Of a DNA stretch of 64,000 nucleotides, positions 1 to 64,000 are shown piece by piece. A model generated the notes under the pieces. The model did no database searches. It saw only the letters and a list, made by a program, of their open reading frames with translations, and had not been told where the DNA came from. The translations under genes were made by a program, and so were the position numbers. The DNA is from a virus. Its lineage: Duplodnaviria > Heunggongvirae > Uroviricota > Caudoviricetes. How positions within the stretch are numbered: the stretch's first letter is position 1; each line of letters opens with the position of its first letter. The DNA is taken from positions 5,472-69,471 of the IMG/VR virus record IMGVR_UViG_3300031420_000496. One strand, written 5' to 3'.

Positions 1-102
1 GACCGCGATGGAGGTAGAACAATCAAGACGGCAAGAGCTGACTCTGAAGACCAGATGCGGGACCTTGATGAAAATCAATGTGAACAAAAAACGTAATCGA
101 CG

Positions 103-178
103 TTAGACCCGGGGATCGAACCCACTCTCCCACGTCTCAGGTGGGCGCATCAACCAGAGATGCTTTGGCCTCCAATTG
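103..178 (-). tRNA. tRNA-like gene (D-arm and anticodon arm with GAG loop visible; T-stem/acceptor imperfect)
   Basis: GGATCGAACCC T-loop complement; could not close acceptor stem cleanly. Confidence 0.4.
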
Positions 179-213
179 GCGGAGGATAATCAATTACAGC
201 CGGTTCACAAACT

Positions 214-291
214 TGGTCAGGGAGGTGGGATTCGAACCCACAGCCTTCGCGCTCCGGACGCGACCGTCTACCAGATTGACAATACACCCTG
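214..291 (-). tRNA. tRNA (anticodon loop UCCGGAG, possibly CGG; C at position 33)
   Basis: encoded CCA (TGG on plus), T-arm GTGGG/CCCAC, acceptor with one mismatch. Confidence 0.6.
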
Positions 292-298
292 AAAACTT

Positions 299-1573
299 TT
301 ACAACCTCCAGACAAACTTGCCCAGATCGTGATTCTTGAATGCTGACTTCACATCGATGAAATAGCTGTCGACGTCATGCAGCTTGTTGTCGAAGTCGCC
401 ACTATCCATCTCGAGGAATTCGTTATGCGCGACAGCAGCAATGATCGCATTCGCAACCGGGAGCTGTTCCCACGTGTACAACCGGATTCCGTATTCGTTG
501 CGGACTTCATCCGCGTCTGCATGTGGATCATGCACGAATACTTCGATGCCGTAGCTCTTCAACTCGTTGATGATGTCGATCACTTTCGAGTTCCGGATGT
601 CAGCACAGTTCTCTTTGAACGTGATGCCCATCACAATAACTTTCGAACCACGGATCGACTCGCCAACTTCAATCATTCGCTTCACTGTCTGCTCTGCGAT
701 GAACTTGCCCATGCTGTCGTTGATGCGTCGACCTGACAAAATCACTTGAGGAGTATATCCCAGCATTTCTGCTTTGTGAGTCAGGTAGTACGGATCGACA
801 CCGATGCAGTGTCCACCGACCAAACCAGGACGGAACGGCAGGAAGTTCCATTTCGTTCCGGCAGCTTCCAACACTTCAGTGGTGTCGATGCCGATACGTT
901 GGAAAATCAACGCCAGTTCATTCATCAGCGCAATGTTCAGATCGCGTTGAGTATTTTCAATTACCTTGCATGCTTCAGCGACTTTGATGCTCGAGCAGCG
1001 GTGTACGCCAGGCTCGACAATGCTTTCGTAAAGCGCTGCAACCTTGTCCAGAGTTTGCGGACAATCTCCGGACACAACCTTGAGGATCGTCGTCAGCGTA
1101 TGCTTGCGATCGCCCGGGTTGATTCGTTCAGGCGAATAGCCTACGAAGAAATCTTCTTTCCATTTTAGACCCGACGCCTTTTCCAGTTCCGGAATGCAAA
1201 TCTCTTCCGTTGCTCCTGGGTAAACAGTCGACTCGTAAATGACTGTCGTGCCACTCTTCATGTGAGCACCGACAGCTTGACTCGCACCAATCAGCGGAGC
1301 GAAGTCCGGTGTATGTGCGGCATCAACAGGGGTTGGAACAGCGATGATGACCACGTCGACTTCATCGAGTCGACTCAGATCGGAAGTGTACTCCGCATGA
1401 ATTGCGGCAGCCATCACTTCATCCGATATTTCGCTCGAGGGATCAGTGCCGTTTTGGCACGATGAAACCTTCTGCTCGGAAATATCAAAACCGATTGTCT
1501 TGCCGAGTTTTCCGAACTCGACAACGAGTGGGAGCCCAACATAACCAAGACCGATAACACCGATCGACGACAT
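299..1573 (-). CDS. nucleotide-sugar dehydrogenase (UDP-glucose/UDP-ManNAc 6-dehydrogenase family)
   Basis: N-terminal Rossmann motif [11 protein letters not shown], catalytic Cys region, 424 aa; family recognised from motifs. Confidence 0.85.
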
Positions 1574-1591
1574 CTTGAACTCCTAAAATTC

Positions 1592-1668
1592 TGGTAGGCC
1601 GTGAGGGATTCGAACCCTCTCCTCCCGATTATGAGTCGAGAGCTCTTACCAAATGAGCTACCGGCCCA
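1592..1668 (-). tRNA. tRNA-Met/Ile2 (anticodon CAU)
   Basis: clean cloverleaf, loop CUCAUAA, encoded CCA. Confidence 0.8.
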
Positions 1669-1969
1669 ATCATCCAACCAAGCCAATCAACCACGCAAGT
1701 ACAAACGCGGCGATAGCGAGGAAGAAAAATACACGTGCAAAGAAGCCAGCAATAAAACAGATCACTGCAAGAACAAGCAATGAGATACCGAATGAATACA
1801 TGCTGAACCTCCGAAGAAAAAATGGCAAGCGTCCACAGGACTTTAATCAGACTCCGCGTCTGCACTCTTTACTGGGACTGGAGATACTATTTATATCTCC
1901 AGCCTCGCTTTACGATCCCGAACTTTCGTCCGGGATACTGCGACTTAGCCGAGCCAAACCCTTAAACGA

Positions 1970-2701
1970 TTACTCGCGGATTTTCTTCTTGGTCACCACC
2001 GGTGCTTCGACCGGAGCCGGAGCTGGTGCCGGTTCAGCGACTGGCGCTGGAGCGGTGTAGACCGGTGCTGGTGCCGGAGCGACGTAGGTCGTTTTCACGA
2101 CGGTTGCCGGACGCGAGCCGAAGGTGTAGACCAGGCTGACGTTCGCGCTGTTGATGCGGTTGTCCGAACGACCGAAGTCGACGTTCTGGCGCTCGAGTTC
2201 ACCGCGCAGAGCGACTTTGTCGCTGAACTTGTACTGCGCGCCGACGGCGAAGTGCGAACCGGTGTCGTGACCACGACCGCTGGTGATCCAGCCTGGTTCA
2301 CGGCCGGATGCGGTCACGCGGGTACGTGCCACACCAGCTTTACCGATCAGGCCGAAGCGCTCGGTGACCGGAACGGTCAGGACTGCGTCCAGGCCCAGGC
2401 TGCGTGCTTGTGCTTCAGCGCTTGCCAGACGGTTCGACGCGGTGTAGTGGCCGAGGTAGTTTGCCGAGACTTCGGTGCCGAAGTAGCGGTTGAACTTGTA
2501 GCCGACGAAGGCTTTGCCGGTCGTGTCTTTGTCGTCGATCGAGGTCGGGCCGTAGCTCTTGACGTAGTCGACTGCATCGCCTTTCAGCTTGCTTTGGCCT
2601 ACGCCCACACCGGCGTAGAATGCGTTGTCCGGCCATTCGGCGGCGGATGCTGCGTTGGCTGCGAAGAGGGCGGCTGCGATAAGGGCGAGTTTGATTTTCA
2701 T
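1970..2701 (-). CDS. OmpA-like 8-strand beta-barrel outer-membrane protein (no C-terminal peptidoglycan-binding domain)
   Basis: signal peptide MKIKLALIAAALFAANAASA, alternating amphipathic strands ending in F/Y, Pro-Ala-rich tail. Confidence 0.65.
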   Translation of the reverse strand: MKIKLALIAAALFAANAASAAEWPDNAFYAGVGVGQSKLKGDAVDYVKSYGPTSIDDKDTTGKAFVGYKFNRYFGTEVSANYLGHYTASNRLASAEAQARSLGLDAVLTVPVTERFGLIGKAGVARTRVTASGREPGWITSGRGHDTGSHFAVGAQYKFSDKVALRGELERQNVDFGRSDNRINSANVSLVYTFGSRPATVVKTTYVAPAPAPVYTAPAPVAEPAPAPAPVEAPVVTKKKIRE

Positions 2702-3237
2702 TTAGGCTTCTTTATGGTTGTTGAAGAAAGGGCAGAACATTTGTTGCTGTTTGGACAGCGAAGAGATTGTACCTTGTTTTTGAAAAACGTACAAACTATT
2801 TTTGAATTCAGTGCGCGAAGATTTTTCCGTAATCGACACGACTTCCTCAGATTTCTGCTGAGACCGCATACTCCGATTTGCTTCTCGTACAAACCAGATC
2901 AAACACCGAAGAGGTTTTCCCGTTATGGAACTAAATCGCACTACCCCCAGGGGCAGGTGGAGTGAACCTCTCAACACCGCCGATTTCTCGCAGATCAGCC
3001 ACTCGCGTCTCTATTACGATCGAGAAGACCGGTCACACTCCTCAGTGACCTAGGGAACCATAAATTCGATGTGAACCAAGAACCGAGGAATTGATTCACA
3101 AGCTAGAGTCCGGAGAGGACATACCTGGCGAACGTTTCCAATTCAGCTCCCCGCTCTGCGTACGCAGTGGAAACGGTGTGCACTCCCTCATACGAGCCGT
3201 GGCCTTCGGATGCTCGTAATCAACGGGTTGCTCTTTC

Positions 3238-3323
3238 TGGTGGGTCGTCTTGGAGTCGAACCAAGTATGCCAGAGGCGGCGGATTTACAGTCCGCTGCAG
3301 TCGCCAGTGCTGCTCACGACCCA
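3238..3323 (-). tRNA. tRNA-Tyr (GUA), class II
   Basis: acceptor GGGUCGU/ACGACCC, loop CUGUAAA, long variable arm, CCA encoded. Confidence 0.8.
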
Positions 3324-3329
3324 GTGTAA

Positions 3330-3419
3330 TGGCGGAGGATAATGGAATCGAACCATCGCCTGGGAACACCAAGCGGGCGACCTTTCGAGAGTCGTTAATG
3401 CCCAGCATACCTATCCTCC
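3330..3419 (-). tRNA. tRNA-Ser (CGA), class II
   Basis: acceptor GGAGGAU/AUCCUCC, loop CUCGAAA, long variable arm. Confidence 0.75.
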
Positions 3420-3496
3420 AAATTCGTTGCCAGCTTCCACGCATTTAACAGTATCGTGAGGGGCTTACCTGACAGGCCACAACATTTGCTACAACT

Positions 3497-3586
3497 TGGC
3501 GGAGAACTACGGACTCGAACCGTACCCGACCGAAGCCAGGCGATCCGCTTAGCAGGCGGTCCTATTCCCTGAATAGTTAATTCTCC
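3497..3586 (-). tRNA. tRNA-Ser (GCU), class II
   Basis: acceptor GGAGAAU/GUUCUCC, loop CUGCUAA, long variable arm, CCA encoded. Confidence 0.7.
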
Positions 3587-3596
3587 ATGTTCTTCA

Positions 3597-3763
3597 TTTG
3601 TCGTGCTGGATTCGAACCAGCGTTTCTCTATGCGGATTTACGGTCACCATGCCGGTTGATCGAGTGTGGGTTGCATGCGACCCGATGGGATCATTAACCG
3701 TGAGCTGAATTGAACAGTCTACCTACCCTGCTAGAGCGTGATGGGCCACTACACTAACAACAA
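3597..3763 (-). tRNA. elongated tRNA-like gene (~167 nt) with large internal insertion
   Basis: acceptor UUGUUGU/ACGACAA pairs, D-arm UAGUGUAGUGG, T-arm GCUGG UUCGAAU CCAGC; about 90 nt extra between D-arm and T-arm. Confidence 0.45.
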
Positions 3764-3766
3764 ATT

Positions 3767-3840
3767 TGGTTGCGGTCGCTGGAATCGAACCAGTCTTTCG
3801 GATTATGAGCCCGATGTGCCACCACTTACACTACCCCGCG
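3767..3840 (-). tRNA. tRNA (anticodon loop CUCAUAA, CAU) with imperfect acceptor stem
   Basis: CCA encoded, T-arm CUGG/CCAG, anticodon stem UCGGG/UCCGA. Confidence 0.55.
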
Positions 3841-3848
3841 ATTGATCT

Positions 3849-4193
3849 TTAAACCTTTTCATTGCTCAACACTTTCGCCATCTTGCGTTGCTGCTTCTGA
3901 TTCGGCGGATTACCCGTTCCCAAATCATCATGCGTCAGCAATGCTATCAGGTCGATGTACGTTGGGTCTCGTCCTGATCGGCGATACAATACGCTGATGT
4001 CGTTCGTCAAGTGAGCATGGATTAACCCAGTCTCGCCCAAGTCGCCACCAGCAAAGTGCTGGTCCTTCTTTCCAAATCTTGCCATAGGATCGTTCGTCTT
4101 GAACTGAATGAATTCAGCAAGTTTATTTGCGATACCTTTGTGCTTCGCCAGCGTCTGATTGAACAGCTGACTACGTCGAAATTCTACTTTCAC
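3849..4193 (-). CDS. RelE/YafQ-family mRNA interferase toxin (GTG start)
   Basis: motif IHAHLTNDISVLYR and C-terminal ALLTHDDL resemble YafQ/RelE; start GTG overlaps upstream stop in GTGA. Confidence 0.6.
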   Translation of the reverse strand: MKVEFRRSQLFNQTLAKHKGIANKLAEFIQFKTNDPMARFGKKDQHFAGGDLGETGLIHAHLTNDISVLYRRSGRDPTYIDLIALLTHDDLGTGNPPNQKQQRKMAKVLSNEKV

Positions 4194-4369
4194 AGAAGAC
4201 CTTCCTGCGCCAACTGCATCAGAAGAGTCGCACCATCAACCGGCGCCGACAAGTCTTCTTCTTTGACTTGCACAGCTTCGAAAAGCACTTCTTTGTCCAG
4301 GCCACTGTCATCTGCTTCGATAGCTTCGCGCAGTGCGACTTCAGCGATCAGAGTAGTTTTGTTAGCCAT
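4194..4369 (-). CDS. putative antitoxin (58-aa acidic protein)
   Basis: small acidic ORF MANKTTLIAEVALREAIEADDSG.. immediately upstream, stop/start overlap GTGA with toxin; below 60-aa ORF cutoff. Confidence 0.45.
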
Positions 4370-4580
4370 GGTGTACCTCGTTGTCTGTCAATGAAAGCAT
4401 TATAACACGTCCTCACATTTTGTGTAGACTATTTATGCTGTCATTTGAACTTGCAAGAAAAGGGATGGTCGCTACGCCATCATCTGTTTAATGCGCCGGT
4501 GCACCGGGAACAGTCCATCCGTCAATCGTGTCCGAATCCCATGCCTGAGACCTTGCTTTCCACGACGCCTCTTCTTAACT

Positions 4581-4654
4581 TGGTGCCCCACGACAGAATC
4601 GAACTGACGTTTGAAGGTTACAAAGCTCCTGTTCTACCATTGAACTAGTGGGGC
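4581..4654 (-). tRNA. tRNA (loop UUUGUAA, UGU; Thr-like)
   Basis: acceptor GCCCCAC/GUGGGGC, CCA encoded. Confidence 0.7.
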
Positions 4655-4660
4655 GAAACT

Positions 4661-4736
4661 TGGTGCCGGTTGCAGGACTCGAACCCGCCACCCCATGATT
4701 ACAAATCAAGTGCTCTACCAGATGAGCTAAACCGGC
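4661..4736 (-). tRNA. tRNA (loop UUUGUAA, UGU)
   Basis: acceptor GCCGGUU/AACCGGC, D-arm GCUCAUCUGGUAGAGC, CCA encoded. Confidence 0.7.
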
Positions 4737-4743
4737 AAAATCT

Positions 4744-5025
4744 TTACGGTGCTTGTTCGTTGTTGCTTGGAGAGTTCTTGCCGATGTGATAACCATCGCA
4801 TCGCCAGCACTTCCATTTACCGAACGCGTTACCCGTTTTCTTTTCCATCGCTGCCGCAGCTTTCACTGCACTAGCTCTGGTATTGTACATTATTTTTGGC
4901 TGGCCGTCAGATCGTTCGTGTGTTCGTGGATGCCAGAAGCAACCGAACCCGCCTTTCCGTACGTTCCGCCACATGCGGCTTAAAGGCAGTTGATCCTTGA
5001 AGCCGAGATAGATGTTGCGTAGCTT
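4744..5025 (-). CDS. small hypothetical protein with C-terminal CxxC..H motif
   Basis: ORF MKLRNIYLGF..KCWRCDGYHIGKN between tRNAs; the longer 171-aa track ORF runs through tRNA genes. Confidence 0.35.
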   Translation of the reverse strand, partial: KLRNIYLGFKDQLPLSRMWRNVRKGGFGCFWHPRTHERSDGQPKIMYNTRASAVKAAAAMEKKTGNAFGKWKCWRCDGYHIGKNSPSNNEQAP

Positions 5026-5048
5026 CATAACAACTCCCAATAAAAACT

Positions 5049-5123
5049 TGGGCCTAAGGGCTGGATTCGAACCAGCGCACAGCTCCCATAACGGAGCCTG
5101 CTCTACCGCTGAGCTACCTCGGG
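5049..5123 (-). tRNA. tRNA with apparent 6-nt anticodon loop (GUUAUG; UAU-like)
   Basis: good acceptor/D/T arms; anticodon stem GCUCC/GGAGC leaves only 6 loop nt. Confidence 0.55.
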
Positions 5124-5133
5124 CATTGAAACT

Positions 5134-5224
5134 TGGTGGGGATAGTGGGATTCGAACCCACAATACGCTTTCGCGGCTCCACGGTCTGAACGTGGCGACT
5201 TTACCAGAATTTGCCCATATCCCC
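5134..5224 (-). tRNA. tRNA-Leu (CAG), class II
   Basis: acceptor GGGGAUA/UAUCCCC, loop UUCAGAC, long variable arm, CCA encoded. Confidence 0.75.
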
Positions 5225-5231
5225 GTATTTT

Positions 5232-5321
5232 TGGCGGAAGTAGTGAGATTCGAACTCACGGACCTTTTTACCAGTCACCACCTTTCCAAGATGGCGCGAT
5301 AGACCACTCTGCCATACTTCC
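5232..5321 (-). tRNA. tRNA-Ser (GGA), class II
   Basis: acceptor GGAAGUA/UACUUCC, loop UUGGAAA, long variable arm. Confidence 0.75.
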
Positions 5322-5432
5322 ATATCAAAGCCTACTGAATGAATTCACTTGACCACGAATGGGCGAGGTCACGCTGCAGGCGTTGAATTCTTGCCGTCTT
5401 TCGACGCAACCACTATTCAGTGGGCTTTGATA

Positions 5433-5518
5433 TGGAGCGGGTAACAGGATTCGAACCTGCGTAAACTATTCGCCTCTTGATTGGAAGTCAAGTGCTCTAC
5501 CATCTGAGCTATACCCGC
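5433..5518 (-). tRNA. tRNA-Gly(UCC)-like with ~15-nt extended variable region
   Basis: acceptor GCGGGUA/UACCCGC, loop CUUCCAA, extra GGCGAAUAGUUUACGC before T-arm. Confidence 0.6.
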
Positions 5519-5581
5519 ATCGGAACCTTTTTGAAAGCGCTCGTGTTCAGGAGCGAGCTTGCAGCACGCTGCAAGCGGGTT

Positions 5582-5718
5582 TGGTGTAGAGGGTAGGATT
5601 CGAACCTACGACATACTGCTTGGATAACTATTCACATTCGGTTGACGTTTGTCAACAAGTTGCGCAAACAGGTGTCTTTCGACGAGGCGGTCGCTCTGCC
5701 AGACTGAGCTACCTCTAC
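5582..5718 (-). tRNA. elongated tRNA-like gene (~137 nt) with internal insertion carrying GUUGAC-AAAC-GUCAAC hairpin
   Basis: perfect acceptor GUAGAGG/CCUCUAC, canonical D-arm GCUCAGUCUGGCAGAGC and T-arm GUAGG UUCGAAU CCUAC; about 56 nt extra. Confidence 0.5.
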
Positions 5719-5726
5719 ATTAAAAC

Positions 5727-5801
5727 TGGAGCAGGTGAAGGGATTCGAACCCTCGACATTTTCGTTGGCAACGAAAGACTCTACCGCTGAGCTACACCTG
5801 C
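5727..5801 (-). tRNA. tRNA-Gly (GCC)
   Basis: acceptor GCAGGUG/CACCUGC, loop UUGCCAA, CCA encoded. Confidence 0.8.
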
Positions 5802-5879
5802 ATAGTTGCCACCCGGCAATACCCGTTAAGAGACGACGCGTCATCTCATGTGGACTTACTCATTCGCAGTGCCCATTGT

Positions 5880-5953
5880 CTGGGTGGCTGGATTTGAACC
5901 AGCGCCCTCCTCGTTCCAAACAAGGCCGTCTACCAGACTGACATTACACCCAG
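5880..5953 (-). tRNA. tRNA-Pro (UGG), CCA not encoded
   Basis: acceptor CUGGGUG/CACCCAG, loop UUUGGAA. Confidence 0.7.
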
Positions 5954-6010
5954 ACAATGGGCACTGCATAATTATATGACAACAAAAGAGTTTGCATCGG
6001 AGATTTTTCC

Positions 6011-6036
6011 GAGATAACCAATGCATGTCGGTTGTC
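6011..6036. repeat. copy of recurrent hairpin motif GATAACCAAT-N10-CGGTTGTC (spacer copy)
   Basis: inverted repeat GATAACC/GGTTGTC; same motif found inside several tRNA-like genes. Confidence 0.5.
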
Positions 6037-6041
6037 AAACT

Positions 6042-6116
6042 TGGAGTCGCGTGAGGGAATCGAACCCCCGAACATCGGATTTGCAATCCGTGACCTTACC
6101 ACTGGGCTAACGCGAC
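6042..6116 (-). tRNA. tRNA-Cys (GCA)
   Basis: acceptor GUCGCGU/ACGCGAC, loop UUGCAAA, CCA encoded. Confidence 0.75.
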
Positions 6117-6306
6117 ATTGTTCGTTTGTTCATGTTGTCTCAATCAGATTCTCCTGAGTACGAGGAGTATATGCGACGGCTACCAACCTATGCATTTCCC
6201 ATTGTACCGCACTAGTCCTCTGTTGAACAGTCAAGGCGTCGGAAGCATAACCGGACTGATGGCAGTTACACGTACTCGCACATGAACAAGTTCTTACACC
6301 ATATTC

Positions 6307-6393
6307 TGGTGCGGATGATGGGACTCGAACCCACACGCCCTTTCGGGCATTAGGCCCTCAACCTAACGCGTCTACCAGTTCCGCCACAACCGC
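6307..6393 (-). tRNA. tRNA-Leu (GAG), class II
   Basis: E. coli Leu-like D-arm UGGCGGAACUGGUAGACGCG, loop UUGAGGG, long variable arm, CCA encoded. Confidence 0.75.
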
Positions 6394-6846
6394 TTTGGTT
6401 CTGAACTTGCCCTTCGAAAAGGTATGTGTCTGCGTATGGCAGTTTGGACATAGCAATCTGAGGTTGGATTGCGCGTTGTTCGTTTTATCACCGTCGATAT
6501 GATCTACCTGCAAAACTAGCTTCTTGCCGTTCCACATGGGCGGCTGTTTGCATTCGGAACACTCGTCGGTCCATAATCCTGCTTTCAACATTTTCTTCTT
6601 GATGGCAGCGCCAGTCATGAAGTGTTCGTTGCTGAAAATCTTTTCAAGTGGAATCTCCCACTTTGGATTTGGCTTCTTCGTACCTTTCAAACCTTGATTC
6701 GGTGCGTACAAGCCAAACTCTTTACAACGTCGCTTGAACGTCATAAAGGATAATCCTATCACATCTGAAGCAGCTTTCGCAGAATTACTTTGCGTTAAAG
6801 CCCATTCAATTTGTTCTTTCGTTACTTCAATTTTATTTCTTGCCAT
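6358..6846 (-). CDS. HNH homing endonuclease
   Basis: VDHIDGDKTNN..LRLLCPNCH motif; RBS GAGGAG before ATG at 6846; 3' end overlaps tRNA-Leu by ~36 nt. Confidence 0.85.
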   Translation of the reverse strand: MARNKIEVTKEQIEWALTQSNSAKAASDVIGLSFMTFKRRCKEFGLYAPNQGLKGTKKPNPKWEIPLEKIFSNEHFMTGAAIKKKMLKAGLWTDECSECKQPPMWNGKKLVLQVDHIDGDKTNNAQSNLRLLCPNCHTQTHTFSKGKFRTKAVVAELVDALG

Positions 6847-6898
6847 TTGATAGACGCTCCTCAAAGAGGGTATTTATACGTCTATCAACGCGAATTCT

Positions 6899-6974
6899 TG
6901 GTGGCGAGGGGTGGATTTGAACCACCGTACCTCCGTCGCAATGACGGCCGCTCTAATCGCTGAGCTACCTCGCC
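6899..6974 (-). tRNA. tRNA (loop AUUGCGA, UGC; Ala-like anticodon but no G3:U70)
   Basis: acceptor GGCGAGG/CCUCGCC, CCA encoded. Confidence 0.7.
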
Positions 6975-6979
6975 TAAGT

Positions 6980-7054
6980 TGGTCGGAGTGGGGTGAATCG
7001 AACACCCGAGTTTCTGGTCCCAAACCAGACGACCTACCACTGGACTACACTCCG
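6980..7054 (-). tRNA. tRNA-Pro(UGG)-like, paralog A
   Basis: loop UUUGGGA; near-identical to 7423-7497 with compensatory stem changes. Confidence 0.7.
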
Positions 7055-7335
7055 ATTCTATCTTTGTAGCCCGGCGAATCTTGGAAGATTCCGTCGAGCC
7101 ACCATTCTGGAAAATTTCCATCAGCATACAGTTCCTTGACAAACAAGGTGCCGAGTGCAATGTCTTCTTTCCAGGATGTCACTGTCATGTTCAAGTAACC
7201 TTTGCCGATGAGGTATCCGTTTTTCGGATTCACTCTCGTGCCATAAGATTCGCTGTTGAACATTTCGAGTAATGCTTCATCGCTGAAGTCTAACCCTGTC
7301 CAATGTCGAGCGAAGTATTTGTATAACTCCGCCAT
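7045..7335 (-). CDS. hypothetical protein (flanked by paralogous tRNAs)
   Basis: ORF MAELYKYFARHWTGLDF..; 3' end overlaps tRNA by ~10 nt. Confidence 0.45.
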   Translation of the reverse strand: MAELYKYFARHWTGLDFSDEALLEMFNSESYGTRVNPKNGYLIGKGYLNMTVTSWKEDIALGTLFVKELYADGNFPEWWLDGIFQDSPGYKDRIGV

Positions 7336-7422
7336 CCGTTTGAATTTCTTACTGACGCCGTTTACAGACGTACGTGGTTGACCCTTGTTGCGTTTAGCGA
7401 TGTCATAGCATCCTCCATAAAT

Positions 7423-7497
7423 TGGTCGGAGTGGCAGGAATCGAACCTGCGAGTTCATGGTCCCAAACCATGCGACCTACCACTGGACTACACTCCG
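7423..7497 (-). tRNA. tRNA-Pro(UGG)-like, paralog B
   Basis: anticodon stem CAUGG/CCAUG and T-stem GCAGG/CCUGC differ from paralog A by compensatory pairs. Confidence 0.7.
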
Positions 7498-7564
7498 ATA
7501 AAACAGAAACTGTCATTCAAAATAGCAACAAAAGTAGCTATCGGGAATTGTGCCCTTGACCACT

Positions 7565-7660
7565 GCACATTAAGGGAATCGAACCCTCTCGGTTTTTCAT
7601 CATAGTAAAAGTAGATAACCAATAAGCAAGCGGTTACTATTTTGGATGACAGCTTCACAA
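7565..7660 (-). other. tRNA-like remnant containing hairpin motif copy (T-arm present, acceptor not closable)
   Basis: GGGAATCGAACCC T-loop complement plus AGATAACCAATAAGCAAGCGGTTAC. Confidence 0.3.
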
Positions 7661-7666
7661 TAAACT

Positions 7667-7787
7667 TGGCTGAGGTCGTCCGGACTCGAACCGGATCTTC
7701 GCCTTTATGAGTGGATAACCAATCACAGGGCGGTTCATTGCTGAACAAAAATGCGCGATCGATGTTTTTCGCGTGCTAACCCTTACA
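7667..7787 (-). tRNA. elongated tRNA-like gene (~120 nt; CAU-type anticodon loop CUCAUAA) with ~45-nt insertion carrying hairpin motif
   Basis: acceptor UGAGGUG/GACCUCA (6/7), D-arm GUGUAAGGGUUAGCAC, T-arm UCCGG UUCGAGU CCGGA; insertion homologous to that in 9123-9262. Confidence 0.5.
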
Positions 7788-7957
7788 CTACACCTCAATT
7801 GTCGAACTCTAGCAGTTCGTAATGGATCACTATCCATCGCTGATGCTTGCTACCACAACCTTCCTCCTTGCACCGCTTTCGCGGTGGGCAGTCATGCGTG
7901 GCTTCATTTCAAGCGTGCCGCATTAAGTACGGCCGAGCATTCTTAAAAACACTTAGT

Positions 7958-8028
7958 AGCGGGTACACGATTCGAACGTGTGATGGCGAAGGCTTATGAG
8001 ACCCTGCTGGTGACCAGGCCCTACCCGC
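7958..8028 (-). tRNA. short tRNA-like gene (loop CUCAUAA, CAU)
   Basis: acceptor GCGGGUA/UACCCGC, T-arm ACACG UUCGAAU CGUGU; atypical D-region. Confidence 0.45.
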
Positions 8029-8093
8029 AACTAAGTATTCTCAAAGCTTGTCGAAGAGCAAGCATTATACACTGTTCTTCGACAAGCTGAATT

Positions 8094-8549
8094 TTATTTT
8101 TGAATCAAACGTCTGCTTAACTGACTATGGCAGTTCGGGCACAAGAACCGCAAGTTCTCAGCACGATCGTCCAGCCAATCTTCATTGATGTGATCGACGT
8201 CAAGCGTCAGTGGATGACCGTGCCATTCAGGCAGTTGTCCGCATTTCTCACACTCATGTTTCCTACCAATTTCCAACAAACTTCTGACAAGCTGTTCTGC
8301 TTTTGCTCGACCGCCGCTTTCTCGCTTCACAAGAATGTCTGCAGCATATTTTCGTTTGTGGCTAATCTTACCAGATGATGAAGACTTACCGAGCATGTGA
8401 CTCATGTCGAGACCGAGGTTTTTAGCACGACGCGTATAGTGGCCGTGCGATCCGCCTGCTTCTTTGATGCCGAGCTTGCGAAGCACTTCGCGGAACGTCG
8501 TGCTCGCTGCTACTGCTTCAGTCAGCATTTCATCGGTTATATTCTTCAT
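8094..8549 (-). CDS. HNH homing endonuclease
   Basis: LTLDVDHINEDWLDDR..LRFLCPNCH motif; start MKNITDEML. Confidence 0.85.
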   Translation of the reverse strand: MKNITDEMLTEAVAASTTFREVLRKLGIKEAGGSHGHYTRRAKNLGLDMSHMLGKSSSSGKISHKRKYAADILVKRESGGRAKAEQLVRSLLEIGRKHECEKCGQLPEWHGHPLTLDVDHINEDWLDDRAENLRFLCPNCHSQLSRRLIQK

Positions 8550-8561
8550 ATCACTTTTGTT

Positions 8562-8644
8562 TGGTGCGCCAGGTGGGACTCGAACCCACAAGGTTACTCG
8601 CTCTAAACGAGTCAGTTGTACCAATTCACATTATCTACTGGCGC
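8562..8644 (-). tRNA. tRNA (loop UUUAGAG, UAG; Leu-like anticodon) with enlarged D-region
   Basis: acceptor GCGCCAG/CUGGCGC, T-arm GUGGG UUCGAGU CCCAC, CCA encoded. Confidence 0.6.
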
Positions 8645-8649
8645 ATTGT

Positions 8650-8728
8650 TGGTACCCACGGCCGGAGTCGAACCGGCAGAATCACGATGTTTTGAGCATC
8701 GCCGCTTTGCCAAATTGCGTACGTGGGC
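8650..8728 (-). tRNA. class I tRNA with anticodon CAA (loop CUCAAAA)
   Basis: clean cloverleaf GCCCACG..CGUGGGU, short variable loop; Leu anticodon on a non-Leu-type body. Confidence 0.65.
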
Positions 8729-8839
8729 ATTGTTAAAAAGAGTGTTCGACTGGGTAACAAAATGTCCAGCTCACCAACACTCGAAAAAGAGAGGAACAAA
8801 AAGCGTCAATCGGTAATGTCCTCTGAGAGGCAACCGTTT

Positions 8840-8990
8840 TCACGGTCTGAGCGGATTCGACACCCTCTAACTGACCGAAGCCAGTATTTCACCTGATAAC
8901 CAATTAACAACGGTTCCATCATTTGAGGTCTCTGCTTCAACACCCAGTGTCTTAGGGTGAAGTCGTGTATAACTACTTTTCCAGCAGTCT
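8840..8990 (-). other. structured tRNA-like element with hairpin motif copy (not a clean tRNA)
   Basis: TGATAACCAATTAACAACGGTTCC motif plus GGATTCGAC T-loop-like segment. Confidence 0.3.
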
Positions 8991-9040
8991 ACCGGTATTT
9001 CGCCACAGCGGATGACTAGTCCGTCAAAGACCTTAAATGA

Positions 9041-9114
9041 TGGAGCGGGTATGGGGAATCGAACCCCAGTCTTAAGCTTGGAAGGCTTCAGCTCTACCAT
9101 TGAGCTATACCCGC
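9041..9114 (-). tRNA. tRNA-Gly (UCC)
   Basis: very similar to E. coli tRNA-Gly2 (..CCUUCCAAGC..), CCA encoded. Confidence 0.8.
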
Positions 9115-9122
9115 AAGAATTC

Positions 9123-9262
9123 TGGTGGAGTTGGGTAGGATTCGAACCTACCTAAGCCAGAGGCGCGCCATTTACAGTGGATAACCAATTAGCGAGCGGT
9201 TGTAGAAACAACAAAGATTTGCAATCGATGTTTACGTGGGTTTTCCAATTCCCTACAACTCC
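9123..9262 (-). tRNA. elongated Tyr-like tRNA (~140 nt; loop CUGUAAA, GUA) with ~60-nt insertion carrying hairpin motif
   Basis: acceptor GGAGUUG/CAACUCC, D-arm GGGAAUUGGAAAACCC, Tyr-like variable arm CGCCUCUGGC, T-arm GUAGG UUCGAAU CCUAC. Confidence 0.5.
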
Positions 9263-9449
9263 ATAGTGGTCAATAGCTATTAGAGGTGACCACGTCTCTA
9301 ATACGGTACTCGGTCAAGCGGAAATCGACGAGCCATCCAGGGATTTTTTAATCCGGCCTAAACTGGCACCCTGCGTTTGATCGCTGTACACGCACGTCCT
9401 TCACAATCGAATTACGATCGTCTTTTGTCCATAACGTATACAGCAAACT

Positions 9450-9524
9450 TGGTGGAGGATAACGGGATCGAACCGTTGACCTGATGCTTGCAAAGCACCC
9501 GCTCTCCCAGCTGAGCTAATCCCC
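9450..9524 (-). tRNA. tRNA-Ala (UGC)
   Basis: close to E. coli tRNA-Ala (GGGG.U.UAGCUCAGCUGGGAGAGC), G3:U70, loop UUUGCAA. Confidence 0.8.
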
Positions 9525-9532
9525 CAAATTCG

Positions 9533-9781
9533 TTACCGCTGTTGAAAACAGCGATAGATAAACGTTACCATTTCACGTTCGAGTTCTGCATCGGACAGAC
9601 TGTCGATGTAGTCGTTCGTGAGATGTGCAAAACGCCCTGGGCGTTTGCCTGTGGCAAAATCTGATTGACGACTTTGCGATCCATGTGTCATGATCGGTCG
9701 CGGAGTATCTTCACTGGTACCGAACTCCGCGTCGAAGCGTAACTTCTTGAACAGCGTTTTTGCGTCCATCACATTCTCCAA
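9533..9781 (-). CDS. hypothetical small protein inside tRNA island
   Basis: 82-aa ORF between two tRNAs; no recognisable domain. Confidence 0.3.
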   Translation of the reverse strand: MENVMDAKTLFKKLRFDAEFGTSEDTPRPIMTHGSQSRQSDFATGKRPGRFAHLTNDYIDSLSDAELEREMVTFIYRCFQQR

Positions 9782-9791
9782 AATATAAACT

Positions 9792-9883
9792 TGGCGGAGG
9801 ATAAAGGAATCGAACCCTCACCGAGGGTTGGCCCCAGTGGGACGGATTTCAAGTCCGCGTCTGCACCTTGCAGCCTATCCTCC
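9792..9883 (-). tRNA. tRNA-Ser (UGA), class II
   Basis: acceptor GGAGGAU/AUCCUCC, loop CUUGAAA, long variable arm. Confidence 0.7.
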
Positions 9884-9980
9884 ATATCTGTCACAGCACT
9901 CCGACGACTAACTCGTATTTTTTCAACGTTCTTCATCGTGCTGTGTCTGGCCACGTATTGCTACGTAGCTTCGCGAATTC

Positions 9981-10054
9981 TGGTACCCACGAGTGGAATC
10001 GGACCACTGTATCTGCAATGTCAATGCAGCGCTCTGCCATTGAGCTACGCGGGC
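9981..10054 (-). tRNA. tRNA-Val (GAC)
   Basis: acceptor GCCCGCG/CGUGGGU, loop UUGACAU, CCA encoded. Confidence 0.8.
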
Positions 10055-10059
10055 AAATC

Positions 10060-10125
10060 TGGTGGAGCGTAGGGGACTCGAACCCCTCCTACCGCAGTGC
10101 AAGTGCAGCGCCTACCCCTGTAAAC
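10060..10125 (-). other. truncated tRNA-like element (T-arm and CCA present, 5' half too short)
   Basis: GGGGUUCGAGUCCCC T-arm and encoded CCA but only ~60 nt. Confidence 0.3.
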
Positions 10126-10241
10126 ACCCCATAATCAAAGCGCACTCAAGTGTGCTGCTTACACTAAACTCATTGAGTTCCCTTTGTCCACGCGATTCGG
10201 GTCGTCCTGATGGACGGGACTACAAGAGTACGCTTTGATTA

Positions 10242-10324
10242 TGGTGCACGCCACTGGAATCGAACCAGTTCAGCCAAAGGCCACTGCTTTACAGGCAGCT
10301 TATCTCTCCAAGGATAGGACGTAC
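10242..10324 (-). tRNA. tRNA-Tyr(GUA)-like
   Basis: acceptor GUACGUC/GGCGUGC with two G-U pairs, loop CUGUAAA, 13-nt variable arm. Confidence 0.6.
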
Positions 10325-10332
10325 AAAATGTG

Positions 10333-10557
10333 TTACCACTTCAAAATTCGACGAGCACAATTCAGAATTGCTTGTGCAAGATCGCTTTGATTTTTTACGC
10401 CAGCACATTGAAGCGCTGCCGCAATTTCAAACTTGGTCATGTCTGCGTGAAGCAGACGTTTTACTTGTTCAGCTTTGCCGTCGAAGTGATCCGAAAACTT
10501 TTCGATCGTAAGATCAATCGCTTGTGCGAATGCTGCTGTTACCCTGACGTCTGCCAT
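10333..10557 (-). CDS. hypothetical protein
   Basis: 74-aa ORF, no domain recognised. Confidence 0.4.
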   Translation of the reverse strand: MADVRVTAAFAQAIDLTIEKFSDHFDGKAEQVKRLLHADMTKFEIAAALQCAGVKNQSDLAQAILNCARRILKW

Positions 10558-10784
10558 AATATTCTCCAGTTGATGAGAGAATTATACATCACAACGAATT
10601 TAAAGCACACTGTTAAAAGCGTCGCAGCTTTATCTGTCCGTCTCACACCGGCCGATTTACTCGGCCATGTTTACCATTCCAGTGTACCAAATCAATATGC
10701 ACTGTGCGAGAAAGGAGTTGAACCTTTCATGCGCTAATGTATAGCTGTTCTTACCACTTGAACTATCGACAGTGCATATTGATT

Positions 10785-10860
10785 TGGTGGTTCCTGCAGG
10801 AGTCGAACCTGCGACCTAATGCTTGTAAGGCATCCGCTCTACCAGCTGAGCTAAGGAACC
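10785..10860 (-). tRNA. tRNA-Val (UAC)
   Basis: acceptor GGUUCCU/AGGAACC, loop CUUACAA, CCA encoded. Confidence 0.8.
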
Positions 10861-11429
10861 AAATCGAACTGTTAGGGTACTAAGTATCCGCATAGACTAA
10901 AGCGTCGTACGGGTAACGTTTTGCTAACAGTTCAGTTTTGCTCACGCTGAAGTGGCGACAAGTAGCTTTATGGCCATTATGTAGGTAACGATTGACATTC
11001 GGTCGCGAACGACAAAACTACTAATCAACCATACTGTGTACGGCCCCTATAACTGTTCGTCTCGCCCTGACGGGCTTACTGCGACGTTCACAGCATTGAG
11101 GTTTCATCCATCGGTGCGTCAGCACATCCAGGAACTCTTGTTGCTTTCAGCGTGAGCTGTTGGCATCTAAATTGTTAAAGACCAGTTTCGTACTGCAGCG
11201 TTTTGTGCAGTTTGGTTTTAATCATTATACCGTGTTTTTCGAAGTCTGTGTGATTTATTTTTCGTTCATCACTCAGTTTGTTTCGTCAAACGAGGAAAGC
11301 ATTATAACATGTTTTCCGAACTTGTACATCTTTTTGCAACCGGCTTTTCGCTGTCGCGATCAGTCAGTCGAGGAAAGCATTCTACCAGGTCAATCTAAAC
11401 TTGTACAACTTTTTTTGAACCATAAAGAA

Positions 11430-11465
11430 AAAGGGACCAAACTCGCGTTGGGTCCCTTTTGGATT
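11430..11465. terminator. bidirectional intrinsic terminator hairpin
   Basis: AAAAAGGGACC-aaactcgcgtt-GGGTCCCTTTTTGG: 7-bp GC stem flanked by A-tract and T-tract. Confidence 0.6.
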
Positions 11466-11658
11466 CTAGTCTATCGACTGAACTTACATCAGGGACCTCA
11501 TACTACCGTACACCGCAGGCGCGCAGACATACCCACTACCCGAAGGGAGTGATGTCAGCAAGGCGAGGGTGGAGAGAGTTTTCACGGAAGATAGTTCCTT
11601 CAGTTTGTTTGTCATAGTAGAGTTATATATGGGAATTTTCAAAACTTCCATATTTTCT

Positions 11659-11892
11659 TCAACGCGAATTTGCTACACGTTGGACTGATGCATGAACCTG
11701 TGCAATCTTCGCATCAGATTTTCTTGCAGCAGTGTCAAGGGCTTTCACGTCCTTGGCAGTAGAAGCGTGCTCACGTGCGACCGATGCTAACCTGGCCGTA
11801 GTTACTTTCTCGCGAGCTGCCATCTCCTTTACTAGCCGGGTCAGGCACTTCACTTCTTTTTCAAGTTCTGCGATACGCTCTTCTGGAGTCAT
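11659..11892 (-). CDS. hypothetical coiled-coil protein
   Basis: 77 aa, heptad-like charge pattern. Confidence 0.5.
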   Translation of the reverse strand: MTPEERIAELEKEVKCLTRLVKEMAAREKVTTARLASVAREHASTAKDVKALDTAARKSDAKIAQVHASVQRVANSR

Positions 11893-11894
11893 GA

Positions 11895-12551
11895 TTAACC
11901 GTTCAGTTCGATCACGTTGGTTTTGCTGAGGTGCTTGAATGGGCCACGGTAGAATCCGCCATCCATGATCGGCATTTCCATTTCAGCGTGGCCGCCAGCA
12001 TTCACCTGGACAATTGCTCCGTAGAACATTTGCCCGTTGCTGAACGTCTTCCAGGCTTTGTCGAACACCTTGTCGTGGTCTTCATTGTCCTGGTCAAAGC
12101 CTTCACCGAATGCATCTTCGAACTTGTTGTCCCATTCGTCGTTGAACTCGTTGTCACCGATCCAGACGTCAAACCCGAGCAGAAGCATATCCTGCTTCGT
12201 GTCATAGCCAACCCATACTGGGGTTGACTCTTCTACATCGCATTCGATTTCGAATGATCGGTCGCTTGGTTCCGGAAGATCAGTTCCAGCCGTGTTGAAC
12301 TCAACTTCGACATTGATCGGTTCGTGTTTCAGGAAACGCTGGGCAACACGGATTGCGTCATCCAGTGCAGGACCGTGTTCACCATCCGATGTGAACAGTT
12401 CGTCGCCACCGAAACGAAGGCGACCTTTCTTTGCGAAGGCCTTGATTGCTTTCTTGTATTGTGACGGGAAGAACTCGACAACGTCTTTGAGTTCAACTGG
12501 GTCATCTCCGAGTGGAGCTGCTTCTTGTACAACGAGGTCTGTGAGTTTCAT
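11895..12551 (-). CDS. hypothetical acidic protein
   Basis: 218-aa ORF, tight spacing. Confidence 0.55.
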   Translation of the reverse strand: MKLTDLVVQEAAPLGDDPVELKDVVEFFPSQYKKAIKAFAKKGRLRFGGDELFTSDGEHGPALDDAIRVAQRFLKHEPINVEVEFNTAGTDLPEPSDRSFEIECDVEESTPVWVGYDTKQDMLLLGFDVWIGDNEFNDEWDNKFEDAFGEGFDQDNEDHDKVFDKAWKTFSNGQMFYGAIVQVNAGGHAEMEMPIMDGGFYRGPFKHLSKTNVIELNG

Positions 12552-12589
12552 TTGAATCCTGGATTATTGAACGACAATGGTTCTATTTA

Positions 12590-12901
12590 TCAAGACAGAA
12601 GATTTGCAACCGCTTGTGGAACCATGTCGAGCAATTCTACCACTCGTTGAGAAGCCATCGGAAAACGATACTTCAGGTCAAACACAACCACTTCCGTTGC
12701 CACGAATATTTCGCTCTTTGTTGGATCGAGCGGCAACGTGCTTCGCTCCAATGCGGATTCGAGCGCTGCCTGAATTTCTTCAGGCAGCTGGACGAAGATT
12801 TCCGGCAACGTCATTTCGGTATTAGCCATGAAGGATTTGCTGTGCCGCTGCGCCCGATACGATCTGAAGACCGCTCGTGTTTTGGTTGTAAGATTGTTCA
12901 A
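12590..12901 (-). CDS. hypothetical protein
   Basis: 103-aa ORF in minus-strand operon. Confidence 0.45.
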   Translation of the reverse strand: MNNLTTKTRAVFRSYRAQRHSKSFMANTEMTLPEIFVQLPEEIQAALESALERSTLPLDPTKSEIFVATEVVVFDLKYRFPMASQRVVELLDMVPQAVANLLS

Positions 12902-13148
12902 CGTCGCGTGGCACTGCGTAGTGGGCCATGATGCCTGCAGTTTGCAGAACGATGTCGCCTTCGTTGATGATGGTCCATGGATAGAACTGACAGACCATTC
13001 CGCCTTCAGGATTTTCTTTGGACTTCGGCACGATCTGCATAACCATCATGAGCGGGTCTTGCACAGTCAGAGTGCCATCAGGATTTTCCGACACGACCTT
13101 TGCCACCAGCTCGTCGCCGGTTGTGAGTTTGATACCTTTGATTTGCAT
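12822..13148 (-). CDS. hypothetical protein
   Basis: 108-aa ORF. Confidence 0.45.
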   Translation of the reverse strand: MQIKGIKLTTGDELVAKVVSENPDGTLTVQDPLMMVMQIVPKSKENPEGGMVCQFYPWTIINEGDIVLQTAGIMAHYAVPRDVEQSYNQNTSGLQIVSGAAAQQILHG

Positions 13149-13163
13149 TATGTGTTTCCTTGA

Positions 13164-13508
13164 TTAGTCGAAAAAGTACCAGTCAAGCGCTTGCGTGACG
13201 TTGAGTTCTTTTCCAGTGGTTGCTTCTTTGACTACGAGAATGTAGCCGAGACCTGTTGGCGTGAAGCTGTATGTCACTCCGCCGCCAATCGCACCGTAGT
13301 ACGGTTCATCATCGCCGAGCGGACCCGGTCCTTGGATGGCCATGATTTCCGGTTTCAGTTCTTCAAGCCATTGGCGAATGACTTGCTCTTCCGCGTCGAG
13401 TACGCGGATGATGCGCGCTGGCTGATCGAAGTTTTCGCCGTACTTGGCGATGAGTTCTTCTTTCAACTTCTTGCGCTTTGTCAGAATGTTATTGAATGCG
13501 TCAGTCAT
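13164..13508 (-). CDS. hypothetical protein
   Basis: 114-aa ORF. Confidence 0.5.
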   Translation of the reverse strand: MTDAFNNILTKRKKLKEELIAKYGENFDQPARIIRVLDAEEQVIRQWLEELKPEIMAIQGPGPLGDDEPYYGAIGGGVTYSFTPTGLGYILVVKEATTGKELNVTQALDWYFFD

Positions 13509-13807
13509 GATACGTCAGGCTTACGGTAAAATGCTTTGACGTTGTCAACGATGAAGCTGCGCCAACCCTGACGGTCGAGCGAGTAGACGTGGAGGAGGTG
13601 ATTTTGTTCGGTGCGAGCTTCGAGTTCTCGTTCCGATTCAGGCAGAAGCCTTTCGTCAAGAGTGCACTCCATGACGGCTGGTGTACCGTCTTTCTTCGTG
13701 AACTCGACAATCCAGCTACCATGCTTGAGCTTGTTGCGGTAATCCTCGCGAAGGCCGGATGGGTTACCTTCCCACTTGTCGATGAGAATCTGGACGATGG
13801 AAGTCAT
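13505..13807 (-). CDS. hypothetical protein
   Basis: 100-aa ORF, ATGA overlap with neighbour. Confidence 0.5.
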   Translation of the reverse strand: MTSIVQILIDKWEGNPSGLREDYRNKLKHGSWIVEFTKKDGTPAVMECTLDERLLPESERELEARTEQNHLLHVYSLDRQGWRSFIVDNVKAFYRKPDVS

Positions 13808-13980
13808 TCGCGCCCCGTCTTTGCCATGATGCCGGCAACAAATTCTTCGATCATGGTGCTGAGAGTGTCTTCGTCGAGTTCCCCAAGCGCGACTGCAACA
13901 GGTGCAGCATCACCAGGAACTTCGATGTAAACGTGTTCAGGTATTTCAAAAGGCTGAATTTTAATTTTCAATGTGGCCAT
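13804..13980 (-). CDS. hypothetical small protein (58 aa, below track cutoff)
   Basis: MATLKIKIQPFEIPEHVYIEVPGD.. ; stop overlaps next start (ATGA). Confidence 0.35.
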   Translation of the reverse strand: MATLKIKIQPFEIPEHVYIEVPGDAAPVAVALGELDEDTLSTMIEEFVAGIMAKTGRE

Positions 13981-13996
13981 TGTTTTCTTTCAAAGT

Positions 13997-14305
13997 TTAG
14001 AGCTTGAGATTTTTGGACAGCTCGTTCAACTGAGCCATTTCCGCTTTAGTTGCCTTGTCGCCAGGGATGAGGCATTTCTGAGCCAGGTCACGTGTCATCA
14101 TGCGCAGTCCAGCTTCGTTTAGCTTGGATGCGATGATAACCTTTTGCTGGCTCGGAGTTGTGTCGATCTGCGTGAAGAAAACATACTGCGCTCCCGTCCC
14201 ACGTTTTGGTGTTGGGTAGAAAGCGTCAGTGAATAGTCCAGCCGCAACCGGCGACAGCTTTGCCTTGTACCACAGTCGTTCGACAACTTCTTTTTCTCGT
14301 TTCAT
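13997..14305 (-). CDS. hypothetical protein
   Basis: ORF from MKREKEVV. Confidence 0.45.
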   Translation of the reverse strand: MKREKEVVERLWYKAKLSPVAAGLFTDAFYPTPKRGTGAQYVFFTQIDTTPSQQKVIIASKLNEAGLRMMTRDLAQKCLIPGDKATKAEMAQLNELSKNLKL

Positions 14306-14449
14306 GATAGGTCCTTTAGTGATGGTTAGATGCCAAAGAACCATTGTACCATGAATCTCGTCAACGTTGACAAAATAACAATGTTACAGTACGGCAACAG
14401 CATCCAGAATTATATTCTATTTACTGTTGCCGAAATGTCATTTTTCGCG

Positions 14450-14749
14450 TTATGCCAGAGCGCGAGCAGCTTCCCACTGTGCTGCCGCTTCTTCCTTCAT
14501 CGCGAACAGATCAGCCAGTGCTACGTTGGCTTCGCGGCGGAGTGCATCGCGCTGTTCGCGCAGAGCTTCAGCCGCACGATAGTTAGCCCAGTATGCGGTG
14601 TGATCGCGGTACGACGTCTTGCCGAACAGGCTCGCAGCGTCCTTGAATTCTTGACGCAGCTTGCGCGATTCTTCCGTCAGGCGATTGTAGTTAGCTTTCC
14701 ATTCAGCGCGGGCAGCCAGGTAGGTTTCTTTGGAGTTGAAGTTCGTCAT
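14450..14749 (-). CDS. hypothetical protein
   Basis: 99-aa Ala/Arg-rich ORF. Confidence 0.45.
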   Translation of the reverse strand: MTNFNSKETYLAARAEWKANYNRLTEESRKLRQEFKDAASLFGKTSYRDHTAYWANYRAAEALREQRDALRREANVALADLFAMKEEAAAQWEAARALA

Positions 14750-14751
14750 GA

Positions 14752-15276
14752 TTAGTTTCCTTTAAGTTTGTTGATGATGTTACGACCGACTTTGTTGAGT
14801 GCCTTGAATTTGATCTTGAAAGACGTGCTTTCAATACCTCCGAACATTTCAGCGTTGGCATGAAGTTCACTGAGTGCCGTGAGCAGAAGTGCTGGTGCGA
14901 GGTCCATGCGATCGTATCCAGCAGCGTCCGCTGGCTTGATCGTGTGCATGTCCATATCTCGCTGGATGAGTTCGGCGATCTGCTCACTTCCGCCGTTGAC
15001 TCGCCAGATCGCTGCGCTGATGCGCGCGTGGTCTGGAAAGTGTTGGCGACCTTCATCGTCAACGGTTACACAATACGGCTTGCCGCAATCGTGGTAGATG
15101 TGGTACTGCTCCATGATTTCTGCCGGTGGGCAGAGTGGCAGCAGGTAATCCAGATCGAACCAGTCCGGCAGTCGCCATTCCATTTTCTGTTCGCCAATGA
15201 GGTCTTTGTATCGGGCCGCAACGGCTTCGCCATGCTGGAGGATCGTTTGACCCTTCGACTGACTACACGACGACAT
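14752..15276 (-). CDS. hypothetical protein, possible HD-domain phosphohydrolase
   Basis: H..HD..H..H..D-like spacing (QHGEAV, YHIYHDCGKP, FPDHARIS); weak. Confidence 0.45.
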   Translation of the reverse strand: MSSCSQSKGQTILQHGEAVAARYKDLIGEQKMEWRLPDWFDLDYLLPLCPPAEIMEQYHIYHDCGKPYCVTVDDEGRQHFPDHARISAAIWRVNGGSEQIAELIQRDMDMHTIKPADAAGYDRMDLAPALLLTALSELHANAEMFGGIESTSFKIKFKALNKVGRNIINKLKGN

Positions 15277-15309
15277 CTTTTCGCGGAGAACCTAGAGGTG
15301 ATGAGCGTT

Positions 15310-15345
15310 CATTTGCATTTCCTTATTTGTCAGCTAATGCTTATA
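15310..15345 (-). promoter_or_regulatory. conserved ~33-bp promoter/leader-like motif (copy 1)
   Basis: TTCCTTATTTGTCAGCTAATGCTTATATTTCT; near-identical copy at 47903-47938, both just upstream of a minus-strand start. Confidence 0.45.
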
Positions 15346-15352
15346 TTTCTTG

Positions 15353-15590
15353 TTAGTCGAACAGCGTATGCAGAGCGTGGTACGTGTCGTCGGTATCGTA
15401 ATCGCCGCAACCCATGTAACGACTCCAATGGACTTTGATCTGCCCGTCTTCCATGGAAATCGATTGGATATGTTTCTCTTCAAACGTACCAGTTCCCCAG
15501 CCAAAGATTGGCGGAGTGATTCTCGACTTGTCGATCGACTCGATCAGTTCTTGATACAGGGAGGCAATCGCCTCGGCTTGGTTGAGGTTC
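15353..15590 (-). CDS. hypothetical protein
   Basis: ORF from MNLNQAEAIASLYQ. Confidence 0.45.
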
Positions 15591-15948
15591 ATTGCTGTTC
15601 TCCTTGGGTAGGCAGACGCCAGAGCTGCAAGCCCTTTGTCAAATGTCGTTGGTCTTCGGTGAGGATGCATGCGATCGCGGTCAGTCCCCATTCCTGGTAC
15701 GGCTCGTGAAATTCGGCTGTAGGAATGCCTGCATCGTTCAGCTTCTGGCGGAGCGATTCAAGTTGCGACTTGTTTTTGATCGTGAGGTGAATGTACGACG
15801 GGTGGTGATCCACTGGTCGGCCATACGTGTAGGCGTGTTCAACGGCAGCGTGGCCGGCTTGAATAGCCTGTTGCGCGAGTGGGAGGTCTCGGCGCGAGAT
15901 GGTGTAGAGGTACGTCTTTTGCGGTTTGGAAATCTAGAGCTTATGCAT
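15589..15948 (-). CDS. PTH2-like peptidyl-tRNA hydrolase with in-frame TAG at codon 5
   Basis: RRDLPLAQQAIQAGHAAVEHAY matches PTH2 core VVRTDLKMGKGKIAAQCSHAA; RBS AGGAT then ATG CAT AAG CTC TAG followed in frame by the domain; no canonical start downstream of the TAG until past the motif. Confidence 0.55.
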
Positions 15949-15983
15949 GATATATCCTAAGTGTGGTGGTCCCATTTTACGGG

Positions 15984-16015
15984 CTCGGCAAGGGACCTCG
16001 GCCGAGTTTTATTTA
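15984..16015 (+). terminator. intrinsic terminator-like hairpin (plus orientation)
   Basis: CTCGGC-aagggacctcg-GCCGAG followed by TTTTATTTAT. Confidence 0.4.
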
Positions 16016-16074
16016 TACGAAAAAATTGCTATAAAAATAAGTCCAGTGTGCTGATACGCCAAATGCTCTAAGGG

Positions 16075-16320
<246 letters not shown>

Positions 16321-16389
16321 TTTTATAACAACTTCATACTGCGTGTTCCATAAATACCTGATTCGATTCTAACACAAACAGGATATTAC

Positions 16390-16653
16390 GTGAGCCTACT
16401 TAAAGAACTAATTCAACTGAACGAGGAAATCAAGGGTCTTGGCGATCCGTCATTCTACAAGGTCAAGAACGTTGAAGAATATACGGACAACGGCAAGAAA
16501 CGTGTCAAGTTCAAAGGTTACAAAAAGCGTAACGGCAAATTCGTTTCAGTCGGATACTTCTCCGCACCAGCCGGTACACCCGAAGACAAACTCTGGAAGG
16601 AAATCGACAAACACTTCCAGAAGCATGACGACGGGGTAGAAGACGACGATTAA
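16390..16653 (+). CDS. hypothetical protein (plus strand, GTG start)
   Basis: RBS AGGAT before GTG; Lys-rich 87 aa with acidic tail; convergent with small minus ORF. Confidence 0.45.
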   Translation: MSLLKELIQLNEEIKGLGDPSFYKVKNVEEYTDNGKKRVKFKGYKKRNGKFVSVGYFSAPAGTPEDKLWKEIDKHFQKHDDGVEDDD

Positions 16654-16815
16654 CGCTTCAGCAAAGCCTTAGCATCCTCGATTGCTCCATACCAGAACTC
16701 GCCGCCATCATCGCAGCAATCGAGGTGATCCACACAGCCCACATTGTGGGCTTCTTTCATTGCGGCAACCAGTCGTTCGACCATTGCCTCCAGTTCTTGT
16801 TCACGCGTCATTTGA
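16645..16815 (-). CDS. hypothetical small Cys-containing protein (56 aa)
   Basis: MTREQELEAMVERLVAAMKEAHNVGCVDHLDCCDDGGEFWYG.. Confidence 0.3.
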
Positions 16816-17176
16816 AAATTCTTGCGATCAGGTTGAAAATCGAAATGCCGAGTCTCACGTTCGCCTTCGATGCTCGTGCTTCAGCGCGAAGTTCTGCTCG
16901 CTCTGCTCTGGCTTCTCGCCGAGCTTGAGCAGGCGTAAGTCCGCTGTTGATCAACTGTTGCACTCGCACTTCATGGTCCACGTCATCCTCCGTTAAGTTC
17001 AGTGACGGCCGGAGCTAATCCCGGCATGTGATACTTTATCAGGAATCCCGCATCTCACTTTCATGAGGCAGCTTCGGACGCCAAGGAAGAGTTGTATGCG
17101 TCCACCCTTATGAACCGCTTCTCCGGTCTGTATCACAACCACAAGTTTCGCGTATTAGCTTACGCATTCGTCACAT

Positions 17177-17295
17177 AACTGGATATTGGATTCGAACCAA
17201 TGACGCTAACCGTAGGGAACATTCACACGAGAATGCTGTATCGGTTTCGGTATCACGTGCCGCTGCACGCCGCTCTCCCACTGAGCTAATCCAGT
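17177..17295 (-). tRNA. elongated tRNA-like gene (~119 nt), CCA not encoded
   Basis: perfect acceptor ACUGGAU/AUCCAGU, universal D-arm AGCUCAGUGGGAGAGC, T-arm AUUGG UUCGAAU CCAAU; about 45 nt extra in anticodon/variable region. Confidence 0.5.
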
Positions 17296-17327
17296 TATGT
17301 GGAACCTCTTGCGAGGTCCAGGCCGCG

Positions 17328-17510
17328 TTAGCCGAGCGTGCGGGTCGTCGGCTTGCCTTCGTCGAGGAAGGTGGCGAACAGCTTGCCCTTGCTGACGTAG
17401 GCCGAAGCAGCGAACTCGGCGCTCAGCTTGCGAGCGGCCGATTCCTTCGTGTTGCCGGTGCTCAGCAGGTGGCGGGCGCGGTCGTTCAGTTCACGGGTAT
17501 TGACGGTCAT
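17328..17510 (-). CDS. hypothetical protein
   Basis: 60-aa ORF. Confidence 0.35.
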   Translation of the reverse strand: MTVNTRELNDRARHLLSTGNTKESAARKLSAEFAASAYVSKGKLFATFLDEGKPTTRTLG

Positions 17511-17539
17511 GTTCAGTTCCTTTAAAGTTGACTACAAAA

Positions 17540-17764
17540 TTAACGACGACGAATGAAGTATCCGCCTTCGTGTTCCGACTGACATCCTACACAACGAGTG
17601 CAGGATGGGTATGCTTCACGTCGCAGTTCAGGAATCGGCTGGTCGCAATCTTCGCATTTTGCTTTGCCCGGCGCCGACAAGATCGATTCGAGAACTGCGC
17701 GACGGTCTTTTACCGTCTGCTCGATCTGTGCTTGAAAATCGTCTTGTGCGCCCCAGCCCTTCAT
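17540..17764 (-). CDS. TraR/DksA-family C4 zinc-finger protein
   Basis: CEDCDQPIPELRREAYPSCTRCVGCQ four-Cys motif typical of phage TraR-like proteins. Confidence 0.75.
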   Translation of the reverse strand: MKGWGAQDDFQAQIEQTVKDRRAVLESILSAPGKAKCEDCDQPIPELRREAYPSCTRCVGCQSEHEGGYFIRRR

Positions 17765-17771
17765 GTACTGC

Positions 17772-17847
17772 TCCTAAATTCTGGTGCCCCGTGCGGGGAT
17801 CGAACCCGCAACCCTCGGTTTTAGAGACCGCCACTCTGCCAGTTGAG
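17772..17847 (-). tRNA. amber suppressor tRNA (anticodon CUA), Trp-like body
   Basis: clean cloverleaf GCCUCGU..ACGGGGC-A-CCA; anticodon arm GCGGU-CUCUAAA-ACCGA matches E. coli tRNA-Trp CCGGU-CUCCAAA-ACCGG except C35->U. Confidence 0.7.
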
Positions 17848-17927
17848 CTAACGAGGCTTAATCTGTACTGCCTGTTTCGTTCAGTGGAATCATTATACCC
17901 GGTTCACACTGTCTTGCACAGCCTTTT

Positions 17928-18218
17928 TCAGGCTTCGTGGAGCGAGATGCTCGACGGGTTGTTCCATTCCCAGAAGCAACCGTTCGCCTTCGCGAATGCT
18001 TCCAGCTTCGGGTCGATGTACGAGTAACCACCGCGGAACTCGCCGTAGTAGTCGATCGCACCGAGACCGTCATCGCTCGTCACCATGAGCACGCCGTTCT
18101 TCACGAAGCAATCGCAGCTGACTTCGACATCGTCGTAAGTCTTGCGTTCTTTGTCCCACTTGAGACTCGGGAACTTGATTTCTTTGCATTCTGCTTCGAG
18201 GACGTTGACGTTTTTCAT
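17928..18218 (-). CDS. hypothetical protein
   Basis: 96-aa ORF. Confidence 0.45.
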   Translation of the reverse strand: MKNVNVLEAECKEIKFPSLKWDKERKTYDDVEVSCDCFVKNGVLMVTSDDGLGAIDYYGEFRGGYSYIDPKLEAFAKANGCFWEWNNPSSISLHEA

Positions 18219-18282
18219 TTTGCGCTCCGTGATTCAGTAGAGATATTCTACCCGAACCATCACAGCTTGCACACAGCCGAAC

Positions 18283-18747
18283 TCAAATAATTGTTGGTGG
18301 CTTCTTGCCTTTGAATTTGCTGCACGCGAGATGCAACCACACAGTGACAAAACTGCCGGTGTTCTTTGGATTCTTGATGGATGCAATATTGGTGCCGGTT
18401 GCCAGCACTTCACCGTCGGACGCGTACACTGTCGACTTCTCGATGTTGAACGTGTCATCATTGCATTTCGCTGCTACTTCATTGACGTAGTAAGCACCGA
18501 GCTTTGTTTTACCGGAAATTGCAAATGGTGTTCCGAAGTCCATCTTCAAACGTGACAGCAGTTCGAATCCATTGTGGCGGACGATCAGCTTTACGGACTT
18601 GGTGTCGATGTCGATTTTGAAGTTTGGTTGGTCAACCACGTTGGACCAGGCGGGAGTAATCAGCGGTGCAGCGGTCTGTGGCGTGGCCACTCCCGGCATT
18701 GCGATTAAGGCCGCGAGAGTGACGCTTGCTACAAGTGATGCTGACAT
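18283..18747 (-). CDS. hypothetical secreted protein
   Basis: N-terminal signal peptide-like segment. Confidence 0.5.
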   Translation of the reverse strand: MSASLVASVTLAALIAMPGVATPQTAAPLITPAWSNVVDQPNFKIDIDTKSVKLIVRHNGFELLSRLKMDFGTPFAISGKTKLGAYYVNEVAAKCNDDTFNIEKSTVYASDGEVLATGTNIASIKNPKNTGSFVTVWLHLACSKFKGKKPPTII

Positions 18748-18764
18748 TTGCCTGTCTCCTGAGG

Positions 18765-18890
18765 GGAATGCAGAACGCCTTCACTGAAGAGCTTTGAAGT
18801 CCTACTTCCTATAAAGTAGGGGCAGGCAATCACTCGCCCGAGCGCGTTGCTGCAGCAACGTCCAAAGTTCTTCAGTGAAGGCGTTCACTG
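18765..18890. repeat. nested palindromes (24-bp inverted repeat arms plus two internal hairpins)
   Basis: GAACGCCTTCACTGAAGAGCTTTG .. CAAAGTTCTTCAGTGAAGGCGTTC, with CCTACTTCCTATAAAGTAGGG and CGTTGCTGCAGCAACG inside. Confidence 0.5.
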
Positions 18891-18895
18891 ATTTG

Positions 18896-19090
18896 TTACG
18901 GTTCTATTTTACCTCGGATGCCGAGAAATTTCACACTCTTTTCTGAATCGTCGCAGTTGTCCCCAGGATCGTATGGGCAGCACGGCTTGTGCCAAATCCA
19001 ATTGTCGATCCGTGGTTCATCACAACCTGGGCAGTAACCTTGAACTTCAGGTTCCTGCGTCTCCTGGGCTTTGTTCTTCGTTCCCATCAT
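18896..19090 (-). CDS. hypothetical Cys-rich small protein
   Basis: CPGCDEP..CCPYDPGDNCDD. Confidence 0.4.
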   Translation of the reverse strand: MMGTKNKAQETQEPEVQGYCPGCDEPRIDNWIWHKPCCPYDPGDNCDDSEKSVKFLGIRGKIEP

Positions 19091-19343
19091 TGCGCTCCTC
19101 AGCTAAGAAACATTTAAACGTGAAGACGGACCCGTCCTCATTCGTGCGTTTCTTTTTTCTCTTCTTGCCATGTACGAGCTTTCCACGTTTCTCAACGATC
19201 CCGTTGACGTAGGCATAGAAGCGAGGGTCGCTCTTCTTGAACTTCTTTGAGGCTTGTTCTTCAGCCTCTTTCCACCAGCGTTCGATATGATCCGCTGATA
19301 GCCCAGTTTCCTTGGCGTAACTTTTGACGACTGCGTTAGGCAT
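19047..19343 (-). CDS. hypothetical protein
   Basis: 98-aa ORF. Confidence 0.4.
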   Translation of the reverse strand: MPNAVVKSYAKETGLSADHIERWWKEAEEQASKKFKKSDPRFYAYVNGIVEKRGKLVHGKKRKKKRTNEDGSVFTFKCFLAEERNDGNEEQSPGDAGT

Positions 19344-19345
19344 GA

Positions 19346-19690
19346 TTATTTCTTCCCGTACAGTTCATCGAGAACAAGGTCAGTATCTTTCCGATCGTTC
19401 CAATCAGGCAGATCGTCGACGTTGGTTCCTTTTGGATAGGTTTTCTCTTCCCCTTCAAAATCTTCGATCGTGAGCGGTGCAGCCAATTCAATCTTGGTAA
19501 TCATGAACTGTTCTGGATGATTCTCGTCAAATGACGAGTTGTCACCATGGCGATCGCTGAATCCAGCTTCGTAGTCGAAAGTCACCTTGAGTTTCATCTC
19601 ACCCATGTTGTATGAGTCGATGGTGACATTCTTAGTATTGTTGGAGCTATCTTTACGCTTCGAGGAGCCGCGGATTTCGTGCAGTTTCAT
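19346..19690 (-). CDS. hypothetical protein
   Basis: 114-aa ORF. Confidence 0.45.
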   Translation of the reverse strand: MKLHEIRGSSKRKDSSNNTKNVTIDSYNMGEMKLKVTFDYEAGFSDRHGDNSSFDENHPEQFMITKIELAAPLTIEDFEGEEKTYPKGTNVDDLPDWNDRKDTDLVLDELYGKK

Positions 19691-19725
19691 AGTTGATCCT
19701 AATTGTTGGATCAGTTATTTATGCC

Positions 19726-20121
19726 TTAACGCGCAACTGTTGTCAAAAGCATAGTTATGATGCAGATCAGCAACAGAACACCGCAGATAACTAGCATGAT
19801 CGGAAAGTCGCTACCGCCCTCGTTGTCGTCTGTTTTCTGCGAAGCGTTCAAGATTCGCTGTTGTGCGTTGCTAGCCTTGATTTCCCGCATTTGTGTAAAC
19901 GCGTCCCTGAGACGTTTGCCTTGCTCGTACGAGAAAACAGTGTTATTGCTACGGCCATTCCAGGTATCGGTAATTCCACTTCCACCAGTTGTGGAAATCC
20001 AATATTCGACGCCGGTCTTGGTGTCGGTCATCGTGTGGACGCCAACACTGAACCGGCCTGGGTTGTTCACCATGGCATAGCACAACTCGTCCACGGCTTC
20101 ATTCATGTAATCGAATTTCAT
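19726..20121 (-). CDS. hypothetical membrane-anchored protein
   Basis: C-terminal hydrophobic helix IMLVICGVLLLICIITMLL. Confidence 0.45.
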   Translation of the reverse strand: MKFDYMNEAVDELCYAMVNNPGRFSVGVHTMTDTKTGVEYWISTTGGSGITDTWNGRSNNTVFSYEQGKRLRDAFTQMREIKASNAQQRILNASQKTDDNEGGSDFPIMLVICGVLLLICIITMLLTTVAR

Positions 20122-20681
20122 TTTTGCAGACCTCGCGAAAGGAAGTGGCGGACGATGTAGCCCTGGAACGAGTCCTGGAATTGACGCGGACCCGCAAACT
20201 TCAGCTTGCGATGGGCTGATTCTTTGTTGCCAAGTTTGTTCAGGCTGTCTTCCAGCAAACCGCGCCAGAACGAATCCGAAATGGAGTACGTGTCTTCCGG
20301 CGCGGTGATGATGATCGTTGCTGGCGTTTTATCCAGATCATCCATGCCGAAGATGTCACGCGCACCCTGGCCAACTGGCTCGCCAGTATAGAGGTGATGA
20401 CCCAGCGGCAACTCGCTCAGATACACATACGCCACCAATTCGAGCGGATCAGCCTTCATGGCTTCTTCGTCACGTTGATGCATTGGACCTGGTTGACGAG
20501 CAACGTAATACTCGTCGTCCGGAATTGCCGTGACGGCAATCGAGTCCATTGTTTGAATGTACGGATCGCCCGGGTTTCGATACTTGACGACCGTGCACGA
20601 CGTCGATTCGCCGGCAGCTTGACGATCCAGTTTGGACAGCAGCGTCATCAGATTGCGACGGCTCAGATAAATTTGTTCCAT
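20118..20681 (-). CDS. hypothetical protein
   Basis: 187-aa ORF. Confidence 0.5.
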   Translation of the reverse strand: MEQIYLSRRNLMTLLSKLDRQAAGESTSCTVVKYRNPGDPYIQTMDSIAVTAIPDDEYYVARQPGPMHQRDEEAMKADPLELVAYVYLSELPLGHHLYTGEPVGQGARDIFGMDDLDKTPATIIITAPEDTYSISDSFWRGLLEDSLNKLGNKESAHRKLKFAGPRQFQDSFQGYIVRHFLSRGLQK

Positions 20682-20689
20682 GATTTTCC

Positions 20690-21920
20690 TTACAGTACTT
20701 CGTGGAGGAGTTGAACATCAGCAGCCGACGGACCGTACGATGCAGCACAGACTTCGATGCCCATGACTTTTTCGATGTACGCCAGCAGCTTCACCGACTT
20801 CAGCTTGAGCATGTCCTTGTTGCGGGTGACGATCGTCACGTGCTCGTCGAGTTGGTCGAGGCAGGTCACAAACAGCTTCGGCTGAAGAACCTCGACACCG
20901 AACAGCTGTGCAACGTGTTGGCCACGCTTCATGTCTTCGCGGATATACCATGCGAGCGCATGCAGATTCAGCGGAGCGTAACGGATCGAGCCTTGCCATT
21001 GGTTGTCGACGTTGGTCTTGTCGACCAGTTCTTTGTCGGTGATGGTTGCGCCTTCGTACAGCAGTTCGCCGGCACCGTGACGCGTCGCGTACGAACGAGT
21101 CATGTACACTGGACGGATCGACGTGCGACCGCATTCAGCTGCAGCGCGGATCGACGATGCGAGACCAGTAACGGAACGCGTGACGTGCGGGAAGTCGCCA
21201 AGGAATTCGTCGAGCATCAGGCCTTGTGCGCCTTCGACGACCACGACATCATCTTGTCCAAGGAACAACTTCGGATTCTGCAGCGACATGATGTCGCCAT
21301 AGTGCATCAGGTCTTCGACTTGCGTTTGGGTTTCGTCGAAGTACTCGAAGAAACGCATTGCGTCTTCGTTGCCTTCGAAGTCAGCTTTGTTCAGGCCGAG
21401 TTCCTGCATACGCTTCGGAACCCATTGACCGCGAATTTTCTGCAGGGCTTGTGCGATACCGAACTCGCTGCCTTTGATGGTTGCCATGTCGAGATGGTAG
21501 CCGGCCAGATCACGCGTGACGGTCTCGTTGATGCCCATGCCGCACGAACCATGACGTGCCGCACCGCGCTTGATTTCGATCAGCGAGTTGATGGCCATGT
21601 CGTAGTACGTGGTGACGCGGCTGTTGGGCGAGATGTAGACGCGTTGGCGAGTGCCGAGTTCTTTCAGCTCACGATTGAGCATGTACGGATTCGCGATGAA
21701 GCCGGAACTCAGATACGTTGGAACACCAGCGAACGCGCCGGAGCCGACGTGGCCGAAGACATGTCGCTTATCGCCATCGACGACAGTGTGACCAGCTTGT
21801 GCGCCACCATTGCCGCGAGCCACCATGGCTGCATTGTAGTGACGCGAGAAGAAGTCGGTTGCAAGGCCTTTGCCTTCGTCGCCATAACCGGCGCCGATAA
21901 CTGCGATAGATTTCGACATG
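20690..21920 (-). CDS. adenylosuccinate synthetase (PurA) family enzyme, divergent substrate loops
   Basis: GDEGKG P-loop, GNGGAQAGHTVV, VEGAQG, YATRHGAG motifs present; TTGRRRR aspartate loop and GTTGRGIGP IMP-phosphate loop replaced. Confidence 0.8.
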
Positions 21921-22102
21921 TTGATTTCCTTATTTTTTCGTGCAGGTTGCGAGTACGATCGAAGCCTGACCACGCAGACTTTCACGGTTTGCTTCCATGG
22001 CGGCGTTGCATGTGGCCTGCGAGTTGTACTCGACCTTCAGGGTTGCCACACCACCTTGGCTCATGCCGACGGTAAACACCATCGTGAGAATGTATGGAAC
22101 GA

Positions 22103-22360
22103 TCACAGCTTGCCCTCCTTCAGGCGGTTGATCAGCATGTCGAGAATGCACCAGTCTTGGAAGTAAACCTTTCCTTCGTCCAGCTGTTCGAGCAGCGATT
22201 CGAGTTCGTCATCGTCTTGCGCATACTCTACGCAGAGCGCGCGAACATCTTCGCGATTCGCGTCGTTCACTTTGATTGGGTAATCGTTGCAGCCGTTGTT
22301 CGACATTTCATCACGGGCAGTGCCAACTACTTCAGCAAAGATATGCCGCAGGAAATCATT
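22103..22360 (-). CDS. hypothetical acidic protein
   Basis: ORF from MNDFLRHIFAEVV. Confidence 0.35.
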   Translation of the reverse strand, partial: NDFLRHIFAEVVGTARDEMSNNGCNDYPIKVNDANREDVRALCVEYAQDDDELESLLEQLDEGKVYFQDWCILDMLINRLKEGKL

Positions 22361-22423
22361 CATTGTGTTGCTCCAAAAGAAGAATGGACCAATTATACTA
22401 CATCGGTCCATTCGTGTACATCT

Positions 22424-22624
22424 TTAAATTGTCTCGGCTTCGTTCCACCGCGGATCGTCGCGTGTGATACGTTCACGCGACTCATGTGGCATTCCACGAT
22501 CCCAAACTATCTCGCGAAACTCGTCAGGCCAAGTATCTTTTGGCTTTCGAGTCGCGAAATATTCGGTGACCGTTGTTTTCGGTGGAGGCAGCTGGGGTCG
22601 TGACCAACCGTCCCAGCCGTCCAT
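22424..22624 (-). CDS. hypothetical protein
   Basis: 66-aa ORF. Confidence 0.3.
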   Translation of the reverse strand: MDGWDGWSRPQLPPPKTTVTEYFATRKPKDTWPDEFREIVWDRGMPHESRERITRDDPRWNEAETI

Positions 22625-22625
22625 T

Positions 22626-23543
22626 TTAGATGCCTTCTTCGCCGAGTGCAGTGCTGAACGCGTAGCGCAGTGCGTCCTTCACTTTCGATTCAGCGATGAC
22701 CGCGTGCATGTCGGCGCCTTGTGCGATTGCCATCGTGGCCAGCACGACTTCGGTCAGCACCGAAGTGTCCTTGACGAAGATCGCGTTCGGGCCCAGCATG
22801 TCGATCCAGCTTTGGCGAGTGCCACGGCTCGAACGGCCGCCGGTCTCGATCACGACGTGGAACACGTTGTATTTCTCTTGCGCAGCCTTCAGGCTTGCTG
22901 CCGGCGGAGTGTCTTCGTAGTCGCCCGGGCCGAAGATGGTGCGCAGGTCGCTCTTGCGAACGGTCTGGAACGGTGCCGGCTCGTCGCCGAAGGTGAACAG
23001 GAAACCTTTGCGGTTTTGCTTTTCGTACGACTCGAGATAGGTGTAGCGACCGGCGAAGTACCACGACAGGTCGTACGACTCGGAGCCGTTACCGCCGCCG
23101 TTGGCGACCAGCCACATCTGACGCAGCTGCTCGACGATCTTCAGGTCCGGCTCGAAGTACGACACCTGCAGGGCGCCGTGACCTTGTGCGAACACGTCGT
23201 CGATCGCGTGGAACATGACGTGCGGATCGCTGACGATACCGGTGGCGTGGATTTCGGTCATCAGCTTCGGCAGCTCGACCTTGGCGATTTGTTCTGCGAC
23301 GGCGCCCATGGAGCCGGTCACGTCCAGGCCGAGGATGATCGGCGTCGGATTCGGATTCTCGTCCGAGATGATCGATTCGCGCAGTTGCAGGCCGACGCGA
23401 TCGCCTTTGCCGACCTTCACGTTACGTGGATCGAGCTTTTCGGCGACCTTGTGCGAGAAGACTTGCTCGCGCGGTTTGTTGACGTAGTCGGTACTCTTCG
23501 CGTACGAGCGGTAGTTGTCTTGATCCCAGCGTGCGTTACCCAT
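22626..23543 (-). CDS. von Willebrand factor A (vWA) domain protein
   Basis: MIDAS motif ILGLDVTGSMG (DxTGSM). Confidence 0.7.
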   Translation of the reverse strand: MGNARWDQDNYRSYAKSTDYVNKPREQVFSHKVAEKLDPRNVKVGKGDRVGLQLRESIISDENPNPTPIILGLDVTGSMGAVAEQIAKVELPKLMTEIHATGIVSDPHVMFHAIDDVFAQGHGALQVSYFEPDLKIVEQLRQMWLVANGGGNGSESYDLSWYFAGRYTYLESYEKQNRKGFLFTFGDEPAPFQTVRKSDLRTIFGPGDYEDTPPAASLKAAQEKYNVFHVVIETGGRSSRGTRQSWIDMLGPNAIFVKDTSVLTEVVLATMAIAQGADMHAVIAESKVKDALRYAFSTALGEEGI

Positions 23544-23546
23544 GAT

Positions 23547-23918
23547 TTAATCCTTCCGATGTTTGTTTGAAAACTTACGAGCGAGACGTTCGTTTACACG
23601 ATACATGCCGCGAACTTTTACCGATCCTTTGAATTCAAAGGTTTGCGGATCGACGTACAGAGGGTCACATCTTACCACGATTACGTCTTCGCCGGTAATG
23701 CCGCCGCCATTTTGGTCTTTCCACTCTTGAAGCAATCGCTTCACTCGTGCGGCATCGCTTGCTTCGACGCTGCCGAGTTTCATCTTACCGTTATGCAGCA
23801 TCACTGCATTGGTGTCGTACTTGTTGTCTTGCTCGGGCACCAAATACAAACACTGGTCGAACACGTCGAGCTTCGACGCACGGTGGATGTAATCGTGTGC
23901 TCCGTTGTAAAACCGCAT
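23547..23918 (-). CDS. HIRAN-domain protein
   Basis: LYLVPEQDNKYDTNAVMLHNGKMKLGSV resembles HIRAN core (LxxEPxNxYDxNAvxV....G). Confidence 0.55.
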   Translation of the reverse strand: MRFYNGAHDYIHRASKLDVFDQCLYLVPEQDNKYDTNAVMLHNGKMKLGSVEASDAARVKRLLQEWKDQNGGGITGEDVIVVRCDPLYVDPQTFEFKGSVKVRGMYRVNERLARKFSNKHRKD

Positions 23919-24013
23919 CCCGACGATTGTGATCGGTGAGAGCGTTGTCCGCTCTGCACTAGTCAGACTGCGAAGTCCCGAGTGGAACTTCGCATCCCAA
24001 TCGCTGTCGTCGG

Positions 24014-24835
24014 TCAGCGATTGAAAGGGCCTTTCGGACCGTTGCCGCTGGTCTTGTTGCTGCCGCCGAACAGGTTGCCACCGCCGCCCATCATCTGCAT
24101 CATCATCATGGTCTGCATCATGTTGCCGCCGCCGTTGTTACCGCCCATGGCGCCCATCAGCATCAGGGGCATCAGTTTTTCCATGTCCGGGCCGCCTTCG
24201 CCGCCGTTCATGGCCGACAGTTGCATCATCATCATCATGTTGCTCTGCATGCCTTGCAGGTCGTTGTGACCGCCCGGCAGCATGGTCAGCAGCGAGCGGA
24301 TGACCATCACGCCGTCCGAGCCCATGCCCAGCATCGTGACCTTCGGTGGTTTCCAGGTGGTACGCTGGCCGTCGGTCTTCATCAGCACGAACTGCACGTT
24401 GTTGCTGTCGATGGCGGTCGCCGGTTGCAGGCCCAGCGGGTCAGGACCAGCTGCAGCTTGTGCGCGAGTAGCGGCGGTTTGACGCTTCGCTTTGGTCGGG
24501 GTCGAGCTGCCGGTCGGCTTCACGCCACGCTTGATTTCGATGATCCAGCCCGGACGATCGCCGGCGCCGAAGTAGATCAGGTCGCCGACGTTGACGGCCG
24601 AGATTGGGGTCGATTGGGCGAACGCCGGAACTTCCATGCCGAACTGGTCGAACAGGTTGATTTCGACTTGTGCGTCGTCGCCTTCGCCGGCGAAGGTCGC
24701 GATGCCTTCTTTCGTTTGCACGCCGACCTTACCGGTCATCATGTCCCACACCACGCCTGGTGCGCGACGGAAGATGCGGTCCATGAACTTTTCGCCGCCC
24801 GGCATGTTTGCACCAAAGTTAGTCATTGCATTCAT
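24014..24835 (-). CDS. hypothetical protein with Met/Gly-rich low-complexity C-terminus
   Basis: MMMMMQLSAMNGGEGG..GAMGGNNGGGNMMQTMMMMQMMGGGGN. Confidence 0.55.
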   Translation of the reverse strand: MNAMTNFGANMPGGEKFMDRIFRRAPGVVWDMMTGKVGVQTKEGIATFAGEGDDAQVEINLFDQFGMEVPAFAQSTPISAVNVGDLIYFGAGDRPGWIIEIKRGVKPTGSSTPTKAKRQTAATRAQAAAGPDPLGLQPATAIDSNNVQFVLMKTDGQRTTWKPPKVTMLGMGSDGVMVIRSLLTMLPGGHNDLQGMQSNMMMMMQLSAMNGGEGGPDMEKLMPLMLMGAMGGNNGGGNMMQTMMMMQMMGGGGNLFGGSNKTSGNGPKGPFNR

Positions 24836-24937
24836 TGTTATTCTCCTTGAGAGTACCCCGATAATTTTTGGATTCGAGGCGTATCCGTTTAAGTGAGTAC
24901 ATTATAGCCTGTAATGACTCCAATGTACAGCGTTAGT

Positions 24938-26161
24938 TTAATCTTTAATCAAACCGAGCATCGTGCTCAGCATGATATGATGGTCTTCAAACCACCATTC
25001 AGGATTTGCCAGAGCAACAGAGATTGGCATGAAGAAAGCATCTTCAGTTTCCACTACACCATCAACACCAATATCTTCGATTGGGAAGTATTGGCCTTTC
25101 ACGATCGGCAACGGCTTCGTATCATCGAGACGGAAGAGGTGGCAAGTCGTGAACGTACGACCACGAAGACTGCGGTTCGGATCGTCGAAGTTCCGCGTAG
25201 CAACCAACGAGCCGCGCAGAATTGCTTCGGTGATCTTCCGCCAGTTCTTTCCGTCAGCCAGCTTTAGACCAGTTTCTTCGATCGCTTCTGCGATTGCGGC
25301 GAGCAGCAGCGTCTGATTACTTTTGACGAAGCCGCCAGGCAGAGCGATCAGACCTTTACCAGGCAGTGCACCGCGACGAACAACAAGCACGTGGCCGGAC
25401 TGGATAATGCAGGCGTCGGCCGTGACGTACGTGCGGTCGTATTGCTTCGCGAGCCACGAGTCGAAGATGTCGACGATCTTCTCGTGATAGCGGTGAGGCA
25501 CGAAGTCAAGGATCGCCTTGAGCAGTGGTGCGTGCGGATTCTTGTACTTGACGTTGAACTCGTACTCTTCACGAAGCGTTTCGAATTCCTTCGTGCCATG
25601 AAATTGGCGAAGGAAGTTCACGGTCGTCAGCGGCACATCAAGCCAGTTGGCTGCACCACCGAAGTTGTCGCTGAACAGACGATGACGAAGTTTCGATGCA
25701 GACAGCCCTTCGCCAGCATCGATTGCTGGTTTGAGGTCGCTGATGTATTGAGGAAATGAATTGAGATACCACGTTGTCGAATCACGATCGGCGCCAGTGA
25801 TGGCGACATCAACTTCGCTGGCTTTCCAGCCAACTTCTTTGATGGTCGCATCGACGGTTTCTTGAACCAACTGCAACCACTTTGGGGTATTGTATTGGTC
25901 AACCACCGGCTTGATGATAGGCCACTTGTCAGTCGTCAGATAGTTCTGAAGAACCCAAGCGTTAATCATGTCGAAACGTTCGCTGAACGTAAACGGATTC
26001 TTAATGTTGCGGGCGATGAATGCACTTCCGACGAGTACCAGGACTTTGTCCGAAGATTCAATTGCCTGTTCCAGTATATGGGCGTGACCATTATGGAACG
26101 GTTGGAAACGGCCAATGAAGACCGTCAGACGCTTACGCGTCTTGATTTCGCTGTGTGCCAT
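24938..26161 (-). CDS. bifunctional NMN adenylyltransferase / Nudix hydrolase (NadM-Nudix)
   Basis: N-terminal FIGRFQPFHNGH cytidylyltransferase motif; C-terminal Nudix box PGGFVKSNQTLLLAAIAEAIEETG. Confidence 0.85.
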   Translation of the reverse strand: MAHSEIKTRKRLTVFIGRFQPFHNGHAHILEQAIESSDKVLVLVGSAFIARNIKNPFTFSERFDMINAWVLQNYLTTDKWPIIKPVVDQYNTPKWLQLVQETVDATIKEVGWKASEVDVAITGADRDSTTWYLNSFPQYISDLKPAIDAGEGLSASKLRHRLFSDNFGGAANWLDVPLTTVNFLRQFHGTKEFETLREEYEFNVKYKNPHAPLLKAILDFVPHRYHEKIVDIFDSWLAKQYDRTYVTADACIIQSGHVLVVRRGALPGKGLIALPGGFVKSNQTLLLAAIAEAIEETGLKLADGKNWRKITEAILRGSLVATRNFDDPNRSLRGRTFTTCHLFRLDDTKPLPIVKGQYFPIEDIGVDGVVETEDAFFMPISVALANPEWWFEDHHIMLSTMLGLIKD

Positions 26162-26249
26162 TTCGAGCTCCTCGAGTGGGCGGTGAACTGTGGAAGCGTC
26201 TATCGCTTCACGAGAGTATTTATAGTACCACGAACATAAGTCCGTGGTT

Positions 26250-26450
26250 TTATTTTTCGACGTTGAACGTCTCGTCTTCCCACTTGGTGTACGCGATACG
26301 GGTGTTATGATTCGCGTAATGCGGGGCGTCCTTCTTCATGAAGTGGTTCAGGTCGGGATGCGCTTCTTCAAACGCAGCACGACGCGTCCACATCTCGGTG
26401 TTGGGACACCCGTAGCCGGTGTACACAAATTGTTCAGGTGGCAATGCCAT
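26250..26450 (-). CDS. hypothetical protein
   Basis: 66-aa ORF. Confidence 0.35.
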   Translation of the reverse strand: MALPPEQFVYTGYGCPNTEMWTRRAAFEEAHPDLNHFMKKDAPHYANHNTRIAYTKWEDETFNVEK

Positions 26451-26634
26451 TTTCGATTTCCATGTAGATTGCTTTGATTTCCGGCTTCACCGCGTCGCTC
26501 TTCAGGACCATGTCCATGATGTCGCACGAGATGCGGTCAGCAGTGACGCCGAAGCCCATCTTTTCCAGGCGAACCTTGATGTCGCCCTGCAATTGAAGGG
26601 CGGCTTGAATTGTTTCGAATTTTGCTGGACTCAT
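26434..26634 (-). CDS. hypothetical protein
   Basis: 66-aa ORF. Confidence 0.35.
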   Translation of the reverse strand: MSPAKFETIQAALQLQGDIKVRLEKMGFGVTADRISCDIMDMVLKSDAVKPEIKAIYMEIENGIAT

Positions 26635-27098
26635 GTGAAATGTACCATTTCAGATTCGGTGTAACCCATTTCCAATAATTGTTTCTTGGATGGTTTGATT
26701 TTGCCGCCGTACTTCAGTGGCGACTTCTGCCGGTAATAACGTTTGCGCTGCCGGCGCGACTCGTCTTCGCCACGCGACTTGTACAGCGTCTTCACGTGCT
26801 CGAAGATCAGCTCTTCGTCATCGTCAGTCGTGTAGCCATCGCCACGCCAGAAACTTTGCTCGAAGCGAACCTTCATGACGATCTTGTCGCCATGTTTCAT
26901 GCGATAGCATTGTGGCGGCAACCAGTCGCAGAACGCAGCGAGTTCGCTGGTCGAACGTTGCAACCAGTCTTGGCCGCCGTAGTCGTTCTTGTCAATGCCA
27001 CTCAGGCAATTGATCGAGACGTACAGACTGCTTGAGCTGTCATCGTCGCCATCTTTCTCGACGGACAACAGCGCGGTTCCGCTTTGATAGATGCCCAT
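26631..27098 (-). CDS. hypothetical protein
   Basis: 155-aa ORF. Confidence 0.45.
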   Translation of the reverse strand: MGIYQSGTALLSVEKDGDDDSSSSLYVSINCLSGIDKNDYGGQDWLQRSTSELAAFCDWLPPQCYRMKHGDKIVMKVRFEQSFWRGDGYTTDDDEELIFEHVKTLYKSRGEDESRRQRKRYYRQKSPLKYGGKIKPSKKQLLEMGYTESEMVHFT

Positions 27099-27100
27099 GA

Positions 27101-27367
27101 TTAGACGAAGTCGGCCAGGTCGCTGACTTGCAGCAACTTCGATTGCTCGACCATGAACCAGGTTTTCGGACGGCCGTCTGGACGAGCGAACGTAGCGATT
27201 TCGTCTTCGCTGAAGCCGACGGCAGCAGCGGTGAAGAAGCCGTTGTTCACGAGGCAGACCGGCATTTCTGTCTCGGTGATTGCCGCGTCGACCACGCTGA
27301 CACGGCGGCCTTCACGTTGCAGGAATGCTTCTTTGGTTTCGTTGTCCGGATTGACGTAGCAGCCCAT
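27101..27367 (-). CDS. hypothetical protein
   Basis: ORF from MGCYVNPDNE. Confidence 0.4.
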   Translation of the reverse strand: MGCYVNPDNETKEAFLQREGRRVSVVDAAITETEMPVCLVNNGFFTAAAVGFSEDEIATFARPDGRPKTWFMVEQSKLLQVSDLADFV

Positions 27368-27368
27368 G

Positions 27369-28018
27369 TTATGCTCCTTCGATGGTTTCGATTTCAGTTG
27401 TGATGGTTGCATTGCCCGTGAGCGCTGCAAATGGATCGGCGCGAACAACAGCCACGCGCTTCACGATCGATCCGTCCGGCATTCTCGTTACCGTAACGGT
27501 GTTGACCGATGGTTTCTTTACTGCTGGCTTCTTGACAGCGGTCGCAGCTTTCTTGACTGCGGCCTTTGCCTTCGATACGCTTTCTTGAATTGTACCATGC
27601 TTGTTGTTGCCACGGTTGGCTTTCGTCGGATTTACATTCGCATCCGTCAAACGGCCGCTGATGATGTGCGACAGCTCGATCAGTTCTTTCTTGACCGAAC
27701 GCAGGTTGCTCGACGACTTCACAGATTGTGCGACGTCGACCAATCGCTTTTCCATACGCGACAGTTGTTTCTTTTCCGGAATGCCATCAGCCTCCGGCCG
27801 CAGAAATTCCGGATTGATGAAGTTGTACAGACGCGGTGCAACCCAGTTGACTGGTCCCAGCTTTGAGTCTTCCGACACGAGGATTTCGAGACCGACCCAT
27901 TGCGCAGCATGATCCGCCGGACGATGGTCTTTCCAGAAGCCAGTGGACATTTCGGGAATGAGGACATCTCGCAGCAGTGCGACTTGCACTGCTGATGATA
28001 CGTAGAGTTTCTTCGACA
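27369..28018 (-). CDS. hypothetical protein with Lys/Ala-rich histone-H1-like tail
   Basis: AKAAVKKAATAVKKPAVKKP. Confidence 0.45.
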
Positions 28019-28070
28019 TGATGTTTCCTATGTGGTGAAAGATTATACCTTGATGCACCGTGTACGCATA

Positions 28071-28886
28071 CTATTTGCGACGCTTTTTCTTCTTGTGCTT
28101 CTGCGGCTTCGGTGAGGGTTCGCCAGTGATTGCGCGACGGATTGTCCACGCATCTTGCATGCGAGCTGAACTCGATCCAGCATTGAGCAAGACGATGGTT
28201 GCAGTTTTACCAGCAGCGACGATTCTCATGACAAAGCATCGACCTGATTCTTCGATGTAACCAGTCTTTGACAGACGAATGTCCCAGCCGTTTGCGCCAA
28301 CTAATCTGTTGGTGTTCTTGAAATTTGTACCGTGGATTTGAACCAATTCGGTCGTGGTGATGCGGGTGATGTCTGGATATGCTGATGCCGCTATTGCGAT
28401 GATGGCAAGATCACGTGCGGTGGATACATTGCTTGGCGAGAGTCCGGATGGTTCTACAATCGATGTTCCGCGAAGTCCCAATGCTGCGATTTTCGCTCGC
28501 ATTGCTTCTTGGAATGCTGGTAGTCCGCTTGGATACGTTCTGCCCAGTGCAGTTGCAGCTCTGTTGTCGGAGTGCATCAGCGCGAGTTCCAACGCCTCTG
28601 CTCGTGTCATCTGCCAACCAACACGAACACGTGACATGCTGTGCTTGATTTCATCGACATCAGACTGTTGAATCGTAATTATTTCCTGCATGTTCTGATG
28701 TGCGTCCAGCACTACCATTGCAGTCATGAGTTTTGTCAGTGACGCGATTGGGCTGACGAGGTCAGGTTGTTTTTCGAACAACACTTGACCACCGTCTTCA
28801 ATAACGAACACTGACTGTGAGTTGAACTTCGCGGCAGAACACGTCGCTGAAATCATCCACAACAGAGTAACAAACAGCTTCTTCAT
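28071..28886 (-). CDS. D-alanyl-D-alanine carboxypeptidase/endopeptidase (S11, PBP5/PBP7-like)
   Basis: signal peptide, SLTKLMT (SxxK), SDN and KTG motifs. Confidence 0.8.
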   Translation of the reverse strand: MKKLFVTLLWMISATCSAAKFNSQSVFVIEDGGQVLFEKQPDLVSPIASLTKLMTAMVVLDAHQNMQEIITIQQSDVDEIKHSMSRVRVGWQMTRAEALELALMHSDNRAATALGRTYPSGLPAFQEAMRAKIAALGLRGTSIVEPSGLSPSNVSTARDLAIIAIAASAYPDITRITTTELVQIHGTNFKNTNRLVGANGWDIRLSKTGYIEESGRCFVMRIVAAGKTATIVLLNAGSSSARMQDAWTIRRAITGEPSPKPQKHKKKKRRK

Positions 28887-28904
28887 GGATGACTTCCTTT
28901 CGTG

Positions 28905-29405
28905 TTACATGGCTTTGCGGAGTTGCTTGACTTCCGTGGTTTCGACGATCAGTTCGAAACCTTTGATGACGAGCGGTTCGCGGTCTTTGTAGTACGACTT
29001 GCGATTGTACACCGACTTCGCGTACTGCATCGTGCGATCCTTCATCAGATCGAACTGCTCGTCGGACGGCATCTCGTCGAAGTAGATCGCGACCGACTCG
29101 TAAGCCGGAAAACCCTTTTGATCTTCAGCCGCGTCGAAGTGCGTGCCCATGCCGTTGTTGAGACGACCGGGCGTCGGGTAGATTTTGCACGGCCTGTCGC
29201 AGCGCCCATCATCGGGCGCGACGCCGATGATGTCTGCGAACAGATCAGCTTGTTCATCGCCGACTTCGTCGAGGAAGTCGCTTGCCAGGTCTTCACCCAC
29301 ACCGCAATCACCGACTTGGCCGGTGATGTACGCGCACAGCTCACGCTCGAAATTGCCAGCGTACGCGTTGGTGTGGATGACGAAGATGATTCGTTCGTCG
29401 GACAT
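28905..29405 (-). CDS. hypothetical acidic protein
   Basis: 166-aa ORF. Confidence 0.45.
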   Translation of the reverse strand: MSDERIIFVIHTNAYAGNFERELCAYITGQVGDCGVGEDLASDFLDEVGDEQADLFADIIGVAPDDGRCDRPCKIYPTPGRLNNGMGTHFDAAEDQKGFPAYESVAIYFDEMPSDEQFDLMKDRTMQYAKSVYNRKSYYKDREPLVIKGFELIVETTEVKQLRKAM

Positions 29406-30514
29406 TATTTACGACCTTTCGCTTCACGTTTGATTGCGGCCAGTGCGGCCGGATGCACAGGCCAGTTCACCCGTTCGATGTCGAGCGGATCGACGTCACG
29501 CCATTTCGGATGACCATCAGCTTGCAGGTTGTCCACGTTTTTCGTGATGCAGCTGACGAGCGTACCGATTTCCTTCTGGTACTGGTTCTTGTACGCGAAC
29601 GTGGCCAGCACGTTGTTGACCTTGTACGTCGGCACAGCGTCGCCTTGGAAGCCGTACGTGTGCGATGCCAGCGACGTCTTCGTGTAGTACCCGTACTTGT
29701 CGAGCGTCGGATTGCTCAGCGGCACCAGCTTGATGCCTTTGGCGGTCGTCAGCACCGTGATCGGTTGACCGGCCACGATGAACTCGACGTCGGCGTCGCC
29801 ACGTTGCACTGCAGCGAGACCGTCTTTCTGCGACAGGTTGCCGGACACAGTGTTCCACTTGATGCCGGTCATCTGCTTGATGAGCTGCACGGTAACCCAC
29901 GTGCCGGAACCTTCCGGACCTTCCACTACGCGCTTGCCGGCCATGTCAGCCAGCGAGTTGATCGGTGCGCCGTTCTTGGCGATGGCGTGGACTTCGACCG
30001 AGAAGAACGGGAAGACTGCGACGACGCGCGACATCATCTTCGGATCGATCTTGCGTTGGTAGTCCAGCGCATCTTCTTGAATGATGCCGAACTGCGAGTT
30101 CTTGTCGGTGTAAATCTTGTTGATGTTGTCGACGGAACCGTTGGTGATGACGTTGCGCAGCGGGTAATCCGGCGTCGAGCAGACCTTGATGATGTCTTCG
30201 ACCATCGGATAGTTGGTGCCGGTCTTCTGGCCGGACGCGATGCCGGCGCCAGGAAGTTTCTGGCCGTTTGCGACTTCGAGCGAGGATTCGGATGGTACCG
30301 CGTTCACGCTTGCGGGTTCACGCGTCGGCAGTTCTTCACGCGGTGCGACGGGATCGCCACGTTGAACTTCCGGTGCTGCCGCGACTTCGGCGTCTTTCGT
30401 TTCGGCCACTTCGGTCTTGTCATGCTTCGGCATGAACTTGTACGCGCCGAAACCGGCGGCGCCGACGATTGCTGCGACGATCAGTGCTTTTGGGAGAGCT
30501 TTGAGCTTTGCCAT
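29405..30514 (-). CDS. membrane-anchored periplasmic solute-binding protein (TAXI/NMT1-like)
   Basis: N-terminal TM anchor; NVITNGSVDNINKI..FGIIQED pattern like TAXI/NitT-TauT SBPs. Confidence 0.6.
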   Translation of the reverse strand: MAKLKALPKALIVAAIVGAAGFGAYKFMPKHDKTEVAETKDAEVAAAPEVQRGDPVAPREELPTREPASVNAVPSESSLEVANGQKLPGAGIASGQKTGTNYPMVEDIIKVCSTPDYPLRNVITNGSVDNINKIYTDKNSQFGIIQEDALDYQRKIDPKMMSRVVAVFPFFSVEVHAIAKNGAPINSLADMAGKRVVEGPEGSGTWVTVQLIKQMTGIKWNTVSGNLSQKDGLAAVQRGDADVEFIVAGQPITVLTTAKGIKLVPLSNPTLDKYGYYTKTSLASHTYGFQGDAVPTYKVNNVLATFAYKNQYQKEIGTLVSCITKNVDNLQADGHPKWRDVDPLDIERVNWPVHPAALAAIKREAKGRK

Positions 30515-30525
30515 GATGTTGGTCC

Positions 30526-30708
30526 TTATCCGTAGAAGTTCGGGTCAATGGTCTTGACCAAATCGTACTCGTGGCCTTCGGTACTTACCGACATGCCGCG
30601 GCACTGGAAGTGATACTGTGCACGCAACGCCAAGTCCAGCTTATTGGCATCGCCTGCTTCGAGCGCGTCATCGATCTGATTTTCGATGTTCTGACTTTTC
30701 GTGTTCAT
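30526..30708 (-). CDS. hypothetical small protein
   Basis: 60-aa ORF. Confidence 0.3.
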   Translation of the reverse strand: MNTKSQNIENQIDDALEAGDANKLDLALRAQYHFQCRGMSVSTEGHEYDLVKTIDPNFYG

Positions 30709-30771
30709 TCAAACTCCGTTTGGTTATGTGAAGCTATTATAGCCTGTGGTACCGGATTTGTACACAGCAGA

Positions 30772-31569
30772 TTACAGAGTATGAAACAAATCGTGCAGCT
30801 CGTTCAGCAGTGGCACGAACATTGGATGCTTCGTCACGTTGGGCTGCCACGCAAGGCCCATGGCTTTCAGATCGTATATCTTGACGATCGTCGCGCCGGG
30901 TTTTCCTTCTTCACGACCCATCACCCAGATCGTGTCGGCGATTTGAATCGCGGATTCTAGATCGTGTGTAGTGAAGATGGTCGTGTTCAGTTCATCAACG
31001 AGATTCACTTCGTTGATCAGATCGCACACCTTGTCTTTTGCGATGATGTCGAGACCGGAGAACGGTTCGTCCATCAACAAGAAGTGACGGTCGGAAATCA
31101 GCATCTGTTGAATGATGGCAACGCGTTGACGTTGACCACCAGACAACTGCACTGGATACTTGTCGCCATGATCTTGCAGGCCGAAACGAGTCAGCATCTC
31201 GACAACCCTCTTCTTGTCTTTGCAGACGAGCGTTAGGTTGCCCATGATGGTGCGGTGTTGCAACAGCGGATATGCTTGCTGCACAACACCAACACTTCCG
31301 GGCTCCGGCGCTTTGCCGATTTTTCCTTCTTCGATTTCGCCAAACTCGATCGTGCCGAGCGTCGGTCGTTGCAGACCGGCGATGCATCGGAACAGCTGCG
31401 TCTTGCCACAGCCGGACGGTCCGAGCAGCGCGACGCACTGGCCTTGATTCAGCCCCGGTCGTACCACGTTGTCGATCACGAGGTTGATGTCGCGCAAGAT
31501 GACTTTGTTACCGTACGACAAGCCAAGACCAGTGATGGTCAGCATGCGTTCTTCGAGTTTGTATTCCAT
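30772..31569 (-). CDS. ABC transporter ATP-binding protein (NitT/TauT-type)
   Basis: Walker A GPSGCGKT, signature LSGGQRQR, Walker B LLMDEP. Confidence 0.9.
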   Translation of the reverse strand: MEYKLEERMLTITGLGLSYGNKVILRDINLVIDNVVRPGLNQGQCVALLGPSGCGKTQLFRCIAGLQRPTLGTIEFGEIEEGKIGKAPEPGSVGVVQQAYPLLQHRTIMGNLTLVCKDKKRVVEMLTRFGLQDHGDKYPVQLSGGQRQRVAIIQQMLISDRHFLLMDEPFSGLDIIAKDKVCDLINEVNLVDELNTTIFTTHDLESAIQIADTIWVMGREEGKPGATIVKIYDLKAMGLAWQPNVTKHPMFVPLLNELHDLFHTL

Positions 31570-31570
31570 T

Positions 31571-32425
31571 TTACTTTCCAGTTACCAGCACGTTGGTGCC
31601 CATGCCCGGAGTCACGATGCAGCGTTCCGACTTGGCACAGGCTTCGGAGTAACGCTTGATGGCTTCGAGTTGGATGAACTGCTCGCTGTTCATGCCCAGC
31701 GCGTTACGGTACGCGTTGTCAGCTGCGGCCTTTGCGGTCTGCTCTTTCGCACGTTGTTCTTCTGCAGCGGTCGCGGCGATCAACGTCTTGTTACGTTGCT
31801 GTTGAGCAGCGGTCTCGTTCATCTGCAGCAAGACGTTGTCGTTCGGCTTCGCACGACCCAGCGTAACGCCGAGAATCGCGATTGGCAACTTGCTTTCCGC
31901 CACGAGCTTTTGCAGCGCATCGGTAACGTAGGTGTCAACACGTGTCGACGTTTCAGCATTGGACATCATGTCCGTCATGGTTTCCTTCTTGACAGCCTCG
32001 CGCACGATCGACATGTATTGGCGTTGCAAGTTGTTGACGAACCAATCCTTCGATCCGAACTTGCTCACCAGCACTTTCGCGTCGGTAATCTTGAACTGGA
32101 TCGTGGATTCGAAGTCCAGCAAGATGTTGTCTGCCGACGACAGGTCGTCGAACTTGACGTTGTATGATTGCGGTGTCATTCGTACCGGCTCGACGTCCGA
32201 CGTTCGGAACAGCAGAATACGACCTTGCTTCAGGGTTTCATCGCGTACACCGCTGGAGCCGAAGAAGTACGGCTTGTCGATGATGACCAGCTCGTGGCCG
32301 GGTTCCACGGTCTCGGTTCGCATGGCCAACAGCCACACGAGGAAGAACGTGGCGATGGCGATGATGACGAGACCTGCAATACCATACAGCAGGACGTTGG
32401 GGCTTTTAGCGGTATTCGAACTCAT
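31571..32425 (-). CDS. SPFH/band-7 (HflK/C-like) membrane protein
   Basis: N-terminal TM, SPFH-like core, Ala/Glu/Gln-rich coiled coil. Confidence 0.65.
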   Translation of the reverse strand: MSSNTAKSPNVLLYGIAGLVIIAIATFFLVWLLAMRTETVEPGHELVIIDKPYFFGSSGVRDETLKQGRILLFRTSDVEPVRMTPQSYNVKFDDLSSADNILLDFESTIQFKITDAKVLVSKFGSKDWFVNNLQRQYMSIVREAVKKETMTDMMSNAETSTRVDTYVTDALQKLVAESKLPIAILGVTLGRAKPNDNVLLQMNETAAQQQRNKTLIAATAAEEQRAKEQTAKAAADNAYRNALGMNSEQFIQLEAIKRYSEACAKSERCIVTPGMGTNVLVTGK

Positions 32426-32428
32426 GTT

Positions 32429-32722
32429 TTATCTTTTCGGAGTAAATTTGAAAAATGCTTCGTAGCTTTCGCAGTAAGCGGGTTTGTCGTATTCGACGTA
32501 CCACCCTGCGTCGCGGTAAATTTTTTCGAAGTTGAGCCATTCCCAGTCGAAGTCCTGTGTGGTCTTCGACATGATGCGATCCTTCACTTCGTTCTGACGA
32601 ATGACGAACGAACTATCGTTGTACTTCTCACTGATGAGTTCGTTGACCGCTTCGATGACAAATTCGGGAATGCCGCTCTTCACGACGTCTTTTGGGCCCA
32701 GTGGGCGAATTGGAAATGACAT
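32429..32722 (-). CDS. hypothetical protein
   Basis: 97-aa ORF. Confidence 0.4.
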   Translation of the reverse strand: MSFPIRPLGPKDVVKSGIPEFVIEAVNELISEKYNDSSFVIRQNEVKDRIMSKTTQDFDWEWLNFEKIYRDAGWYVEYDKPAYCESYEAFFKFTPKR

Positions 32723-32792
32723 TGGTTAGCCTTTAATCTCCTGTGCAGTTAGGTTACGAAGCCATTATACTTCGTAACCTATTTCTTGCACA

Positions 32793-33194
32793 TCACAGTT
32801 TGTCGGAATGTTCGCGAATTACTTTCGCGATCTTTGGGAAGTCGAATTCGTAATGGTCATTCAGATCGATCAGATCGCGAATGTATTCTGTCATCTCGTC
32901 TTGACTGTGGCTCTTCTTGTCGCGGACTTTGAGTCTCACGCCATCACCGATTTTTCCATTATCGGATCGCATGCCGGCCCAGTGCATCACTTGTTCCGGC
33001 AGCTCGCCTTCTTTGCCCATGTATTTCTCTGGGTCAGTTTCGTCCTTTGCAATTTCTGGATGTGCTTGAGCATGCAGATTGCAGAGGACACCAAGACAAC
33101 AGAACTTGTTGCCTTCACGCAGTGCGCCGGTTGTTTGGCCATACTCGCCGCTTTCAAGGGCACGTGCCCACTTCAGTGCAATTTTGCGATCCAT
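32793..33194 (-). CDS. hypothetical protein
   Basis: 133-aa ORF. Confidence 0.45.
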   Translation of the reverse strand: MDRKIALKWARALESGEYGQTTGALREGNKFCCLGVLCNLHAQAHPEIAKDETDPEKYMGKEGELPEQVMHWAGMRSDNGKIGDGVRLKVRDKKSHSQDEMTEYIRDLIDLNDHYEFDFPKIAKVIREHSDKL

Positions 33195-33982
33195 TATCGA
33201 TCACTCCGGTTTAGATTGGTGTAAGGGCAGACGGTGGCGCGCAGCAGATCAAGCAACATATCTTGAATGATACCATACGCGAGAATCGTCAGTTGAATCG
33301 CGAACACGGCCGGCAGGTTGAAGTACTTTGCTTGCACCGCCAGCAGAGCACCGATACCACCATCGCTGCGGACGTACGATTCAACCATCACGATCAGCGT
33401 CCAGCCGATTGCCGCATTTTGGCGGAGCAGGTCCAGCATCACATGCAGTCGACCCAACACACCGATTTCATATGTGATGTGCCATCCGTTCATGCCCAGC
33501 GATCGAGCGTAGTCGATGGACTCCAATGGAATCGCTTTGATTTCGTCCACGGTCGACCGCATCAAGAACACAGTCATGCCGAACGTCAACATGGCCAGTT
33601 TCAGGTGCGAACCATTTCCGCCAACCCACAGTGTGAAGAGGAACGTCAGACCGGCGAAGCCGAGGAATCGGAGCGACGCGATGAACGTTGCTCCAGGTTT
33701 AAAGAAGTCCGCAGTTGTGAGGTAGGCAGCGCCGAAGGAAATTAACGCTGACAGGATGAGCGCTTCCCAGATCACGGCTACGGACTTAAAGAGTTCCAGC
33801 AGAAGACCTTGCTTCAGTGCAAGGTCGTTCCACGCGGAGGCGATTGCCGATGGCGACGGAATACCACTGCTTGCCGGCAACAGAACCCATACAACCGCGA
33901 GAACCACGAGTTGAAAGGCTGCAAGAAACTTGATGCTGAACTTGCGCCCAGCATAAAAAGGTGTAAACAGTGAGTTGAACAT
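33194..33982 (-). CDS. ABC transporter permease (SsuC/TauC-like)
   Basis: 6 predicted TM helices, EAA-like loop IDYARSLGMNGWHITYEIGVLGRL. Confidence 0.8.
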   Translation of the reverse strand: MFNSLFTPFYAGRKFSIKFLAAFQLVVLAVVWVLLPASSGIPSPSAIASAWNDLALKQGLLLELFKSVAVIWEALILSALISFGAAYLTTADFFKPGATFIASLRFLGFAGLTFLFTLWVGGNGSHLKLAMLTFGMTVFLMRSTVDEIKAIPLESIDYARSLGMNGWHITYEIGVLGRLHVMLDLLRQNAAIGWTLIVMVESYVRSDGGIGALLAVQAKYFNLPAVFAIQLTILAYGIIQDMLLDLLRATVCPYTNLNRSDR

Positions 33983-33984
33983 TT

Positions 33985-34203
33985 TTACTTTCGAGTTGCC
34001 CGGTAGATGGCAAATGAGTAGAAGAACGCGAGATGCAGCATGCCCAACGTCGCGAACACGTACGGCCAGAAGATAATCTTGGCGTCGAACGTGAACATCG
34101 CCATTGCGAACGGGAAGAATGCACCGAACACAAAGTAGATGAACGTGAAGAAGCGGTATGGCTCGTGCAGGCTGTCGTACCAGTCGGAAAGTTTATGCAG
34201 CAT
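33985..34203 (-). CDS. small membrane protein
   Basis: ORF from MMLHKLSDWY with two hydrophobic helices. Confidence 0.4.
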   Translation of the reverse strand: MLHKLSDWYDSLHEPYRFFTFIYFVFGAFFPFAMAMFTFDAKIIFWPYVFATLGMLHLAFFYSFAIYRATRK

Positions 34204-34414
34204 CATGTTTCTCCCTCTGCTCGCACAGTTCACGATGCAGAACCGACAAGCTGTTGTAGTGCAAGTCCGGAATGTCGTAACCAGTGTCATTACTGATTTC
34301 GTTCAAGTCGGAGAAGAAATTATTTAGCGATGCAATGATTCTGGTACGAGCTTCTTGGTCCAGCTTGTCTTGCTTGGTCTTACGTTTGGTTTTGGTCATG
34401 GCGACACCACACAT
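34193..34414 (-). CDS. hypothetical protein
   Basis: 73-aa ORF. Confidence 0.35.
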   Translation of the reverse strand: MCGVAMTKTKRKTKQDKLDQEARTRIIASLNNFFSDLNEISNDTGYDIPDLHYNSLSVLHRELCEQREKHDAA

Positions 34415-34638
34415 GTCTGAGGTTTACCATCTTCGGTCACTTGAACGATGATGGTTTTCGAATACGTGAGGTAAGCGACGCCCTTGATGCAGTGTTGGTA
34501 AACATTATAGTTACCCGGTTCTACGCTTACGATCTTCACGTTGGCAGCATTGGTCGGCTGCGGTTCCGGCCTTTCCTTACGCATGCAGGCCGAAAGACTT
34601 GCAGCGATCAAAGCTAATACTATCAGACTTGCTTTCAT
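34396..34638 (-). CDS. lipoprotein
   Basis: lipobox LSAC after signal peptide. Confidence 0.5.
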   Translation of the reverse strand: MKASLIVLALIAASLSACMRKERPEPQPTNAANVKIVSVEPGNYNVYQHCIKGVAYLTYSKTIIVQVTEDGKPQTCVVSP

Positions 34639-34771
34639 TCTTCGTCCTTTTTCTCGGGTTCTGGATATTGTCGAACCGTCACGTCGATGCCGGCTTTTGT
34701 GAGTGCTTCATAGAGCTCTTCAACAGTCAGATTCTCTATGATTTTCTTCGCATGCTCGTAGAACGCTTGGT

Positions 34772-34963
34772 TCATTTGTAGTCAGCCGTCGGAGATTGTA
34801 GCGACCAGAACAGTGCAGTGAACCAGCCGACGATGGTCCAACCGAGTACCATGTTCATCATGACGATGCGATGGCCGTTGTTGTGGAGTCGAAGCAGAGC
34901 GATCATCGACGGAACGTTGTAGATGACGATGCCGAGAACGATGTAGCCGAGAATGATAAGCAT
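34772..34963 (-). CDS. superinfection immunity (Imm-like) membrane protein
   Basis: MIALLRLHNNGHRIVMMNMVLGWTIVGWFTALFWSL resembles the T4 Imm family core. Confidence 0.6.
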   Translation of the reverse strand: MLIILGYIVLGIVIYNVPSMIALLRLHNNGHRIVMMNMVLGWTIVGWFTALFWSLQSPTADYK

Positions 34964-35019
34964 GTTGAGTCCTGAAAGAAAATTAGGGAAACCCGGAGGT
35001 CTCCCTATTGTACATCAGC

Positions 35020-36672
35020 TTACTTCGTGGAGTACAACACAATTTCCACGCGGCGGTTCTGAGCATCCGAACCGATCGGCTGCGTGTCGCCGAAGCCGCG
35101 GGTCGAGATACGCTCGGCCGGGAAGTTGCTCGGCGCATTCGCGCGGAGGAAGTTCGCCACTGCTTCAGCACGCTTCTTCGACAGGGCCAGGTTTGCTTCC
35201 GGATTACCCTTGCTGTCGGTGTGACCGTTGATTTGCACCGACAGGCCCGAGACAGCGATCTGGTCCAGCAGCTCGTTCAGCACAGCGATCGATGCCGGCT
35301 TGAAGGTCGTCTTGCCGGTGTCGAACTCGATGCTGTACGACTTGTTACCGACGACCTCGGACTTCTGGCCACCGTACGTCGGCGTAGCAGCCGATTCGAC
35401 GCTCACGTTCGAGTTCTGCAGCAGGCCCTCGAGATACGAGGTGTTCACAACTTGATCGTACGGAATCAGCTTCGGCAGGTTGTCCGGGAAGTACTTGACC
35501 GCGATGTTGCCGTACACGTTGTACACTTTCTTGTACAGGTTGTCGGCGCCTTTCAGGCCGAACAAGAACGCATTGTCTGCGAGTCCGTTCGTGGTCGAGC
35601 CGCCGAGCGATACGCCGTTTTCAGTCGTGCCCTTGAAGTACTTGGCCCAGTAGTTCGCATCGCCTTCGCCATACACCTTGGCTTCGACCGCGCCGGCTTT
35701 CAGCAGTGCTTGATCGCTGCTGCGAACTGCTTCACCGCCTTCGAATGCTGCCGCCAGGAAAGCCTTCACCTCGTTCGGGTGTGCAGCCATCCACTTCTTA
35801 TTGCCGATCACGACGGCCGGCATCTGCCATGCGTATTCTTTCGTCGACGCCAGCACCTTGATGTTGCCGCGCTTCGTTGCAACTTTGACATCGCCCGGGG
35901 TCCAGGTTGCGGTACCGTTGATCGGATGGCCGCGGTCGCTTGCGCCAGCGATGAACTTCTCGTCGCCGTCGGTGAAGGACGAAACGCCCACGAAGTTCAT
36001 CGCTTCCGGATCGTAGGTCTTCGGATCGGAGTTGACCTTGATGCCGTTGTCGGCCGCATACTTGATGCAGATGTTGATGTCGCCATCGCCGAGCACGCCA
36101 GCAATCAGCGAACCCTGCGGACGTGCATTCTTGTCGATGATGCACTTGTCTTCGCCGCGGCTGTAGCCCAGTGCGCCCACCACTTCGACGGATTGGTCGA
36201 ACGGCTTCAGTGCGTCGTTGGCGCCCTTGACGAATGCCGGATAGCCGTCGCCCATGATGACGACGAAGTGCACGCCGGTCGAGTTGTCTTTGGCGAACGA
36301 TGCCAGATCGGCGATCATCTTGCTGTAGTCGTCTTCGCGACGGATGTTGACCTTCAGGCCACGCTTCGCCATCAGCGAATCGGAGGTCGTGTCGGCGTCG
36401 CCGTTGGCGTAGTGCATGCCGGCCGTCGCGTTCCATGCGAGGGTCTTGACGCGGATGGTTTCGTGCGAGTTCACTGCTGCAGTGGTGATGGTGCCGGTCG
36501 ACGCGGTCTGGTTTGCAGCTGCAGTTGGGAGGTCGATCTTGTCCGGCACGGATGCTTCGATCGTAGCGCGCGACTTGAAGTAGCCTTTATTCATCGCGGT
36601 GTGAACGCCGAAGCCGACACCAGCGAGAACGACTGCGACCAGAATTGCTTTTGGCAAAGGTTTGAGTTTCAT
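35020..36672 (-). CDS. membrane-anchored SBP-like protein fused to C-terminal OmpA/MotB-type peptidoglycan-binding domain
   Basis: N-terminus MKLKPLPKAILVAVVLAGVGFG paralogous to anchor of 29405-30514; C-terminus NGHTDSKGNPEANLALSKKRAEAV..RRVEIVLY is OmpA_C-like. Confidence 0.65.
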   Translation of the reverse strand: MKLKPLPKAILVAVVLAGVGFGVHTAMNKGYFKSRATIEASVPDKIDLPTAAANQTASTGTITTAAVNSHETIRVKTLAWNATAGMHYANGDADTTSDSLMAKRGLKVNIRREDDYSKMIADLASFAKDNSTGVHFVVIMGDGYPAFVKGANDALKPFDQSVEVVGALGYSRGEDKCIIDKNARPQGSLIAGVLGDGDINICIKYAADNGIKVNSDPKTYDPEAMNFVGVSSFTDGDEKFIAGASDRGHPINGTATWTPGDVKVATKRGNIKVLASTKEYAWQMPAVVIGNKKWMAAHPNEVKAFLAAAFEGGEAVRSSDQALLKAGAVEAKVYGEGDANYWAKYFKGTTENGVSLGGSTTNGLADNAFLFGLKGADNLYKKVYNVYGNIAVKYFPDNLPKLIPYDQVVNTSYLEGLLQNSNVSVESAATPTYGGQKSEVVGNKSYSIEFDTGKTTFKPASIAVLNELLDQIAVSGLSVQINGHTDSKGNPEANLALSKKRAEAVANFLRANAPSNFPAERISTRGFGDTQPIGSDAQNRRVEIVLYSTK

Positions 36673-36783
36673 TTAATTTCCTTCAAAGTTAATAAACTAA
36701 GCCCTGTCAGACTTTAGGTTTTCGGTTACTAAAAAGAGCCGATGAGTGCATTATACACCCATCGACGAATTTCGTGTTGATTT

Positions 36784-37542
36784 TTATTGCTTGATTGTAT
36801 TGCGGTTGAAAGCGAACGTTTTTGTTTTACCGCCGACAGTGACTTCAAACCGCATTTCATCATTGGCGGTCACATTGTCATCACAGCAGTTTTTTACCAT
36901 CAGTTGCGCGTCGACATTGGCTTGTGGCAATACAGTGTTTTGTTGCAGCAATGCTTGTGCGCGAACTTCGTCGTTTGCTGCGTACCGTTCAATTTGATTG
37001 ATGCTTACACCAGTTGCTGCGCCAACAGTACCAGCAGCCAGCATACCAGCGGCAGGATTGTACGTATTGATTTGGCCGCCGCCGATCCAACCATTACGAC
37101 CGTAGGCGTTGTACGTTGTTGTTTGGTGCGATGCCGAGTGCGCAGCAGATGCCGCTGCTACACCGCCGACAACGGCCATCAGAATTTGGGCTTTCATTTT
37201 ATTGCTACGGATTTCAGCAGTACGTTCTTCGAACGTGTAGAGGCCAACTTGTGCACCTCGCCAGAATACTTTCACGTTGGCGTTTGAAAAATCGACCGGC
37301 TTGTCAGTCTTATTCATGTAGTAAATGCTGAACGTTGGAATGGCACCTGAATTCAACAGTCGAAACGTTGGATAAATCACGATGTCGCCTTCTGGTTCTG
37401 ATGATGCCAGTGTTCCGACACCTTGCTTGAATACCAGCGTTGTATTTCCATCTGCTGGTTTTGATGCAGTGTATGTGTGAAGATTAGCGCAGCCACTGCA
37501 GACAATTGCAAGGCTAACAGCTGTAATAAGACGAGTTTTCAT
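36784..37542 (-). CDS. lipoprotein with Gly/Ala-rich segment
   Basis: lipobox IVCSGC; AVVGGVAAASAAHSASH. Confidence 0.5.
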   Translation of the reverse strand: MKTRLITAVSLAIVCSGCANLHTYTASKPADGNTTLVFKQGVGTLASSEPEGDIVIYPTFRLLNSGAIPTFSIYYMNKTDKPVDFSNANVKVFWRGAQVGLYTFEERTAEIRSNKMKAQILMAVVGGVAAASAAHSASHQTTTYNAYGRNGWIGGGQINTYNPAAGMLAAGTVGAATGVSINQIERYAANDEVRAQALLQQNTVLPQANVDAQLMVKNCCDDNVTANDEMRFEVTVGGKTKTFAFNRNTIKQ

Positions 37543-37610
37543 TTTATTTCCATTTTCAAGTTAGACAGCATGAGACACCAATGATGAACAGTTCATCATT
37601 GGTACAGAAA

Positions 37611-38642
37611 TTATTGATCTTTTTTGTTCAATAGTTGGCTGTAGTCGAACTGCTGAGCAGCCGGTTGGCCGATGCCGTTGTACAGAGTCGAGTCGTACGT
37701 GCTCTGTTCCAGCATCTGCTGTTTGTGGTTGCCGAGCAGGATCGAGTCAGCTTTGTTTTCCCACTCTTGCAGCTTCTTCAGTGCATCGGCTTCGTACACG
37801 CCGTTTTGCAGGTCCAGGCCTTCGACGAAACCTTTCGAGTTCTCGATGAAGTTCTCGATTTCGCCCATCTTCATGCCGTAGTCGTTGACGACATATTCCA
37901 TCGCTTGGTCGAACAGCTCGCGTTGATCGGTGCCGCCCATCAGAATCTTCTTCGCAGTCGACATGGCCGAGTACGATTCTTGAATCATCTTGCGCTGCAT
38001 CTCTTGCGCCTTCACTTCGTTGTGCAGGTCGTCGATGACGGTGCCAGTCACTTCGTAGTATTTCATCAGCGCTTTGAGGTGGACTTCCATCTGCAACAGC
38101 AGCGGCTTCAGCGATTCCTTGTTCAACTTCTCGAGTCGGCCGGCTTGACGCGATGCGACGGTTGCAGCAGAGCCCAGACCTTTTTCATGCGCGACCTTGA
38201 ACGTGGACATCTGCTTTTCGTACTCGATGTCGTTCTGCTCGACTTGTTTCTTGCAGACCTGTACTTGTCCTCGCAGCTTCGCGATGGATTCTTCCATGAT
38301 GCCGCGTTTGGACTTCAGATCGTCGATGTACGACTTCATGATGCCGATCGGATCGATTTCGACGAAGGCGCCGGTGATCTTTCGCATCACGCTCTTGAAC
38401 CCGTACGCGATCAGCGTTTGGAACTTGCTGTTCGTCAGGATCATGATGAGCCCGAAGAGGATCGCGCCGAGCACCGTGATCGCGATGCCTTGGCCCAGCA
38501 GGTTGATGATCTTGCCGAACAGCCGCGTGAGGAAGTCCAGCGAGAAGTATGCTGCCACCACTCCGAGCCCGATGGCAAACATACCGGTCGTACCTTCCGG
38601 ACGTTCCCAGAAGGATTTTGGTTTGAATTCGTTAGTCGACAT
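37611..38642 (-). CDS. membrane protein with long coiled-coil region
   Basis: two N-terminal TM helices then heptad-rich region. Confidence 0.5.
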   Translation of the reverse strand: MSTNEFKPKSFWERPEGTTGMFAIGLGVVAAYFSLDFLTRLFGKIINLLGQGIAITVLGAILFGLIMILTNSKFQTLIAYGFKSVMRKITGAFVEIDPIGIMKSYIDDLKSKRGIMEESIAKLRGQVQVCKKQVEQNDIEYEKQMSTFKVAHEKGLGSAATVASRQAGRLEKLNKESLKPLLLQMEVHLKALMKYYEVTGTVIDDLHNEVKAQEMQRKMIQESYSAMSTAKKILMGGTDQRELFDQAMEYVVNDYGMKMGEIENFIENSKGFVEGLDLQNGVYEADALKKLQEWENKADSILLGNHKQQMLEQSTYDSTLYNGIGQPAAQQFDYSQLLNKKDQ

Positions 38643-38654
38643 GGCTTTTCCTTT

Positions 38655-39350
38655 TTAGCCGAGGGTGGAGAGAATGGTTGCTTTGTGGCCGTTCAGTTCG
38701 TTGCGGACGTGTGCTGCGGCAGCTTTGAATTCTACCTCAGCTTGACGCAGTTCTGCTTCTTTCGACGCGGCTTGCGCATTGAAATTGTGCAGTGCGGTCG
38801 TCTGCTCGATCGTCTGTTGCTGCAGCGTCGCGATGCGTTGCTGCAGACTTTGGATTTCGTTGTTGGCGGCGTTCACTGCAGCTTCAGCTTGACCAGCTTG
38901 TGCTTTCAGTCCGCCGACTTCCGACTTGATCTTGCCTTCCAGTGCTTGGCCGAAAGACATCTCTGCAGCGTCGACGTCGGCCAAGTGAATCGTCACTGCG
39001 TCAGCGAATTCCTTAGCTGCACGACCTGCGCCGGCAGTTTTCTGTGCCGCCTTCAGTCGCATCGTCGGATCGGGAATCACGTCGGCGAGTTGATCTGCCG
39101 CGTTCATCAGAGCCGTGAGCGCAGTGTTGCGGCCCATCGTTTGCTTGCGAATTGCCGCCACCATTTCTTGGTTGACGGCGGTCGGCGCCGAGAACGACAT
39201 GCCACTGCCGACGGTCGTTGCCGGTCGTGGAGTTTGCGCCGGGGCTTGCTGCTGTTGCGGCGCCCCTTGCGGGGCTTCTGCTGCAGGTTGCGAACCGTCG
39301 CTTTCGAACAGCGAGTTCTTCAGTCCGCTGAGGAGATTACCGAATGCCAT
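38655..39350 (-). CDS. hypothetical coiled-coil protein (Gln/Ala-rich N-terminus)
   Basis: 231-aa ORF. Confidence 0.5.
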   Translation of the reverse strand: MAFGNLLSGLKNSLFESDGSQPAAEAPQGAPQQQQAPAQTPRPATTVGSGMSFSAPTAVNQEMVAAIRKQTMGRNTALTALMNAADQLADVIPDPTMRLKAAQKTAGAGRAAKEFADAVTIHLADVDAAEMSFGQALEGKIKSEVGGLKAQAGQAEAAVNAANNEIQSLQQRIATLQQQTIEQTTALHNFNAQAASKEAELRQAEVEFKAAAAHVRNELNGHKATILSTLG

Positions 39351-39365
39351 GATGTTGTCCTTTGA

Positions 39366-39944
39366 TTAACGGCCGAAGTCCGGCGCTGCTTGTTTCTTGG
39401 TGCGGAACGCTTCGCTCGCGCCTTCGCTCGAGATGATGACGTACTTGTTCAGGTCGATCTTCGGATAACCGGCGACACCGAGCCAGAAGCCTTGCCACGG
39501 CGAACCGAGCGCGGTCTCGTACGAACGCTTGATGTCGAGCATCTGCGTCTGCGAAACCTGGAATTCTTTCTGCGTCGATTCGACGACTTGCTGCACCTTG
39601 CGATACAGCTGCGGGTCCTGCACCGGGTTTTGCTCGGTGATCGATTGGAACACGGCCTTCGAGCCGTCGGCACCGTAGCGGCCGGTCACTGCTGCCTTGA
39701 ACAGATCAATCTGATCTTGCGTGGCCATCTTGGTCACGCCGGCGACGCCTTTCAGTTGCTGATAGCCGGACGACAGGACGTTCTCGTTGTCGCTATACTT
39801 CGCCTTCAGCTGCTGCTCGGTGCGGTTACCGTACGATGCCGCGCTGAAGTAGCTTGCACCGACTCCGAGCAGTACCGCGCCGAAGACACCAGCGACGACC
39901 AGACCAGTTACCAGACCCGAACCTTGTTGACGTTTCAGTTTCAT
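39366..39944 (-). CDS. membrane-anchored protein (possibly LemA-like)
   Basis: N-terminal TM, ~190 aa; weak LemA resemblance. Confidence 0.4.
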   Translation of the reverse strand: MKLKRQQGSGLVTGLVVAGVFGAVLLGVGASYFSAASYGNRTEQQLKAKYSDNENVLSSGYQQLKGVAGVTKMATQDQIDLFKAAVTGRYGADGSKAVFQSITEQNPVQDPQLYRKVQQVVESTQKEFQVSQTQMLDIKRSYETALGSPWQGFWLGVAGYPKIDLNKYVIISSEGASEAFRTKKQAAPDFGR

Positions 39945-40009
39945 TTTGTTTGTTTCCGAAAGAGTTTTGATGTAGAGATTATACGGCGGATTCTAATTCT
40001 TGTACAGGC

Positions 40010-41095
40010 TTATTTTCGCTTTTGGATGAAGACGTACGTACCGACTGCGCCAACGATCAGCAGAGCAATCAGCGTTGTGACGAGCCAATCAGGCGGATCG
40101 ATTTCGCCGCTCAGATACTCGAATTCTTTCATCTGACGACGAACGAAGTTCTGTTCTATCTGCGATGCGCACATGGTCACCAGCGAACGGTCGATCGTGC
40201 CTTTGTCCATCACTGCATCGCGCAGTTGTACTTTGAACGTTTCGTTCTTGGTCCAGCTCAACACACGCACGAAGTCGATCTTCGGATATTGCGTGCTGCC
40301 AACGATCAGCACGACGTCGTTCTTGTTTGCACCTTCCCATGCATCGCGCAGTGCATACTCGTAGTTCGGATCATCCGTCTTCGCCACGACGACGATCAGA
40401 TTCACTTGCTTCTTCGGACCGAGGTCGCGCAGAATATTCGAGATGTCAGCATTCCATGCTGCCGTGTCTGCAATGCTCCAACCAGGCGTGAGGAAACGAT
40501 CGACCTTGTACAGATCGTAAATCTTGTCCGGATATGCCGGAATCAGACCTGCGAACTTCTTCTTCAAATCAGCCGCTGCCGGTGTGAAGAGAGAATTCGG
40601 AACTGCCTGCACGTAGTTCGTATATTGATGCGTCTTCGCTGCTGGATCACCAGTTTGCACGACGGTGTATCGCGACGGGTCGGGTTCATGATAGACGCTT
40701 CGCGATGTGCGGTCGAGCTTGTCGATTTGATAGTCGCCAATAGTCGTGTTGACGTTCCACTCGACGGTGTAATGGGTTCGATAACACGTGTCGCAAACAC
40801 GACTGGTGGTTTTATTCTTGCCGCTTCCACTCGACACCGTCCGGCATCTGCATTCGTACGATTCTTCGTACGTGCCGTGCTCACGATCTTTCGAAACGAC
40901 TTTGCCGTTGAGCACTTCCGTGTCCCACACTTTCGAGCCGGTCGAGATGAAGAAGCACGACAACACCAGCGTAAGACCAACCGCCGCGTAGATGCCGGAG
41001 AACATCGGCGCTTCTTCTTTGTTGCGTGCAGCGATGTACAACACCAGCGCAAGCACAATCGGAATTACAAGAAGCCAGATCAGTGTTTGGTTCAT
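40010..41095 (-). CDS. membrane protein with Cys cluster
   Basis: N- and C-terminal TM helices; ECRCRT..RVCDTCYRTH. Confidence 0.5.
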   Translation of the reverse strand: MNQTLIWLLVIPIVLALVLYIAARNKEEAPMFSGIYAAVGLTLVLSCFFISTGSKVWDTEVLNGKVVSKDREHGTYEESYECRCRTVSSGSGKNKTTSRVCDTCYRTHYTVEWNVNTTIGDYQIDKLDRTSRSVYHEPDPSRYTVVQTGDPAAKTHQYTNYVQAVPNSLFTPAAADLKKKFAGLIPAYPDKIYDLYKVDRFLTPGWSIADTAAWNADISNILRDLGPKKQVNLIVVVAKTDDPNYEYALRDAWEGANKNDVVLIVGSTQYPKIDFVRVLSWTKNETFKVQLRDAVMDKGTIDRSLVTMCASQIEQNFVRRQMKEFEYLSGEIDPPDWLVTTLIALLIVGAVGTYVFIQKRK

Positions 41096-41097
41096 GA

Positions 41098-41466
41098 TTA
41101 GTCGTAGTAAGAGATGGTCGATGCTTTGGCGGCCTTCGGGCAGGTGAAGGAGAAATACTTCGAGTACGCCGGATCAGCATACTTGGCGAGGTTGATGCGC
41201 ACGCCACCTTGTTTCCAGTGGTAGCTCGTGCCATCGTCGGCCAGCTCCCACACATCGGGGTTTGCAGCCAGCCATGCGACGAGCAGACGGCGGTCGGCCG
41301 CCGGAATGTCGCCGGTCTTGTACGAACGATTGGAGAACGGATTGCTGTCCGATTGGAAAGCGTGTTTGGTGACGTTGAAGTGCTTGGACAGCCAGCTGAA
41401 CACCGAAGCAGGGTTGCTGGTTTTCGGAGTGACGGGGATGGTTGCTGCTTTCGATGCTTTGCTCAT
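41098..41466 (-). CDS. hypothetical protein
   Basis: 122-aa ORF. Confidence 0.45.
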   Translation of the reverse strand: MSKASKAATIPVTPKTSNPASVFSWLSKHFNVTKHAFQSDSNPFSNRSYKTGDIPAADRRLLVAWLAANPDVWELADDGTSYHWKQGGVRINLAKYADPAYSKYFSFTCPKAAKASTISYYD

Positions 41467-41530
41467 GATGCGTCCTGTTGGTCAGTTGATGTAGAGATTA
41501 TACCGAATGACCAACAGGATGTAAAGTACT

Positions 41531-41965
41531 TTATGCGCCTTTACCTTTCGGAAGTGCGCCGATACTGAGGAAGTGGAATTGCGTGACAACACCATTAGGA
41601 TCAACCATCGCTTGACCGGCAGTGCGGAAGTCGGCACCGGTCAAGTCGTATATTGACTGCAGCACTTTGCCATGCGGCAACGCCGGCAGAATCAGAATCC
41701 TCGCAATCACTTGGTCGCCGTCGATACGCATGTCCAGCACTTTATGGGAAACGTGATTCAACGGAATGAAGCCTTGATTCAGATCATCCATGAAGCAACC
41801 CAACACTGGGTATTGAACTTTAGCCAATGCGTTGACCATGACGTCAGTTGGATACGTACGTCCATTTTTGTTGGGCGTATCCAATCGCATCACGACAGCT
41901 TCAAACGAATGTGCCCGCTCACGTAGCCCGGTCAGTAGGTCAGGGCTGATTTGTGTTTCGATCAT
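41531..41965 (-). CDS. hypothetical protein
   Basis: 144-aa ORF. Confidence 0.45.
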   Translation of the reverse strand: MIETQISPDLLTGLRERAHSFEAVVMRLDTPNKNGRTYPTDVMVNALAKVQYPVLGCFMDDLNQGFIPLNHVSHKVLDMRIDGDQVIARILILPALPHGKVLQSIYDLTGADFRTAGQAMVDPNGVVTQFHFLSIGALPKGKGA

Positions 41966-42131
41966 TTTCCTATTGCATCTTCGATGATGAGAGTTTCACC
42001 TGCGGGAGTATGCTTGTACTTGTTCCACCAAGCAACAGCGCAAACTCCACACAGGCAAAGCTTTATTGGACCGGCAGAAGTCAGATATTGAAAGCTGACT
42101 TCTGCGCGGTCGTCACACCCGTTCTCGCATT

Positions 42132-43562
42132 TCATTTTTCTTGTTCGAGGTACAGGTTGCTGATGGCCTTGAACTGGTGCGAACCGTCCATTGCTTTGAA
42201 CACCAGGCCTTCACGCACGTTGTTGTTCATGCTTGGGCCAATGGCGAACTGCAGCAGTTCGTCCATGTTCTTGATGCCCAGTTCTTCGAGCGTGACGCCA
42301 AAGTGCAGGGTCGGAACATGCTCGATCACGACGTTGATGTTCTCGACGCGGGCAATGCTGTTCATCTTTGCCACCAGCGACTTGCGCTCGCGCGGAGTCA
42401 TGAACTCGCCTTTGTCGATGTCGAAGATGTTGTAGACGAAGAAGCGATTGGTCTTGAAACCTTCGCGGTTGCCTTGGATACCAGGACCCATCAGCTCGCC
42501 TTGAAGTGCGATGTCTTGACCGACGCTTCGCAGCACTTGCAGAATACCGCTGTTCGCCATCTGCACGAAGGCGTTGTCGTCGTTGCCTTCCATCTTCAGA
42601 TCGAGGTTACGCGAGCACACGCCTTCCAGCGGTTCGCCGCCGGCACCGTAACGATACACGGTCATCGAACTGCCGTCCATTTTCAGCGTGACTTCGTAAC
42701 GAGTGTCGCGGCTTGCTTGCGGCGGACGGACGAACTGCAGTACATCGCCGGTCATGCGCATACGACCAGCAGCGATTGCGGCGTCCTTGTCTTCTTGCGA
42801 CATTGCAGCGACGGCTTCTGCCGGAACCGGCGAGAAGGTTTCATCGTAGCCGAAGATTTGCGAGCCCATGTTCTGGCAACGTTCTTGGTCCGACTTGCGG
42901 AGGAACGTTGGGAAGTTACCCTTCGCCATGCCAGCCAGTTGTGCGTTGACAGGCTTGTCCCACTTCATGATGCCGAGCAGGCCAGTGAAGTTGATGTCGC
43001 GAATTTTTTCGACTTCGCTTTTCCCGATTCCCAGGCCGATCAGATGATCGATGATTTCCGGGAACGCATCGAGCGGAAGTGCGAGGCCTTGCGACAGCTG
43101 CTTGCGCAGGCGAATCGTTTTCAGTCGTGCACCTGGAATGTCGTTCCAGTTGATGGCGTTCTTTTCGAGGAACTTGAAACGTTCGTCCGACATTGGCAGG
43201 TACGAGTCGACCTCGAAGAAGACGCACAGGTCGCCAACTTTGAACTCGCCGGCTTTTACGACGACTGGCCAGCCTTCGACCATTGCTTTCTTGATCAGGT
43301 CGGCGCCAGGAATATCTTCGATCGAAGTGATTTGACGAACAGTCACCAGCTTGCGGCCGTCTGCCACAGCTTCGTCGACGAGTTGTTGGCGACGCAGCAC
43401 TTCAGCTTGTTCGGCTGCAGTTGCATCAGCTTCAAGATATGCCTGCATTTCTTCTTCGTTGGTAACGACAATGCCGTCTTTCAGAGCTTCAGCTTTCCAG
43501 CCGCCTTGTGCGATTTCTTGTGTTGGTTGTCCCATGGTATTTCCTTTAAAGTGGTTCGCCAA
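42132..43562 (-). CDS. ATP-dependent RNA-ligase-like nucleotidyltransferase with ~290-aa N-terminal extension
   Basis: ligase motif I KMDGS (VTLKMDGSSMTVY) and downstream GELMGPGIQGN. Confidence 0.55.
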   Translation of the reverse strand: MANHFKGNTMGQPTQEIAQGGWKAEALKDGIVVTNEEEMQAYLEADATAAEQAEVLRRQQLVDEAVADGRKLVTVRQITSIEDIPGADLIKKAMVEGWPVVVKAGEFKVGDLCVFFEVDSYLPMSDERFKFLEKNAINWNDIPGARLKTIRLRKQLSQGLALPLDAFPEIIDHLIGLGIGKSEVEKIRDINFTGLLGIMKWDKPVNAQLAGMAKGNFPTFLRKSDQERCQNMGSQIFGYDETFSPVPAEAVAAMSQEDKDAAIAAGRMRMTGDVLQFVRPPQASRDTRYEVTLKMDGSSMTVYRYGAGGEPLEGVCSRNLDLKMEGNDDNAFVQMANSGILQVLRSVGQDIALQGELMGPGIQGNREGFKTNRFFVYNIFDIDKGEFMTPRERKSLVAKMNSIARVENINVVIEHVPTLHFGVTLEELGIKNMDELLQFAIGPSMNNNVREGLVFKAMDGSHQFKAISNLYLEQEK

Positions 43563-44082
43563 TCATTTCGAATGGCAATGCAATTCGTGCTTGTTCTTCC
43601 GGATGTCCTTCGTGCGCTTTGATTGCTTTGCGCGCAGACTTCTTTCCTTCTTCGAGTCGATGCTCGCTGATCAACTCGGGATGATCCTTTCGGAATTGCA
43701 AGTCTTCTGGCGTCAGCGTGTTGCCGCGTCCGCCGTTACAAACTTCGCATGCAGGCCGCAGATTTTCGTTAACATCAACACCGCCCAAAGATTTTGGAAT
43801 GATGTGGTCACGATTCATCAGCACCAACTCGCCGTATCGCATGCCGTACAAATTGAGCACTGGATTTCCCATGTGCTTCGGCCCACGATCAGCAATCCAT
43901 CGGTCGGCAGCGCATCCGCACTTCCAACACGTGATTGGTTTGCCTTTGTATGTTTGAAAAAGATTCCAGCCCGAGCATTGAGATACTTGTCGGCCGCCAA
44001 CAAGACGGTCGTACTTTGTTTTCTCGAGGACTTCGAAACCTTCTTCTATCGTTAGTTCTTTATAGAAGATTAGCATGGAAAG
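43546..44082 (-). CDS. HNH endonuclease
   Basis: DHIIPKSLGG..NLRPACEVCN. Confidence 0.75.
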   Translation of the reverse strand, partial: LSMLIFYKELTIEEGFEVLEKTKYDRLVGGRQVSQCSGWNLFQTYKGKPITCWKCGCAADRWIADRGPKHMGNPVLNLYGMRYGELVLMNRDHIIPKSLGGVDVNENLRPACEVCNGGRGNTLTPEDLQFRKDHPELISEHRLEEGKKSARKAIKAHEGHPEEQARIALPFEMIGEPL

Positions 44083-44120
44083 CATTCTATCACGCGCAAT
44101 GTTGCTTGCACGCCAACATT

Positions 44121-44558
44121 TCAGTTGATGCCGTGATTTGTCAGTTCGCGCGACAGCTTGAGGAAAAGGAGAATGTTGAAACACCTGGCGTACGCTTCAC
44201 ACATCATCACTGGAGTTTCGACTTTCACTCCTTTGATTTCGAAGCCGGCAACCCAGCCGAGCTTCGATGATGGTGATGTTCCAGGCGCGTTGACGACGAC
44301 CGACAATCCGAGTTTGTTTTCAATTGTCGAAACGCCATTGAGGTCTGAGAGATAGTTCAGCTGTGGCATCGCCCACAATGGAACGCATGACAGAAAGTAA
44401 TCGTTGAGTCGATTGTTGCGAGCGAAGCGTTCCCAGTTTTCATTGATAAGGTCAGTGCAACGTACGGCAAGAGCCTCGATGGAAGGCGGAGCTTCCCGAG
44501 GCTTCTTTGGATTGAACATGTCAATCACATTATTCACTGACTTTCTCCGGGGTTGCAT
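44121..44558 (-). CDS. hypothetical protein
   Basis: 145-aa ORF. Confidence 0.4.
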   Translation of the reverse strand: MQPRRKSVNNVIDMFNPKKPREAPPSIEALAVRCTDLINENWERFARNNRLNDYFLSCVPLWAMPQLNYLSDLNGVSTIENKLGLSVVVNAPGTSPSSKLGWVAGFEIKGVKVETPVMMCEAYARCFNILLFLKLSRELTNHGIN

Positions 44559-45393
44559 GCCACATCGGTTTCACTGGCTCAACGTACTGCATGTTTTCGA
44601 TCGTGATGAACTTCGGCCCGAACAGATTGAAGATGGTGCCGTACTCTTGACGATAGCCCGATGGATTGCAGACGACGCGGCAACCATGCAGAATGCGGTC
44701 GATCGTATCGTGAGTGTGGCCGTGAATCCAAACTGCTGGTGCGTGTTCACCGCCCATCAAATCATCGCTGTGCGAAGCGAAGCCACCGTTGATTGCGCCA
44801 CCGAAACGTGGATGGCAAAGTTGGTACGATGGCATGTGATGGGTCGCGACAACGGTCTTGCCGTCGAACGGAGTTTCCAGCAATGCTTTGATCTTGCTCT
44901 TCTGCGAACGATACATCGTTTTCATATCGGCGACAGTGAATTTCTTGTCGCCAACACGTGCAAGACGGAAGTCGTTCAAGTAGCGGCCGATGTCTGCGTG
45001 TTCAGCAAGCGTCGATCCACCATCGCCCCACAGAGTACCGAAGATGAAGCGGACGCCTTCAAATTCCTCGACAGCAACATCGTTGCCACAGAATTTGATA
45101 TTGGGTGCTTCTTTGAGTGCTTCAGTAACAGCACGTTCCCACGAAGCAAACTCGTGGCCGTAGTATTCGTGGTTGCCTGGAATGTAGATGACTCGCATGA
45201 ACCGGTCTTTGAGCCAGCCCAGGAAAGGAATGAGTTGTGCGGGTTTCGAGCTGATGTCACCAGCAAGAACAAGTACGCTTTCCGAGTCGCGTGGATCGGG
45301 CGGTACAAAGCTGTTAGCTAAGAATTCCTCTCGTTGACCGAGTAGTTGTTCCAAGTGTAGGTCCGAAAGGACTCTGATATATTTTGGTTTCAT
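44530..45393 (-). CDS. calcineurin-like metallophosphoesterase
   Basis: LSDLHLE, GDIS, GNHE, GHTHD motifs. Confidence 0.8.
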   Translation of the reverse strand: MKPKYIRVLSDLHLEQLLGQREEFLANSFVPPDPRDSESVLVLAGDISSKPAQLIPFLGWLKDRFMRVIYIPGNHEYYGHEFASWERAVTEALKEAPNIKFCGNDVAVEEFEGVRFIFGTLWGDGGSTLAEHADIGRYLNDFRLARVGDKKFTVADMKTMYRSQKSKIKALLETPFDGKTVVATHHMPSYQLCHPRFGGAINGGFASHSDDLMGGEHAPAVWIHGHTHDTIDRILHGCRVVCNPSGYRQEYGTIFNLFGPKFITIENMQYVEPVKPMWHATPEKVSE

Positions 45394-45602
45394 TATGCTT
45401 GGTGTTCTATAACGTTCCTATGTAAAGTGAACCAATCATCGACACAATGCTTGAGTTGCTTTATGGAACCGGGTTCTTCAATATGGTCCATCACCTCCAC
45501 AACGCGTGCGGCAGCAGCTTTCTCTTTTCGCATCGCGTCTCGCCTGGCGGCGTAAACGGAGAAGTCATACAGTTTCACGGTCCCCTCCTTGTTGGTTGAC
45601 AA
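45393..45602 (-). CDS. hypothetical protein
   Basis: 69-aa ORF. Confidence 0.35.
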   Translation of the reverse strand: MSTNKEGTVKLYDFSVYAARRDAMRKEKAAAARVVEVMDHIEEPGSIKQLKHCVDDWFTLHRNVIEHQA

Positions 45603-45608
45603 GGATAT

Positions 45609-45857
45609 TTATGGTGCCGGATCGTCAGTCTCAGGATTTTCTGGAGGTGTTGGTTCTGGTTCAACGAACTCGCGGATGAGGTGATCGCCTTCAATGACTT
45701 CACCACTGCCGGCTCGCATCAGCTGAACGCGTTGCATGATGATCTGTTCAGCTTGTTGGCGGATATGCTCTGGTTCGTTATTGAAGACCGCCATCGCTCG
45801 CATAATCTGGTATGCTGCTTTCTGCGTCATTTCGTTGTACTGCTTTGCGGTTTTCAT
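45609..45857 (-). CDS. hypothetical protein
   Basis: 82-aa ORF. Confidence 0.4.
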   Translation of the reverse strand: MKTAKQYNEMTQKAAYQIMRAMAVFNNEPEHIRQQAEQIIMQRVQLMRAGSGEVIEGDHLIREFVEPEPTPPENPETDDPAP

Positions 45858-46143
45858 GTTGTTTCTGCTCTTTGTGTTGACGTTTCAATGCAGCACGTTG
45901 CTGCCTCTTCAACTTCTTTGCTTTCTTGGCTTTTGCTAGAACGTAGGCGTTGAATCCGCGGCGAACCAGGTAGCTGCGGATAATGTGGAGGATCAGCAGT
46001 ACTGACGAGAAGAAAATGTTCTGTGAGAACTGCTGGTCAGGGAAGATGAACAGTTGTGCCGCGACGGTGAGAAAGAAGCCGATCACATTACTTACGAGGG
46101 ATTCTACTAGAGACGCGATTCTTGTTTGGCTGTGGTGTTTCAT
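45778..46143 (-). CDS. small membrane protein with basic tail
   Basis: two hydrophobic helices then KAKKAKKLKRQQR. Confidence 0.4.
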   Translation of the reverse strand: MKHHSQTRIASLVESLVSNVIGFFLTVAAQLFIFPDQQFSQNIFFSSVLLILHIIRSYLVRRGFNAYVLAKAKKAKKLKRQQRAALKRQHKEQKQHENRKAVQRNDAESSIPDYASDGGLQ

Positions 46144-46363
46144 CTGGCTTCTCGTAAAATATGTCCATCTTGTAGATTGTAGTGCCGTATGAATATTTAC
46201 CGTAGAAGCGTTTATCCGCTGTAGCCCACACCTTGTATTGGTCATCAACCTCGGACAACTCAAATGAGTATCCAGCATCACGGTGTTTCTTCTGGTTCAT
46301 CTTTTTGATGATGGCCAACGCATGCGGCAAGCTGATGAGCCAAGACAGGTGTGGCTTCTTCAT
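46088..46363 (-). CDS. hypothetical protein
   Basis: 91-aa ORF overlapping previous by ~55 nt; exact start unclear. Confidence 0.35.
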   Translation of the reverse strand: MKKPHLSWLISLPHALAIIKKMNQKKHRDAGYSFELSEVDDQYKVWATADKRFYGKYSYGTTIYKMDIFYEKPDETPQPNKNRVSSRIPRK

Positions 46364-47713
46364 TTAGATTTCCACCAGCTTGTCGTCGCGGATACGTTCG
46401 AACGTGCAGAAGCGCAGCGATGCGACGGCCTTGCTCTTCGAGCGCGTGACGTCTTGATACTTGATGACGACAGTTGCCTTCAGCCATTTTTCCGGATTGG
46501 CTTTCATGTCGGCACGATCGTCGTCGCTGAAGCCGGAACCGACGTTGAACTCGACGCGTTCGCCGGATTCGAGGAATGCCACGCAGTTGACACCGCCGAC
46601 GGTATCGGCCAGACGGGTCTTCGGACGACCAGCGTAGAAGCCTACGATGCGGGCGTCGACGTCGTAGAAGCGTTTCACTTTGCACCATGCAAACGAACGG
46701 TCCCAGGTGTAGACGGCCTGCAGTTCTTTCAGGATCAGACCTTCTTGCTTCAGGTCATCGATGACGTGATTGCAGCGAGCGGTCATCTCGGCGTAGTTGT
46801 TGACGATCGCGCTGTCGGTCAGAATGACTTTCGGTTCGACTTGAACAGCTTCGCCCAGTGCGTCTTGATCGAGGTTCAGCTTGGCGCGGACTTGCGGCAG
46901 CAGTTCTTCGAGTGCCAGACGATTGGCTTCCATCGTGATGTCGGTCTTCTGCGCGATCCAGTGCGTCAGTGGCATCATGAAGAAGCAGTGCAGCTTCAGG
47001 TTGGCTTTCGCTTTGTCGTTGCCGGTCTTCTTGGCGTTGATGGTTTCGGTGAAGTCCGATGCGAACGATTCGCCGTCCATCACGAAGTCGTAGCCTACGA
47101 TGTTGCGGATCAGCAGCAGTTCAGCGTCGAACAGGCCGGCAAGGTGATCCATCTCTTTGCCGGAGCGTGCACGATATTCGACCGGACGGCCGAGGCGGAC
47201 GAGCGCGATGGTACGTTGGCCGTCGTACTTGACGTCGGCGAGACACGGGAACGTGACGTTCTTTTCGAAGTCGTCAGTGTCTTCGCACTTGTCGGCGAGC
47301 ATGACTTCGAACGTTGGGATGGTCTCGTCGTCTTTCCATACCTTGTTGAAGGTATCGGCAGAGAAGCCGGCGCGCGGGTCTTTGTCGATCACGCGTTCGA
47401 TGTATGCTGCGGTTTCTTCGGTGAAGTTCGACAGTGCTTGGGAAACTGCACCACGTGCTGCGTCGCCAGTCAGATTGCGGTCGGCCAGGTCGTCGAGCAA
47501 TTGGAACAGCGGGGAAATATCGGCGGGGTCTTGCTGCGCGTAGCTTGCAGGACGATCGAACTTCTTGACGCCGAAGACTTTATACGGGTCCATGGCATAG
47601 CGCATCAGCGCGCGGCCTGTCGGATCGAGTTTCGCCAGCGCAGCTTGGATTGCTTTCTTGGTGCCAGCACCATTCGCGGCTTCGGCTTCTTTGAGGACTT
47701 CTACAAAATTCAT
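46364..47713 (-). CDS. ATP-dependent DNA ligase
   Basis: motif I KYDGQR (ADVKYDGQRTIA), 449 aa. Confidence 0.85.
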   Translation of the reverse strand: MNFVEVLKEAEAANGAGTKKAIQAALAKLDPTGRALMRYAMDPYKVFGVKKFDRPASYAQQDPADISPLFQLLDDLADRNLTGDAARGAVSQALSNFTEETAAYIERVIDKDPRAGFSADTFNKVWKDDETIPTFEVMLADKCEDTDDFEKNVTFPCLADVKYDGQRTIALVRLGRPVEYRARSGKEMDHLAGLFDAELLLIRNIVGYDFVMDGESFASDFTETINAKKTGNDKAKANLKLHCFFMMPLTHWIAQKTDITMEANRLALEELLPQVRAKLNLDQDALGEAVQVEPKVILTDSAIVNNYAEMTARCNHVIDDLKQEGLILKELQAVYTWDRSFAWCKVKRFYDVDARIVGFYAGRPKTRLADTVGGVNCVAFLESGERVEFNVGSGFSDDDRADMKANPEKWLKATVVIKYQDVTRSKSKAVASLRFCTFERIRDDKLVEI

Positions 47714-47748
47714 GGGTTCTCCGGTTTGGTTAGGGGTCTATTGTATCA

Positions 47749-47898
47749 CGAATCATCTTGAGCCGAATAAACACTGAACTAAAAGATTCGATGTTGGGTA
47801 TCTTTTCAGATGCTCGCATGAACGGTTGTGCGTGCGTATGGGTGTTGATGCAATGATTACAATCAGTATCAAAACAACGAGTGCGGCGATCCATCTCA
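47749..47898 (-). CDS. small membrane protein (49 aa)
   Basis: MRWIAALVVLILIVIIAS..; RBS AAGGAA inside the conserved motif. Confidence 0.3.
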
Positions 47899-47902
47899 TG
47901 GC

Positions 47903-47938
47903 AATTCCTTATTTGTCAGCTAATGCCTATATTTCTGC
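47903..47938 (-). promoter_or_regulatory. conserved ~33-bp promoter/leader-like motif (copy 2)
   Basis: TTCCTTATTTGTCAGCTAATGCCTATATTTCT. Confidence 0.45.
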
Positions 47939-48035
47939 TTCGTGTTGAAGATGACGCCTTGATCGACGTAAATATCCCAGCAGTCTACCACAAAAGGAAA
48001 CGCAATGAAAAAGAAAATTACAGTCGGAGAACGTC

Positions 48036-48485
48036 TTGAGTAAAAAGAAAATTCCCACACTGGTTGTCGAGTATGCATGCGACTCAGGCAACTTTTGCTA
48101 CTTGTCGGTTTTGGAGTATAGGAAAGAGAACTATCTCGTGATCGTGGATAACATCACGGAAGATTCGGTCGGCGCGTATGTGCTTGACTTTGCGCAACAG
48201 GAAGGGATTGACTTACAGCAATTGATTACTGTTGTTACAGCTTGGTTCTATCGTGGATCGTACACGTATCCGCTGTCGTTCGAATTCTCGCGACTCGGTA
48301 TGGCAATGCACACGAACCGCATCTACAAAAACTTCGAACTGGCTCACGTGACAAGGCTAATCGGAAATGACTTTAAGTACAACCTTGCAGCTGCACCTAA
48401 AGTCAAACGTCGTCGCGTCAGCATGATTCCGGCGGGTGTGGAGGTTACGCTCCGTCGAAAGCCCGCCGTCACTTTATCTGAATGA
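48036..48485 (+). CDS. hypothetical protein (plus strand)
   Basis: 149-aa ORF on opposite strand after a 320-bp intergenic gap. Confidence 0.5.
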   Translation: MSKKKIPTLVVEYACDSGNFCYLSVLEYRKENYLVIVDNITEDSVGAYVLDFAQQEGIDLQQLITVVTAWFYRGSYTYPLSFEFSRLGMAMHTNRIYKNFELAHVTRLIGNDFKYNLAAAPKVKRRRVSMIPAGVEVTLRRKPAVTLSE

Positions 48486-48732
48486 TCGCCCGCGTGATCG
48501 CTTGATGGGCTCGGCCGATTGCGCGATCCGTTGCAGACGTCCACTTCGTGGAGTTGTGATCGATCGCAGCATTCAGCTCTCGCTCAGCAACCTGCAGCTC
48601 GCAGATCGCGTTTTGTGATCCGTTGCTGACCGGCAACTTTTTTGCCATTGCCAAGGCCAGCCGGGCTTTTTCGTTACCCTCTTCAGCAAGCTGCTCGAGG
48701 GTAACGCGGTAGATGTCTTCGACACTCGTCAT
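48469..48732 (-). CDS. hypothetical protein
   Basis: 87-aa ORF. Confidence 0.45.
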   Translation of the reverse strand: MTSVEDIYRVTLEQLAEEGNEKARLALAMAKKLPVSNGSQNAICELQVAERELNAAIDHNSTKWTSATDRAIGRAHQAITRAIIQIK

Positions 48733-48744
48733 CTGGTTTTCCGA

Positions 48745-49368
48745 TTAGGCCGCAGCGACTTCTTCAGTTGCGGCCGGTGCGACTTCAGCCGGGGTTTCGA
48801 CGACCGGTTCAGCAGCCGGGGTTTCGGTCGGTGCTTCAGCCGGAACAGCCGGGGTCGGAGGAGTCGGTTCGCCAGCAGCAGCTTGCTTAGCGCGCGGGCG
48901 CTTCGGCAGGACGGTGCCAGCTTCGCGCATGCGGACAGCGTACCAGCGCAGGCAGCCGACGGTGGTCTTGGCAGCCGGGAACTGTTCCTTGACCGTAGCC
49001 ACGATTTCTTCGTAGCTCAGACCTTCGCCGTTTTCGGCGACCTTGACCAGCAGGGCTTCAGCGACCGAGCGGATCGAGATTTTCGGTTCCTTCGGAGCTT
49101 TCGGCTCTTTCGGGGTCTTGGCTTTCTTCGGAGCTTTTTCAGCGGCCGGTGCTTCGACGACCGGAGCGACGCGCTTGGTGCCGTCGGCTTCGAAGAAGCT
49201 GTTCAGGTCGACCTTCTGGGCATCGGCCAGCTTGGTGATGCGCTCGACGGCTTTCGAACGCTGCGAGAAGGTCTTCAGCGTAGCGCTGCCGCCGAGTTCG
49301 TTCACCATCGAGACGAGCACGTTCAGTTTCAGGGTGTTCAGGTTCAGGGCGTTGGTTGCGTTGGTCAT
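48745..49368 (-). CDS. hypothetical protein with KEPKAPKEPK repeats and Pro/Ala/Glu-rich tail
   Basis: low-complexity basic repeats. Confidence 0.5.
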   Translation of the reverse strand: MTNATNALNLNTLKLNVLVSMVNELGGSATLKTFSQRSKAVERITKLADAQKVDLNSFFEADGTKRVAPVVEAPAAEKAPKKAKTPKEPKAPKEPKISIRSVAEALLVKVAENGEGLSYEEIVATVKEQFPAAKTTVGCLRWYAVRMREAGTVLPKRPRAKQAAAGEPTPPTPAVPAEAPTETPAAEPVVETPAEVAPAATEEVAAA

Positions 49369-49465
49369 TTCGTTTCTCCTTTAGTTTAGCGGCGTTTGCC
49401 GGTCAGTGAAATCATTATACCCCTAACCACTAAACCTGTACACTGCTAATGGAACTTTTTTCGAA

Positions 49466-50506
49466 TTATTTTACTTCGATGTTGTACAGCTCAAACAGCA
49501 CGTCTTGCAGCCATGCTTCGGCTTCTGCTTGAAGTTCCGGCGTCTTCTTGCGCATCGTCGATGACTTGATCTTGTCTTGCACTTCGTCGTCGAGTGCCAT
49601 CAGCAAACGTTTCACTTGCTCGAGGTCTTCTTTACCTTGCTTGACGCGCAGCAAGAATTCCGCGTTCGGACGTGGGAACGTGATGCGGCCGGTGTCGAGC
49701 AGTTCGATTGCTTGCTGATACACGCGCACAGCATGCGACAGCGACTTGAAGTCGACGTCAGTTTCAGCAGCGGCATTCGTACGATCGCCGAACTTGTCGA
49801 TCACCTTCACGACCTGGTTACGCAGATGCTCGAGCGTCGTCGATGCCAGGTAATTGCGGCCGTTCAGCTTGAGGCTGTCTTGCGGCGTCTTGCCATTGGT
49901 CATCACTTCCGTTTCGAGATTCGCATTGCGAGCGATCCAGTCCAGAACGGTTTCAGCCGCGTTCAGCTGATCGGACAGACGCGACTCGGCGCCGACGATG
50001 CCGATTGCTTTGTCGACGGTTTCCAGGACGTAACGTGCCGAGTTCAGACGTTCACCACGACGAACGTAGTCGAACGTTTGCTTCATCGCGAAGCCAACCA
50101 TCGAATAGACTTCGGCGTTTGCGAACTTCTCGATCATGTCGCGAACCATCTCTCGCGAATAGTTCAGCGGACCGCTCGTCTGGTCGGCGAAAGCGAAAGC
50201 CATCTCGAGTGCGTACGTCTGGCCGTTGACGAAGTCGCGAACGAACGTCTGCAGCGGGAAGTACTCGGTCTCGACACCGTTGTCCGGCATCGTGAAGCCA
50301 TCGCCGATGCGATTGCCTTCCGCGTCGAAACGCTCTTTGAAGATCGTCAGCTTCTTGCCGAGCAGCATGTCGGAAAGCGACGGAAGGTAAACAACCTTTT
50401 CGTCGGTGTCGGATGTGGGTGTATTCGTGCCGTACAGCTTCGAGCCGTACGTCACCATGAACATATCTTTTTTCATTGGTTCTCTCTTTTGTGTTCTTCC
50501 AGCCAT
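49466..50506 (-). CDS. Pol-beta-superfamily nucleotidyltransferase (MNT/CD-NTase-like)
   Basis: GSKLYGTNTPTSDTDE = GS-x9-DxD signature. Confidence 0.6.
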   Translation of the reverse strand: MAGRTQKREPMKKDMFMVTYGSKLYGTNTPTSDTDEKVVYLPSLSDMLLGKKLTIFKERFDAEGNRIGDGFTMPDNGVETEYFPLQTFVRDFVNGQTYALEMAFAFADQTSGPLNYSREMVRDMIEKFANAEVYSMVGFAMKQTFDYVRRGERLNSARYVLETVDKAIGIVGAESRLSDQLNAAETVLDWIARNANLETEVMTNGKTPQDSLKLNGRNYLASTTLEHLRNQVVKVIDKFGDRTNAAAETDVDFKSLSHAVRVYQQAIELLDTGRITFPRPNAEFLLRVKQGKEDLEQVKRLLMALDDEVQDKIKSSTMRKKTPELQAEAEAWLQDVLFELYNIEVK

Positions 50507-50764
50507 TCGTCGAAGTTCATTGGCTCACCTTCTCCGCCGGCTTCGAGATAGCACATGTACAGATGGTCCAGATAATCTGGGTCCATCAGATCGTCTTCTT
50601 CGGTCATAACTGCAGCCACGGATTATCCGGATCGCTGTTACCGCCTTTGCCGGAACAGCTGCTGTAGCTCGCGCTGTCGCCGAGCAAATACAGTCCGAAG
50701 AAAAGTGTCAGCAGGGCCATGAAGGCCCCGATGATCCAAAGCAGTGTTTCTGCTTCAGCGTCGC

Positions 50765-51271
50765 TCATGCCAGTTCCACCTCTTCAACTTCGTAGTCATA
50801 ATCGGTTTGGCTCAGATAACGGCCAATGCATTCAACAGTATCCGCTTCTTCTTGCGTCAAGCCAGCTTTCACCAGCATCTGACGTGTCACGGCAACAGCG
50901 CGCTGTTCCCACTCGTTGTACACAACAGAAAATTCTTCTGCGTGTTGACGTGCTATTGCACGCACGCGTTCTTCTTCAGCTTGGAACGTTGCGAGAATTT
51001 CTGGATCGGCATTCTTTTTGCTGCCCCACTTCGGTTTCCATTTTGGGAGACTTACACCCAGCACTGGTGCTTGCGGGCTTGGATTCTCTTTTTCCCACGC
51101 AATGTATTCAGCACGAACTTTGTGCTGCACTTCGTTCTTGCGTTCTTGCGTCGTCTGCAGATTGAACCGCAGAGTTTCTGCGTCGATGTAATTCGTGAAC
51201 GCTTTGACATTGCGAACGTGCGCGCTGTCGTAGTCGATTTCTGATTCCACTACAAGAAAGATTACCGCCAT
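50765..51271 (-). CDS. hypothetical protein
   Basis: 168-aa ORF. Confidence 0.5.
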   Translation of the reverse strand: MAVIFLVVESEIDYDSAHVRNVKAFTNYIDAETLRFNLQTTQERKNEVQHKVRAEYIAWEKENPSPQAPVLGVSLPKWKPKWGSKKNADPEILATFQAEEERVRAIARQHAEEFSVVYNEWEQRAVAVTRQMLVKAGLTQEEADTVECIGRYLSQTDYDYEVEEVELA

Positions 51272-51546
51272 GATTATTCCTCTCCGTCTTCGTCGTTCTG
51301 CATCAGGCGAGCGAAGTTACGTTCCATCTGATCCAGCGGTGCGTTAATAAGATTTCCAAAACCGTCGTCGATGAAAACGATGTTCGGCATATGCAGGTGA
51401 TCGGTAATCATTTTGTTCTCCGTAAGTCGATGAGAAGATTATATCCCAGCGATTTACGAATGCACACAACTTTATAAACGACAGACATATTGTACCATTG
51501 CTAATATTTTGTAACAGTAAATAAACAAGTTGAACGGACTGGACTT

Positions 51547-52143
51547 ATGAAGAAATATCACATACTATACAAGACGACATGCTTAACAACCGGCAAGTTC
51601 TATTATGGTCGACATTCAACCAACAATAAGAATGACAAGTATTTGGGAAGCGGTAAGATTATTTTGTTGTCCATAAAGAAATATGGTTCAAGCAATCATG
51701 CACGAGAAATACTGGAAGAATGTGAAAGCCTCGAAGAGTTGGTCAAACGCGAAGAAGAATTCATCACGCCAGAAATGTTAGCTGATCCAAACTGTATGAA
51801 CTTGAAACCAGGTGGTGAAGGCGGAAAAGGTTTAGTATGGACTGAAGAGGCAAAGACTAAACTTTCTAATACAGTCACTGGCAGAAAGAAAACACCAGAG
51901 CACGCCGAGAAACTTCGACAATCGAATATAGGTAAAAATCTTGGAAAGAAACCAAGCGCTGAAACATTGGCATTATATTCATCTCAGCGCAAAGGTGTTC
52001 CGAAATCTGCCGAGCATAATCGTAAAAACTCTGAAGCGTTGAAAGCTGCTTGGGTACGCCGTAAGGCTAAAGCCGCCCTTGCTCAATCAGATGAAGCTGA
52101 AGAAGAACAACATACGAATACGCCAGTGCGTGTGATTTCTTGA
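51547..52143 (+). mobile_element. GIY-YIG homing endonuclease gene (plus strand)
   Basis: KYHILYKTTC..GKFYYGRHST GIY-YIG core, basic C-terminal DNA-binding region; 3' end overlaps minus-strand pol fragment. Confidence 0.8.
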
Positions 52144-52642
52144 ACGCATAGCCAGTCTCGTCTTTTGCGAACAGAATTTTGCGGGCGGACTCTCGGTCCT
52201 TCTTGTAAAGCGGAATGAACATTCGCTTTGCTGGGCGGATCAATGCCATGACATCGGCAAGTTCCATAATCGACTTCGGCTTCAGTGCACTGAGCAGATC
52301 GCCATGCTTGCCGAGCTGAAAGATTTTCTCTTGAGCGGACGGCACTTGGAGCAACGACCAATCAGGTTCTTTCTTCAGCAGCTCTTCAATCTCAGCACGC
52401 GAGTTGAAGTGTTTGTAAACAGACAGATTCAGGAAGTCGACTTTCAAGTATCCGAAATCCTCGGCTTGATCGTACGGAATCGCCGCCAACCCAGTGACCG
52501 GATCAGTTGCGATCTTTTGCGGATAGACACCGCACGGGTGTGGCGACAGCTTGCCGTCTTTCAGAATCATGGCACGTGGCCAGGTCGGAAATACTTTTGC
52601 TGGGTCAAACCTCGTTTTGTCCGTGTCGATGTCGACGTCCAT
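52067..52642 (-). CDS. DnaE-like (C-family polymerase) palm fragment
   Basis: MDVDIDTD ~ PDFDVDF, KVDFLNL ~ KMDFLGL (D555), GYAFKKSHALAYSYVVLLQLHLIE ~ [24 protein letters not shown]. Confidence 0.6.
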   Translation of the reverse strand: MDVDIDTDKTRFDPAKVFPTWPRAMILKDGKLSPHPCGVYPQKIATDPVTGLAAIPYDQAEDFGYLKVDFLNLSVYKHFNSRAEIEELLKKEPDWSLLQVPSAQEKIFQLGKHGDLLSALKPKSIMELADVMALIRPAKRMFIPLYKKDRESARKILFAKDETGYAFKKSHALAYSYVVLLQLHLIEQGRL

Positions 52643-52878
52643 TACTTATCTTCGTCCTTCTTCTTTTTCTTTGCCTGCTCGACCTTGACCAACATGACAA
52701 TCTGCGGAACAGCTTCTTGCCATCGCGCTGTCAAGGTCGGGTCATCACTTTCGCAAAAGCGAACATCGAACCAACCACGCTTCACGGCGTAGTCGTTCAG
52801 AATAACAGTGTTGAAAACCTTGGAATAGAATCGCTTGGCATCATCGCCCATCGACTCAAATAGTTTGCGGCCAGTCAT
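52642..52878 (-). CDS. hypothetical protein
   Basis: ORF from MTGRKLFESMGDD; stop overlaps next start (TAATG). Confidence 0.35.
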   Translation of the reverse strand: MTGRKLFESMGDDAKRFYSKVFNTVILNDYAVKRGWFDVRFCESDDPTLTARWQEAVPQIVMLVKVEQAKKKKKDEDK

Positions 52879-53633
52879 AGGTCGAGTTCCTTGCATGCCT
52901 TCGAGAACTCTGTGAACAACGCAATGTTCTCTGGGCTCTGCTGAATGCGCATAATCATTGCGCCAACCTGCACGCCACCTTCCAATCGGTTTGCTTCCAT
53001 TTCTTCCCGGCTCTTCATGTACGTACGGAACGCAGTAGAAGAAACCAGAAACCACGGAGACAGTTTTCGTTTTTGCACTAGATCAAGAATCTTCGTAACA
53101 CCGATCTGCTCGAAGACTTGATTTGGCTCGCACTCGTATTCCTTCGCATACTCCATTACAAGATCGAGCGAATTGACGAACTGCGTGGTAGGGCTTACGA
53201 TCTTATCATAACCCTGGAGGTACATTGCATAAACATTATCACGGCACCACAGCACTGGTTGAACGTTGCCGTTCTCAACCATGGCTTTGACGAAGCCATC
53301 TGGGTTAGGCATGTTGACGCGCTTCACGTGGTTTGCAAACTTGATGAAGGCGTTGTAAAGGATTGATGATGCGAACGTTTCCATTGGCGGAACAGACCGC
53401 TTGTTCAGACGCATCCACGCACTGTAGTATGCGTACGCTGCTTGACCTACTGGGCCACGCAGCTCGTCGATGCGTTCACGTTCACGGCAACGATGCTTCA
53501 TGAACGTGCGTTCGCTTGCGAAATCGTGAGAACAAAACTCACAAGTCCACTTCACCTTTCGTAATGGTGTTTCTTCTTGGACAGCGTTATTTCTTCTTGA
53601 CGCTGCTTGGTTTCTTAGGGCTTCCCGATCCAT
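52875..53633 (-). CDS. C2H2 zinc-finger protein
   Basis: KVKWTCEFCSHDFASERTFMKHRC. Confidence 0.5.
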   Translation of the reverse strand: MDREALRNQAASRRNNAVQEETPLRKVKWTCEFCSHDFASERTFMKHRCRERERIDELRGPVGQAAYAYYSAWMRLNKRSVPPMETFASSILYNAFIKFANHVKRVNMPNPDGFVKAMVENGNVQPVLWCRDNVYAMYLQGYDKIVSPTTQFVNSLDLVMEYAKEYECEPNQVFEQIGVTKILDLVQKRKLSPWFLVSSTAFRTYMKSREEMEANRLEGGVQVGAMIMRIQQSPENIALFTEFSKACKELDL

Positions 53634-54081
53634 CGCCGACCTCTTTTTTTAGCTTAGCTAGCTCTTCTTTATCCCACCCACATTCCTCTGCCATGGCGAG
53701 AATATCTTCTGCATCGATAGCGTCAGCATAACCAACTGCTTCGCGTGTCGAGATGTCGTAGTATTGTTTGATCGCTTCCAGCCGTAACTTCGTCACAGCC
53801 TTCATACCCGGCGCTTTGATCCACGAGTAACGTTTGGACTTGCCAGTCGCTGCCGCAGCCAAAAGCGAGAACAACAGACCTTTCTCCGAACCCAGCGAGA
53901 AGAGGTATGGGTTGACGAAGGTATTTATCCGGATGAGCTGTGCTTGGTCATTTGTGCCAGTCATCCACCGTGCGATGACGAATGGTGCAGCAGCTTTCTT
54001 GTCTTCGTCAGACAGGTTCGCGTACCATTGCAGGTCACGTTTCGACAGGTCAGACAAACCCTGGAACAAATCAAAACTCAT
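53587..54081 (-). CDS. hypothetical protein
   Basis: 164-aa ORF with Lys-rich tail. Confidence 0.45.
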   Translation of the reverse strand: MSFDLFQGLSDLSKRDLQWYANLSDEDKKAAAPFVIARWMTGTNDQAQLIRINTFVNPYLFSLGSEKGLLFSLLAAAATGKSKRYSWIKAPGMKAVTKLRLEAIKQYYDISTREAVGYADAIDAEDILAMAEECGWDKEELAKLKKEVGDGSGSPKKPSSVKKK

Positions 54082-54305
54082 ACGATACGAACCTTGTAGG
54101 TGGTAGGTGTTACTTCGAATTTAGATATTTTAACCTTGTATCCGGAGAACATCAGGTAATTTCCGTAAACGGGACCGGCCGCTTCGTCGACGACCCCTTC
54201 GGCATCTACGAACTGCATGAGCGCGTCATACACTTTTGTTGGGAGTCTGATGGCATGAATTGTTCCATCAGGAAATGATGCTGTGTACATAGTTTCTCTC
54301 TTCAA
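54078..54305 (-). CDS. hypothetical protein
   Basis: 75-aa ORF. Confidence 0.4.
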   Translation of the reverse strand: MKRETMYTASFPDGTIHAIRLPTKVYDALMQFVDAEGVVDEAAGPVYGNYLMFSGYKVKISKFEVTPTTYKVRIV

Positions 54306-54416
54306 TTTTTTGGCAGTGTGGACAATGGCGTCTTGTCACCAGCGGCGAGTTGAACCGTTTGCTGAAGGGTGCGCACCAAGGTGTCCACTCGTGGAAACCG
54401 AGACGGCACCGCCAGT

Positions 54417-55328
54417 TCATACCAACGCGGCTATCTCGATGAAGAGCGCTGCGACTTGCAGTTCCGGGTCAGCGACGAATCCATGCTGGTATTGATATTG
54501 CGCGATGAGCACAACAGCTTCGTCTTGACGCTTCAGCTTCTTCATGCGGTGGAGGTTGTCGTACAAGAACCGGTACACGTCGACGAGTTCTTCGCGAGTG
54601 GCCGATGCGCAGACGACGTCGCGTGCTGCTTTGATTTCACCAGCTTCGATCAGCGGCAACAGTTCGAGCTTCCAGTCTTTCGCGGAGTCAGCACCTTTGA
54701 TGACGAGCTTACCGGTCTTGCTGGACTGTTCCATCAGCTGGATGACTTTGCGGAAGTCGGGATAACCAGCTGCAACAACTTTCTCGAGGTCATCGAGAGT
54801 GAATGCGATGTTCTCGGCTTCCAGAATCTCGGCAGCCTTGATGAGGACTTCGTCTTTCGATGGAGCTTTGAATTCAAACTCCTGGAATCGCGAGCGCAGC
54901 GGAGTCATGATGGTGTTGACGTAGTTGCATGTCGCAATGAAGCGGCACGAACTCGACGAGACTTCCATCAGGTCACGCAACAGCTTCTGCGCATCATGTC
55001 CGACACCGTCCAACTCTTCGAGACGAACAATCTTGAACTTGCCGACCGGCATCGTCATGGCGAAGGCTTTCACCTTGTCACGCATGGCTTCGATCTTCTC
55101 GTCCGAACAGTTGATCTTCAGAATGTCACTGCGATCGACGTTCAGGTCTTTGACCAGTGCGAGCGACAGTGAAGACTTGCCGGTACCAGGTCCACCGTAA
55201 AGCAGCAGGTTCGGAATCTCGCCTTCGGTCACATACTGCTGGAAGGTCTTGTAGTCGTGTTCATCAGTCGCGATGACCTGTGACACGGATTGCGGACGGT
55301 ATTTCTCAACCCAAACTTTTTTCAACAT
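54417..55328 (-). CDS. sliding-clamp loader AAA+ subunit (T4 gp44/RFC-small-like)
   Basis: WVEKYRP, Walker A LLLYGGPGTGKSS. Confidence 0.85.
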   Translation of the reverse strand: MLKKVWVEKYRPQSVSQVIATDEHDYKTFQQYVTEGEIPNLLLYGGPGTGKSSLSLALVKDLNVDRSDILKINCSDEKIEAMRDKVKAFAMTMPVGKFKIVRLEELDGVGHDAQKLLRDLMEVSSSSCRFIATCNYVNTIMTPLRSRFQEFEFKAPSKDEVLIKAAEILEAENIAFTLDDLEKVVAAGYPDFRKVIQLMEQSSKTGKLVIKGADSAKDWKLELLPLIEAGEIKAARDVVCASATREELVDVYRFLYDNLHRMKKLKRQDEAVVLIAQYQYQHGFVADPELQVAALFIEIAALV

Positions 55329-55564
55329 TAGTCGTTCTCTTCGTTAAGCCATTTACGTTGTTGGATTCTACGCGCAAGCACTTCTTCGCGTTCTCGTTGT
55401 TCCGCGGTCTTTCGTTTCGGCGGAACGCCTTGGTAATAGTCTTTCATTACGCGTGCGGCTTGTTCGACTTCTCGATCACCACAGCGCGATGCAGCGTCCA
55501 ACCAATCAAATAACATACTCATACTTTTCTCCGGTTGCAACAGTGCAAAGACATAACATGCCAT
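55328..55564 (-). CDS. hypothetical protein
   Basis: 78-aa ORF. Confidence 0.4.
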   Translation of the reverse strand: MACYVFALLQPEKSMSMLFDWLDAASRCGDREVEQAARVMKDYYQGVPPKRKTAEQREREEVLARRIQQRKWLNEEND

Positions 55565-55588
55565 AATACACTGTTTTCATAGACGGTT

Positions 55589-56872
55589 TTACTTTCTTGC
55601 TGAAGGACGGAAACCTGGATTGCGATGTGCGTCGACGATCGTTGCTGGATCAGGTTGTACAATGCCCAATGTTGAGCGTGTAATCTCTTCGCGGTGGATT
55701 GGTACTTGCGCGACTTTCATCGGGATGAACTGCGAGCGATCGGGTTCAACAACGATTTCAGGAAGTTCCACGTTGACCGGTTTCAAGATGCCAGTCTGCT
55801 CGTAGGTTTCTTTCGGCTCTTCGTACTTCTCGTACTTGGTCTCTGGAATCGGGTCGCCAACATAACCTTCTTCACGAGCCTGCTCGGCTTTCTCCAACCA
55901 GACTTTGTCTTCTGCTTCGCTCGTTGCAGCGAGGGTGTTTGCACCTTCCCATGCGAAGCCGTTGAAGATGTACATCTGATGATGTTCCGGATGGAAGAAC
56001 ACGTCGTTCTTCTTCGGATTTGCTGGGAACTCTGAACCGACTTTATCGGCTTCTTCGTCGATCAGATGTTCGCTGTGAGTTCCCTTCATTGGCTTGAACT
56101 CTTGAAAACCTTCAGGTTGCGGTTCATCAAACACCTCGACCTTTGCCGGCTCTTGTTCGACAACTGGCACTTGCTTCTCTGCCAACTTCTCTTCTTTGCG
56201 ACGAGCCCACAGATAGTTGCCAGCGATGATGAGGAAGATGGCGAGCGGGTCAAACACGAAGATAATCATCGCGATGACGTACGACACTGCCTTTTCCATT
56301 GGAACATCGAGACCTTTCGAGATAGCAACGATCGGACCCGCTTTCGCTTCCGTGCCGATCTGTTTGATCTGCGCTTCTGGCAATTGCTTGTCGATGTCTG
56401 CGATCTTCTTGTCCAGCGCTTTCTGTTCTGCCTGGAAACTGCGGATCAGTCGAAGTCGTTGATTGACCGTCGTCTTTGTTGGGAGCGCGGCAATCTGATC
56501 GTCGATCTGTTTCTTGCGAAGTTCATATTTCGCTTGCTGTTCTTTCATGACGGCAACTTTCACGTCGCCTTCCTTCGCGCCCATAATGGACTTCTGGAAT
56601 TCACCCGTCAAATACCCTGCGGCACCTGACGAGGTGATAATCATGGTGACTATTGCCGCAGCGAAAGCGTACGGCTTCATCAGTCTCGGTAAAGTTTTCC
56701 AGTGCGTGTACAGAAGCGAAACCGTTACAATCTTACCAACGTCAAGAGCTATTGCAAGGGCGATTATGATTGGGTTTGCTCCGAACAGCGCAGAAATACC
56801 GATGACGGAAACAAGAGAACCAAGGCCCTCGATGAAAAGTGCCGCTGCGAAAGTAAGGATTATAAAGAACAT
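55589..56872 (-). CDS. polytopic membrane protein with central coiled coil
   Basis: multiple TM helices at both ends. Confidence 0.5.
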   Translation of the reverse strand: MFFIILTFAAALFIEGLGSLVSVIGISALFGANPIIIALAIALDVGKIVTVSLLYTHWKTLPRLMKPYAFAAAIVTMIITSSGAAGYLTGEFQKSIMGAKEGDVKVAVMKEQQAKYELRKKQIDDQIAALPTKTTVNQRLRLIRSFQAEQKALDKKIADIDKQLPEAQIKQIGTEAKAGPIVAISKGLDVPMEKAVSYVIAMIIFVFDPLAIFLIIAGNYLWARRKEEKLAEKQVPVVEQEPAKVEVFDEPQPEGFQEFKPMKGTHSEHLIDEEADKVGSEFPANPKKNDVFFHPEHHQMYIFNGFAWEGANTLAATSEAEDKVWLEKAEQAREEGYVGDPIPETKYEKYEEPKETYEQTGILKPVNVELPEIVVEPDRSQFIPMKVAQVPIHREEITRSTLGIVQPDPATIVDAHRNPGFRPSARK

Positions 56873-56873
56873 T

Positions 56874-57353
56874 TTATTGGGCGCTTATAGCGAAACGGAA
56901 AGTTGCGTAGGAGTGTTTTGAAAAATCTTCTTTGGTCAGGGTATACGGTGAAGTGTACCAGACTGCGTCGTGCAGGTTGACGACGTCACCAGGCTTCTTG
57001 GCTTTCAGCCATTCAGCATGTGGTACGTCCAACGCGATCGGATGCAGGTATCCGGTCAGTCCCTTGAATGCGTCGAAGCAATGCGGGTCTTCGAAGTAAA
57101 TCTTCACCAACTTCGATTTGTCGAGTACGGCGCTTGGACGTTCAACATGTGGCACAGTGTAGTCCAGCTTGACAATCGGATCGTTGTCCAGATATTCTGG
57201 AACGATCTTACCTTCCCAGACTTTGACTCCGCTGTGTGGTAATGCTTCGCCGAGTTTCAGACTTGGATTGACTTCGAGAATTTTGCTGAGAATGCCGGCG
57301 AGCAATTCTTCTTTCGGCATGTCCAGCAGCGGGTGTGGATAGTATTCGGTCAT
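56874..57353 (-). CDS. hypothetical protein
   Basis: 159-aa ORF. Confidence 0.45.
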   Translation of the reverse strand: MTEYYPHPLLDMPKEELLAGILSKILEVNPSLKLGEALPHSGVKVWEGKIVPEYLDNDPIVKLDYTVPHVERPSAVLDKSKLVKIYFEDPHCFDAFKGLTGYLHPIALDVPHAEWLKAKKPGDVVNLHDAVWYTSPYTLTKEDFSKHSYATFRFAISAQ

Positions 57354-57685
57354 TTGATGAACTCCGTACCTTCGGTGAGTTTGATGTCGTCAGTGACGAA
57401 GATGATTTTGTCCTCGTCAGTTTTCCACATCTTTTGACCGTCGACTTCAGTTCCGTACGTCCACATCAGGCCCTCGATGAGAATGTATTCGCCGACCTTG
57501 ATAGATGCTTCAGGGCCTACAGCAAGCACCTCGCCCCAACGAGGTTGCTTTTGCTGCATATCGGTTTGCGCAATGATAATGCCACTGCCGAGGATTCGGT
57601 CAGTGAATTTACCTTTGCCGCCTCCGGTTTCGTCGAGAAACCGGAACATGATGTTACCATTGAGGGGATGTACGATTGTTGGCAT
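57350..57685 (-). CDS. GroES-like co-chaperonin
   Basis: PLNGNIMFRF..GEVLAVGP..KVGEYILIE parallels GroES. Confidence 0.65.
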   Translation of the reverse strand: MPTIVHPLNGNIMFRFLDETGGGKGKFTDRILGSGIIIAQTDMQQKQPRWGEVLAVGPEASIKVGEYILIEGLMWTYGTEVDGQKMWKTDEDKIIFVTDDIKLTEGTEFIK

Positions 57686-57719
57686 GCTATGTCCTATGAG
57701 TATTTCCTGCTGGATGGTG

Positions 57720-57944
57720 TTACTTGCGCTGCTTTGCTTTGCCCGATTGTTCTGCAGCCTCGGCGGAAACTGCCAGGAAATCGATGTCAGGTGCGACGGA
57801 AGACTTCACTCCGTCCTTTGCATCGATGGCCTGTTTCCGTTGCTCAACTGCTTTTGGCACTGGTGCCGAAGCGAGTTGTTGTTTGATGGCGAGCATTTCG
57901 AAGTCGATAAGTTCGCCGCGGGCGCTTCTGATGAGTTGTCCCAT
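57720..57944 (-). CDS. hypothetical protein
   Basis: 74-aa ORF. Confidence 0.35.
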   Translation of the reverse strand: MGQLIRSARGELIDFEMLAIKQQLASAPVPKAVEQRKQAIDAKDGVKSSVAPDIDFLAVSAEAAEQSGKAKQRK

Positions 57945-58015
57945 TGTATGTAGTCTCCGGATAATGGCGCTTGGTTGCGCACACTATATTTATAGTTCTT
58001 TTTCTATAGACCGGA

Positions 58016-58243
58016 TTATGGGATGAGTTGTCGCTTCTTCGCCAGCAAAGCAGCCTTTGCGGCTTCTCGTTCTGGGCAAGTCGCCCGATGATAGTTGTCG
58101 TAGCGGCGAAGCAGGTCGAGCTGATTCTCGATCAACACCAACGTTTCATGTCTGTGTCTACGATCGTTCAACCAGCTCACATCAAGCGCATCTTGGCGTG
58201 CATCGGAGATTGTGAAATAATTCGGTGGAAGTTGTGGAATCAT
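58016..58243 (-). CDS. hypothetical protein
   Basis: 75-aa ORF. Confidence 0.4.
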   Translation of the reverse strand: MIPQLPPNYFTISDARQDALDVSWLNDRRHRHETLVLIENQLDLLRRYDNYHRATCPEREAAKAALLAKKRQLIP

Positions 58244-58245
58244 AA

Positions 58246-58806
58246 TCAGTCGTGGAAGAATTCATCGGCCGGCACGTCCAAGACAACACAATCGACAACG
58301 TGCAAACCAATGAGATAGAGAAGATACGAAGCGCAAGACGAACCACGCCCGACTCCCCACAGAACATTGTTCTCACGCAACTGGTCAATGATGTAGATGA
58401 CGGTCTGCATAAATTGTACCATGCCACGAGCTTCAACTTCTTGAAGTTCGTCAACGATACGATCCAGGGCTTTCTCAACCATCTCTGGTGTATACGATGC
58501 CGGGCAGTTCTTCTCGAACTGTTTGGCCATGTACTCTTGCAGATCGAGATTCTGATACTCTTCAGGTAGCTGCCAACCCATGTCGAGGTTGATCGGCTCT
58601 TGTTGAACAGGCAACAGCTGTTCGCGTTCAGACACTTGCGTGTTGAACTCGGCGATGTCTGGTGTTTCAGAGGTGACGCGCAACTTGTTGGGTGGAATTC
58701 CCAAAAGCAAAAACCGGGCCAACTGGTCCGGTTCTATCTCAGACACTCCGTCGAAACGGAGGTTGCGGTCGCTCAGCTCAGACTTGAGGGACTTCAATGA
58801 GTTCAT
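58246..58806 (-). CDS. DnaE-like polymerase fragment (region just N-terminal of catalytic aspartates)
   Basis: MVQFMQTVIYIIDQLRENNVLWGVGRGSSCASYLLYLIGL ~ [41 protein letters not shown]. Confidence 0.6.
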   Translation of the reverse strand: MNSLKSLKSELSDRNLRFDGVSEIEPDQLARFLLLGIPPNKLRVTSETPDIAEFNTQVSEREQLLPVQQEPINLDMGWQLPEEYQNLDLQEYMAKQFEKNCPASYTPEMVEKALDRIVDELQEVEARGMVQFMQTVIYIIDQLRENNVLWGVGRGSSCASYLLYLIGLHVVDCVVLDVPADEFFHD

Positions 58807-59116
58807 CGGCGAGGTCCACTGGTTGGACGGGTTGTGTTACTTGACGACGCGCGTTTTCCAGCTGCGTCTCGGCGCTGGTCTTGCGCTTGACCTTCAGTGC
58901 GTGGCACGCGAACTTGGCAAGCACGTAGGTCGGCACGTCGGTGTACGGATATTCCGGATAGAACATCACGTTGCCCCAGCGTCCCGTTTCGAGGAACGAC
59001 TTGAGGGATTCGCAGTGCGCTTTCTTCGACGGATCGAACGACACGCGGTGGTTCGAAACTTGGCGCAGGATCGAGGACCGGGCCAAGTGGTCATTGGGTT
59101 CGACGAAATCAGGCAT
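58778..59116 (-). CDS. possible DnaE-like PHP-region fragment (weak)
   Basis: NHRVSFDPSKKAHCE ~ NDVRFIDSSDFDAHE; overlaps next fragment by 29 nt in another frame. Confidence 0.3.
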   Translation of the reverse strand: MPDFVEPNDHLARSSILRQVSNHRVSFDPSKKAHCESLKSFLETGRWGNVMFYPEYPYTDVPTYVLAKFACHALKVKRKTSAETQLENARRQVTQPVQPVDLADELIEVPQV

Positions 59117-59263
59117 GATGTTTCCTTGTGTGGTTGAGTTCAGCCATTATACAATGGTCATTTCGAAATGCACATCAGCTTTCGTCATTTGGTGGTTCCT
59201 CATTCTGCCACTTTGGGCAGTCGTTAAGTTCGTGCTTATCGCTGCCGCACATCGGGCATTTCT

Positions 59264-59797
59264 TTATTGGTCTACTGCGTAGCACAGTGGATTGCGGCAC
59301 GCGGTCGACTTTGGATCGCACATGCAAGCATTCTTCACTGGTGGTTTCACGAGCTGATGACATGGTACACCACGCTTCTCCAAACGTTCAACGCCTTCAG
59401 GCAGGCGATAGTGATTGCGGTAAACAACGCGGGCAATCTTCGCTTGGACGATCAGCTTCGCGCATTCAGGGCAGGGTGAGTAAGTGGTGTACAGAGTTGC
59501 GCCTTCGGAACCGCCACCAGCTGCTGCGAGTTTCAGAATCGCATTGGCTTCAGCGTGAAGGACTTCTTGCTTAGTGACAACATTGCCTGCGTCATCGTAG
59601 ATTTCGCATACGTCATCATCACCAGTTGCACCGGCAGGCATGCCGTTATAACCGTCCGAGATGATGCGCCCGTTCTTGACGATGAGCGCACCAACTTGAA
59701 GGCGATTGGCTTTGGAACGTTTCGACCAGACTTCCGCCATCTGCATGTAGGCTTCGTCTATCTCGATACGGTTTTGGTTTATGGTCAGTTTTTTCAT
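59264..59797 (-). CDS. dCMP (deoxycytidylate) deaminase
   Basis: HAEANAI..SPCPECAKLI zinc-binding motifs. Confidence 0.85.
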   Translation of the reverse strand: MKKLTINQNRIEIDEAYMQMAEVWSKRSKANRLQVGALIVKNGRIISDGYNGMPAGATGDDDVCEIYDDAGNVVTKQEVLHAEANAILKLAAAGGGSEGATLYTTYSPCPECAKLIVQAKIARVVYRNHYRLPEGVERLEKRGVPCHQLVKPPVKNACMCDPKSTACRNPLCYAVDQ

Positions 59798-59841
59798 ACG
59801 TCTATTCTACCTTGACGTATGATGCACGACAGAAATATTTC

Positions 59842-60234
59842 TTAATCATACATGCGGACGTTGTTGGCGCGCCAGAATTCACGGCTGCCGCTCAGCAAAC
59901 CAGTGCCGGCGTCCATGCGCTTGACGTATGATTCGTCCGCATTTTTGCGGGCGTAGTCGATCAGCGCGCTGCCGATGCCTTTGCGACGCAGTGACTTGCG
60001 AACGAAAACCTGGATGTCGCCGTATCGTGTGATTACGGTGACGCCGACGGGAACACCGTCAAGTTCATAGACCGCGGCGAACTTGACGCCATCTTCGTGG
60101 TCAGCTCCCCTGTGTAGCTGTTCGTTCAGCATCCACCCCGACACAAACAGACGGTGCCGGATCGCCAACTTGCACGCTTGCTGGTTCGTCATTTTCCGGA
60201 TCATCGCTTGCAGCCTCCGCCGTTGCAATCGCAA
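59842..60234 (-). CDS. GNAT N-acetyltransferase
   Basis: motif A VRKSLRRKGIGSALIDYA. Confidence 0.6.
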   Translation of the reverse strand: MRLQRRRLQAMIRKMTNQQACKLAIRHRLFVSGWMLNEQLHRGADHEDGVKFAAVYELDGVPVGVTVITRYGDIQVFVRKSLRRKGIGSALIDYARKNADESYVKRMDAGTGLLSGSREFWRANNVRMYD

Positions 60235-60562
60235 GGACGGCGTCCTTGATTACAATTTCCTCCGCAGCTGGGGAGGCTGTTGAGGAATTCTCGGATTCGG
60301 GCAAGGAGGGTTCGCATGGTGTCGGTTCCAGTGGCCAGGTTTTGTGAACGTCTTCAAAAAGTTTGTCGATGGTTTTGACGCATGGATGGTCGCCATAATC
60401 CGGCCACGCATACTTTGCGTCGAAGATTTTTGCTTCGCCGTAAGCGAGTTCAATCTCGCCACGGCCAGGCAGCATTATATTGTAACCTGAGATGCTGCAG
60501 TTTGTATACCCCTCTGCAGTCAACCGGTCAACGATGTCTTGGAGTGTCACTTGATTCTCCAC
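60101..60562 (-). CDS. hypothetical protein
   Basis: 153-aa ORF. Confidence 0.4.
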   Translation of the reverse strand: MENQVTLQDIVDRLTAEGYTNCSISGYNIMLPGRGEIELAYGEAKIFDAKYAWPDYGDHPCVKTIDKLFEDVHKTWPLEPTPCEPSLPESENSSTASPAAEEIVIKDAVLAIATAEAASDDPENDEPASVQVGDPAPSVCVGVDAERTATQGS

Positions 60563-60778
60563 ATCTTCGGCACGTAGTACACGTACATCGACAGGTCTTC
60601 GATGAAGAAGAGATTGCCAATACGGACCAGCGTGCCGACATCGCCTTGCGAGTTGGTGGTTTCCAGCACGACGCGTTCAGGCGGAAGTTCGTGTGCGGTG
60701 TATTTCCAGTCGGATGCCATGATTCTATCCTTGATTTGATAAACCATTATACACACATTTGTGCAGTGTGCAAAGTAT

Positions 60779-61447
60779 TTAGAACGAGTAATTCGCGTGA
60801 GGGATGCGGCACTTGACTTGCCACGATTTGTTGGAGTCAGCTTTGTGGCACGGCAGCAAGATTGCTTTCGGGTCTTTCAGCACAAGGCCTTCGTCTTCTT
60901 TGCCGAGCTTGTCGAACAGAGCCGTGAAGCCAGCACCAAAACATTTCGCCAGCGTGATGCGGTCGTCGATGCGATACTGGTCGGATTCGGAAACACCGCC
61001 GAACTTTTTCATCATCGCTATCATACGCGAACCGAACGTGGTGCCGGCAAGCGACACGCCATTCGAGACGAGTTGATCGAAGATGAACAGTTCGTGTTTC
61101 GGGCCGCCAGTAACTTTGCTGTGCAGCAGTTCGGCGACGAAGACATTCCAGCCTTCAGAGCCGGAGAAGAATTTGATGTGGTCTTCCTGCGGCGTCCACA
61201 TGCGATGGTCGCCGTTGTCGATTTCAGGATGACGGGTCTTGAAGATGACTTGATCGCCTTTTGCGAAGATCACGGTGCACGTACCGTTCTTTTTCTTCTG
61301 TGCGACGTAACCGCGCTTCTGATAGAAGCCAAGGTTTTCCTTGGCAATCTTCAGTTCGGGCCGAGGTGGAAACAGATATTGAAAGTTGACGTAGTCCATG
61401 TTCGTTCCGCAGTAGGTCAGTGAAGCCATTATACCCAATGACTCCAC
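60779..61447 (-). CDS. ligase/capping-enzyme-family nucleotidyltransferase (KxNG motif)
   Basis: YVAQKKKNGTCTVIF resembles covalent NTase motif I. Confidence 0.45.
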   Translation of the reverse strand: MESLGIMASLTYCGTNMDYVNFQYLFPPRPELKIAKENLGFYQKRGYVAQKKKNGTCTVIFAKGDQVIFKTRHPEIDNGDHRMWTPQEDHIKFFSGSEGWNVFVAELLHSKVTGGPKHELFIFDQLVSNGVSLAGTTFGSRMIAMMKKFGGVSESDQYRIDDRITLAKCFGAGFTALFDKLGKEDEGLVLKDPKAILLPCHKADSNKSWQVKCRIPHANYSF

Positions 61448-62012
61448 TGTTGCACACTACTTTAGCAGTTCAACGAACCATCACGCGGCTTTTCGCACGT
61501 GACGTAAATCACCGGCGGGCTTTGCTCTTGATACGACTTTTTGACTTCGATCACTTTGTGGTACTCGAAGTCAAGGCCCTGCACGTGTTCACCGAGTGCA
61601 GGTGGATGATCGGTCTGCAGATGCAGCGTGTCTTCAACCAAACCCGACGGGGTTCTGCGATACGTGCGTATGATTACCGTCGGCCACCCATTTACCGGTT
61701 CGTGGCTTCGAAATTTTCCCGGACTTGGTGTCTCCGCTTTGTATCCCATCTGCTGTTTCCTTTATGTGATGCATGTAGGTAACGCCGACGATGAACTCGT
61801 GATCGAGCACGTACAACGGCATTGGTGTGTTGTTCGGACGCTGGAACTCGTGGGCGCCGACATGCGTGATTCGATACGCTTTGCCAACAACCGGCAATCC
61901 GCCGTACGTGAAAAGCGGCACGTGCGCTGCGCGGTCTGCCCATGCATGGTACGTGTCGAATGTGTTGCCGTCGCTGCTGAGCATGACGGCATCGCCAACT
62001 TTGAATGTCATA

Positions 62013-62285
62013 TCAGTGAAGTGTTTGCATTTGTTGCAGCACAGCATCAGTTGCCGCCCATCCGTATTGGCGGTTGTTCTTCTGCCACTGGCTGTTGTGG
62101 ATTTGTTCGAGCAGCGCTGTACGGCATCGTTCAGCCGACGCCAGAGTTTGGAAAGCACTGGCGCCCAGGAGAAAACGACGACCGGTCTTGGCAATAGCCC
62201 ACACGGACTTCTTGCAGACCTTGATTTCGTAATCGCGGACGGCCACCGGATTCCACGGCCGTTTGATGTTGACGATGTAGAGCTT
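62013..62285 (-). CDS. hypothetical protein
   Basis: ORF from MKLYIVNIKRPW. Confidence 0.4.
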   Translation of the reverse strand, partial: KLYIVNIKRPWNPVAVRDYEIKVCKKSVWAIAKTGRRFLLGASAFQTLASAERCRTALLEQIHNSQWQKNNRQYGWAATDAVLQQMQTLH

Positions 62286-62287
62286 CA

Positions 62288-62524
62288 TCAGTCTTTCCGG
62301 TTCTGCATCATGATGACCATCTGCTTGACCATCTCGTCGTCGATGTAAACTTCCTTGCCGTTCCAGGCTTTCGCCAGGAAACCGACGCCGACGTCCGTGA
62401 CGGTGATGCCACCATCTTGCAGCGTTTTGTCGTCGAGCTTGACGATGCTCAGTTCGGGATTGTTCTTGTTTTCGTACACAGTGGTCATTTGAATCTCCGT
62501 AGTCGATGGAAAGATTATACCCAC
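62288..62524 (-). CDS. hypothetical protein
   Basis: 78-aa ORF. Confidence 0.4.
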   Translation of the reverse strand: MGIIFPSTTEIQMTTVYENKNNPELSIVKLDDKTLQDGGITVTDVGVGFLAKAWNGKEVYIDDEMVKQMVIMMQNRKD

Positions 62525-62542
62525 CTTCTACGGAAATGTACA

Positions 62543-63094
62543 TCACTTGTACTCGTCTAGTGCAGCTTTTGCGCATGCTTCGCCGTAGGCGCGCATTTGC
62601 TCTGCTGTGTAATTACCATCGACTTCTGGTTCCGGCAATGATGGCAGGAACTTGTTCGATGGTGTTGGCAAGAACCGCGTGTAGTCGAGACCGTGATAAC
62701 GGAAATGTTCTGCCGTCATCAGCTTGTAAGCCGTCTCTGCAAACTCTTGCGAATCTGCGCCAACGTCAAACGGCACTTCCCATTTCGCTGCCAGGTCTTC
62801 CAGGTCGGCGAACGTAATGGTGTGCGTGCGACCCCAGCCACTGCGTTCGTCTTTGTAGACTTTGCCGTCTTCGTAGCTGACGCGAATGATTGGGTCGAAG
62901 TCTTCGTTGACGATGTAGTAATACTCGCCAGTGAGCTTCGTCATGATTTTAGCTGTCGCCCAGAACGTGCCTTGTTCGTCGATGACGCAGGGCACGTCAT
63001 CTTCTGGCTTCGCGAGAATCATCATTGTGCGAAGCTGGTTATGGTAGTGGTCAAAGACCGGCACCATAAACTCGCCGGTTGTCGGATGCTTCAT
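62543..63094 (-). CDS. hypothetical protein
   Basis: 183-aa ORF. Confidence 0.5.
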   Translation of the reverse strand: MKHPTTGEFMVPVFDHYHNQLRTMMILAKPEDDVPCVIDEQGTFWATAKIMTKLTGEYYYIVNEDFDPIIRVSYEDGKVYKDERSGWGRTHTITFADLEDLAAKWEVPFDVGADSQEFAETAYKLMTAEHFRYHGLDYTRFLPTPSNKFLPSLPEPEVDGNYTAEQMRAYGEACAKAALDEYK

Positions 63095-63291
63095 TTGTAT
63101 TCCACGCCGAAGTCGAGGAACTTGCCGGCTTCCGGATTGCGTTGCTGGAATTCACGACCGGCTTCGAACGATGCCGACATGAGCAGCGCGTACGCCGGCT
63201 CGTCGATGAAACGATCGATCTGATGTTGCGGAATGTCGGACCGGTTCTCTTTGAACCAGCGTTTAATTGCCACGAAGTTTGGAGCGCTCAT
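63091..63291 (-). CDS. hypothetical protein
   Basis: 66-aa ORF. Confidence 0.35.
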   Translation of the reverse strand: MSAPNFVAIKRWFKENRSDIPQHQIDRFIDEPAYALLMSASFEAGREFQQRNPEAGKFLDFGVEYK

Positions 63292-63604
63292 AGTGTCTGA
63301 TGGTTATCCGGTTGAAGAAACGACGCCACAGAATCGATCGTACGATTGACACGATCGTAAACAGAATCGTGATGCCGATGTTTTGGCTGGTCGATGTTTG
63401 CAGATGAAACAGTGGCGTGATTACAAATTGCTGGAAGAGTCCAGAAATAATGAAGCCAGAGCCGATGTTGGCGATGACTTCGATCCATGAATGTTTGAGT
63501 GATTGCATTAGCTGAAAATGGCAACGATGATGAGGATCAGGAAACTCAGTGCAATGCAGCCAAGTGCTTCTTTGCGAGTCATCTCGCGGCCACCTCTGCG
63601 CATA

Positions 63605-63877
63605 TTACCAGTCCTTGATTTCGAGGATAATCTCGCCTTCTTCTTCCGGCCAGTGGCGAGCGACATCGAGGTCATCGTAGTCGAGTTCCACTTCCAGACC
63701 CCAGACGTGGTCCTCTTCTTCTTTGGTTGATGGCCGCACGACCACGCCATAGCGGATCAGTGCTTCGAGTTGGGCGACAGCGACTTCGTCTTCTTCGTCA
63801 ACGGTGACGTAGATGTCATGGCTGTCGTACAGCGACTTCGGACGCGGGCCCGGATGTTCGATGGTGTATTGCGTCAT
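63605..63877 (-). CDS. hypothetical protein
   Basis: 90-aa acidic ORF. Confidence 0.4.
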   Translation of the reverse strand: MTQYTIEHPGPRPKSLYDSHDIYVTVDEEDEVAVAQLEALIRYGVVVRPSTKEEEDHVWGLEVELDYDDLDVARHWPEEEGEIILEIKDW

Positions 63878-64000
63878 GCGTAGATTCCCTTCTCTGCTTC
63901 GAGAGTGTTGCGAATCAGGTTGAGAAGAATTTCGTTCTCGGCGTACGTGGCGCGAGCAGCTTTCAGCTTGCTCTTGACCAGCTCGATGTGCTCGGCGATC

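Follow-up and report, generated by a model that had tools for sequence, protein, structure and literature searches.

Why does one short motif recur, always on the same strand, in and around the tRNA genes of an uncultivated jumbo phage? The only introns known from bacteria and their viruses are self-splicing ones of groups I and II, and splicing of tRNAs by enzymes, like tRNA genes that are split or permuted, is regarded as a trait of archaea and eukaryotes. The repeated motif examined here looks like an undescribed signal for RNA cutting and rejoining in bacterial viruses.

A repeated motif in the tRNA island

The window is a 64-kb stretch of phage DNA that carries an island of tRNA genes. 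A previous reading of the sequence alone had claimed at least seven copies of the motif, and we confirmed all seven, on the plus strand throughout and confined to the tRNA island, with no copies in the window outside positions 185-9201. The exact 10-mer GATAACCAAT occurs five times, and five exact 10-mers on a single strand within a 3.2-kb span are a non-random occurrence (chance expectation for exact matches about 0.1, by 10-mer arithmetic over 64 kb). The copies, including their CGGTT half, are as follows:

185-205, plus strand, near-exact from 185 (1 mismatch), in a permuted unit
5623-5643, plus strand, near-exact from 5623 (2 mismatches), in tRNA(CCC)
6013-6033, plus strand, exact from 6013, in a spacer
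7614-7635, plus strand, exact from 7614, in a permuted unit
7714-7735, plus strand, exact from 7714, in tRNA-Met
8895-8915, plus strand, exact from 8895, in a permuted unit
9180-9201, plus strand, exact from 9180, in tRNA-Tyr

Most copies had been placed inside over-long tRNA genes and one in a spacer. This was broadly correct as to tRNA genes and the single spacer; three copies are in over-long tRNA genes, and three others flank tRNA-like pieces. The tRNA genes are on the minus strand, and in that sense the motif becomes AACCG-N8-10-ATTGGTTATC (referred to here as Y). The minus strand is the relevant one because it is the tRNA sense, and because the conserved G.U pairs described below would be C.A mismatches on the plus strand.

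A bipartite stalk supported by covariation

Y is the 3' half of a bipartite structured RNA element on the minus strand, and its partner is a second module, X, with the sequence (N)AAAC-ATCGAT...TTTGTT. The parts of X, in order, are a tail rich in A ((N)AAAC), P1a with the sequence (A)UCGAU, a linker whose last bases are UUU, and P2a (GUUnn). Y is made up of P2b (nnAAC), CG, 4-6 nt, P1b (AUUGGU) and UAU, and the C after this UAU opens the downstream exon. ATCGAT pairs with ATTGGT in helix P1, with two conserved G.U pairs, and GTTnn pairs with nnAAC in helix P2. The resulting stalk has a P1 of 9-10 bp, a variable P2 and a conserved internal loop between them, and unpaired bases are invariant both within this loop (UUU/CCG) and beside the boundaries (AAAC, and UAU ahead of C).

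P1 and P2 were predicted independently by RNAalifold from 26 copies, and the fold is backed by compensatory changes among 26 copies from viruses, 27 distinct copies from metagenomes and 28 permuted units. In the intron-type copies, 96.7% of cells were paired and 7 of the 13 pairs showed compensatory change; double-change cells numbered 41, compared to 12.0±3.1 in shuffles (0/500), and slid-register controls paired in 11-61% of cells. The independent metagenome set was 97.2% paired (26 double-change cells vs 6.7±2.0), and the permuted layout was 87.6% paired (105 vs 36.8±4.7). When partners of the long-range P2 were shuffled, 2.93±0.23 of 7 pairs were retained, compared to 5.17 in the true pairing. 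Minimum free energy (MFE) folding of the permuted units produces the stalk; stalks of the intron type have little thermodynamic stability, with z about 0, and the distance from the 5' boundary to P1 is variable (tail of 4-8 nt).

These results change the pairing originally proposed for the motif. A hairpin between GATAACCAAT and CGGTT had been suggested, but its five pairs never covary and all eight departures from it (8/8, in 28 sequences) only break pairs; the bases of the two halves sit instead in the two other, covarying helices. The more general suggestion of a family-specific structured RNA module linked to tRNA genes is supported in outline, as is that of a processing signal, which is probable, and we agree that standard bacterial tRNA biology does not explain the motif. 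The stalk occurs in two layouts, one intron-like (5' exon-X-Y-3' exon) and one permuted (Y-exon-X, with a long-range P2).

Interrupted tRNA genes

Three tRNA genes of the window, otherwise intact, hold an intron-like stalk in the anticodon arm, which it enters either at the loop or on the 5' side of the stem; the 3' boundary is between TTAT and C:

9123..9262, minus strand, tRNA-Tyr(GTA), 54-nt insert 9181-9234 at anticodon-stem positions 28/29; X 9210-9229, Y 9180-9201
7667..7797, minus strand, tRNA-Met(CAT), 55-nt insert 7715-7769 at 28/29; X 7744-7763, Y 7714-7735
5582..5718, minus strand, tRNA(CCC), 60-nt insert 5624-5683 in the anticodon loop; a divergent copy

Only a single deletion among all those tried in the tRNA-Met gene yielded a tRNA in ARAGORN (76 nt), with AAAAACATCG...GGTTAT as the intron and the C of TTATC opening the 3' exon; ARAGORN is too permissive for exhaustive deletion to define splice sites generally, and the answer was unique for tRNA-Met only. 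Our covariance model of the stalk, R1, matched this gene at 7708-7780 (71.2 bits) and tRNA-Tyr at 9174-9245 (68.1 bits), where the 3' exon begins at C9180 and both P1 and P2 are present in the MFE fold. The match to tRNA(CCC) was lower (5617-5689, 41.1 bits), and here Y (5623-5643) reads AACCG..AATAGTTATC and P1 is CTGTTT/GAATAG; this gene was also recovered by the Rfam tRNA model (50.2 bits, with a 64-nt insertion) and by the intron mode of ARAGORN.

Placing the 3' boundary between TTAT and C restores the anticodon stems at junctions from 26/27 to 34/35. The insertion points vary over this range and also include 67/68, with C always following, and several interrupted tRNAs have odd anticodon loops. 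Orthologous Met, Tyr and CCC tRNAs of different contigs carry the insert at an identical site. No intron-less alleles or orthologues that would fix the boundaries were present among 354 tRNAs and all fetched loci.

Permuted units

In the permuted layout, which the sequence-only reading overlooked, the stalk halves are arranged around a tRNA-like exon and the P2 partners are 60-200 nt apart:

79..209, minus strand, permuted unit 1; P2b 203-209, Y 185-205, exon 106/107-185, X 80-101
5977..6037, minus strand, "empty" permuted unit, located in the spacer that follows tRNA-Cys; Y 6013-6033, X 5981-6001, 12-nt loop
7506..7656, minus strand, permuted unit with a long-range P2 of ~24 bp; Y 7614-7635, exon and tail 7546-7614, X 7527-7545
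8788..8920, minus strand, permuted unit; Y 8895-8915, exon and tail 8815-8895, X 8795-8814

Unit 1 has P1a GTCGATTA and P2a GTTCAC, its P1 pairs at 8/8 positions, and its MFE fold contains P2, P1 and the inner tRNA arms. The exon reads CCTCC-G-CCA-ATT-GGAGGCC, followed by a D arm, the anticodon GAG, a T arm and GGGT, and at the default ARAGORN threshold positions 106-185 give a 76-nt tRNA(GAG) with CCA only when circularised. The 3' part is encoded upstream of the 5' part and joining the ends restores the cloverleaf, as in a circularly permuted tRNA gene, although controls with shifted boundaries also give some junction-spanning calls. In the homologues of this unit from two other contigs (L075 and L189), the acceptor hairpin shows compensated changes, CTTTC/GAAAG vs CCTCC/GGAGG. 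Junction-spanning ARAGORN tRNAs were obtained from 6/25 circularised exons, compared to 2-3/25 with deliberately shifted boundaries, and the discrimination of this test is modest.

The other units carry different cargo. The empty unit has P2b TGACAAC and P2a GTTGTCA, which form a hairpin together with P1 in both the MFE and centroid folds (z = -2.4). The unit at 7506..7656 has an MFE z of -4.6, with 0/200 shuffles equally stable, and its exon combines a stretch rich in A and U with a T arm and a D-loop-like hairpin and has no acceptor stem; in the family of this exon (7 contigs), the T arm and the second hairpin covary. In the unit at 8788..8920, P1 pairs at 8/8 positions and the exon comprises a variable-arm-like hairpin, a T arm and a GAAA-capped acceptor-like stem (ACCGT-GAAA-ACGGT); its circularised form gives no ARAGORN tRNA. 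Maturation of tRNAs does not explain the empty units, which have loops of 12-16 nt, or the exons 7546-7614 and 8815-8895, which have no acceptor stem.

Occurrence beyond the window

The element, in both layouts and with both helices on the tRNA-sense strand, is restricted to the tRNA islands of uncultivated jumbo phages. With R1, the window and the IMG/VR loci together yielded 33 matches of the intron type (E <= 6e-4). A search of 185,579 cellular genomes did not turn up the stalk, and blastn searches of GenBank phages with the region and a consensus intron returned nothing relevant. There was no copy in the tRNA island of the cultured relative RsoM2USA, which has 33 tRNA genes; for XacN1, the stretch that we fetched did not include its tRNA island. 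The element had no match in Rfam 15, either at E <= 1 across 20 kb or at E <= 10 across 331 nt, and full-text literature searches found no description of it.

Comparison with known systems

The closest parallels are the bulge-helix-bulge (BHB) introns, and the tRNA genes in split or permuted form, of archaea and the red alga Cyanidioschyzon merolae, where short inserts that look protein-free occur at varied tRNA positions and one signal serves both introns and permuted genes, the ends of which are joined and then opened at the acceptor (reviewed in PMC6379350 and PMC9602550), as proposed here. The geometry nevertheless misfits, since the two 3-nt bulges flanking a 4-bp helix are absent, and we rejected a BHB intron. 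Both boundaries of the stalk are instead at the open end of the 9-10 bp P1, where the unpaired tails measure 4-8 and 3 nt, and the conserved sequence (AACCG, AUUGGUUAUC) is unrelated and the host is a bacteriophage.

Group I introns likewise lie in the anticodon arm of tRNA genes of bacteria and phages, but they typically exceed 200 nt and contain a P3-P9 catalytic core, while the inserts here are 54-60 nt with two helices; neither the 20 kb nor the 331 nt scan matched Rfam Intron_gpI. The "enigmatic" tRNA introns of Lak megaphages, which are 87-93 nt, AT-rich and located at 37/38, are likewise non-group-I phage inserts revealed by over-long tRNA predictions (PMC6784885). They are of unrelated sequence and lack GGTTATC, and we rejected them as relatives. 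The permuted order resembles permuted intron-exon (PIE) constructs and circularly permuted two-piece tmRNA genes, with a 3' intron half, exon and 5' intron half in that order and an intron core rebuilt by long-range pairing, and in permuted ssrA the CCA end also precedes the 5' end in the gene. PIE is, however, an engineered group I design and permuted tmRNA is not religated, whereas here the stalk is small and new and the cargo is tRNA. HDV-like "theta" ribozymes and YrlA / Y RNA are small structured RNAs directly 3' of phage tRNAs, and the YrlA stem bears a tRNA-like T-arm/D-arm module. The helices of the stalk are nested, in contrast to the double pseudoknot of HDV-like ribozymes.

A proposed processing element

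We think it probable that the stalk is a new intervening or processing element and that its excision, with ligation of the exons, matures phage tRNAs. The stalk would mark two cuts, one between UAU and C and the other directly 5' of the A-rich tail, and the tRNA's own helix would keep the exon ends adjacent until they are ligated. The intron layout would then give a normal tRNA, and the permuted layout a circular pre-tRNA whose acceptor end may be opened by 5' and 3' end processing. We infer that excision and ligation occur, and that they are catalysed by a protein endonuclease of the phage or host and an RNA ligase such as that encoded at 42132-43562. The fuller proposal is a new RNA splicing system of jumbo phages, in which a ~55-nt stalk directs precise excision and ligation in tRNA precursors, the permuted form passing through circular RNA, and catalysis comes from a phage RNA ligase acting with a new structure-specific endoribonuclease, or from the RNA itself as a new class of ribozyme; we judge the case for this to be evenly balanced.

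If true, this would be the first splicing outside groups I and II, and the first permuted tRNA genes, in the bacterial and phage world, and a stalk that interrupts or permutes tRNA genes across many uncultivated jumbo phages would alter the picture of these traits as archaeal and eukaryotic only. It would also expose tRNA genes overlooked by standard annotation and indicate a novel nuclease or ribozyme. Phages may in that case gate tRNA maturation, for example to evade host anticodon nucleases or to tie tRNA supply to their own repair ligase, and the element would represent a compact natural module for the production of circular RNA.

Alternative explanations

The stalk could itself be a new small self-cleaving, possibly self-ligating, ribozyme that needs no protein nuclease of its own to cut one boundary or both, the exons being joined by a ligase or the reverse reaction. 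The invariant unpaired bases, the empty search of the window for nuclease genes and the circularly permuted forms, which known small ribozymes also have, are consistent with this. We nevertheless consider it unlikely, as one small active site could hardly serve two cuts ~9 bp from the conserved loop, the distance of the 5' cut is variable and the folds are weak. Moreover, no ribozyme family of Rfam 15 (hammerhead, twister, twister-sister, pistol, hatchet, hairpin or HDV-like) matched, even at E <= 10.

Alternatively, a selfish, hairpin-forming mobile insertion resembling miniature repeats may have entered tRNA genes and spacers, leaving dead or dying genes that are not spliced. The varied sites ahead of C, the empty copies in spacers, the odd anticodon loops and the lack of copies among the 33 tRNA genes of RsoM2USA would fit, but the exons keep cloverleaf pairing across the junction, orthologues share the insert site, and the conserved G.U pairs favour selection at the RNA level. 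The permuted order with its restored acceptor stem and CCA, maintained with compensation in three contigs, is also beyond simple insertion, and we regard this explanation as quite improbable.

There is a slim chance that the stalk is a protein-binding handle retained in the mature RNA (a scaffold, decoy or Y-RNA-like particle), with the tRNA-like modules acting as mimics rather than decoders. The 7546-7614 exon family, a conserved T-arm and D-loop-like "elbow" on a long stalk without an acceptor stem, and the Sm-like protein genes beside the island point in this direction, but the inserts within the anticodon of otherwise normal tRNAs and the permuted CCA tRNA would be left unexplained, and the sole YrlA match (24.7 bits vs a gathering score of 69) lies at 5693-5758, away from the stalks.

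The remaining proposal, that the AACCG/CGGTT hairpin is a homing-endonuclease target, promoter or other DNA site, is very improbable: its halves do not vary, they complement each other in 94% of cells and the island contains HNH genes, but each change that breaks one of its pairs is compensated in P1, the motif is conserved on one strand with wobble pairs that function only in the RNA sense, and the HNH genes are not consistently adjacent to the copies. A sigma-70-like promoter read from Y of the 6013 copy (TTGACA-N16-TATCTC) was rejected because its -35-like part is unconserved in other copies and RNA covariation accounts for the conservation, and a terminator and promoter cassette dividing the tRNAs into halves was ruled out on the same grounds.

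Candidate enzymes

For excision and ligation by proteins, we searched ~80 open reading frames (ORFs) of the window against Pfam and PHROGs. No endonuclease for the element was identified, nor any EndA/TSEN-family splicing endonuclease Pfam domain, and when the window ORFs were compared with related loci by tblastn, no protein was seen to follow the occurrence of the element. An RNA ligase gene is of interest, together with two genes near it:

42132..43562, minus strand, ATP-dependent RNA ligase (PF09414, 1.9e-23; PF21189, 5.5e-35)
44530-45393, metallophosphoesterase (PF00149)
49466-50506, RlaP RNA-repair nucleotidyltransferase (PF10127)

The RNA ligase is a candidate accessory of the element; its family is widespread in phages, most of them with no trace of the element. 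The small Sm-like proteins mentioned above are encoded next to the island, and the HNH genes lie within it.

A two-module element in the tRNA island

The tRNA island occupies the first 11 kb of the window. It holds 27 of the 28 tRNA genes that ARAGORN predicted across the window, and all are encoded on the minus strand. A sequence-only reading had described seven copies of a hairpin motif here, and as a set of copies this is real and non-random: its 10-mer GATAACCAAT has five exact matches, all on the plus strand (6013, 7614, 7714, 8895, and 9180), where chance predicts ~0.1 in 64 kb, both strands counted. Two further copies deviate from it, by one mismatch at 185 and by two at 5623, and there are no copies in the window outside 185-9201. 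On the tRNA-sense strand the motif reads AACCG-N8-10-ATTGGTTATC, and we refer to it as Y. Three of the seven Y copies lie within over-long tRNA genes:

5582-5718 (-), tRNA(CCC), 50.2 bits with the Rfam tRNA model, 64-nt insertion in the anticodon loop (a 60-nt intron in ARAGORN intron mode)
7667-7797 (-), tRNA-Met (CAT), 55-nt insert in the 5' strand of the anticodon stem
9123-9262 (-), tRNA-Tyr (GTA), 54-nt insert in the 5' strand of the anticodon stem

In each of these genes Y is preceded by a second module, X, with the form (N)AAAC-ATCGAT-...-TTTGTT. Pattern scans of IMG/VR recovered X-Y inserts in the tRNA genes of many other viral contigs, several of them 340-368 kb long.

Other tRNA genes of the window also have unusual features. 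Most of those between 200 and 9800 (-) encode CCA at the 3' end followed by AGTTT, and at copies 185 and 6013 this trailer leads directly into P2b, one strand of the element's second helix (see below). A tRNA at 17782-17857 (-) has the amber-suppressor-type anticodon CTA (labelled Pyl by ARAGORN), and ARAGORN gives the tRNA at 5049-5123 (-) an irregular anticodon loop. Another over-long tRNA-like gene, at 3596-3764 (-), carries a different 94-nt insertion with no X/Y motif; it was seen solely in ARAGORN intron mode and has no Rfam call.

Structure and covariation of the stalk

Together, X and Y form a conserved, covarying two-helix RNA stalk that occurs in two layouts and at precise positions in tRNA genes. 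The helices P1 (ATCGAT with ATTGGT) and P2 (GTTnn with nnAAC) were spotted by eye in an alignment of intron-type copies (A1), and RNAalifold, which was not given this structure, returned exactly the same 13 pairs. Compensatory change was found in 7/13 pairs of A1, while control structures slid by 1-3 columns paired in only 11-61% of its cells. Pairing was equally examined in permuted units, aligned after being "de-permuted" (A2), and in a metagenome set (A3) of 32 copies (27 distinct sequences) found by R1, a covariance model of the intron-type element from whose building they were kept out.

Pairing and double changes in three stalk alignments (shuffled values in brackets)
A1, 26 intron-type copies: 96.7% of cells paired; 41 double-change cells (12.0±3.1; 0/500)
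A2, 28 permuted units: 87.6% of cells paired; 105 double-change cells (36.8±4.7; 0/500)
A3, 27 distinct metagenome copies: 97.2% of cells paired; 26 double-change cells (6.7±2.0)

P1 includes two wobble pairs, U.G and G.U, that hardly vary and would be C.A mismatches on the opposite strand; the selected structure is therefore an RNA of tRNA sense. Invariant bases of the element are UUU/CCG, AAAC, UAU, and the +1 C. The hairpin originally proposed, AACCG with UGGUU, did not hold up: none of its pairs covaries, 8/8 departures break a pair, and its bases are part of P2 and P1, where the same substitutions (e.g., GGTTATC to GATTATC) are compensated, U.G becoming U-A in P1. As an alternative conformer it may nevertheless exist, since invariant columns cannot speak against it.

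A TTAT/C boundary (the slash marking the junction) restores the anticodon stems of the interrupted genes, and for tRNA-Met only 1 of ~200 deletion choices yields an ARAGORN tRNA, the one using this boundary. Across 37 genes the junctions fall at 26/27, 27/28, 28/29, 29/30, 31/32, 33/34, and 34/35, and the next base is invariably C. The 5' boundary lies 4-8 nt ahead of P1 and is therefore not fixed by distance from the stalk. With the insert removed, several interrupted tRNAs of related loci (e.g., L120, L147, L198, L221, and L224) have non-canonical anticodon loops, such as AUCAUCC, where position 37 is C; in L109 and L189 it is position 33 that carries a C.

Permuted units

At the copies 185, 6013, 7614, and 8895, X lies downstream of Y rather than upstream, and its P1a segment matches the P1b of the same copy. 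Sequence directly 5' of Y pairs with that directly 3' of this X: in 29 units from the window and its relatives, this long-range P2 has 5.17/7 of its variable positions paired, against 2.93±0.23 with partners shuffled (maximum 3.62 in 2000 shuffles). The downstream X and the long-range P2 therefore give the order P2b-Y, exon, X-P2a, which is a circular permutation of exon plus intron, opened in the P2 loop. The stalk is present in MFE folds of native permuted units; the fold of unit 7506-7656 has z = -4.6 and a P2 of ~24 bp.

The exon of unit 79-209 reads CCTCC-G-CCA-ATT-GGAGGCC, followed by a D arm, an anticodon arm (GAG), a T arm, and GGGT. With its ends joined it becomes a 76-nt tRNA with encoded CCA (ARAGORN, default threshold), the junction falling at 67/68 of the acceptor stem. 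Two other contigs share the design, with compensating acceptor changes:

L189, CCTCC-G-CCA-TTT-GGAGGCC
L075, CTTTC-G-CCA-AAACT-GAAAGGC

In L157, a further contig, tRNA(CCC) is permuted and its junction falls in the anticodon loop; an intron-type gene of the window matches it in tRNA type and site. Among long exons, circularisation gave junction-spanning tRNAs in only 6/25, against 2-3/25 with shifted boundaries. Neither exon 7546-7614 nor exon 8815-8895 is a standard tRNA; the former (-) has a conserved T arm and a D-loop-like hairpin with no acceptor stem, and the latter has an acceptor-like stem with a GAAA cap. At least six permuted units are "empty", with loops of 12-16 nt (in the window, 5977-6037).

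The non-coding 7546-7614 module combines an AU-rich stretch and AAAAACC with two covarying elements, a T arm and a hairpin whose loop, GG...AAGG, is D-loop-like. It is shared with L042 (~4180-4246), L056 (~3954-4022), L109, L075, L124, and L152, in every instance between Y and X, and may be a tRNA-elbow mimic.

Distribution and novelty

The window is part of a jumbo phage genome; the clamp loader encoded in it shares 43% identity with its counterpart in Ralstonia phage RsoM2USA and 40% with the one in Xanthomonas phage XacN1. The element was not found in the 33-tRNA island of RsoM2USA (regex and R1), nor by blastn in 50,697 GenBank phage records. In 185,579 representative bacterial and archaeal genomes there were 13 pattern matches, none near a tRNA; these scored 17-27 bits with R1 or went unreported at E <= 0.1, compared with 30-77 bits for real copies. 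No matching family was found in Rfam 15, and full-text literature searches turned up no description of the element.

In function the element comes closest to BHB introns, to the permuted or split tRNA genes found in archaea and in one red alga, and to the permuted intron-exon design known from engineering; in structure the stalk differs from all of these. It is not a group I intron or any Rfam ribozyme, and the "enigmatic" introns of Lak megaphages are longer, AT-rich, and without the motif. In our assessment the RNA family is new, and so is its arrangement.

A possible splicing pathway

We lean towards the view that the element is spliced. The main argument is that an insert within the anticodon (the CCC genes) or a gene order starting ...CCA would be intolerable in a working tRNA, which calls for removal and joining. 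The stalk would mark two cuts, one at UAU/C and one ahead of the A-rich tail; the exon ends, kept adjacent by the strand they pair with in the tRNA's own helix, would then be sealed. Permuted genes would yield a circle, to be opened at the acceptor stem by end-processing. The predicted junctions are as follows:

tRNA-Met exon junction, ...GCACGCG + CCACTCATAA
tRNA-Tyr exon junction, ...CCCACG + CCACTGTAAA
tRNA(CCC) exon junction, ...GCCTC + CCAAGCAG
Back-splice junction of exon 106-185, ...CCCCGGGT + CCTCCGCCA

The cuts might be made by the RNA itself, as a new ribozyme; a protein seems likelier to us, given the two sites, the variable 5' distance, the weak folds, and invariant bases that resemble a recognition surface. 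No splicing-type nuclease was recognised in the window, which does encode an RNA ligase (PF09414), of a family common in other phages, along with a metallophosphoesterase, an RlaP nucleotidyltransferase, a DNA ligase, and three HNH genes, two of them in the island. Less probably, the element is a selfish insertion that leaves the genes dead, or a protein-binding handle that is retained.

Neighbouring genes and repeats

An RNA-repair-type set lies at 42132-50506 (-), comprising the RNA ligase with a PHA02142 OB domain, an HNH protein, the metallophosphoesterase, the DNA ligase, and the RlaP nucleotidyltransferase. Just past the island, 12822-13148 and 13505-13807 (-) encode small Sm-like-fold proteins (matches: WYL_2 at 7.8e-11 and a weak Sm_like match), the second of which is conserved beside the island in L017.

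The tRNA spacers are spanned by long stems, which form from inverted repeats whose arms measure 19-22 nt and are 90-100% complementary:

5319-5340/5415-5436
5866-5886/5947-5967
8915-8934/9025-9044
10129-10147/10226-10244
10686-10705/10769-10788

These are distinct from the X/Y stalk and may be double-strand-specific processing sites; one pair flanks tRNA-Pro and adds 15 bp to its acceptor stem.

DNA polymerase III alpha domains are spread over separate short ORFs (region of 51547-52143 (+), 52067-52642 (-), and 58246-58806 (-)). The homing-endonuclease gene at 51547-52143 (+), with copies in 10 related loci, overlaps one of these polymerase ORFs, 52067-52642 (-), which suggests that the polymerase III alpha gene has been split or invaded.

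What the first reader, a model, noticed from the sequence alone, without database searches (positions are those of the whole stretch)
3597..9262. Family of elongated tRNA-like genes with a homologous insertion between the D-arm and anticodon arm
Several units have perfect acceptor stems, canonical D- and T-arms and encoded CCA but are 119-167 nt long: 3597-3763, 5582-5718, 7667-7787, 9123-9262, and 17177-17295 outside the island. The insertions in the Met-like (7667-7787) and Tyr-like (9123-9262) units are clearly homologous (AAACAUCGAU.GC…UUUGUU…AACCGC…AUUGGUUAUCCA) despite different tRNA bodies. They are too short for group I introns and not at the canonical 37/38 intron site. Candidate explanations are a new class of tRNA intervening sequences, tRNA-sRNA fusions, or tRNA mimics used as decoys for anticodon nucleases.
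Basis: seen in the sequence. Interest (0 to 1): 0.7.

Follow-up and report, generated by a model that had tools for sequence, protein, structure and literature searches.

The report
Rod-shaped mini-introns in phage tRNAs
Three transfer-RNA genes of this uncultivated giant bacteriophage are interrupted by an undescribed hairpin-shaped insert of 54-60 bases, which also occurs "inside-out" as stand-alone genes between tRNAs, suggesting an unknown way of cutting and rejoining RNA in bacterial viruses.

Summary
All features lie on the minus strand, in a tRNA island of a jumbo phage.

- **Shared insert:** Three of the five flagged units share one 54-60 nt module. They are Tyr 9262-9123, Met 7797-7667 and Gly 5718-5582.
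- **Structure:** The module is a rod of two helices, X and Z, both strongly supported by covariation. Its invariant words are UUGUU, AACCG and UUAUC.
- **Position:** It sits inside the 5' strand of the anticodon stem (after nt 28) or, in the Gly gene, inside the anticodon loop. Deleting it up to ...GGUUAU restores canonical tRNAs of 86, 76 and 77 nt.
- **Permuted copies:** Four further copies in the window (6037-5977, 7656-7506, 8917-8793, 209-79) are circularly permuted. Helix X is open, and the exon side is closed by a small loop or a tRNA-like domain with a T-arm. They are packed head-to-tail with tRNAs.
- **Other two units:** 3764-3596 and 17296-17176 are different tRNA-like RNAs without the module and without CCA.
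- **Distribution:** Dozens of copies occur in related contigs, many from 315-377 kb contigs. None was found in Rfam, in the bacterial-genome scan for the intron-type pattern, in cultured phages or in the nearest cultured relative.
- **Best reading (about 0.55):** a new class of spliced tRNA intron. The nuclease is unknown. A nick-sealing RNA ligase encoded in the window is a candidate for the joining step.

Splicing itself is inferred, not shown.

The parts
9123..9262 (-). Interrupted tRNA-Tyr(GUA) gene, 140 nt, CCA encoded. Exon 1 is 9262-9235 and exon 2 is 9180-9123.
   Evidence: Not found by ARAGORN or Rfam when unspliced. After removing 9234-9181, ARAGORN gives an 86-nt class-II tRNA-Tyr with a perfect anticodon stem CGCCA/UGGCG.
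9181..9234 (-). Type A module (intron-like insert), 54 nt. In order: UAAACA, UCGAU (Z 3' strand), J2, UUUGUUGU, loop UUCU, ACAACCG, J1, AUUGG (Z 5' strand), UUAU. It lies between tRNA nt 28 and 29.
   Evidence: Covariance model R1 scores 52.0 bits at 9180-9234. Pattern hit. Helices supported by covariation.
7667..7797 (-). Interrupted tRNA-Met(CAU)-like gene, 131 nt, CCA encoded. Exon 1 is 7797-7770 and exon 2 is 7714-7667.
   Evidence: Of 48 trial splice combinations, only removal of 7769-7715 gives a tRNA in ARAGORN: a 76-nt tRNA-Met. The closest scaffolds in related contigs carry the module at the same place (after nt 28) with anticodons CAU, CUU, UGC and GUU; L070 has it after nt 27.
7715..7769 (-). 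Type A module, 55 nt. Helix X is GUUCA-GCAA-UGAAC. Helix Z is UCGAU+CGCG paired with UGUG+AUUGG.
   Evidence: R1 scores 54.7 bits at 7714-7768.
5582..5718 (-). Interrupted tRNA-Gly(CCC) gene, 137 nt, CCA encoded. Exon 1 is 5718-5684 and exon 2 is 5623-5582.
   Evidence: Rfam tRNA 50.2 bits with a large insertion. ARAGORN with the intron option places a 60-nt insert in the anticodon loop. The spliced form is a 77-nt tRNA-Gly.
5624..5683 (-). Divergent type A module, 60 nt, inside the anticodon (between nt 34 and 35). Helix Z is CUGUU/AAUAG, with two compensatory pair changes relative to the consensus YCGAU/AUUGG.
   Evidence: R1 scores 44.0 bits at 5623-5677 although this copy was not in the training set. 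Orthologues in L267 and L316 are 88-90% identical.
5977..6037 (-). Type B (circularly permuted) module, small form. In order: X-R UGACAAC, CG, J1, AUUGG, UUAUC, a 12-nt remainder of the loop (17 nt between the Z strands), CCGAU, J2, UUUUGUUGUCA. Helix X starts 4 nt after the CCA of tRNA-Cys.
7506..7656 (-). Type B module, large form. Helix X is extended (12 bp plus an outer stem). The enclosed domain has a T-arm (AGGG-UUCGAUU-CCCU) followed by a D-arm-like hairpin (GUGC-AGUGGUCAAGG-GCAC). It follows the interrupted tRNA-Met directly.
   Evidence: The T and D arms were identified by inspection.
8793..8917 (-). Type B module, large form, with an 81-nt multi-hairpin enclosed domain.
   Evidence: The single-sequence minimum-free-energy fold recovers the X-Z rod.
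79..209 (-). Type B module, large form. The variant AUUGA/UCGAU is a compensated G-C to A-U change. The enclosed domain has four hairpins. Helix X starts 5 nt after tRNA-Pro.
   Evidence: The minimum-free-energy fold recovers X and Z. Orthologues in L316 and L260.
3596..3764 (-). Not a member of the family. A tRNA-like gene with no CCA. Its closing stem (CUCUA/UAGAG) encloses about 100 nt of structured sequence that includes a T-loop-like hairpin.
   Evidence: No R1 hit. ARAGORN -i calls a 94-nt 'intron'. Orthologues exist in L316, L267 and L260. The stem covaries, and L260 lacks a 47-nt sub-hairpin.
17176..17296 (-). Not a member of the family. A tRNA-like gene with no CCA. The anticodon arm is replaced by a tetraloop hairpin CGUGC-AGCG-GCACG, followed by a long extra arm.
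   Evidence: No R1 hit. Sequence read. ARAGORN -i forces an 'Arg(GCG)' call.
42132..43562 (-). RNA ligase. A candidate, by inference only, for sealing the nick left in the anticodon stem.
   Evidence: Pfam PHA02142 OB domain plus RNA_ligase. Homologue of the Naegleria gruberi ligase NgrRnl, E=5e-74. From my own knowledge, NgrRnl is a nick-sealing ligase of the Rnl5 type that needs 3'-OH and 5'-phosphate ends.
3849..4193 (-). ORF inside the island with a RelE/YafQ/YoeB-like fold, which is an endoribonuclease fold. A 59-aa ORF (4190-4369) overlaps it upstream. Listed only as a weak candidate nuclease or toxin-antitoxin pair; no link to the module has been shown.
   Evidence: AlphaFold2 model from a single sequence, pLDDT 74. 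Foldseek top hits are YafQ, YoeB and RelE, E about 1e-4. Conserved in L267, L316, L260 and L271. No Pfam or NCBIfam hit.

Best explanation
The module is a new kind of short tRNA intervening sequence, carried by a clade of uncultivated jumbo phages.

**How it is proposed to work**
1. The module is transcribed as part of the tRNA precursor and folds into a rod. The rod consists of helix X, a conserved internal loop (..UU/CG..), and helix Z. The exons hang off the base of Z.
2. The conserved 3' tail UUAU|C marks the 3' cut, 15-17 nt from the AACCG anchor in the consensus copies (18 nt in the window's divergent Gly copy).
3. The 5' cut lies where the tRNA helix or loop ends, 5-17 nt before Z.
4. 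After excision the two exon ends sit next to each other as a nick in the anticodon stem, or as a break in the anticodon loop in the Gly type. A phage RNA ligase then joins them. The NgrRnl-like nick-sealing ligase at 42132-43562 is the candidate.

**Permuted copies**
The permuted copies are the same fold with helix X open and the exon side closed. The same machinery would treat them either as stable small RNAs sitting in tRNA slots or as natural permuted intron-exon units.

**Shown versus inferred**
- Shown: the fold, the insertion sites, the restoration of tRNAs on deletion, the conservation, the permutation and the distribution.
- Inferred: transcription, excision, the identity of the nuclease (protein or the RNA itself), ligation by this ligase, and the fate of the permuted copies.
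For: 1. **Real, strand-specific RNA structure.**
   - 96% of cells are paired across 59 copies, against 76% in shuffles. There are 156 double-change cells against 45. Sliding the partner columns gives 13-48% paired.
   - The same holds for 40 distinct natural intron-type copies.
   - The part of Z that my selection did not require pairs in an instance-specific way: mean 2.49 contiguous pairs, against 0.90 when partners are swapped (maximum 1.44 in 2000 permutations).
   - G.U pairs dominate two Z positions. The structure therefore exists only on the tRNA-sense strand.
2. **Deletion restores tRNAs.** Deleting the insert up to GGUUAU restores canonical tRNAs of 86, 76 and 77 nt. For Met, only one of 48 trial boundary combinations works.
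3. **One module, several positions, many tRNAs.** In relatives the same module splits tRNAs read as Tyr, Met, Lys, Ala, Asn, Val, Glu, Gly and Pro, plus others of uncertain identity. It lies after nt 27, 28 or 29, or within the anticodon loop. The Gly type splits the anticodon, so that tRNA cannot decode unless it is spliced.
4. **The host tRNAs are under selection.**
   - Acceptor and T stems differ between orthologues by compensatory changes: window UGAGGU/ACCUCA and UCCGG/CCGGA, against L273 GGUGAU/AUCACC and UUACG/CGUAA.
   - Pairs 27-43 and 28-42 covary across the split (window CG..CG, L311 CC..GG, L125 UCG..CGA).
5. **Not a known class.** There is no Rfam family hit at E<=1.
6. **A suitable ligase is present.** A nick-sealing-type RNA ligase is encoded in the window.
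Against: - There is no expression or junction data, so splicing is not demonstrated.
- No endonuclease has been identified. About 64 ORFs were scanned.
- No polynucleotide kinase motif was found in the window.
- The 3' boundary is not uniform. The Asn tRNAs in L062 and L290 need a cut after UUAUC rather than UUAU.
- Some restored tRNAs are imperfect. Examples are A31.A39 in Met, a C.A pair in Gly, and an 8-nt loop in L258.
- The small permuted copies enclose only 10-33 nt between UUAU and YCGAU (10-15 nt in about half of them), so splicing gives them no obvious product.
- RNA ligases of this kind are common in large phages, where they serve tRNA repair, so the presence of one here is weak evidence.
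Confidence: 0.55

Rival explanations
1. The rod is retained as a handle. It would be a permanent protein-binding arm on tRNA-shaped scaffold RNAs. This is the logic of bacterial Y RNAs such as YrlA, where a tRNA-like domain is tethered to a protein-binding stem. The units would then act as decoys, tethers or sponges rather than as decoding tRNAs.
For: - 25 of 38 permuted copies enclose a T-arm-like hairpin, and some also a D-arm-like one. They have no free CCA end (inspection). That is the YrlA architecture (PMC4201824; bioRxiv 10.1101/312249).
- The copies occupy tRNA slots in the array, as the stable RNAs rnaC and rnaD do in the T4 tRNA cluster.
- About 15 invariant unpaired or helix-end nucleotides would suit a specific protein site.
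Against: - No TROVE/Rsr gene was found among the scanned ORFs.
- The YrlA motif GNCGAAN0-1G is absent, and the Rfam YrlA model does not hit any element. Its only hit is a sub-threshold one spanning two adjacent tRNAs.
- This reading does not explain why the flanks of the insert always rebuild a 7-nt anticodon loop and a 5-bp stem.
- It does not explain why anticodons diversify on a single scaffold, or why the Gly type splits the anticodon.
Confidence: 0.2
2. The module is a new small self-cleaving ribozyme or processing signal that makes one cut at UUAU|C. It would serve to dice the polycistronic tRNA transcript. Inside tRNAs, that single cut plus 3' trimming and ligation would amount to splicing.
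For: - Natural circular permutation is typical of small self-cleaving ribozymes such as hammerhead types I-III and twister P1/P3/P5 (own knowledge).
- The core has about 15 invariant nucleotides.
- In 15 of 38 permuted copies, helix X starts within 12 nt of a tRNA 3' end. This recalls the theta/HDV-like ribozymes that lie next to phage tRNAs (PMC10879173).
- The 3' boundary is fixed while the 5' boundary is variable.
Against: - No Rfam ribozyme model matches.
- The HDV-like strand order cannot be mapped onto the module.
- The two internal loops are separated by an unbroken 8-10 bp helix, so they could not dock as the loops of the hairpin ribozyme do.
- A U|C cleavage site is not known for any ribozyme class (own knowledge).
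- Activity has not been tested.
Confidence: 0.12
3. The module is a selfish palindromic DNA repeat, like a REP element or MITE, that has spread through the island and broken some tRNA genes. The interrupted genes would then be pseudogenes.
For: - There are many copies per island: 7 in about 10 kb here, and 7 in the 3.5-kb contig L290.
- Three HNH endonuclease genes lie nearby.
Against: - G.U pairs and strand-specific unpaired invariant words show RNA-level selection on the tRNA-sense strand.
- No target-site duplications are present.
- The interrupted tRNAs are conserved between diverged phages with compensatory changes.
- The permuted form is not the reverse-strand reading of the intron form.
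Confidence: 0.05
4. The insert is an intervening sequence excised by host RNase III without religation, as happens in fragmented 23S rRNA. This would leave a functional two-piece tRNA.
For: - The rod is a double-stranded hairpin with internal loops. By my recollection it resembles phage T7 RNase III sites.
- RNase III leaves 3'-OH and 5'-phosphate ends.
Against: - In type A copies the rod has only about 13 bp.
- The strict sequence conservation is unlike RNase III sites (own knowledge).
- The two inferred boundaries are not offset like a 2-nt 3' overhang.
- A break inside the anticodon (Gly type) would not give a working tRNA unless it were ligated.
Confidence: 0.05

Closest known systems
'Enigmatic' tRNA introns of Lak megaphages (Devoto et al. 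2019, PMC6784885)
   Same: - Unclassified inserts in tRNA genes of huge uncultivated phages, including tRNA-Tyr(GUA).
- No Rfam match, and highly conserved between genomes.
- The splicing route is unknown.
- The window's unit 3764-3596 resembles them in kind: a 94-nt insert in the anticodon loop that contains a T-loop-like hairpin.
   Different: - The Lak inserts are 79-93 nt and lie at the canonical anticodon-loop site. They were only listed, with no defined structure.
- They lack the X/Z rod and its words (YCGAU...UUUUGUU...AACCG).
- A partial resemblance (AAUGGUUAU, GUUGGGUAUC) in AT-rich sequence could be chance.
- No permuted free-standing copies were reported.
Archaeal protein-spliced tRNA introns at non-canonical positions, and permuted or split tRNA genes
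   Same: - Short introns at several positions of the tRNA body.
- Exon ends are held together by the mature helix.
- Permuted gene arrangements are processed through the same signal, sometimes giving circular RNAs (own knowledge).
   Different: - There is no bulge-helix-bulge motif at the junctions (inspection).
- The setting is a bacterial virus.
- No EndA-type endonuclease was seen.
- The conserved element is the intron's own rod, not the exon-intron junction.
Group I introns in bacterial and phage tRNA genes, and engineered permuted intron-exon (PIE) constructs
   Same: - They interrupt the anticodon region of bacterial-type tRNAs.
- In PIE constructs the order 3' intron half, exon, 5' intron half gives circular exons. 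That is the topology of the type B copies.
   Different: - The module is 54-60 nt, against 200 nt or more for group I introns.
- There is no Rfam group I hit.
- The insert ends in U, not G.
- It lies in the anticodon stem as well as in the loop.
YrlA / bacterial Y RNAs (PMC4201824)
   Same: A stem carrying the RNA's ends is joined to a tRNA-like domain that has T and D arms and no free CCA. The large type B copies have this layout.
   Different: - No Rsr/TROVE gene was found.
- The Rsr-binding motif is absent.
- The Rfam model does not match.
- YrlA does not interrupt real tRNAs.
Theta (minimal HDV-like) ribozymes next to phage tRNAs (PMC10879173)
   Same: A small conserved RNA that abuts the 3' end of phage tRNAs.
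   Different: - The double-pseudoknot HDV fold cannot be mapped onto the module.
- There is no Rfam HDV hit.
- Theta ribozymes are not found inside tRNAs.
T4 stable RNAs rnaC and rnaD (species 1 and 2) in the T4 tRNA cluster
   Same: Non-tRNA small RNAs of 119-139 nt, of unknown function, encoded head-to-tail with tRNAs in a phage tRNA array.
   Different: The sequences and folds are unrelated. No module is present.

Membership tests
Group I intron (tRNA-inserted) | Conserved catalytic core detectable with the Rfam Intron_gpI model | tested here: not met
   No hit at gathering threshold or at E<=1 over 3000-18500.
Group I intron (tRNA-inserted) | Length of about 200 nt or more, a 5' exon ending in U and an intron ending in G | tested here: not met
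   The inserts are 54-60 nt. They end in U (GGUUAU). The 5' exon ends in G in Tyr and Met and in C in Gly.
Group I intron (tRNA-inserted) | Self-splicing with a guanosine cofactor | not testable with these tools
   This needs in vitro transcription.
Archaeal/eukaryal protein-spliced (BHB) tRNA intron | Bulge-helix-bulge (3-4-3) motif formed by the 5' exon end and the intron 3' end | tested here: not met
   By inspection of the Tyr unit, the 4 nt before the 5' site (CCCA) cannot pair with the 4 nt before the 3' bulge (GGUU). No 4-bp central helix is present in any of the three window copies.
Archaeal/eukaryal protein-spliced (BHB) tRNA intron | Occurs at varied, non-canonical positions of the tRNA | tested here: met
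   Found after nt 27, 28 or 29, and at 33/34 to 34/35.
Archaeal/eukaryal protein-spliced (BHB) tRNA intron | EndA/Sen-type splicing endonuclease available | tested here: inconclusive
   None was found among about 64 window ORFs scanned with Pfam or NCBIfam. The window covers only about a fifth of a genome of this size.
Known small self-cleaving ribozymes (hammerhead, HDV-like/theta, twister, twister-sister, pistol, hatchet, hairpin) | Match to the family covariance model | tested here: not met
   No such family appears at E<=1 with permissive filters.
Known small self-cleaving ribozymes (hammerhead, HDV-like/theta, twister, twister-sister, pistol, hatchet, hairpin) | HDV-like strand order P1-P2-P3-P1'-P4-P2', with the cleavage site at the 5' end abutting the tRNA | tested here: not met
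   Manual mapping fails. The terminal helix X would have to be P2, but no P1 strand exists upstream. Adjacency to a tRNA 3' end is met for 15 of 38 permuted copies.
YrlA / Y RNA | Rfam YrlA/Y_RNA model match and the motif GNCGAAN0-1G near the 5' end | tested here: not met
   The only hit is sub-threshold (24.7 bits, E=0.16) and spans two neighbouring tRNAs at 5693-5758. The motif is absent (PMC4201824).
YrlA / Y RNA | Adjacent Rsr/Ro60 (TROVE) gene | tested here: not met
   No TROVE domain was found in the scanned ORFs. The rest of the genome was not seen.
YrlA / Y RNA | tRNA-like domain with T and D arms and no free CCA, attached to a terminal stem | tested here: met
   25 of 38 permuted copies have a T-arm-like hairpin. 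D-arm-like hairpins were seen in the 7656-7506 subfamily by inspection.
tRNA (after removal of the insert) | Cloverleaf with a 7-nt anticodon loop, U33, a purine at 37, and a T-arm | tested here: met
   ARAGORN gives Tyr 86 nt, Met 76 nt and Gly 77 nt. Met and Gly each keep one mismatch in the anticodon stem.
Lak-megaphage type tRNA inserts | Insert of 79-93 nt at the canonical anticodon-loop site that encloses a T-arm-like hairpin | tested here: inconclusive
   The module family does not fit this description. Unit 3764-3596 fits in kind, but no sequence homology was established.
REP/MITE-like DNA repeat | Palindrome equally good on both strands, target-site duplication, and decay of interrupted genes | tested here: not met
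   G.U pairs are frequent: 28 of 59 and 46 of 59 at two Z positions. There is no duplication. Exons are conserved with compensatory changes.

The most novel reading that the evidence does not exclude
The rod is itself catalytic, or is the RNA half of a dedicated new RNA-protein enzyme. That would make it the smallest known self-excising tRNA intron. The permuted copies would then be natural permuted intron-exon genes that release circular, acceptor-less tRNA-like RNAs in infected cells.
Probability: 0.12. Interest if true: 0.95.

Novelty: categorically new. Interest (0 to 1): 0.8.

Why it matters
- **A third class of tRNA intron.** To my knowledge, bacteria and their viruses are known to have only group I introns in tRNA genes, and the short protein-spliced kind is confined to archaea and eukaryotes. 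A 55-nt intron with its own conserved fold, sitting in the anticodon stem, would be a third class. It would imply an unknown cut-and-join pathway in phage-infected bacteria.
- **A possible source of circular RNAs.** The permuted copies could be a natural source of circular or unusually stable tRNA-shaped RNAs.
- **Annotation.** Standard tools miss these genes. ARAGORN missed all three in the window, and Rfam found only the Gly copy. The tRNA repertoires of huge phages are therefore under-counted.
- **Experimental tractability.** The family is compact and has clear invariant nucleotides. The question 'ribozyme or protein-recognised?' can be tested directly with a few in vitro transcripts.
- **Phage-host conflict.** The family may also bear on the arms race over tRNAs, for example by protecting tRNA genes or precursors from homing endonucleases or anticodon nucleases. 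This last point is speculation.

Tried and rejected
- **Bulge-helix-bulge motif at the junctions.** Not present (inspection).
- **HDV-like/theta fold.** The strand order cannot be mapped onto the module.
- **Hairpin-ribozyme analogy** (two internal loops in a rod). Rejected, because Z is an unbroken 8-10 bp helix with no hinge.
- **Alternative pairing AACCG/UGGUU.** Perfectly complementary in the consensus, but broken without compensation in the variants ATCGA, AATGA and ATCAG. Those same changes are compensated in helix Z, so Z is the supported helix.
- **YrlA / Ro-binding stem.** The motif and the model do not match, and no TROVE gene was found.
- **Single-sequence folding.** It recovers the rod for the large permuted copies but not reliably for the AU-rich intron copies. 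The structure therefore rests on covariation.
- **ARAGORN as a boundary test.** Too permissive for most copies. It is decisive only for the window's Met unit.
- **BLAST of the module against cultured phages.** Nothing found.
- **Nearest cultured relative.** Ralstonia phage RsoM2USA has 33 tRNAs in a syntenic island but no module.
- **Bacterial genomes.** All 38 pattern hits failed the structural filter.
- **Search for a nuclease or kinase.** Pfam and NCBIfam scans of about 64 ORFs and a Walker-A scan gave only a ligase, a metallophosphoesterase, an RlaP-like nucleotidyltransferase, HNH genes and a RelE-like fold.
- **T4 rnaC and rnaD.** Unrelated sequences. The 5' UUAUCGAU of rnaC is probably chance.

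Full report
**Setting**

ARAGORN and Rfam place some 23-28 tRNA genes on the minus strand between about 200 and 10,900, plus a CUA-anticodon tRNA at 17,857-17,782. The window is phage-like:
- It contains HNH endonuclease genes, DNA and RNA ligases and a clamp loader.
- Its clamp loader is closest to those of jumbo phages: Ralstonia phage RsoM2USA at 43% amino-acid identity, then Xanthomonas XacN1 and Pseudomonas PA5oct.
- At the DNA level nothing in the cultured-phage collection resembles the island beyond single tRNAs.

**What the flagged units are**

I read the minus strand and ran ARAGORN with its intron option. The five units fall into two groups.

- A covariance model built from the family scores them at 52.0, 54.7 and 44.0 bits. 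The Gly copy was not in the training set.
- All three end in an encoded CCA.
- Removing 9234-9181, 7769-7715 and 5683-5624 gives clean cloverleaves: Tyr(GUA) 86 nt, Met(CAU) 76 nt and Gly(CCC) 77 nt.
- For Met, only one of 48 trial boundary combinations is accepted.
- The insert therefore lies inside the 5' strand of the anticodon stem, after nt 28, in Tyr and Met. In Gly it lies inside the anticodon, between nt 34 and 35. It does not lie between the D arm and the anticodon arm.

*Group 2: two units that are different RNAs.* These are 3764-3596 and 17296-17176.
- Neither gives a model hit even at E<=10 with filters off, and neither encodes CCA.
- 3764-3596 has an intact closing stem around about 100 nt of structured sequence that includes a T-loop-like hairpin. 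It is conserved in three related contigs. Its stem covaries (CUCUA/UAGAG, UCCCA/UGGGG, UUCCC/GGGAG). One relative lacks a 47-nt sub-hairpin.
- 17296-17176 has a tetraloop hairpin where the anticodon arm should be.

**Anatomy of the module**

The intron form, which I call type A, reads as follows from 5' to 3':
1. a 5' flank of 5-17 nt, often URAAAAYN;
2. YCGAU;
3. a variable stretch of 3-5 nt;
4. a few unpaired nucleotides followed by UUUU;
5. GUU plus a variable stem, a loop, the matching variable stem plus AAC;
6. CG and a few unpaired nucleotides;
7. a variable stretch of 3-5 nt;
8. AUUGG;
9. UUAU, followed by C.

This gives two helices:
- Helix X is GUU.../...AAC.
- Helix Z is YCGAU plus an extension, paired with the matching extension plus AUUGG.

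The invariant nucleotides are UUGUU, AAC(C)G and UUA(U)C.

**A second, permuted topology**

The same words occur in a second order, which I call type B. It runs: X-R, AACCG, ..., AUUGGUUAUC, an enclosed segment, YCGAU, ..., UUUUGUU, X-L. Helix X now carries the ends of the element, and the side where the exons would be is closed.

The window has four such copies: 6037-5977, 7656-7506, 8917-8793 and 209-79. The enclosed segment is 12 nt beyond UUAUC in the first (17 nt between the two Z strands). In the others it is 69-84 nt.

**Is the structure real?**

- I assembled 59 distinct copies from the window and related contigs. The type B copies were re-permuted in silico with a GAAA loop so that all could be aligned. 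On this set, 96.3% of cells form pairs, against 76.2% in shuffles. 156 cells differ on both sides, against 45. Sliding the partner column by 1-3 positions gives 13-48% paired.
- My selection of copies required X and the Z core to pair, so those numbers are partly built in. The Z extension and the distal part of X were not required. They still covary strongly, with 15-29 double changes per pair.
- Z-extension pairing is instance-specific. The mean is 2.49 contiguous pairs, against 0.90 when partners are swapped between copies (maximum 1.44 in 2000 permutations).
- Every position of the Z core changes in a pair-preserving way: AUUGG/YCGAU, GUUGG/CCGAC, AAUGG/UCGUU, AUCGG/UCGAU, AUUGG/CCAAU, AUCGA/UCGAU and AUCAG/CUGAU.
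- 40 distinct natural type A copies found by the model give the same picture, although that alignment is fitted to the model.
- Two Z positions are mostly G.U. The fold therefore exists only in RNA of the tRNA sense. This argues against a DNA palindrome.
- For the large type B copies, single-sequence folding independently recovers the X-Z rod.

**Distribution**

- Pattern scans followed by structural filtering found the module only in viral and metagenome contigs. Many of these come from contigs of 315-377 kb, including L062, L070, L125, L127, L128, L265, L268 and L282.
- None of the 38 pattern hits in the scan of one genome per bacterial or archaeal species passed the filter.
- BLAST found nothing in cultured phages.
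- The syntenic 33-tRNA island of RsoM2USA has no copy.
- Copy density is high: 7 in about 10 kb here, 7 in the 3.5-kb contig L290, and at least 8 in 13.6 kb of L062.

**Evidence that the type A copies are introns**

In relatives the module splits tRNAs read as Tyr, Met, Lys, Ala, Asn, Val, Glu, Gly and Pro, plus others of uncertain identity.
- *Rebuilt tRNAs.* In almost all cases the sequence after GGUUAU, joined to the sequence before the 5' flank, rebuilds a 5-bp anticodon stem and a 7-nt loop with U33.
- *Position.* The insertion point varies between 27/28, 28/29, 29/30 and the anticodon loop.
- *Covariation across the split.* Pairs that span the two exons covary: window C27-G43/G28-C42, L311 C-G/C-G, L125 U27-A43.
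- *Compensatory change in orthologues.* Orthologous Met-type genes differ in acceptor and T stems by compensatory changes.
- *Anticodon turnover.* The same scaffold carries the anticodons CAU, CUU, UGC and GUU.

These are functional, evolving tRNA genes and not wrecks. From established knowledge of how the ribosome contacts the anticodon stem, a 55-nt arm at nt 28/29 should be incompatible with decoding. In the Gly type the anticodon itself is split.

Exceptions are recorded:
- The Asn genes of L062 and L290 need the cut after UUAUC.
- L258 would have an 8-nt loop.
- L260's Gly copy and L009-5850 are ambiguous, and L127-2675 rebuilds no clean anticodon arm.

**What is not shown**

Nothing here demonstrates transcription, cutting or joining. 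I found no candidate endonuclease with any specificity. The relevant findings are these:
- The window encodes an RNA ligase homologous to Naegleria NgrRnl (E=5e-74). By my recollection of Unciuleac and Shuman's work, this enzyme seals nicks in duplex RNA with 3'-OH and 5'-phosphate ends. That is the substrate left when an insert is removed from one strand of the anticodon stem. Such ligases are also ordinary tRNA-repair enzymes.
- A metallophosphoesterase (44530-45393) and an RlaP-like nucleotidyltransferase (49466-50506) lie nearby.
- No P-loop kinase motif was found.
- Inside the island, ORF 3849-4193 has a RelE/YafQ/YoeB-like fold, and a 59-aa ORF overlaps it upstream. It may simply be a toxin-antitoxin pair.

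**The permuted copies**

- 25 of 38 type B copies enclose a T-arm-like hairpin. 10 are small, with 35 nt or fewer enclosed.
- In one subfamily (7656-7506 and its relatives) the T-arm is followed by a D-arm-like hairpin. This is the order expected if a type A gene were circularly permuted and its acceptor stem deleted. Other large copies (e.g. 209-79, L108) keep the normal D-anticodon-T order.
- In 15 of 38 copies, helix X starts within 12 nt of the 3' end of an upstream tRNA, often within -1 to +8 nt. In 16 of 38, a tRNA starts within 60 nt downstream.
- These copies therefore occupy tRNA slots in the array, as rnaC and rnaD do in the T4 cluster.
- If the same machinery cuts them at UUAU|C and at the other flank, the enclosed domain would be released, and possibly circularised as in engineered permuted intron-exon constructs. 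If not, they are stable rod-plus-tRNA-elbow RNAs with a YrlA-like layout. The small copies remain unexplained under either view.

**Comparison with known systems**

- *Group I introns.* The module is not one: no Rfam match, 54-60 nt, and it ends in U.
- *BHB introns.* It is not one: no bulge-helix-bulge motif.
- *Self-cleaving ribozymes.* It matches none in Rfam, and the HDV-like/theta fold cannot be mapped onto it.
- *YrlA.* It is not a member: the motif, the model and the Rsr gene are all absent.
- *Closest precedent.* This is the report of 'enigmatic introns' in Lak megaphage tRNAs (PMC6784885). Those are 79-93 nt inserts in the anticodon loop, unclassified, with a T-arm-like hairpin. The window's unit 3764-3596 resembles them in kind. 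The module family does not.

**Verdict**

The finding is a real, well-supported new RNA family. It most likely represents a new class of spliced tRNA intron together with circularly permuted stand-alone relatives. My confidence that the family and its fold are real is about 0.95. My confidence that it is spliced is about 0.55. The mechanism is open.

Noticed in passing
window 3849-4369 (-): A two-gene cassette sits inside the tRNA island. It consists of a 59-aa ORF overlapping a 114-aa ORF. The predicted fold of the larger ORF matches YafQ/YoeB/RelE endoribonuclease toxins (Foldseek E about 1e-4, model pLDDT 74). It has no Pfam or NCBIfam hit. It is conserved in four related contigs.
   Followed up: partly
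window 17782-17857 (-): A tRNA with a CUA anticodon. ARAGORN labels it 'Pyl'; Rfam tRNA scores it 60 bits. It is a likely amber suppressor, which raises the question of stop-codon reassignment in this phage.
   Followed up: no
window 6358-6864, 8094-8624 and 43546-44184 (-): Three HNH endonuclease genes. Two lie between tRNA genes and one lies next to the RNA ligase. This recalls the homing endonuclease segB in the T4 tRNA cluster. They could be linked to the spread or protection of interrupted tRNA genes.
   Followed up: partly
window 3596-3764 (-): A tRNA-like gene without CCA. Its 'anticodon loop' holds about 100 nt of structured sequence, including a T-loop-like hairpin and the conserved word GCAUGGUGAC(U/C)GUAAAUCCGCA. 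The L260 orthologue lacks a 47-nt sub-hairpin (CGGUUaauGAUC...GAUCAACCG) whose apical stem differs between W and L316 while still forming a hairpin.
   Followed up: partly
window 17176-17296 (-): A tRNA-like gene with good acceptor, D and T arms. It has a tetraloop hairpin in place of the anticodon arm, a long extra arm and no CCA.
   Followed up: partly
window about 10688-10786 (-): Another odd tRNA-like element. D-, anticodon- and T-arm-like hairpins are closed by a 15-bp terminal stem (AAUCAAUAUGCACUG...CAGUGCAUAUUGAUU) with no CCA. Neither ARAGORN nor Rfam calls it.
   Followed up: no
window 10245-10325 (-): A Tyr-like tRNA (anticodon arm GCUGC-CUGUAAA-GCAGU, CCA encoded). It is found only as a sub-threshold Rfam tRNA-Sec hit (31.6 bits) and is missed by ARAGORN.
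   Followed up: no
window 5049-5123, 5433-5518 and 8562-8644 (-): Further atypical tRNAs. One has a 6-nt anticodon loop (ARAGORN '???'). One is an 86-nt tRNA-Gly(UCC) with about 12 extra nt in the variable region. One is an 83-nt 'Val' with an over-long D region.
   Followed up: no
window 299-2701, 28071-28886 and 35020-36672 (-): Host-like envelope genes in a phage context: UDP-glucose dehydrogenase, an OmpA-like beta-barrel protein, a D-Ala-D-Ala carboxypeptidase and a 550-aa protein with an OmpA domain.
   Followed up: no
Lak phage tRNA introns (PMC6784885, Table S6) versus the module: The Lak Phe and Tyr inserts contain AAUGGUUAU and GUUGGGUAUC upstream of a T-arm-like hairpin. These are the same words as the module's Z strand plus tail. 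This could be distant homology or chance in AT-rich sequence.
   Followed up: no
L318, L299, L254, L249 (type A copies in Met-like tRNAs): In this subgroup the 5' flank carries an extra small hairpin (GGC-loop-GCC; the loop is GAAA in two of the four copies). Helix Z has a tandem G.A/A.G mismatch (CCGAGAGC against GCGAUUGG).
   Followed up: no

What the first reader, a model, noticed from the sequence alone, without database searches (positions are those of the whole stretch)
15589..15948. PTH2-like peptidyl-tRNA hydrolase gene interrupted by an in-frame TAG at codon 5, 1.8 kb from the amber-suppressor tRNA
On the minus strand a strong RBS (AGGAT) is followed by ATG CAT AAG CTC TAG. The frame then continues without stops through a PTH2-type motif (TISRRDLPLAQQAIQAGHAAVEHAY ~ VVRTDLKMGKGKIAAQCSHAA) for about 115 codons. 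No canonical start lies between the TAG and the motif. So the gene is either a fresh nonsense pseudogene or needs UAG readthrough, and the phage itself encodes a tRNA(CUA). A suppressor-dependent peptidyl-tRNA hydrolase would be a neat regulatory circuit in a phage that carries over 30 tRNAs.
Basis: partly seen in the sequence, partly recalled or inferred. Interest (0 to 1): 0.8.

Follow-up and report, generated by a model that had tools for sequence, protein, structure and literature searches.

The report
Suppressor-tRNA-gated tRNA-hydrolase genes in phages
The early stop codon in this jumbo-phage gene is a conserved switch, not damage: two neighbouring enzyme genes that probably act on tRNA ends can only be translated when the phage's own stop-codon-reading tRNA is present, which gives phage suppressor tRNAs their first clear natural targets.

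Summary
On the minus strand, AGGAT-N5-ATG CAT AAG CTC TAG ATT opens a 114-codon frame with no canonical start until codon 41 after the TAG. A tRNA(CUA) lies 1.8 kb upstream.

The protein has a PTH2 fold: the only strong Foldseek hits are PTH2 structures, and the Pfam match is borderline.

The TAG is conserved. An in-frame stop at codons 2-7 precedes this gene in cultured phages ME3, RsoM2USA, GAP32, BF, XbC2, Kaldavass and Arash, and in dozens of metagenomic phages. In all, 49 of 81 distinct N-termini carry a TAG gate.

A second gene two ORFs downstream, an HD-superfamily hydrolase, is gated the same way in the window (MNAHHL*VLREK-M) and in 53 other lineages. XacN1 fuses the two proteins behind one TAG.

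TAG gates co-occur with a nearby tRNA(CUA): 38/50 gated versus 5/23 ungated loci, p=2e-5. In locus L022 both gates are TGA and both neighbouring tRNAs have anticodon UCA.

The rest of the window uses the standard code.

Best reading: a natural translational AND gate that couples two enzymes probably acting on tRNA 3' ends to the phage suppressor tRNA. I found no published description. The biological reason for the gating is inferred only.

The parts
17782..17857 (-). Phage suppressor tRNA, anticodon CUA (reads UAG), CCA encoded. This is the trans-acting half of the gate.
   Evidence: ARAGORN. Rfam tRNA 60.3 bits with a full-length cloverleaf. Sequence. Isotype undetermined.
15954..15958 (-). 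Shine-Dalgarno AGGAT, 5 nt upstream of the leader ATG of the PTH2-like gene.
   Evidence: Read directly from the sequence.
15937..15948 (-). Four-codon leader ATG CAT AAG CTC (M H K L) of the PTH2-like gene.
   Evidence: Equivalent 1-6 codon leaders occur in relatives.
15934..15936 (-). Gating amber codon TAG (codon 5), followed by A (TAG ATT).
   Evidence: Conserved in 49 of 81 distinct N-termini. The base after the gating stop, pooled over both genes, is A 77, G 25, C 6, T 0.
15589..15933 (-). Body of the PTH2-fold hydrolase gene: 114 codons plus TGA. The full CDS with leader and gate is 15589-15948.
   Evidence: Pfam PTH2 18.7 bits, E=0.002. 5/9 family members hit PTH2 only. AlphaFold pLDDT 92.5. 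Foldseek top 14 hits are all PTH2-family or PTH2-like structures, TM 0.58-0.75.
15353..15592 (-). Ungated 79-aa ORF between the two gated genes. Its ATG overlaps the PTH2-like stop (ATGA). Function unknown.
   Evidence: No Pfam or PHROG hit.
15320..15324 (-). Shine-Dalgarno AAGGA, 7 nt upstream of the leader ATG of the HD gene.
15292..15312 (-). Leader ATG AAC GCT CAT CAC CTC (M N A H H L) plus gating TAG (15294-15292) of the HD gene.
   Evidence: The same architecture occurs in 53 TAG-gated HD lineages.
14752..15291 (-). Body of the HD-superfamily phosphohydrolase gene (VLREK + 174 aa + stop). The full CDS with leader and gate is 14752-15312.
16277..16313 (-). 37-nt exact copy of 23S rRNA helix 42/43 (L11-binding GTPase-associated centre), in the non-coding gap upstream of the PTH2-like gene. 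Link to the gate is possible but unproven.

Best explanation
The PTH2-like gene (15589-15948, minus strand) is intact. Its amber codon at position 5 is a programmed gate.

How it works. Ribosomes start at the SD-ATG and translate M-H-K-L. At UAG they either terminate, releasing a useless tetrapeptide, or insert an amino acid from the phage tRNA(CUA) encoded 1.8 kb upstream. In the second case they go on to make the full 119-residue PTH2-fold hydrolase.

The HD-superfamily phosphohydrolase gene two ORFs downstream (14752-15312) is gated identically, as MNAHHL-UAG-VLREKM.... Each enzyme therefore needs both its mRNA and an active, charged suppressor tRNA that outcompetes RF1. This is a natural translational AND gate.

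The stop sits in a variable N-terminal tail. Any inserted residue is tolerated there, and a failed attempt costs almost nothing.

What is shown: the conserved gate, the linkage to a cognate suppressor tRNA, the stop/anticodon covariation, the PTH2 fold and the HD fold.

What is inferred: (a) Both enzymes act on tRNA 3' ends. PTH2 enzymes cleave the ester at A76. The closest structural neighbour of the HD protein is a tRNA nucleotidyltransferase chain. The two proteins are fused in some phages. (b) The gate ties their amount or timing to the phage's own tRNA output. This would act as a delay, or as dose-matching to the level of stop-codon suppression. The second idea fits the phage tmRNA genes that sit beside the suppressor tRNAs in two relatives.
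For: Sequence and absence of an alternative start.

Gate conserved in cultured phages: ME3 MT*IHEN, RsoM2USA ML*ISD, GAP32 MAQ*NEK, BF MTH*NDK, XbC2 and Kaldavass MAH*NEK, Arash ML*NKH. The gate is also in viral and metagenome contigs.

Totals: PTH2-like N-termini are 49 TAG, 1 TGA and 31 ungated. HD N-termini are 53 TAG, 3 TGA and 2 TAA. 104 of 108 gates lie at codons 2-7. The base after the stop is A 77, G 25, C 6, T 0.

A tRNA(CUA) lies in the flank of 38/50 TAG-gated loci against 5/23 ungated loci. Fisher p=2e-5. One more case was recovered by Rfam and a relaxed ARAGORN scan. RsoM2USA and XacN1 encode CUA tRNAs elsewhere in their genomes (PMC8504454; PMC5852040).

Covariation: in L022 both genes carry TGA, and the two adjacent tRNAs have anticodon UCA.

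The peptide after the stop is homologous to the N-terminus of ungated homologues. Compare gated MT*VYPTSFDELKAA with ungated M-IYPNTFEELLHV. So that stretch is translated.

Gene fusions: XacN1 ORF364 is HD plus PTH2-like behind MK*TIKA. L100 reads HD-TAG-PTH2 in one frame.

Folds.
Against: There is no experimental evidence of readthrough, and the inserted amino acid is unknown.

Eleven or twelve TAG-gated loci of at least 10 kb show no CUA tRNA in the fetched flank.

Only one locus gives a complete non-TAG covariation. The other TGA and TAA gates (L088, L154, L153/L170) have no tRNA in the sequence held.

Five ungated architectures (in loci of at least 10 kb) still sit beside a tRNA(CUA), including L033-36. 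So the linkage is not only about the gate.

The window protein is below Pfam's PTH2 cut-off. The PTH2 catalytic lysine, as I recall it, appears not to be conserved in the alignment. Hydrolase activity is therefore unproven.

The reason for the gating (timer or dose-matching) is conjecture.
Confidence: 0.8

Rival explanations
1. Leader mini-ORF. MHKL* is a separate upstream ORF. The hydrolase is translated by termination-reinitiation, or by independent initiation at a non-canonical codon just after the stop (ATT). The suppressor tRNA plays no part.
For: ATT, a rare start codon, directly follows the TAG in the window, ME3, RsoM2USA and several relatives. In the HD gene a conserved ATG lies 5-13 codons after the stop.
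Against: Most gates are followed by AAT, AAC, GTT, ACA, AGC or CTT, none of which is a start codon. The stretch between the stop and the conserved Met of HD is conserved as protein and forms the N-terminus of ungated homologues. The stop identity covaries with the tRNA anticodon in L022. TAG gates associate with tRNA(CUA) at p=2e-5.
Confidence: 0.07
2. The gate is real but is read through without the phage tRNA, for example by host near-cognate tRNAs when RF1 is limiting. The phage tRNA(CUA) would then serve some other purpose.
For: Eleven or twelve gated loci have no CUA tRNA in the flank. Several ungated loci have one. A possible L11-decoy RNA lies upstream. From memory, L11 limitation is reported to weaken RF1.
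Against: Gates co-occur with a cognate suppressor tRNA, and the L022 TGA/UCA switch affects both genes. The anticodon loops are of the efficient-suppressor type CU-CUA-AA. Other authors found no other targets for these tRNAs (PMC5852040).
Confidence: 0.08
3. The whole phage uses a reassigned code (TAG as a sense codon, table 15), so the TAG is ordinary coding sequence and not a gene-specific switch.
For: Public gene callers translated many homologues with Q at this position. A phage suppressor tRNA is the hallmark of recoded phages (PMC13037316).
Against: In the 64-kb window, long genes of up to 550 aa are uninterrupted under table 11. TAG ends about 5 of 99 ORFs. Only the two genes described show an in-frame TAG with coding sequence on both sides. 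The stop is always at codons 2-13 and never deep inside the gene. The database Q residues are TAG in the DNA.
Confidence: 0.03
4. Recent nonsense pseudogene or sequencing error.
For: A single stop near the start of a gene in one sequence looks like damage.
Against: The same feature occurs in about 100 distinct gene lineages at 30-90% identity, including independently sequenced cultured phages. The downstream frame stays intact and conserved.
Confidence: 0.01

Closest known systems
Stop-codon recoding in phages (TAG or TGA reassigned, with phage suppressor tRNAs: Lak megaphages, crAss-like phages, jumbo phages)
   Same: A phage-encoded suppressor tRNA decodes in-frame stops in phage genes. A timing role has been proposed for such recoding (from memory: Borges et al. 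2022). The link between suppressor tRNAs and recoding is described in PMC13037316.
   Different: Here the genome keeps the standard code. Only one or two genes carry a single stop, always within the first few codons. Those genes are a specific pair of hydrolases.
Synthetic amber-suppressor AND gate (supD tRNA plus a T7 RNA polymerase gene carrying amber codons; Anderson, Voigt and Arkin 2007, from memory)
   Same: The logic is the same. Output needs both the mRNA and a separately expressed suppressor tRNA.
   Different: This one is natural, conserved and phage-encoded. It has one stop at codons 2-7 and two outputs.
prfB (RF2) autoregulatory in-frame UGA at codon 26 (textbook knowledge)
   Same: An early in-frame stop makes expression depend on the competition between termination and an alternative decoding event.
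   Different: prfB escapes by +1 frameshifting and senses its own product. Here escape is by a cognate suppressor tRNA, and no feedback has been shown.
Programmed readthrough in viruses (Q-beta A1 protein, retroviral gag-pol)
   Same: A conserved in-frame stop is decoded as sense to make a functional protein.
   Different: Those use host near-cognate tRNAs at a C-terminal stop to add an extension at low frequency. Here a dedicated cognate tRNA reads an N-terminal stop and controls all production of the protein.
PTH2 peptidyl-tRNA hydrolases (PF01981; archaeal Pth2, human PTRH2/Bit1)
   Same: Same fold (TM 0.65-0.75 for the best PTH2 matches). Shares the Q-x-x-H-A helix motif and an acidic residue before the G-x-T strand.
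   Different: Sequence similarity is borderline, and a profile search of PDB sequences finds nothing. The family is almost confined to phages. The substrate is unknown.
HD domains of tRNA-handling enzymes (class II tRNA nucleotidyltransferase family, GlyRS beta subunit)
Orphan suppressor tRNAs of standard-code phages (XacN1, RsoM2USA, GAP32, Summit)
   Same: These are the same tRNAs. Two of these phages are in the present data set.
   Different: The published accounts state that targets were not identified (PMC5852040; PMC9022506 abstract). The gated HD and PTH2-like genes supply targets.

Membership tests
PTH2 peptidyl-tRNA hydrolase family (PF01981) | Scores above the Pfam gathering threshold | tested here: inconclusive
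   The window protein scores 18.7 bits against a cut-off of 23. The XacN1 homologue scores 25.3 bits and passes. 5 of 9 diverse members match PTH2 at E<=0.01, best 1.7e-6, and match no other family.
PTH2 peptidyl-tRNA hydrolase family (PF01981) | PTH2 alpha/beta fold | tested here: met
   The model has pLDDT 92.5. The 14 Foldseek PDB hits with E<0.001 are PTH2 structures (1wn2, 3erj, 2zv3, 1rlk, 1q7s, 1xty) plus the PTH2-like protein 2gax. The next hit has E>0.1.
PTH2 peptidyl-tRNA hydrolase family (PF01981) | Catalytic residues and peptidyl-tRNA hydrolase activity | not testable with these tools
   Q25, H28, A29, E77 and T85 are invariant or nearly so. The G-K-G-K lysine of archaeal Pth2, recalled from memory, has no obvious counterpart. 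No residue-level superposition was available.
Suppressor-tRNA-dependent (gated) gene | In-frame stop conserved across homologues, with no alternative start | tested here: met
Suppressor-tRNA-dependent (gated) gene | Cognate suppressor tRNA encoded by the same genome | tested here: met
   Window tRNA(CUA) at 17782-17857. 38-39 of 50 gated loci of at least 10 kb have one in the flank.
Suppressor-tRNA-dependent (gated) gene | Stop codon and anticodon change together | tested here: met
   L022 has TGA in both genes and two tRNA(UCA). This is a single fully informative case. No mismatched pair was seen.
Suppressor-tRNA-dependent (gated) gene | Readthrough product demonstrated | not testable with these tools
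   Needs a reporter assay or mass spectrometry.
Genome-wide TAG reassignment (translation table 15) | Many in-frame TAGs spread through conserved genes, and TAG not used as a terminator | tested here: not met
   There are only two gated genes in 64 kb, and TAG terminates about 5% of ORFs.
Pyrrolysine system (ARAGORN label 'tRNA-Pyl') | Atypical tRNA-Pyl architecture and pylS/pylBCD genes | tested here: inconclusive
   The tRNA fits the general tRNA model over its full length at 60.3 bits, and the ARAGORN label follows from the anticodon alone. The window was not searched for pyl genes. The gate sits in a variable tail, where a special residue has no obvious role.
HD-superfamily metal-dependent phosphohydrolase | HD fold with an H...HD...D metal site | tested here: met

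The most novel reading that the evidence does not exclude
A widespread, previously unrecognised phage regulatory module. A phage suppressor tRNA exists mainly to unlock one or two genes, a PTH2-fold hydrolase and an HD hydrolase that may act on tRNA 3' ends, through a stop codon at codons 2-7. This would be the natural counterpart of the synthetic amber AND gate. It would answer what orphan suppressor tRNAs in standard-code jumbo phages are for. It may also be the small first step from which whole-genome stop-codon reassignment in phages evolved. In some lineages the module sits next to a phage tmRNA and a copy of the 23S rRNA L11-binding helix, which hints at a broader system for manipulating translation termination.
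Probability: 0.7. Interest if true: 0.85.

Novelty: new variant of a known kind. Interest (0 to 1): 0.8.

Why it matters
1. It gives concrete, testable natural targets for suppressor tRNAs in phages that otherwise use the standard code. The XacN1 and Summit authors reported this as unresolved.

2. It is a natural two-input translational switch. Cultured models are available: GAP32, BF, ME3, Arash, RsoM2USA and XacN1.

3. It offers a plausible evolutionary intermediate on the way to stop-codon reassignment in phages.

4. It exposes a systematic annotation error. These genes are missed, truncated at an internal start, or translated with Q at the stop.

5. It provides dozens of natural suppressor tRNA and stop-context pairs that could be useful for genetic-code engineering.

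Tried and rejected
- A near-identity DNA search of the phage collection found no relative of the locus, only the rRNA-like 37-mer.
Single-protein queries worked.
- The amino-acid identity of the suppressor tRNA could not be assigned. The 35 distinct suppressor tRNAs are very diverse. The window tRNA's best matches were Trp (74%) and Lys (72%), which is not decisive.
- A profile search of PDB sequences found no PTH2. Only the fold comparison did.
- I looked for further gated genes in the window using all in-frame TAGs followed by at least 60 open codons. The other candidates are gene junctions, lie in a different frame inside another ORF, or lie inside tRNA genes.
- I looked for close relatives of the TGA-gated locus L022 and found only L022 itself.
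- A bacterial-genome scan gave only 6 hits, all in MAGs and probably phage contigs, so no cellular context could be learned.
- Rejected readings: pseudogene, genome-wide code 15, reinitiation at ATT, and pyrrolysine.

Full report
OBSERVATION. The minus strand reads ttAGGATatatcATG CAT AAG CTC TAG ATT TCC AAA CCG CAA AAG ACG TAC CTC TAC ACC ATC TCG CGC CGA GAC.... The ATG is at 15948-15946 and the TAG at 15936-15934. The frame then runs 114 codons to TGA at 15591-15589. The first in-frame ATG/GTG/TTG after the TAG is GTG at 15813, which lies inside the conserved domain. A tRNA with anticodon CUA lies at 17782-17857 on the same strand. It has a full cloverleaf and an encoded CCA.

WHAT THE PROTEIN IS. 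Pfam gives only PTH2, and below the curated cut-off: 18.7 bits against 23, E=0.002. Among nine diverse homologues, five match PTH2 and none matches anything else. The XacN1 homologue passes the cut-off. An AlphaFold model built on 58 sequences has pLDDT 92.5. Its only significant Foldseek hits in the PDB are the PTH2 structures PH1539, AF2095, MJ0051, TA0108, Bit1 and Sulfolobus Pth2, plus the PTH2-like protein Atu0240. TM-scores are 0.58-0.75, and nothing else scores below E=0.1. A sequence profile search of the PDB finds nothing. So this is a divergent PTH2-fold protein. Its activity was not tested. A scan of 185,579 species genomes found only six homologues, all in MAGs, so the family is essentially confined to phages.

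THE STOP IS CONSERVED. tblastn finds homologues in 40 phage records. In many of them nothing is annotated under the match, or the CDS is cut short at its N-terminus. Reading the frames upstream gives the following:
- window: MHKL*ISKPQKTYLYTISRRDL
- Acinetobacter phage ME3: MT*IHENKKHTYVFVRRDI
- Ralstonia phage RsoM2USA: ML*ISDKTYSYCFIRTDI
- Erwinia phage Kaldavass and Xanthomonas phage XbC2: MAH*NEKTWIYVFVRTDL
- Serratia phage BF: MTH*NDKTW
- Cronobacter phage GAP32: MAQ*NEKTW
- Salmonella phage Arash: ML*NKHWIYTFVRYDL

All of these stops are TAG. RaK2 and S-CBWM1 have plain starts. Each of the gated cultured phages except RsoM2USA has a tRNA(CUA) within 0.4-3.7 kb. RsoM2USA encodes one elsewhere, according to its genome paper (PMC8504454).

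Forty-five viral contigs related to the window protein show the same pattern. They include the closest relatives. L108, whose HD protein is 92% identical to the window's, has MSQL*ISTKAPKTYLY.

Many database proteins of this family carry a Q where the DNA has TAG, because gene callers applied table 15. I verified this for L056 (MKA*NLKSYLY) and L059 (MKS*ISKTYLY).

A SECOND GATED GENE. Two ORFs downstream, the HD-type gene usually called as 14752-15276 is preceded in frame by AAGGA-N7-ATG AAC GCT CAT CAC CTC TAG GTT CTC CGC GAA AAG ATG. Most relatives have the same architecture. Examples are MT*VYPTSFDELKAA-M, MK*VKLNELRQK-M, MKS*ISKEELEAP-M (RsoM2USA) and MA*TLDQLVDS-M.

The stretch after the stop is conserved as protein. 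It corresponds to the N-terminus of ungated homologues, such as GAP32-like M-IYPNTFEELLHV-M. It is therefore translated, and not by reinitiation at the later Met.

In XacN1 the HD and PTH2-like proteins are fused into one ORF (ORF364), which is itself preceded by MK*TIKA. The XacN1 authors reported that they could not find targets for their CUA tRNAs (PMC5852040). In L100 the HD gene ends in a TAG that is in frame with the PTH2-like domain.

NUMBERS. The survey covered 127 distinct architectures from cultured phages, IMG/VR contigs and JGI metagenome contigs.
- PTH2-like N-termini: 49 TAG-gated, 1 TGA-gated, 31 ungated.
- HD N-termini: 53 TAG, 3 TGA, 2 TAA, and 53 ungated, fused or incomplete.
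- Leader length: 2-3 codons including the ATG in 81 of 108 gates, and 104 of 108 stops lie at codons 2-7.
- Base after the stop: A 77, G 25, C 6, T 0.

From memory, a purine and especially A after UAG favours suppression in E. coli (Bossi 1983; Miller and Albertini 1983). I did not test this.

Among loci of at least 10 kb, 38 of 50 TAG-gated architectures have a tRNA(CUA) in the flank, against 5 of 23 ungated ones. The odds ratio is 11 and Fisher p=2e-5. One apparent exception, L013/L015, does have a CUA tRNA 200 nt upstream. ARAGORN's default settings missed it, and Rfam and a relaxed scan found it.

COVARIATION. In L022 the PTH2-like gene reads GGAGAAtaccATG GAA TCG TGA GTC..., and the HD gene reads MTWS-TGA-VTLPTSFEELKTA. 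The two tRNAs 1.1-1.3 kb upstream both have anticodon UCA. Two genes and two tRNAs have switched together. No locus pairs a TAG gate with only a UCA tRNA, or the reverse. The other TGA and TAA gates (L088, L154, L153/L170) have no tRNA in the sequence I hold, so this is the only fully informative case.

ALTERNATIVES EXCLUDED.
- Pseudogene or sequencing error: excluded by the conservation.
- Genome-wide reassignment: the window's genes are intact under table 11. TAG ends about 5 of 99 ORFs. No other in-frame TAG has coding sequence on both sides.
- Reinitiation at ATT: most gates are followed by codons that cannot start translation. This reading also explains neither the covariation nor the tRNA linkage.

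MECHANISM. Shown: a conserved early stop, a cognate phage suppressor tRNA, covariation of the two, and two hydrolase folds.

Inferred: the stop is decoded by the phage tRNA in competition with RF1. Each enzyme is therefore made only when the suppressor tRNA is expressed, processed and charged.

The stop lies in a variable N-terminal tail. This explains why very different suppressor tRNAs serve in different phages: 35 distinct sequences, nearly all with the loop CU-CUA-AA.

The reason for gating these two genes is not established. Both are plausibly tRNA 3'-end enzymes, and they are fused in some phages. Ungated homologues exist in phages with no suppressor tRNA, and in one clade with no tRNAs nearby. 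So the enzymes do not need the suppressor as a substrate.

I favour coupling of enzyme dose or timing to phage tRNA output, or to the level of suppression. The second idea fits the phage tmRNA genes found directly beside the suppressor tRNAs in L022 and L013. I put this at about 0.3-0.4.

KNOWN SYSTEMS AND LITERATURE. The nearest known phenomenon is stop-codon recoding in phages. The nearest logical equivalent is the synthetic amber-suppressor AND gate. Six full-text searches found no description of stop-gated PTH2-like or HD genes. The papers that do mention such tRNAs say the targets are unknown or only speculate.

SIDE OBSERVATION. A 37-nt exact copy of 23S rRNA helix 42/43 lies about 330 nt upstream of the gene, on the same strand. 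This helix is the L11-binding GTPase-associated centre; I identified it by comparison with the E. coli 58-mer recalled from memory. The same element lies upstream of the gated gene in GAP32, BF, XbC2 and Kaldavass, and in the window's near relatives L108 and L111. It also occurs in about 15 other viral contigs that have no PTH2-like gene in the fetched DNA. It is therefore a separate, widespread phage RNA element. Any link to UAG readthrough, for example through titration of L11, is speculative.

LIMITS. Everything here is comparative. There is no expression or protein evidence. The flanks examined were only 6-10 kb. The gate criteria are my own: no canonical start between the stop and the conserved domain, an ATG no more than 14 codons upstream of the stop, and no more than 30 codons between the stop and the domain.

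Noticed in passing
window 16277-16313 (minus strand); conserved element roughly 16190-16320: An exact 37-nt copy of 23S rRNA helix 42/43 (L11-binding GTPase-associated centre): CCAGGATGTTGGCTTAGAAGCAGCCATCATTTAAAGA. It sits in a non-coding gap and is followed by a second motif, CAGGGGAAG, shared with GAP32-like phages. Similar copies occur in about 20 distinct viral-contig sequences, and they continue ...AAAGAGTG plus unrelated sequence. No Rfam family matches. It could be an L11 or translation-factor decoy RNA.
   Followed up: partly
window 17177-17295 (minus strand): A tRNA-like gene (Rfam tRNA 40.2 bits) with normal acceptor, D and T arms. The anticodon arm is replaced by a 6-bp hairpin with a tetraloop plus a long extra arm, an insertion of about 45 nt. 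ARAGORN does not call it. It lies between the suppressor tRNA and the gated genes.
   Followed up: partly
L022:7830-8174 and L013:8333-8686: Phage-encoded tmRNA genes (tag peptides ANNSVYALAA and ANSDSFRLVA) lie directly upstream of the suppressor tRNAs and the gated genes in two relatives. This suggests a translation-rescue island.
   Followed up: partly
proteins P0003, P0005, P0007, P0011, P0016 and others; loci L056, L059: Public protein databases hold these genes translated with Q at the gating TAG, because table 15 was applied. Others are truncated to an internal Met or Val. Two cases were verified at DNA level.
   Followed up: yes
L100 (viral contig IMGVR_UViG_3300009481_000010), around position 6000: The HD gene ends in a TAG that is directly in frame with the PTH2-like domain (...KKFCERLNDP*GHTYVFVRNDI). 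The second enzyme would be made only as a readthrough extension of the first.
   Followed up: partly
window 20690-21985 (minus strand): An adenylosuccinate-synthetase-like gene (Pfam 133 bits). Phage homologues of this enzyme include PurZ, which makes 2-aminoadenine DNA. I did not test which type this is.
   Followed up: no
window 24938-26161 (minus strand): A cytidylyltransferase-like plus NUDIX fusion (NadR/NMNAT-like), which suggests phage NAD salvage.
   Followed up: no
window 5049-5123 and 5585-5718 (minus strand): Odd tRNA calls in the tRNA array. One has a two-base 'anticodon' (ta) by ARAGORN. The other is a 134-nt Rfam-only tRNA hit, possibly containing an intron.
   Followed up: no
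L128, L132, L143, L151, L165, L167: A clade in which the PTH2-like domain carries a conserved N-terminal extension (RIDQYGxTALPQA...). An in-frame TGA precedes it, with no start codon in between and no short ATG leader. The HD domain appears to be fused downstream. No suppressor tRNA is present in the flanks.
   Followed up: no
L187 (NZ_JAZQPV010000123.1): An 84%-identical homologue sits on a 7.6-kb contig binned into an Acinetobacter MAG. This may hint at the host, or it may be a binning artefact, since the window's GC content is about 52%.
   Followed up: no
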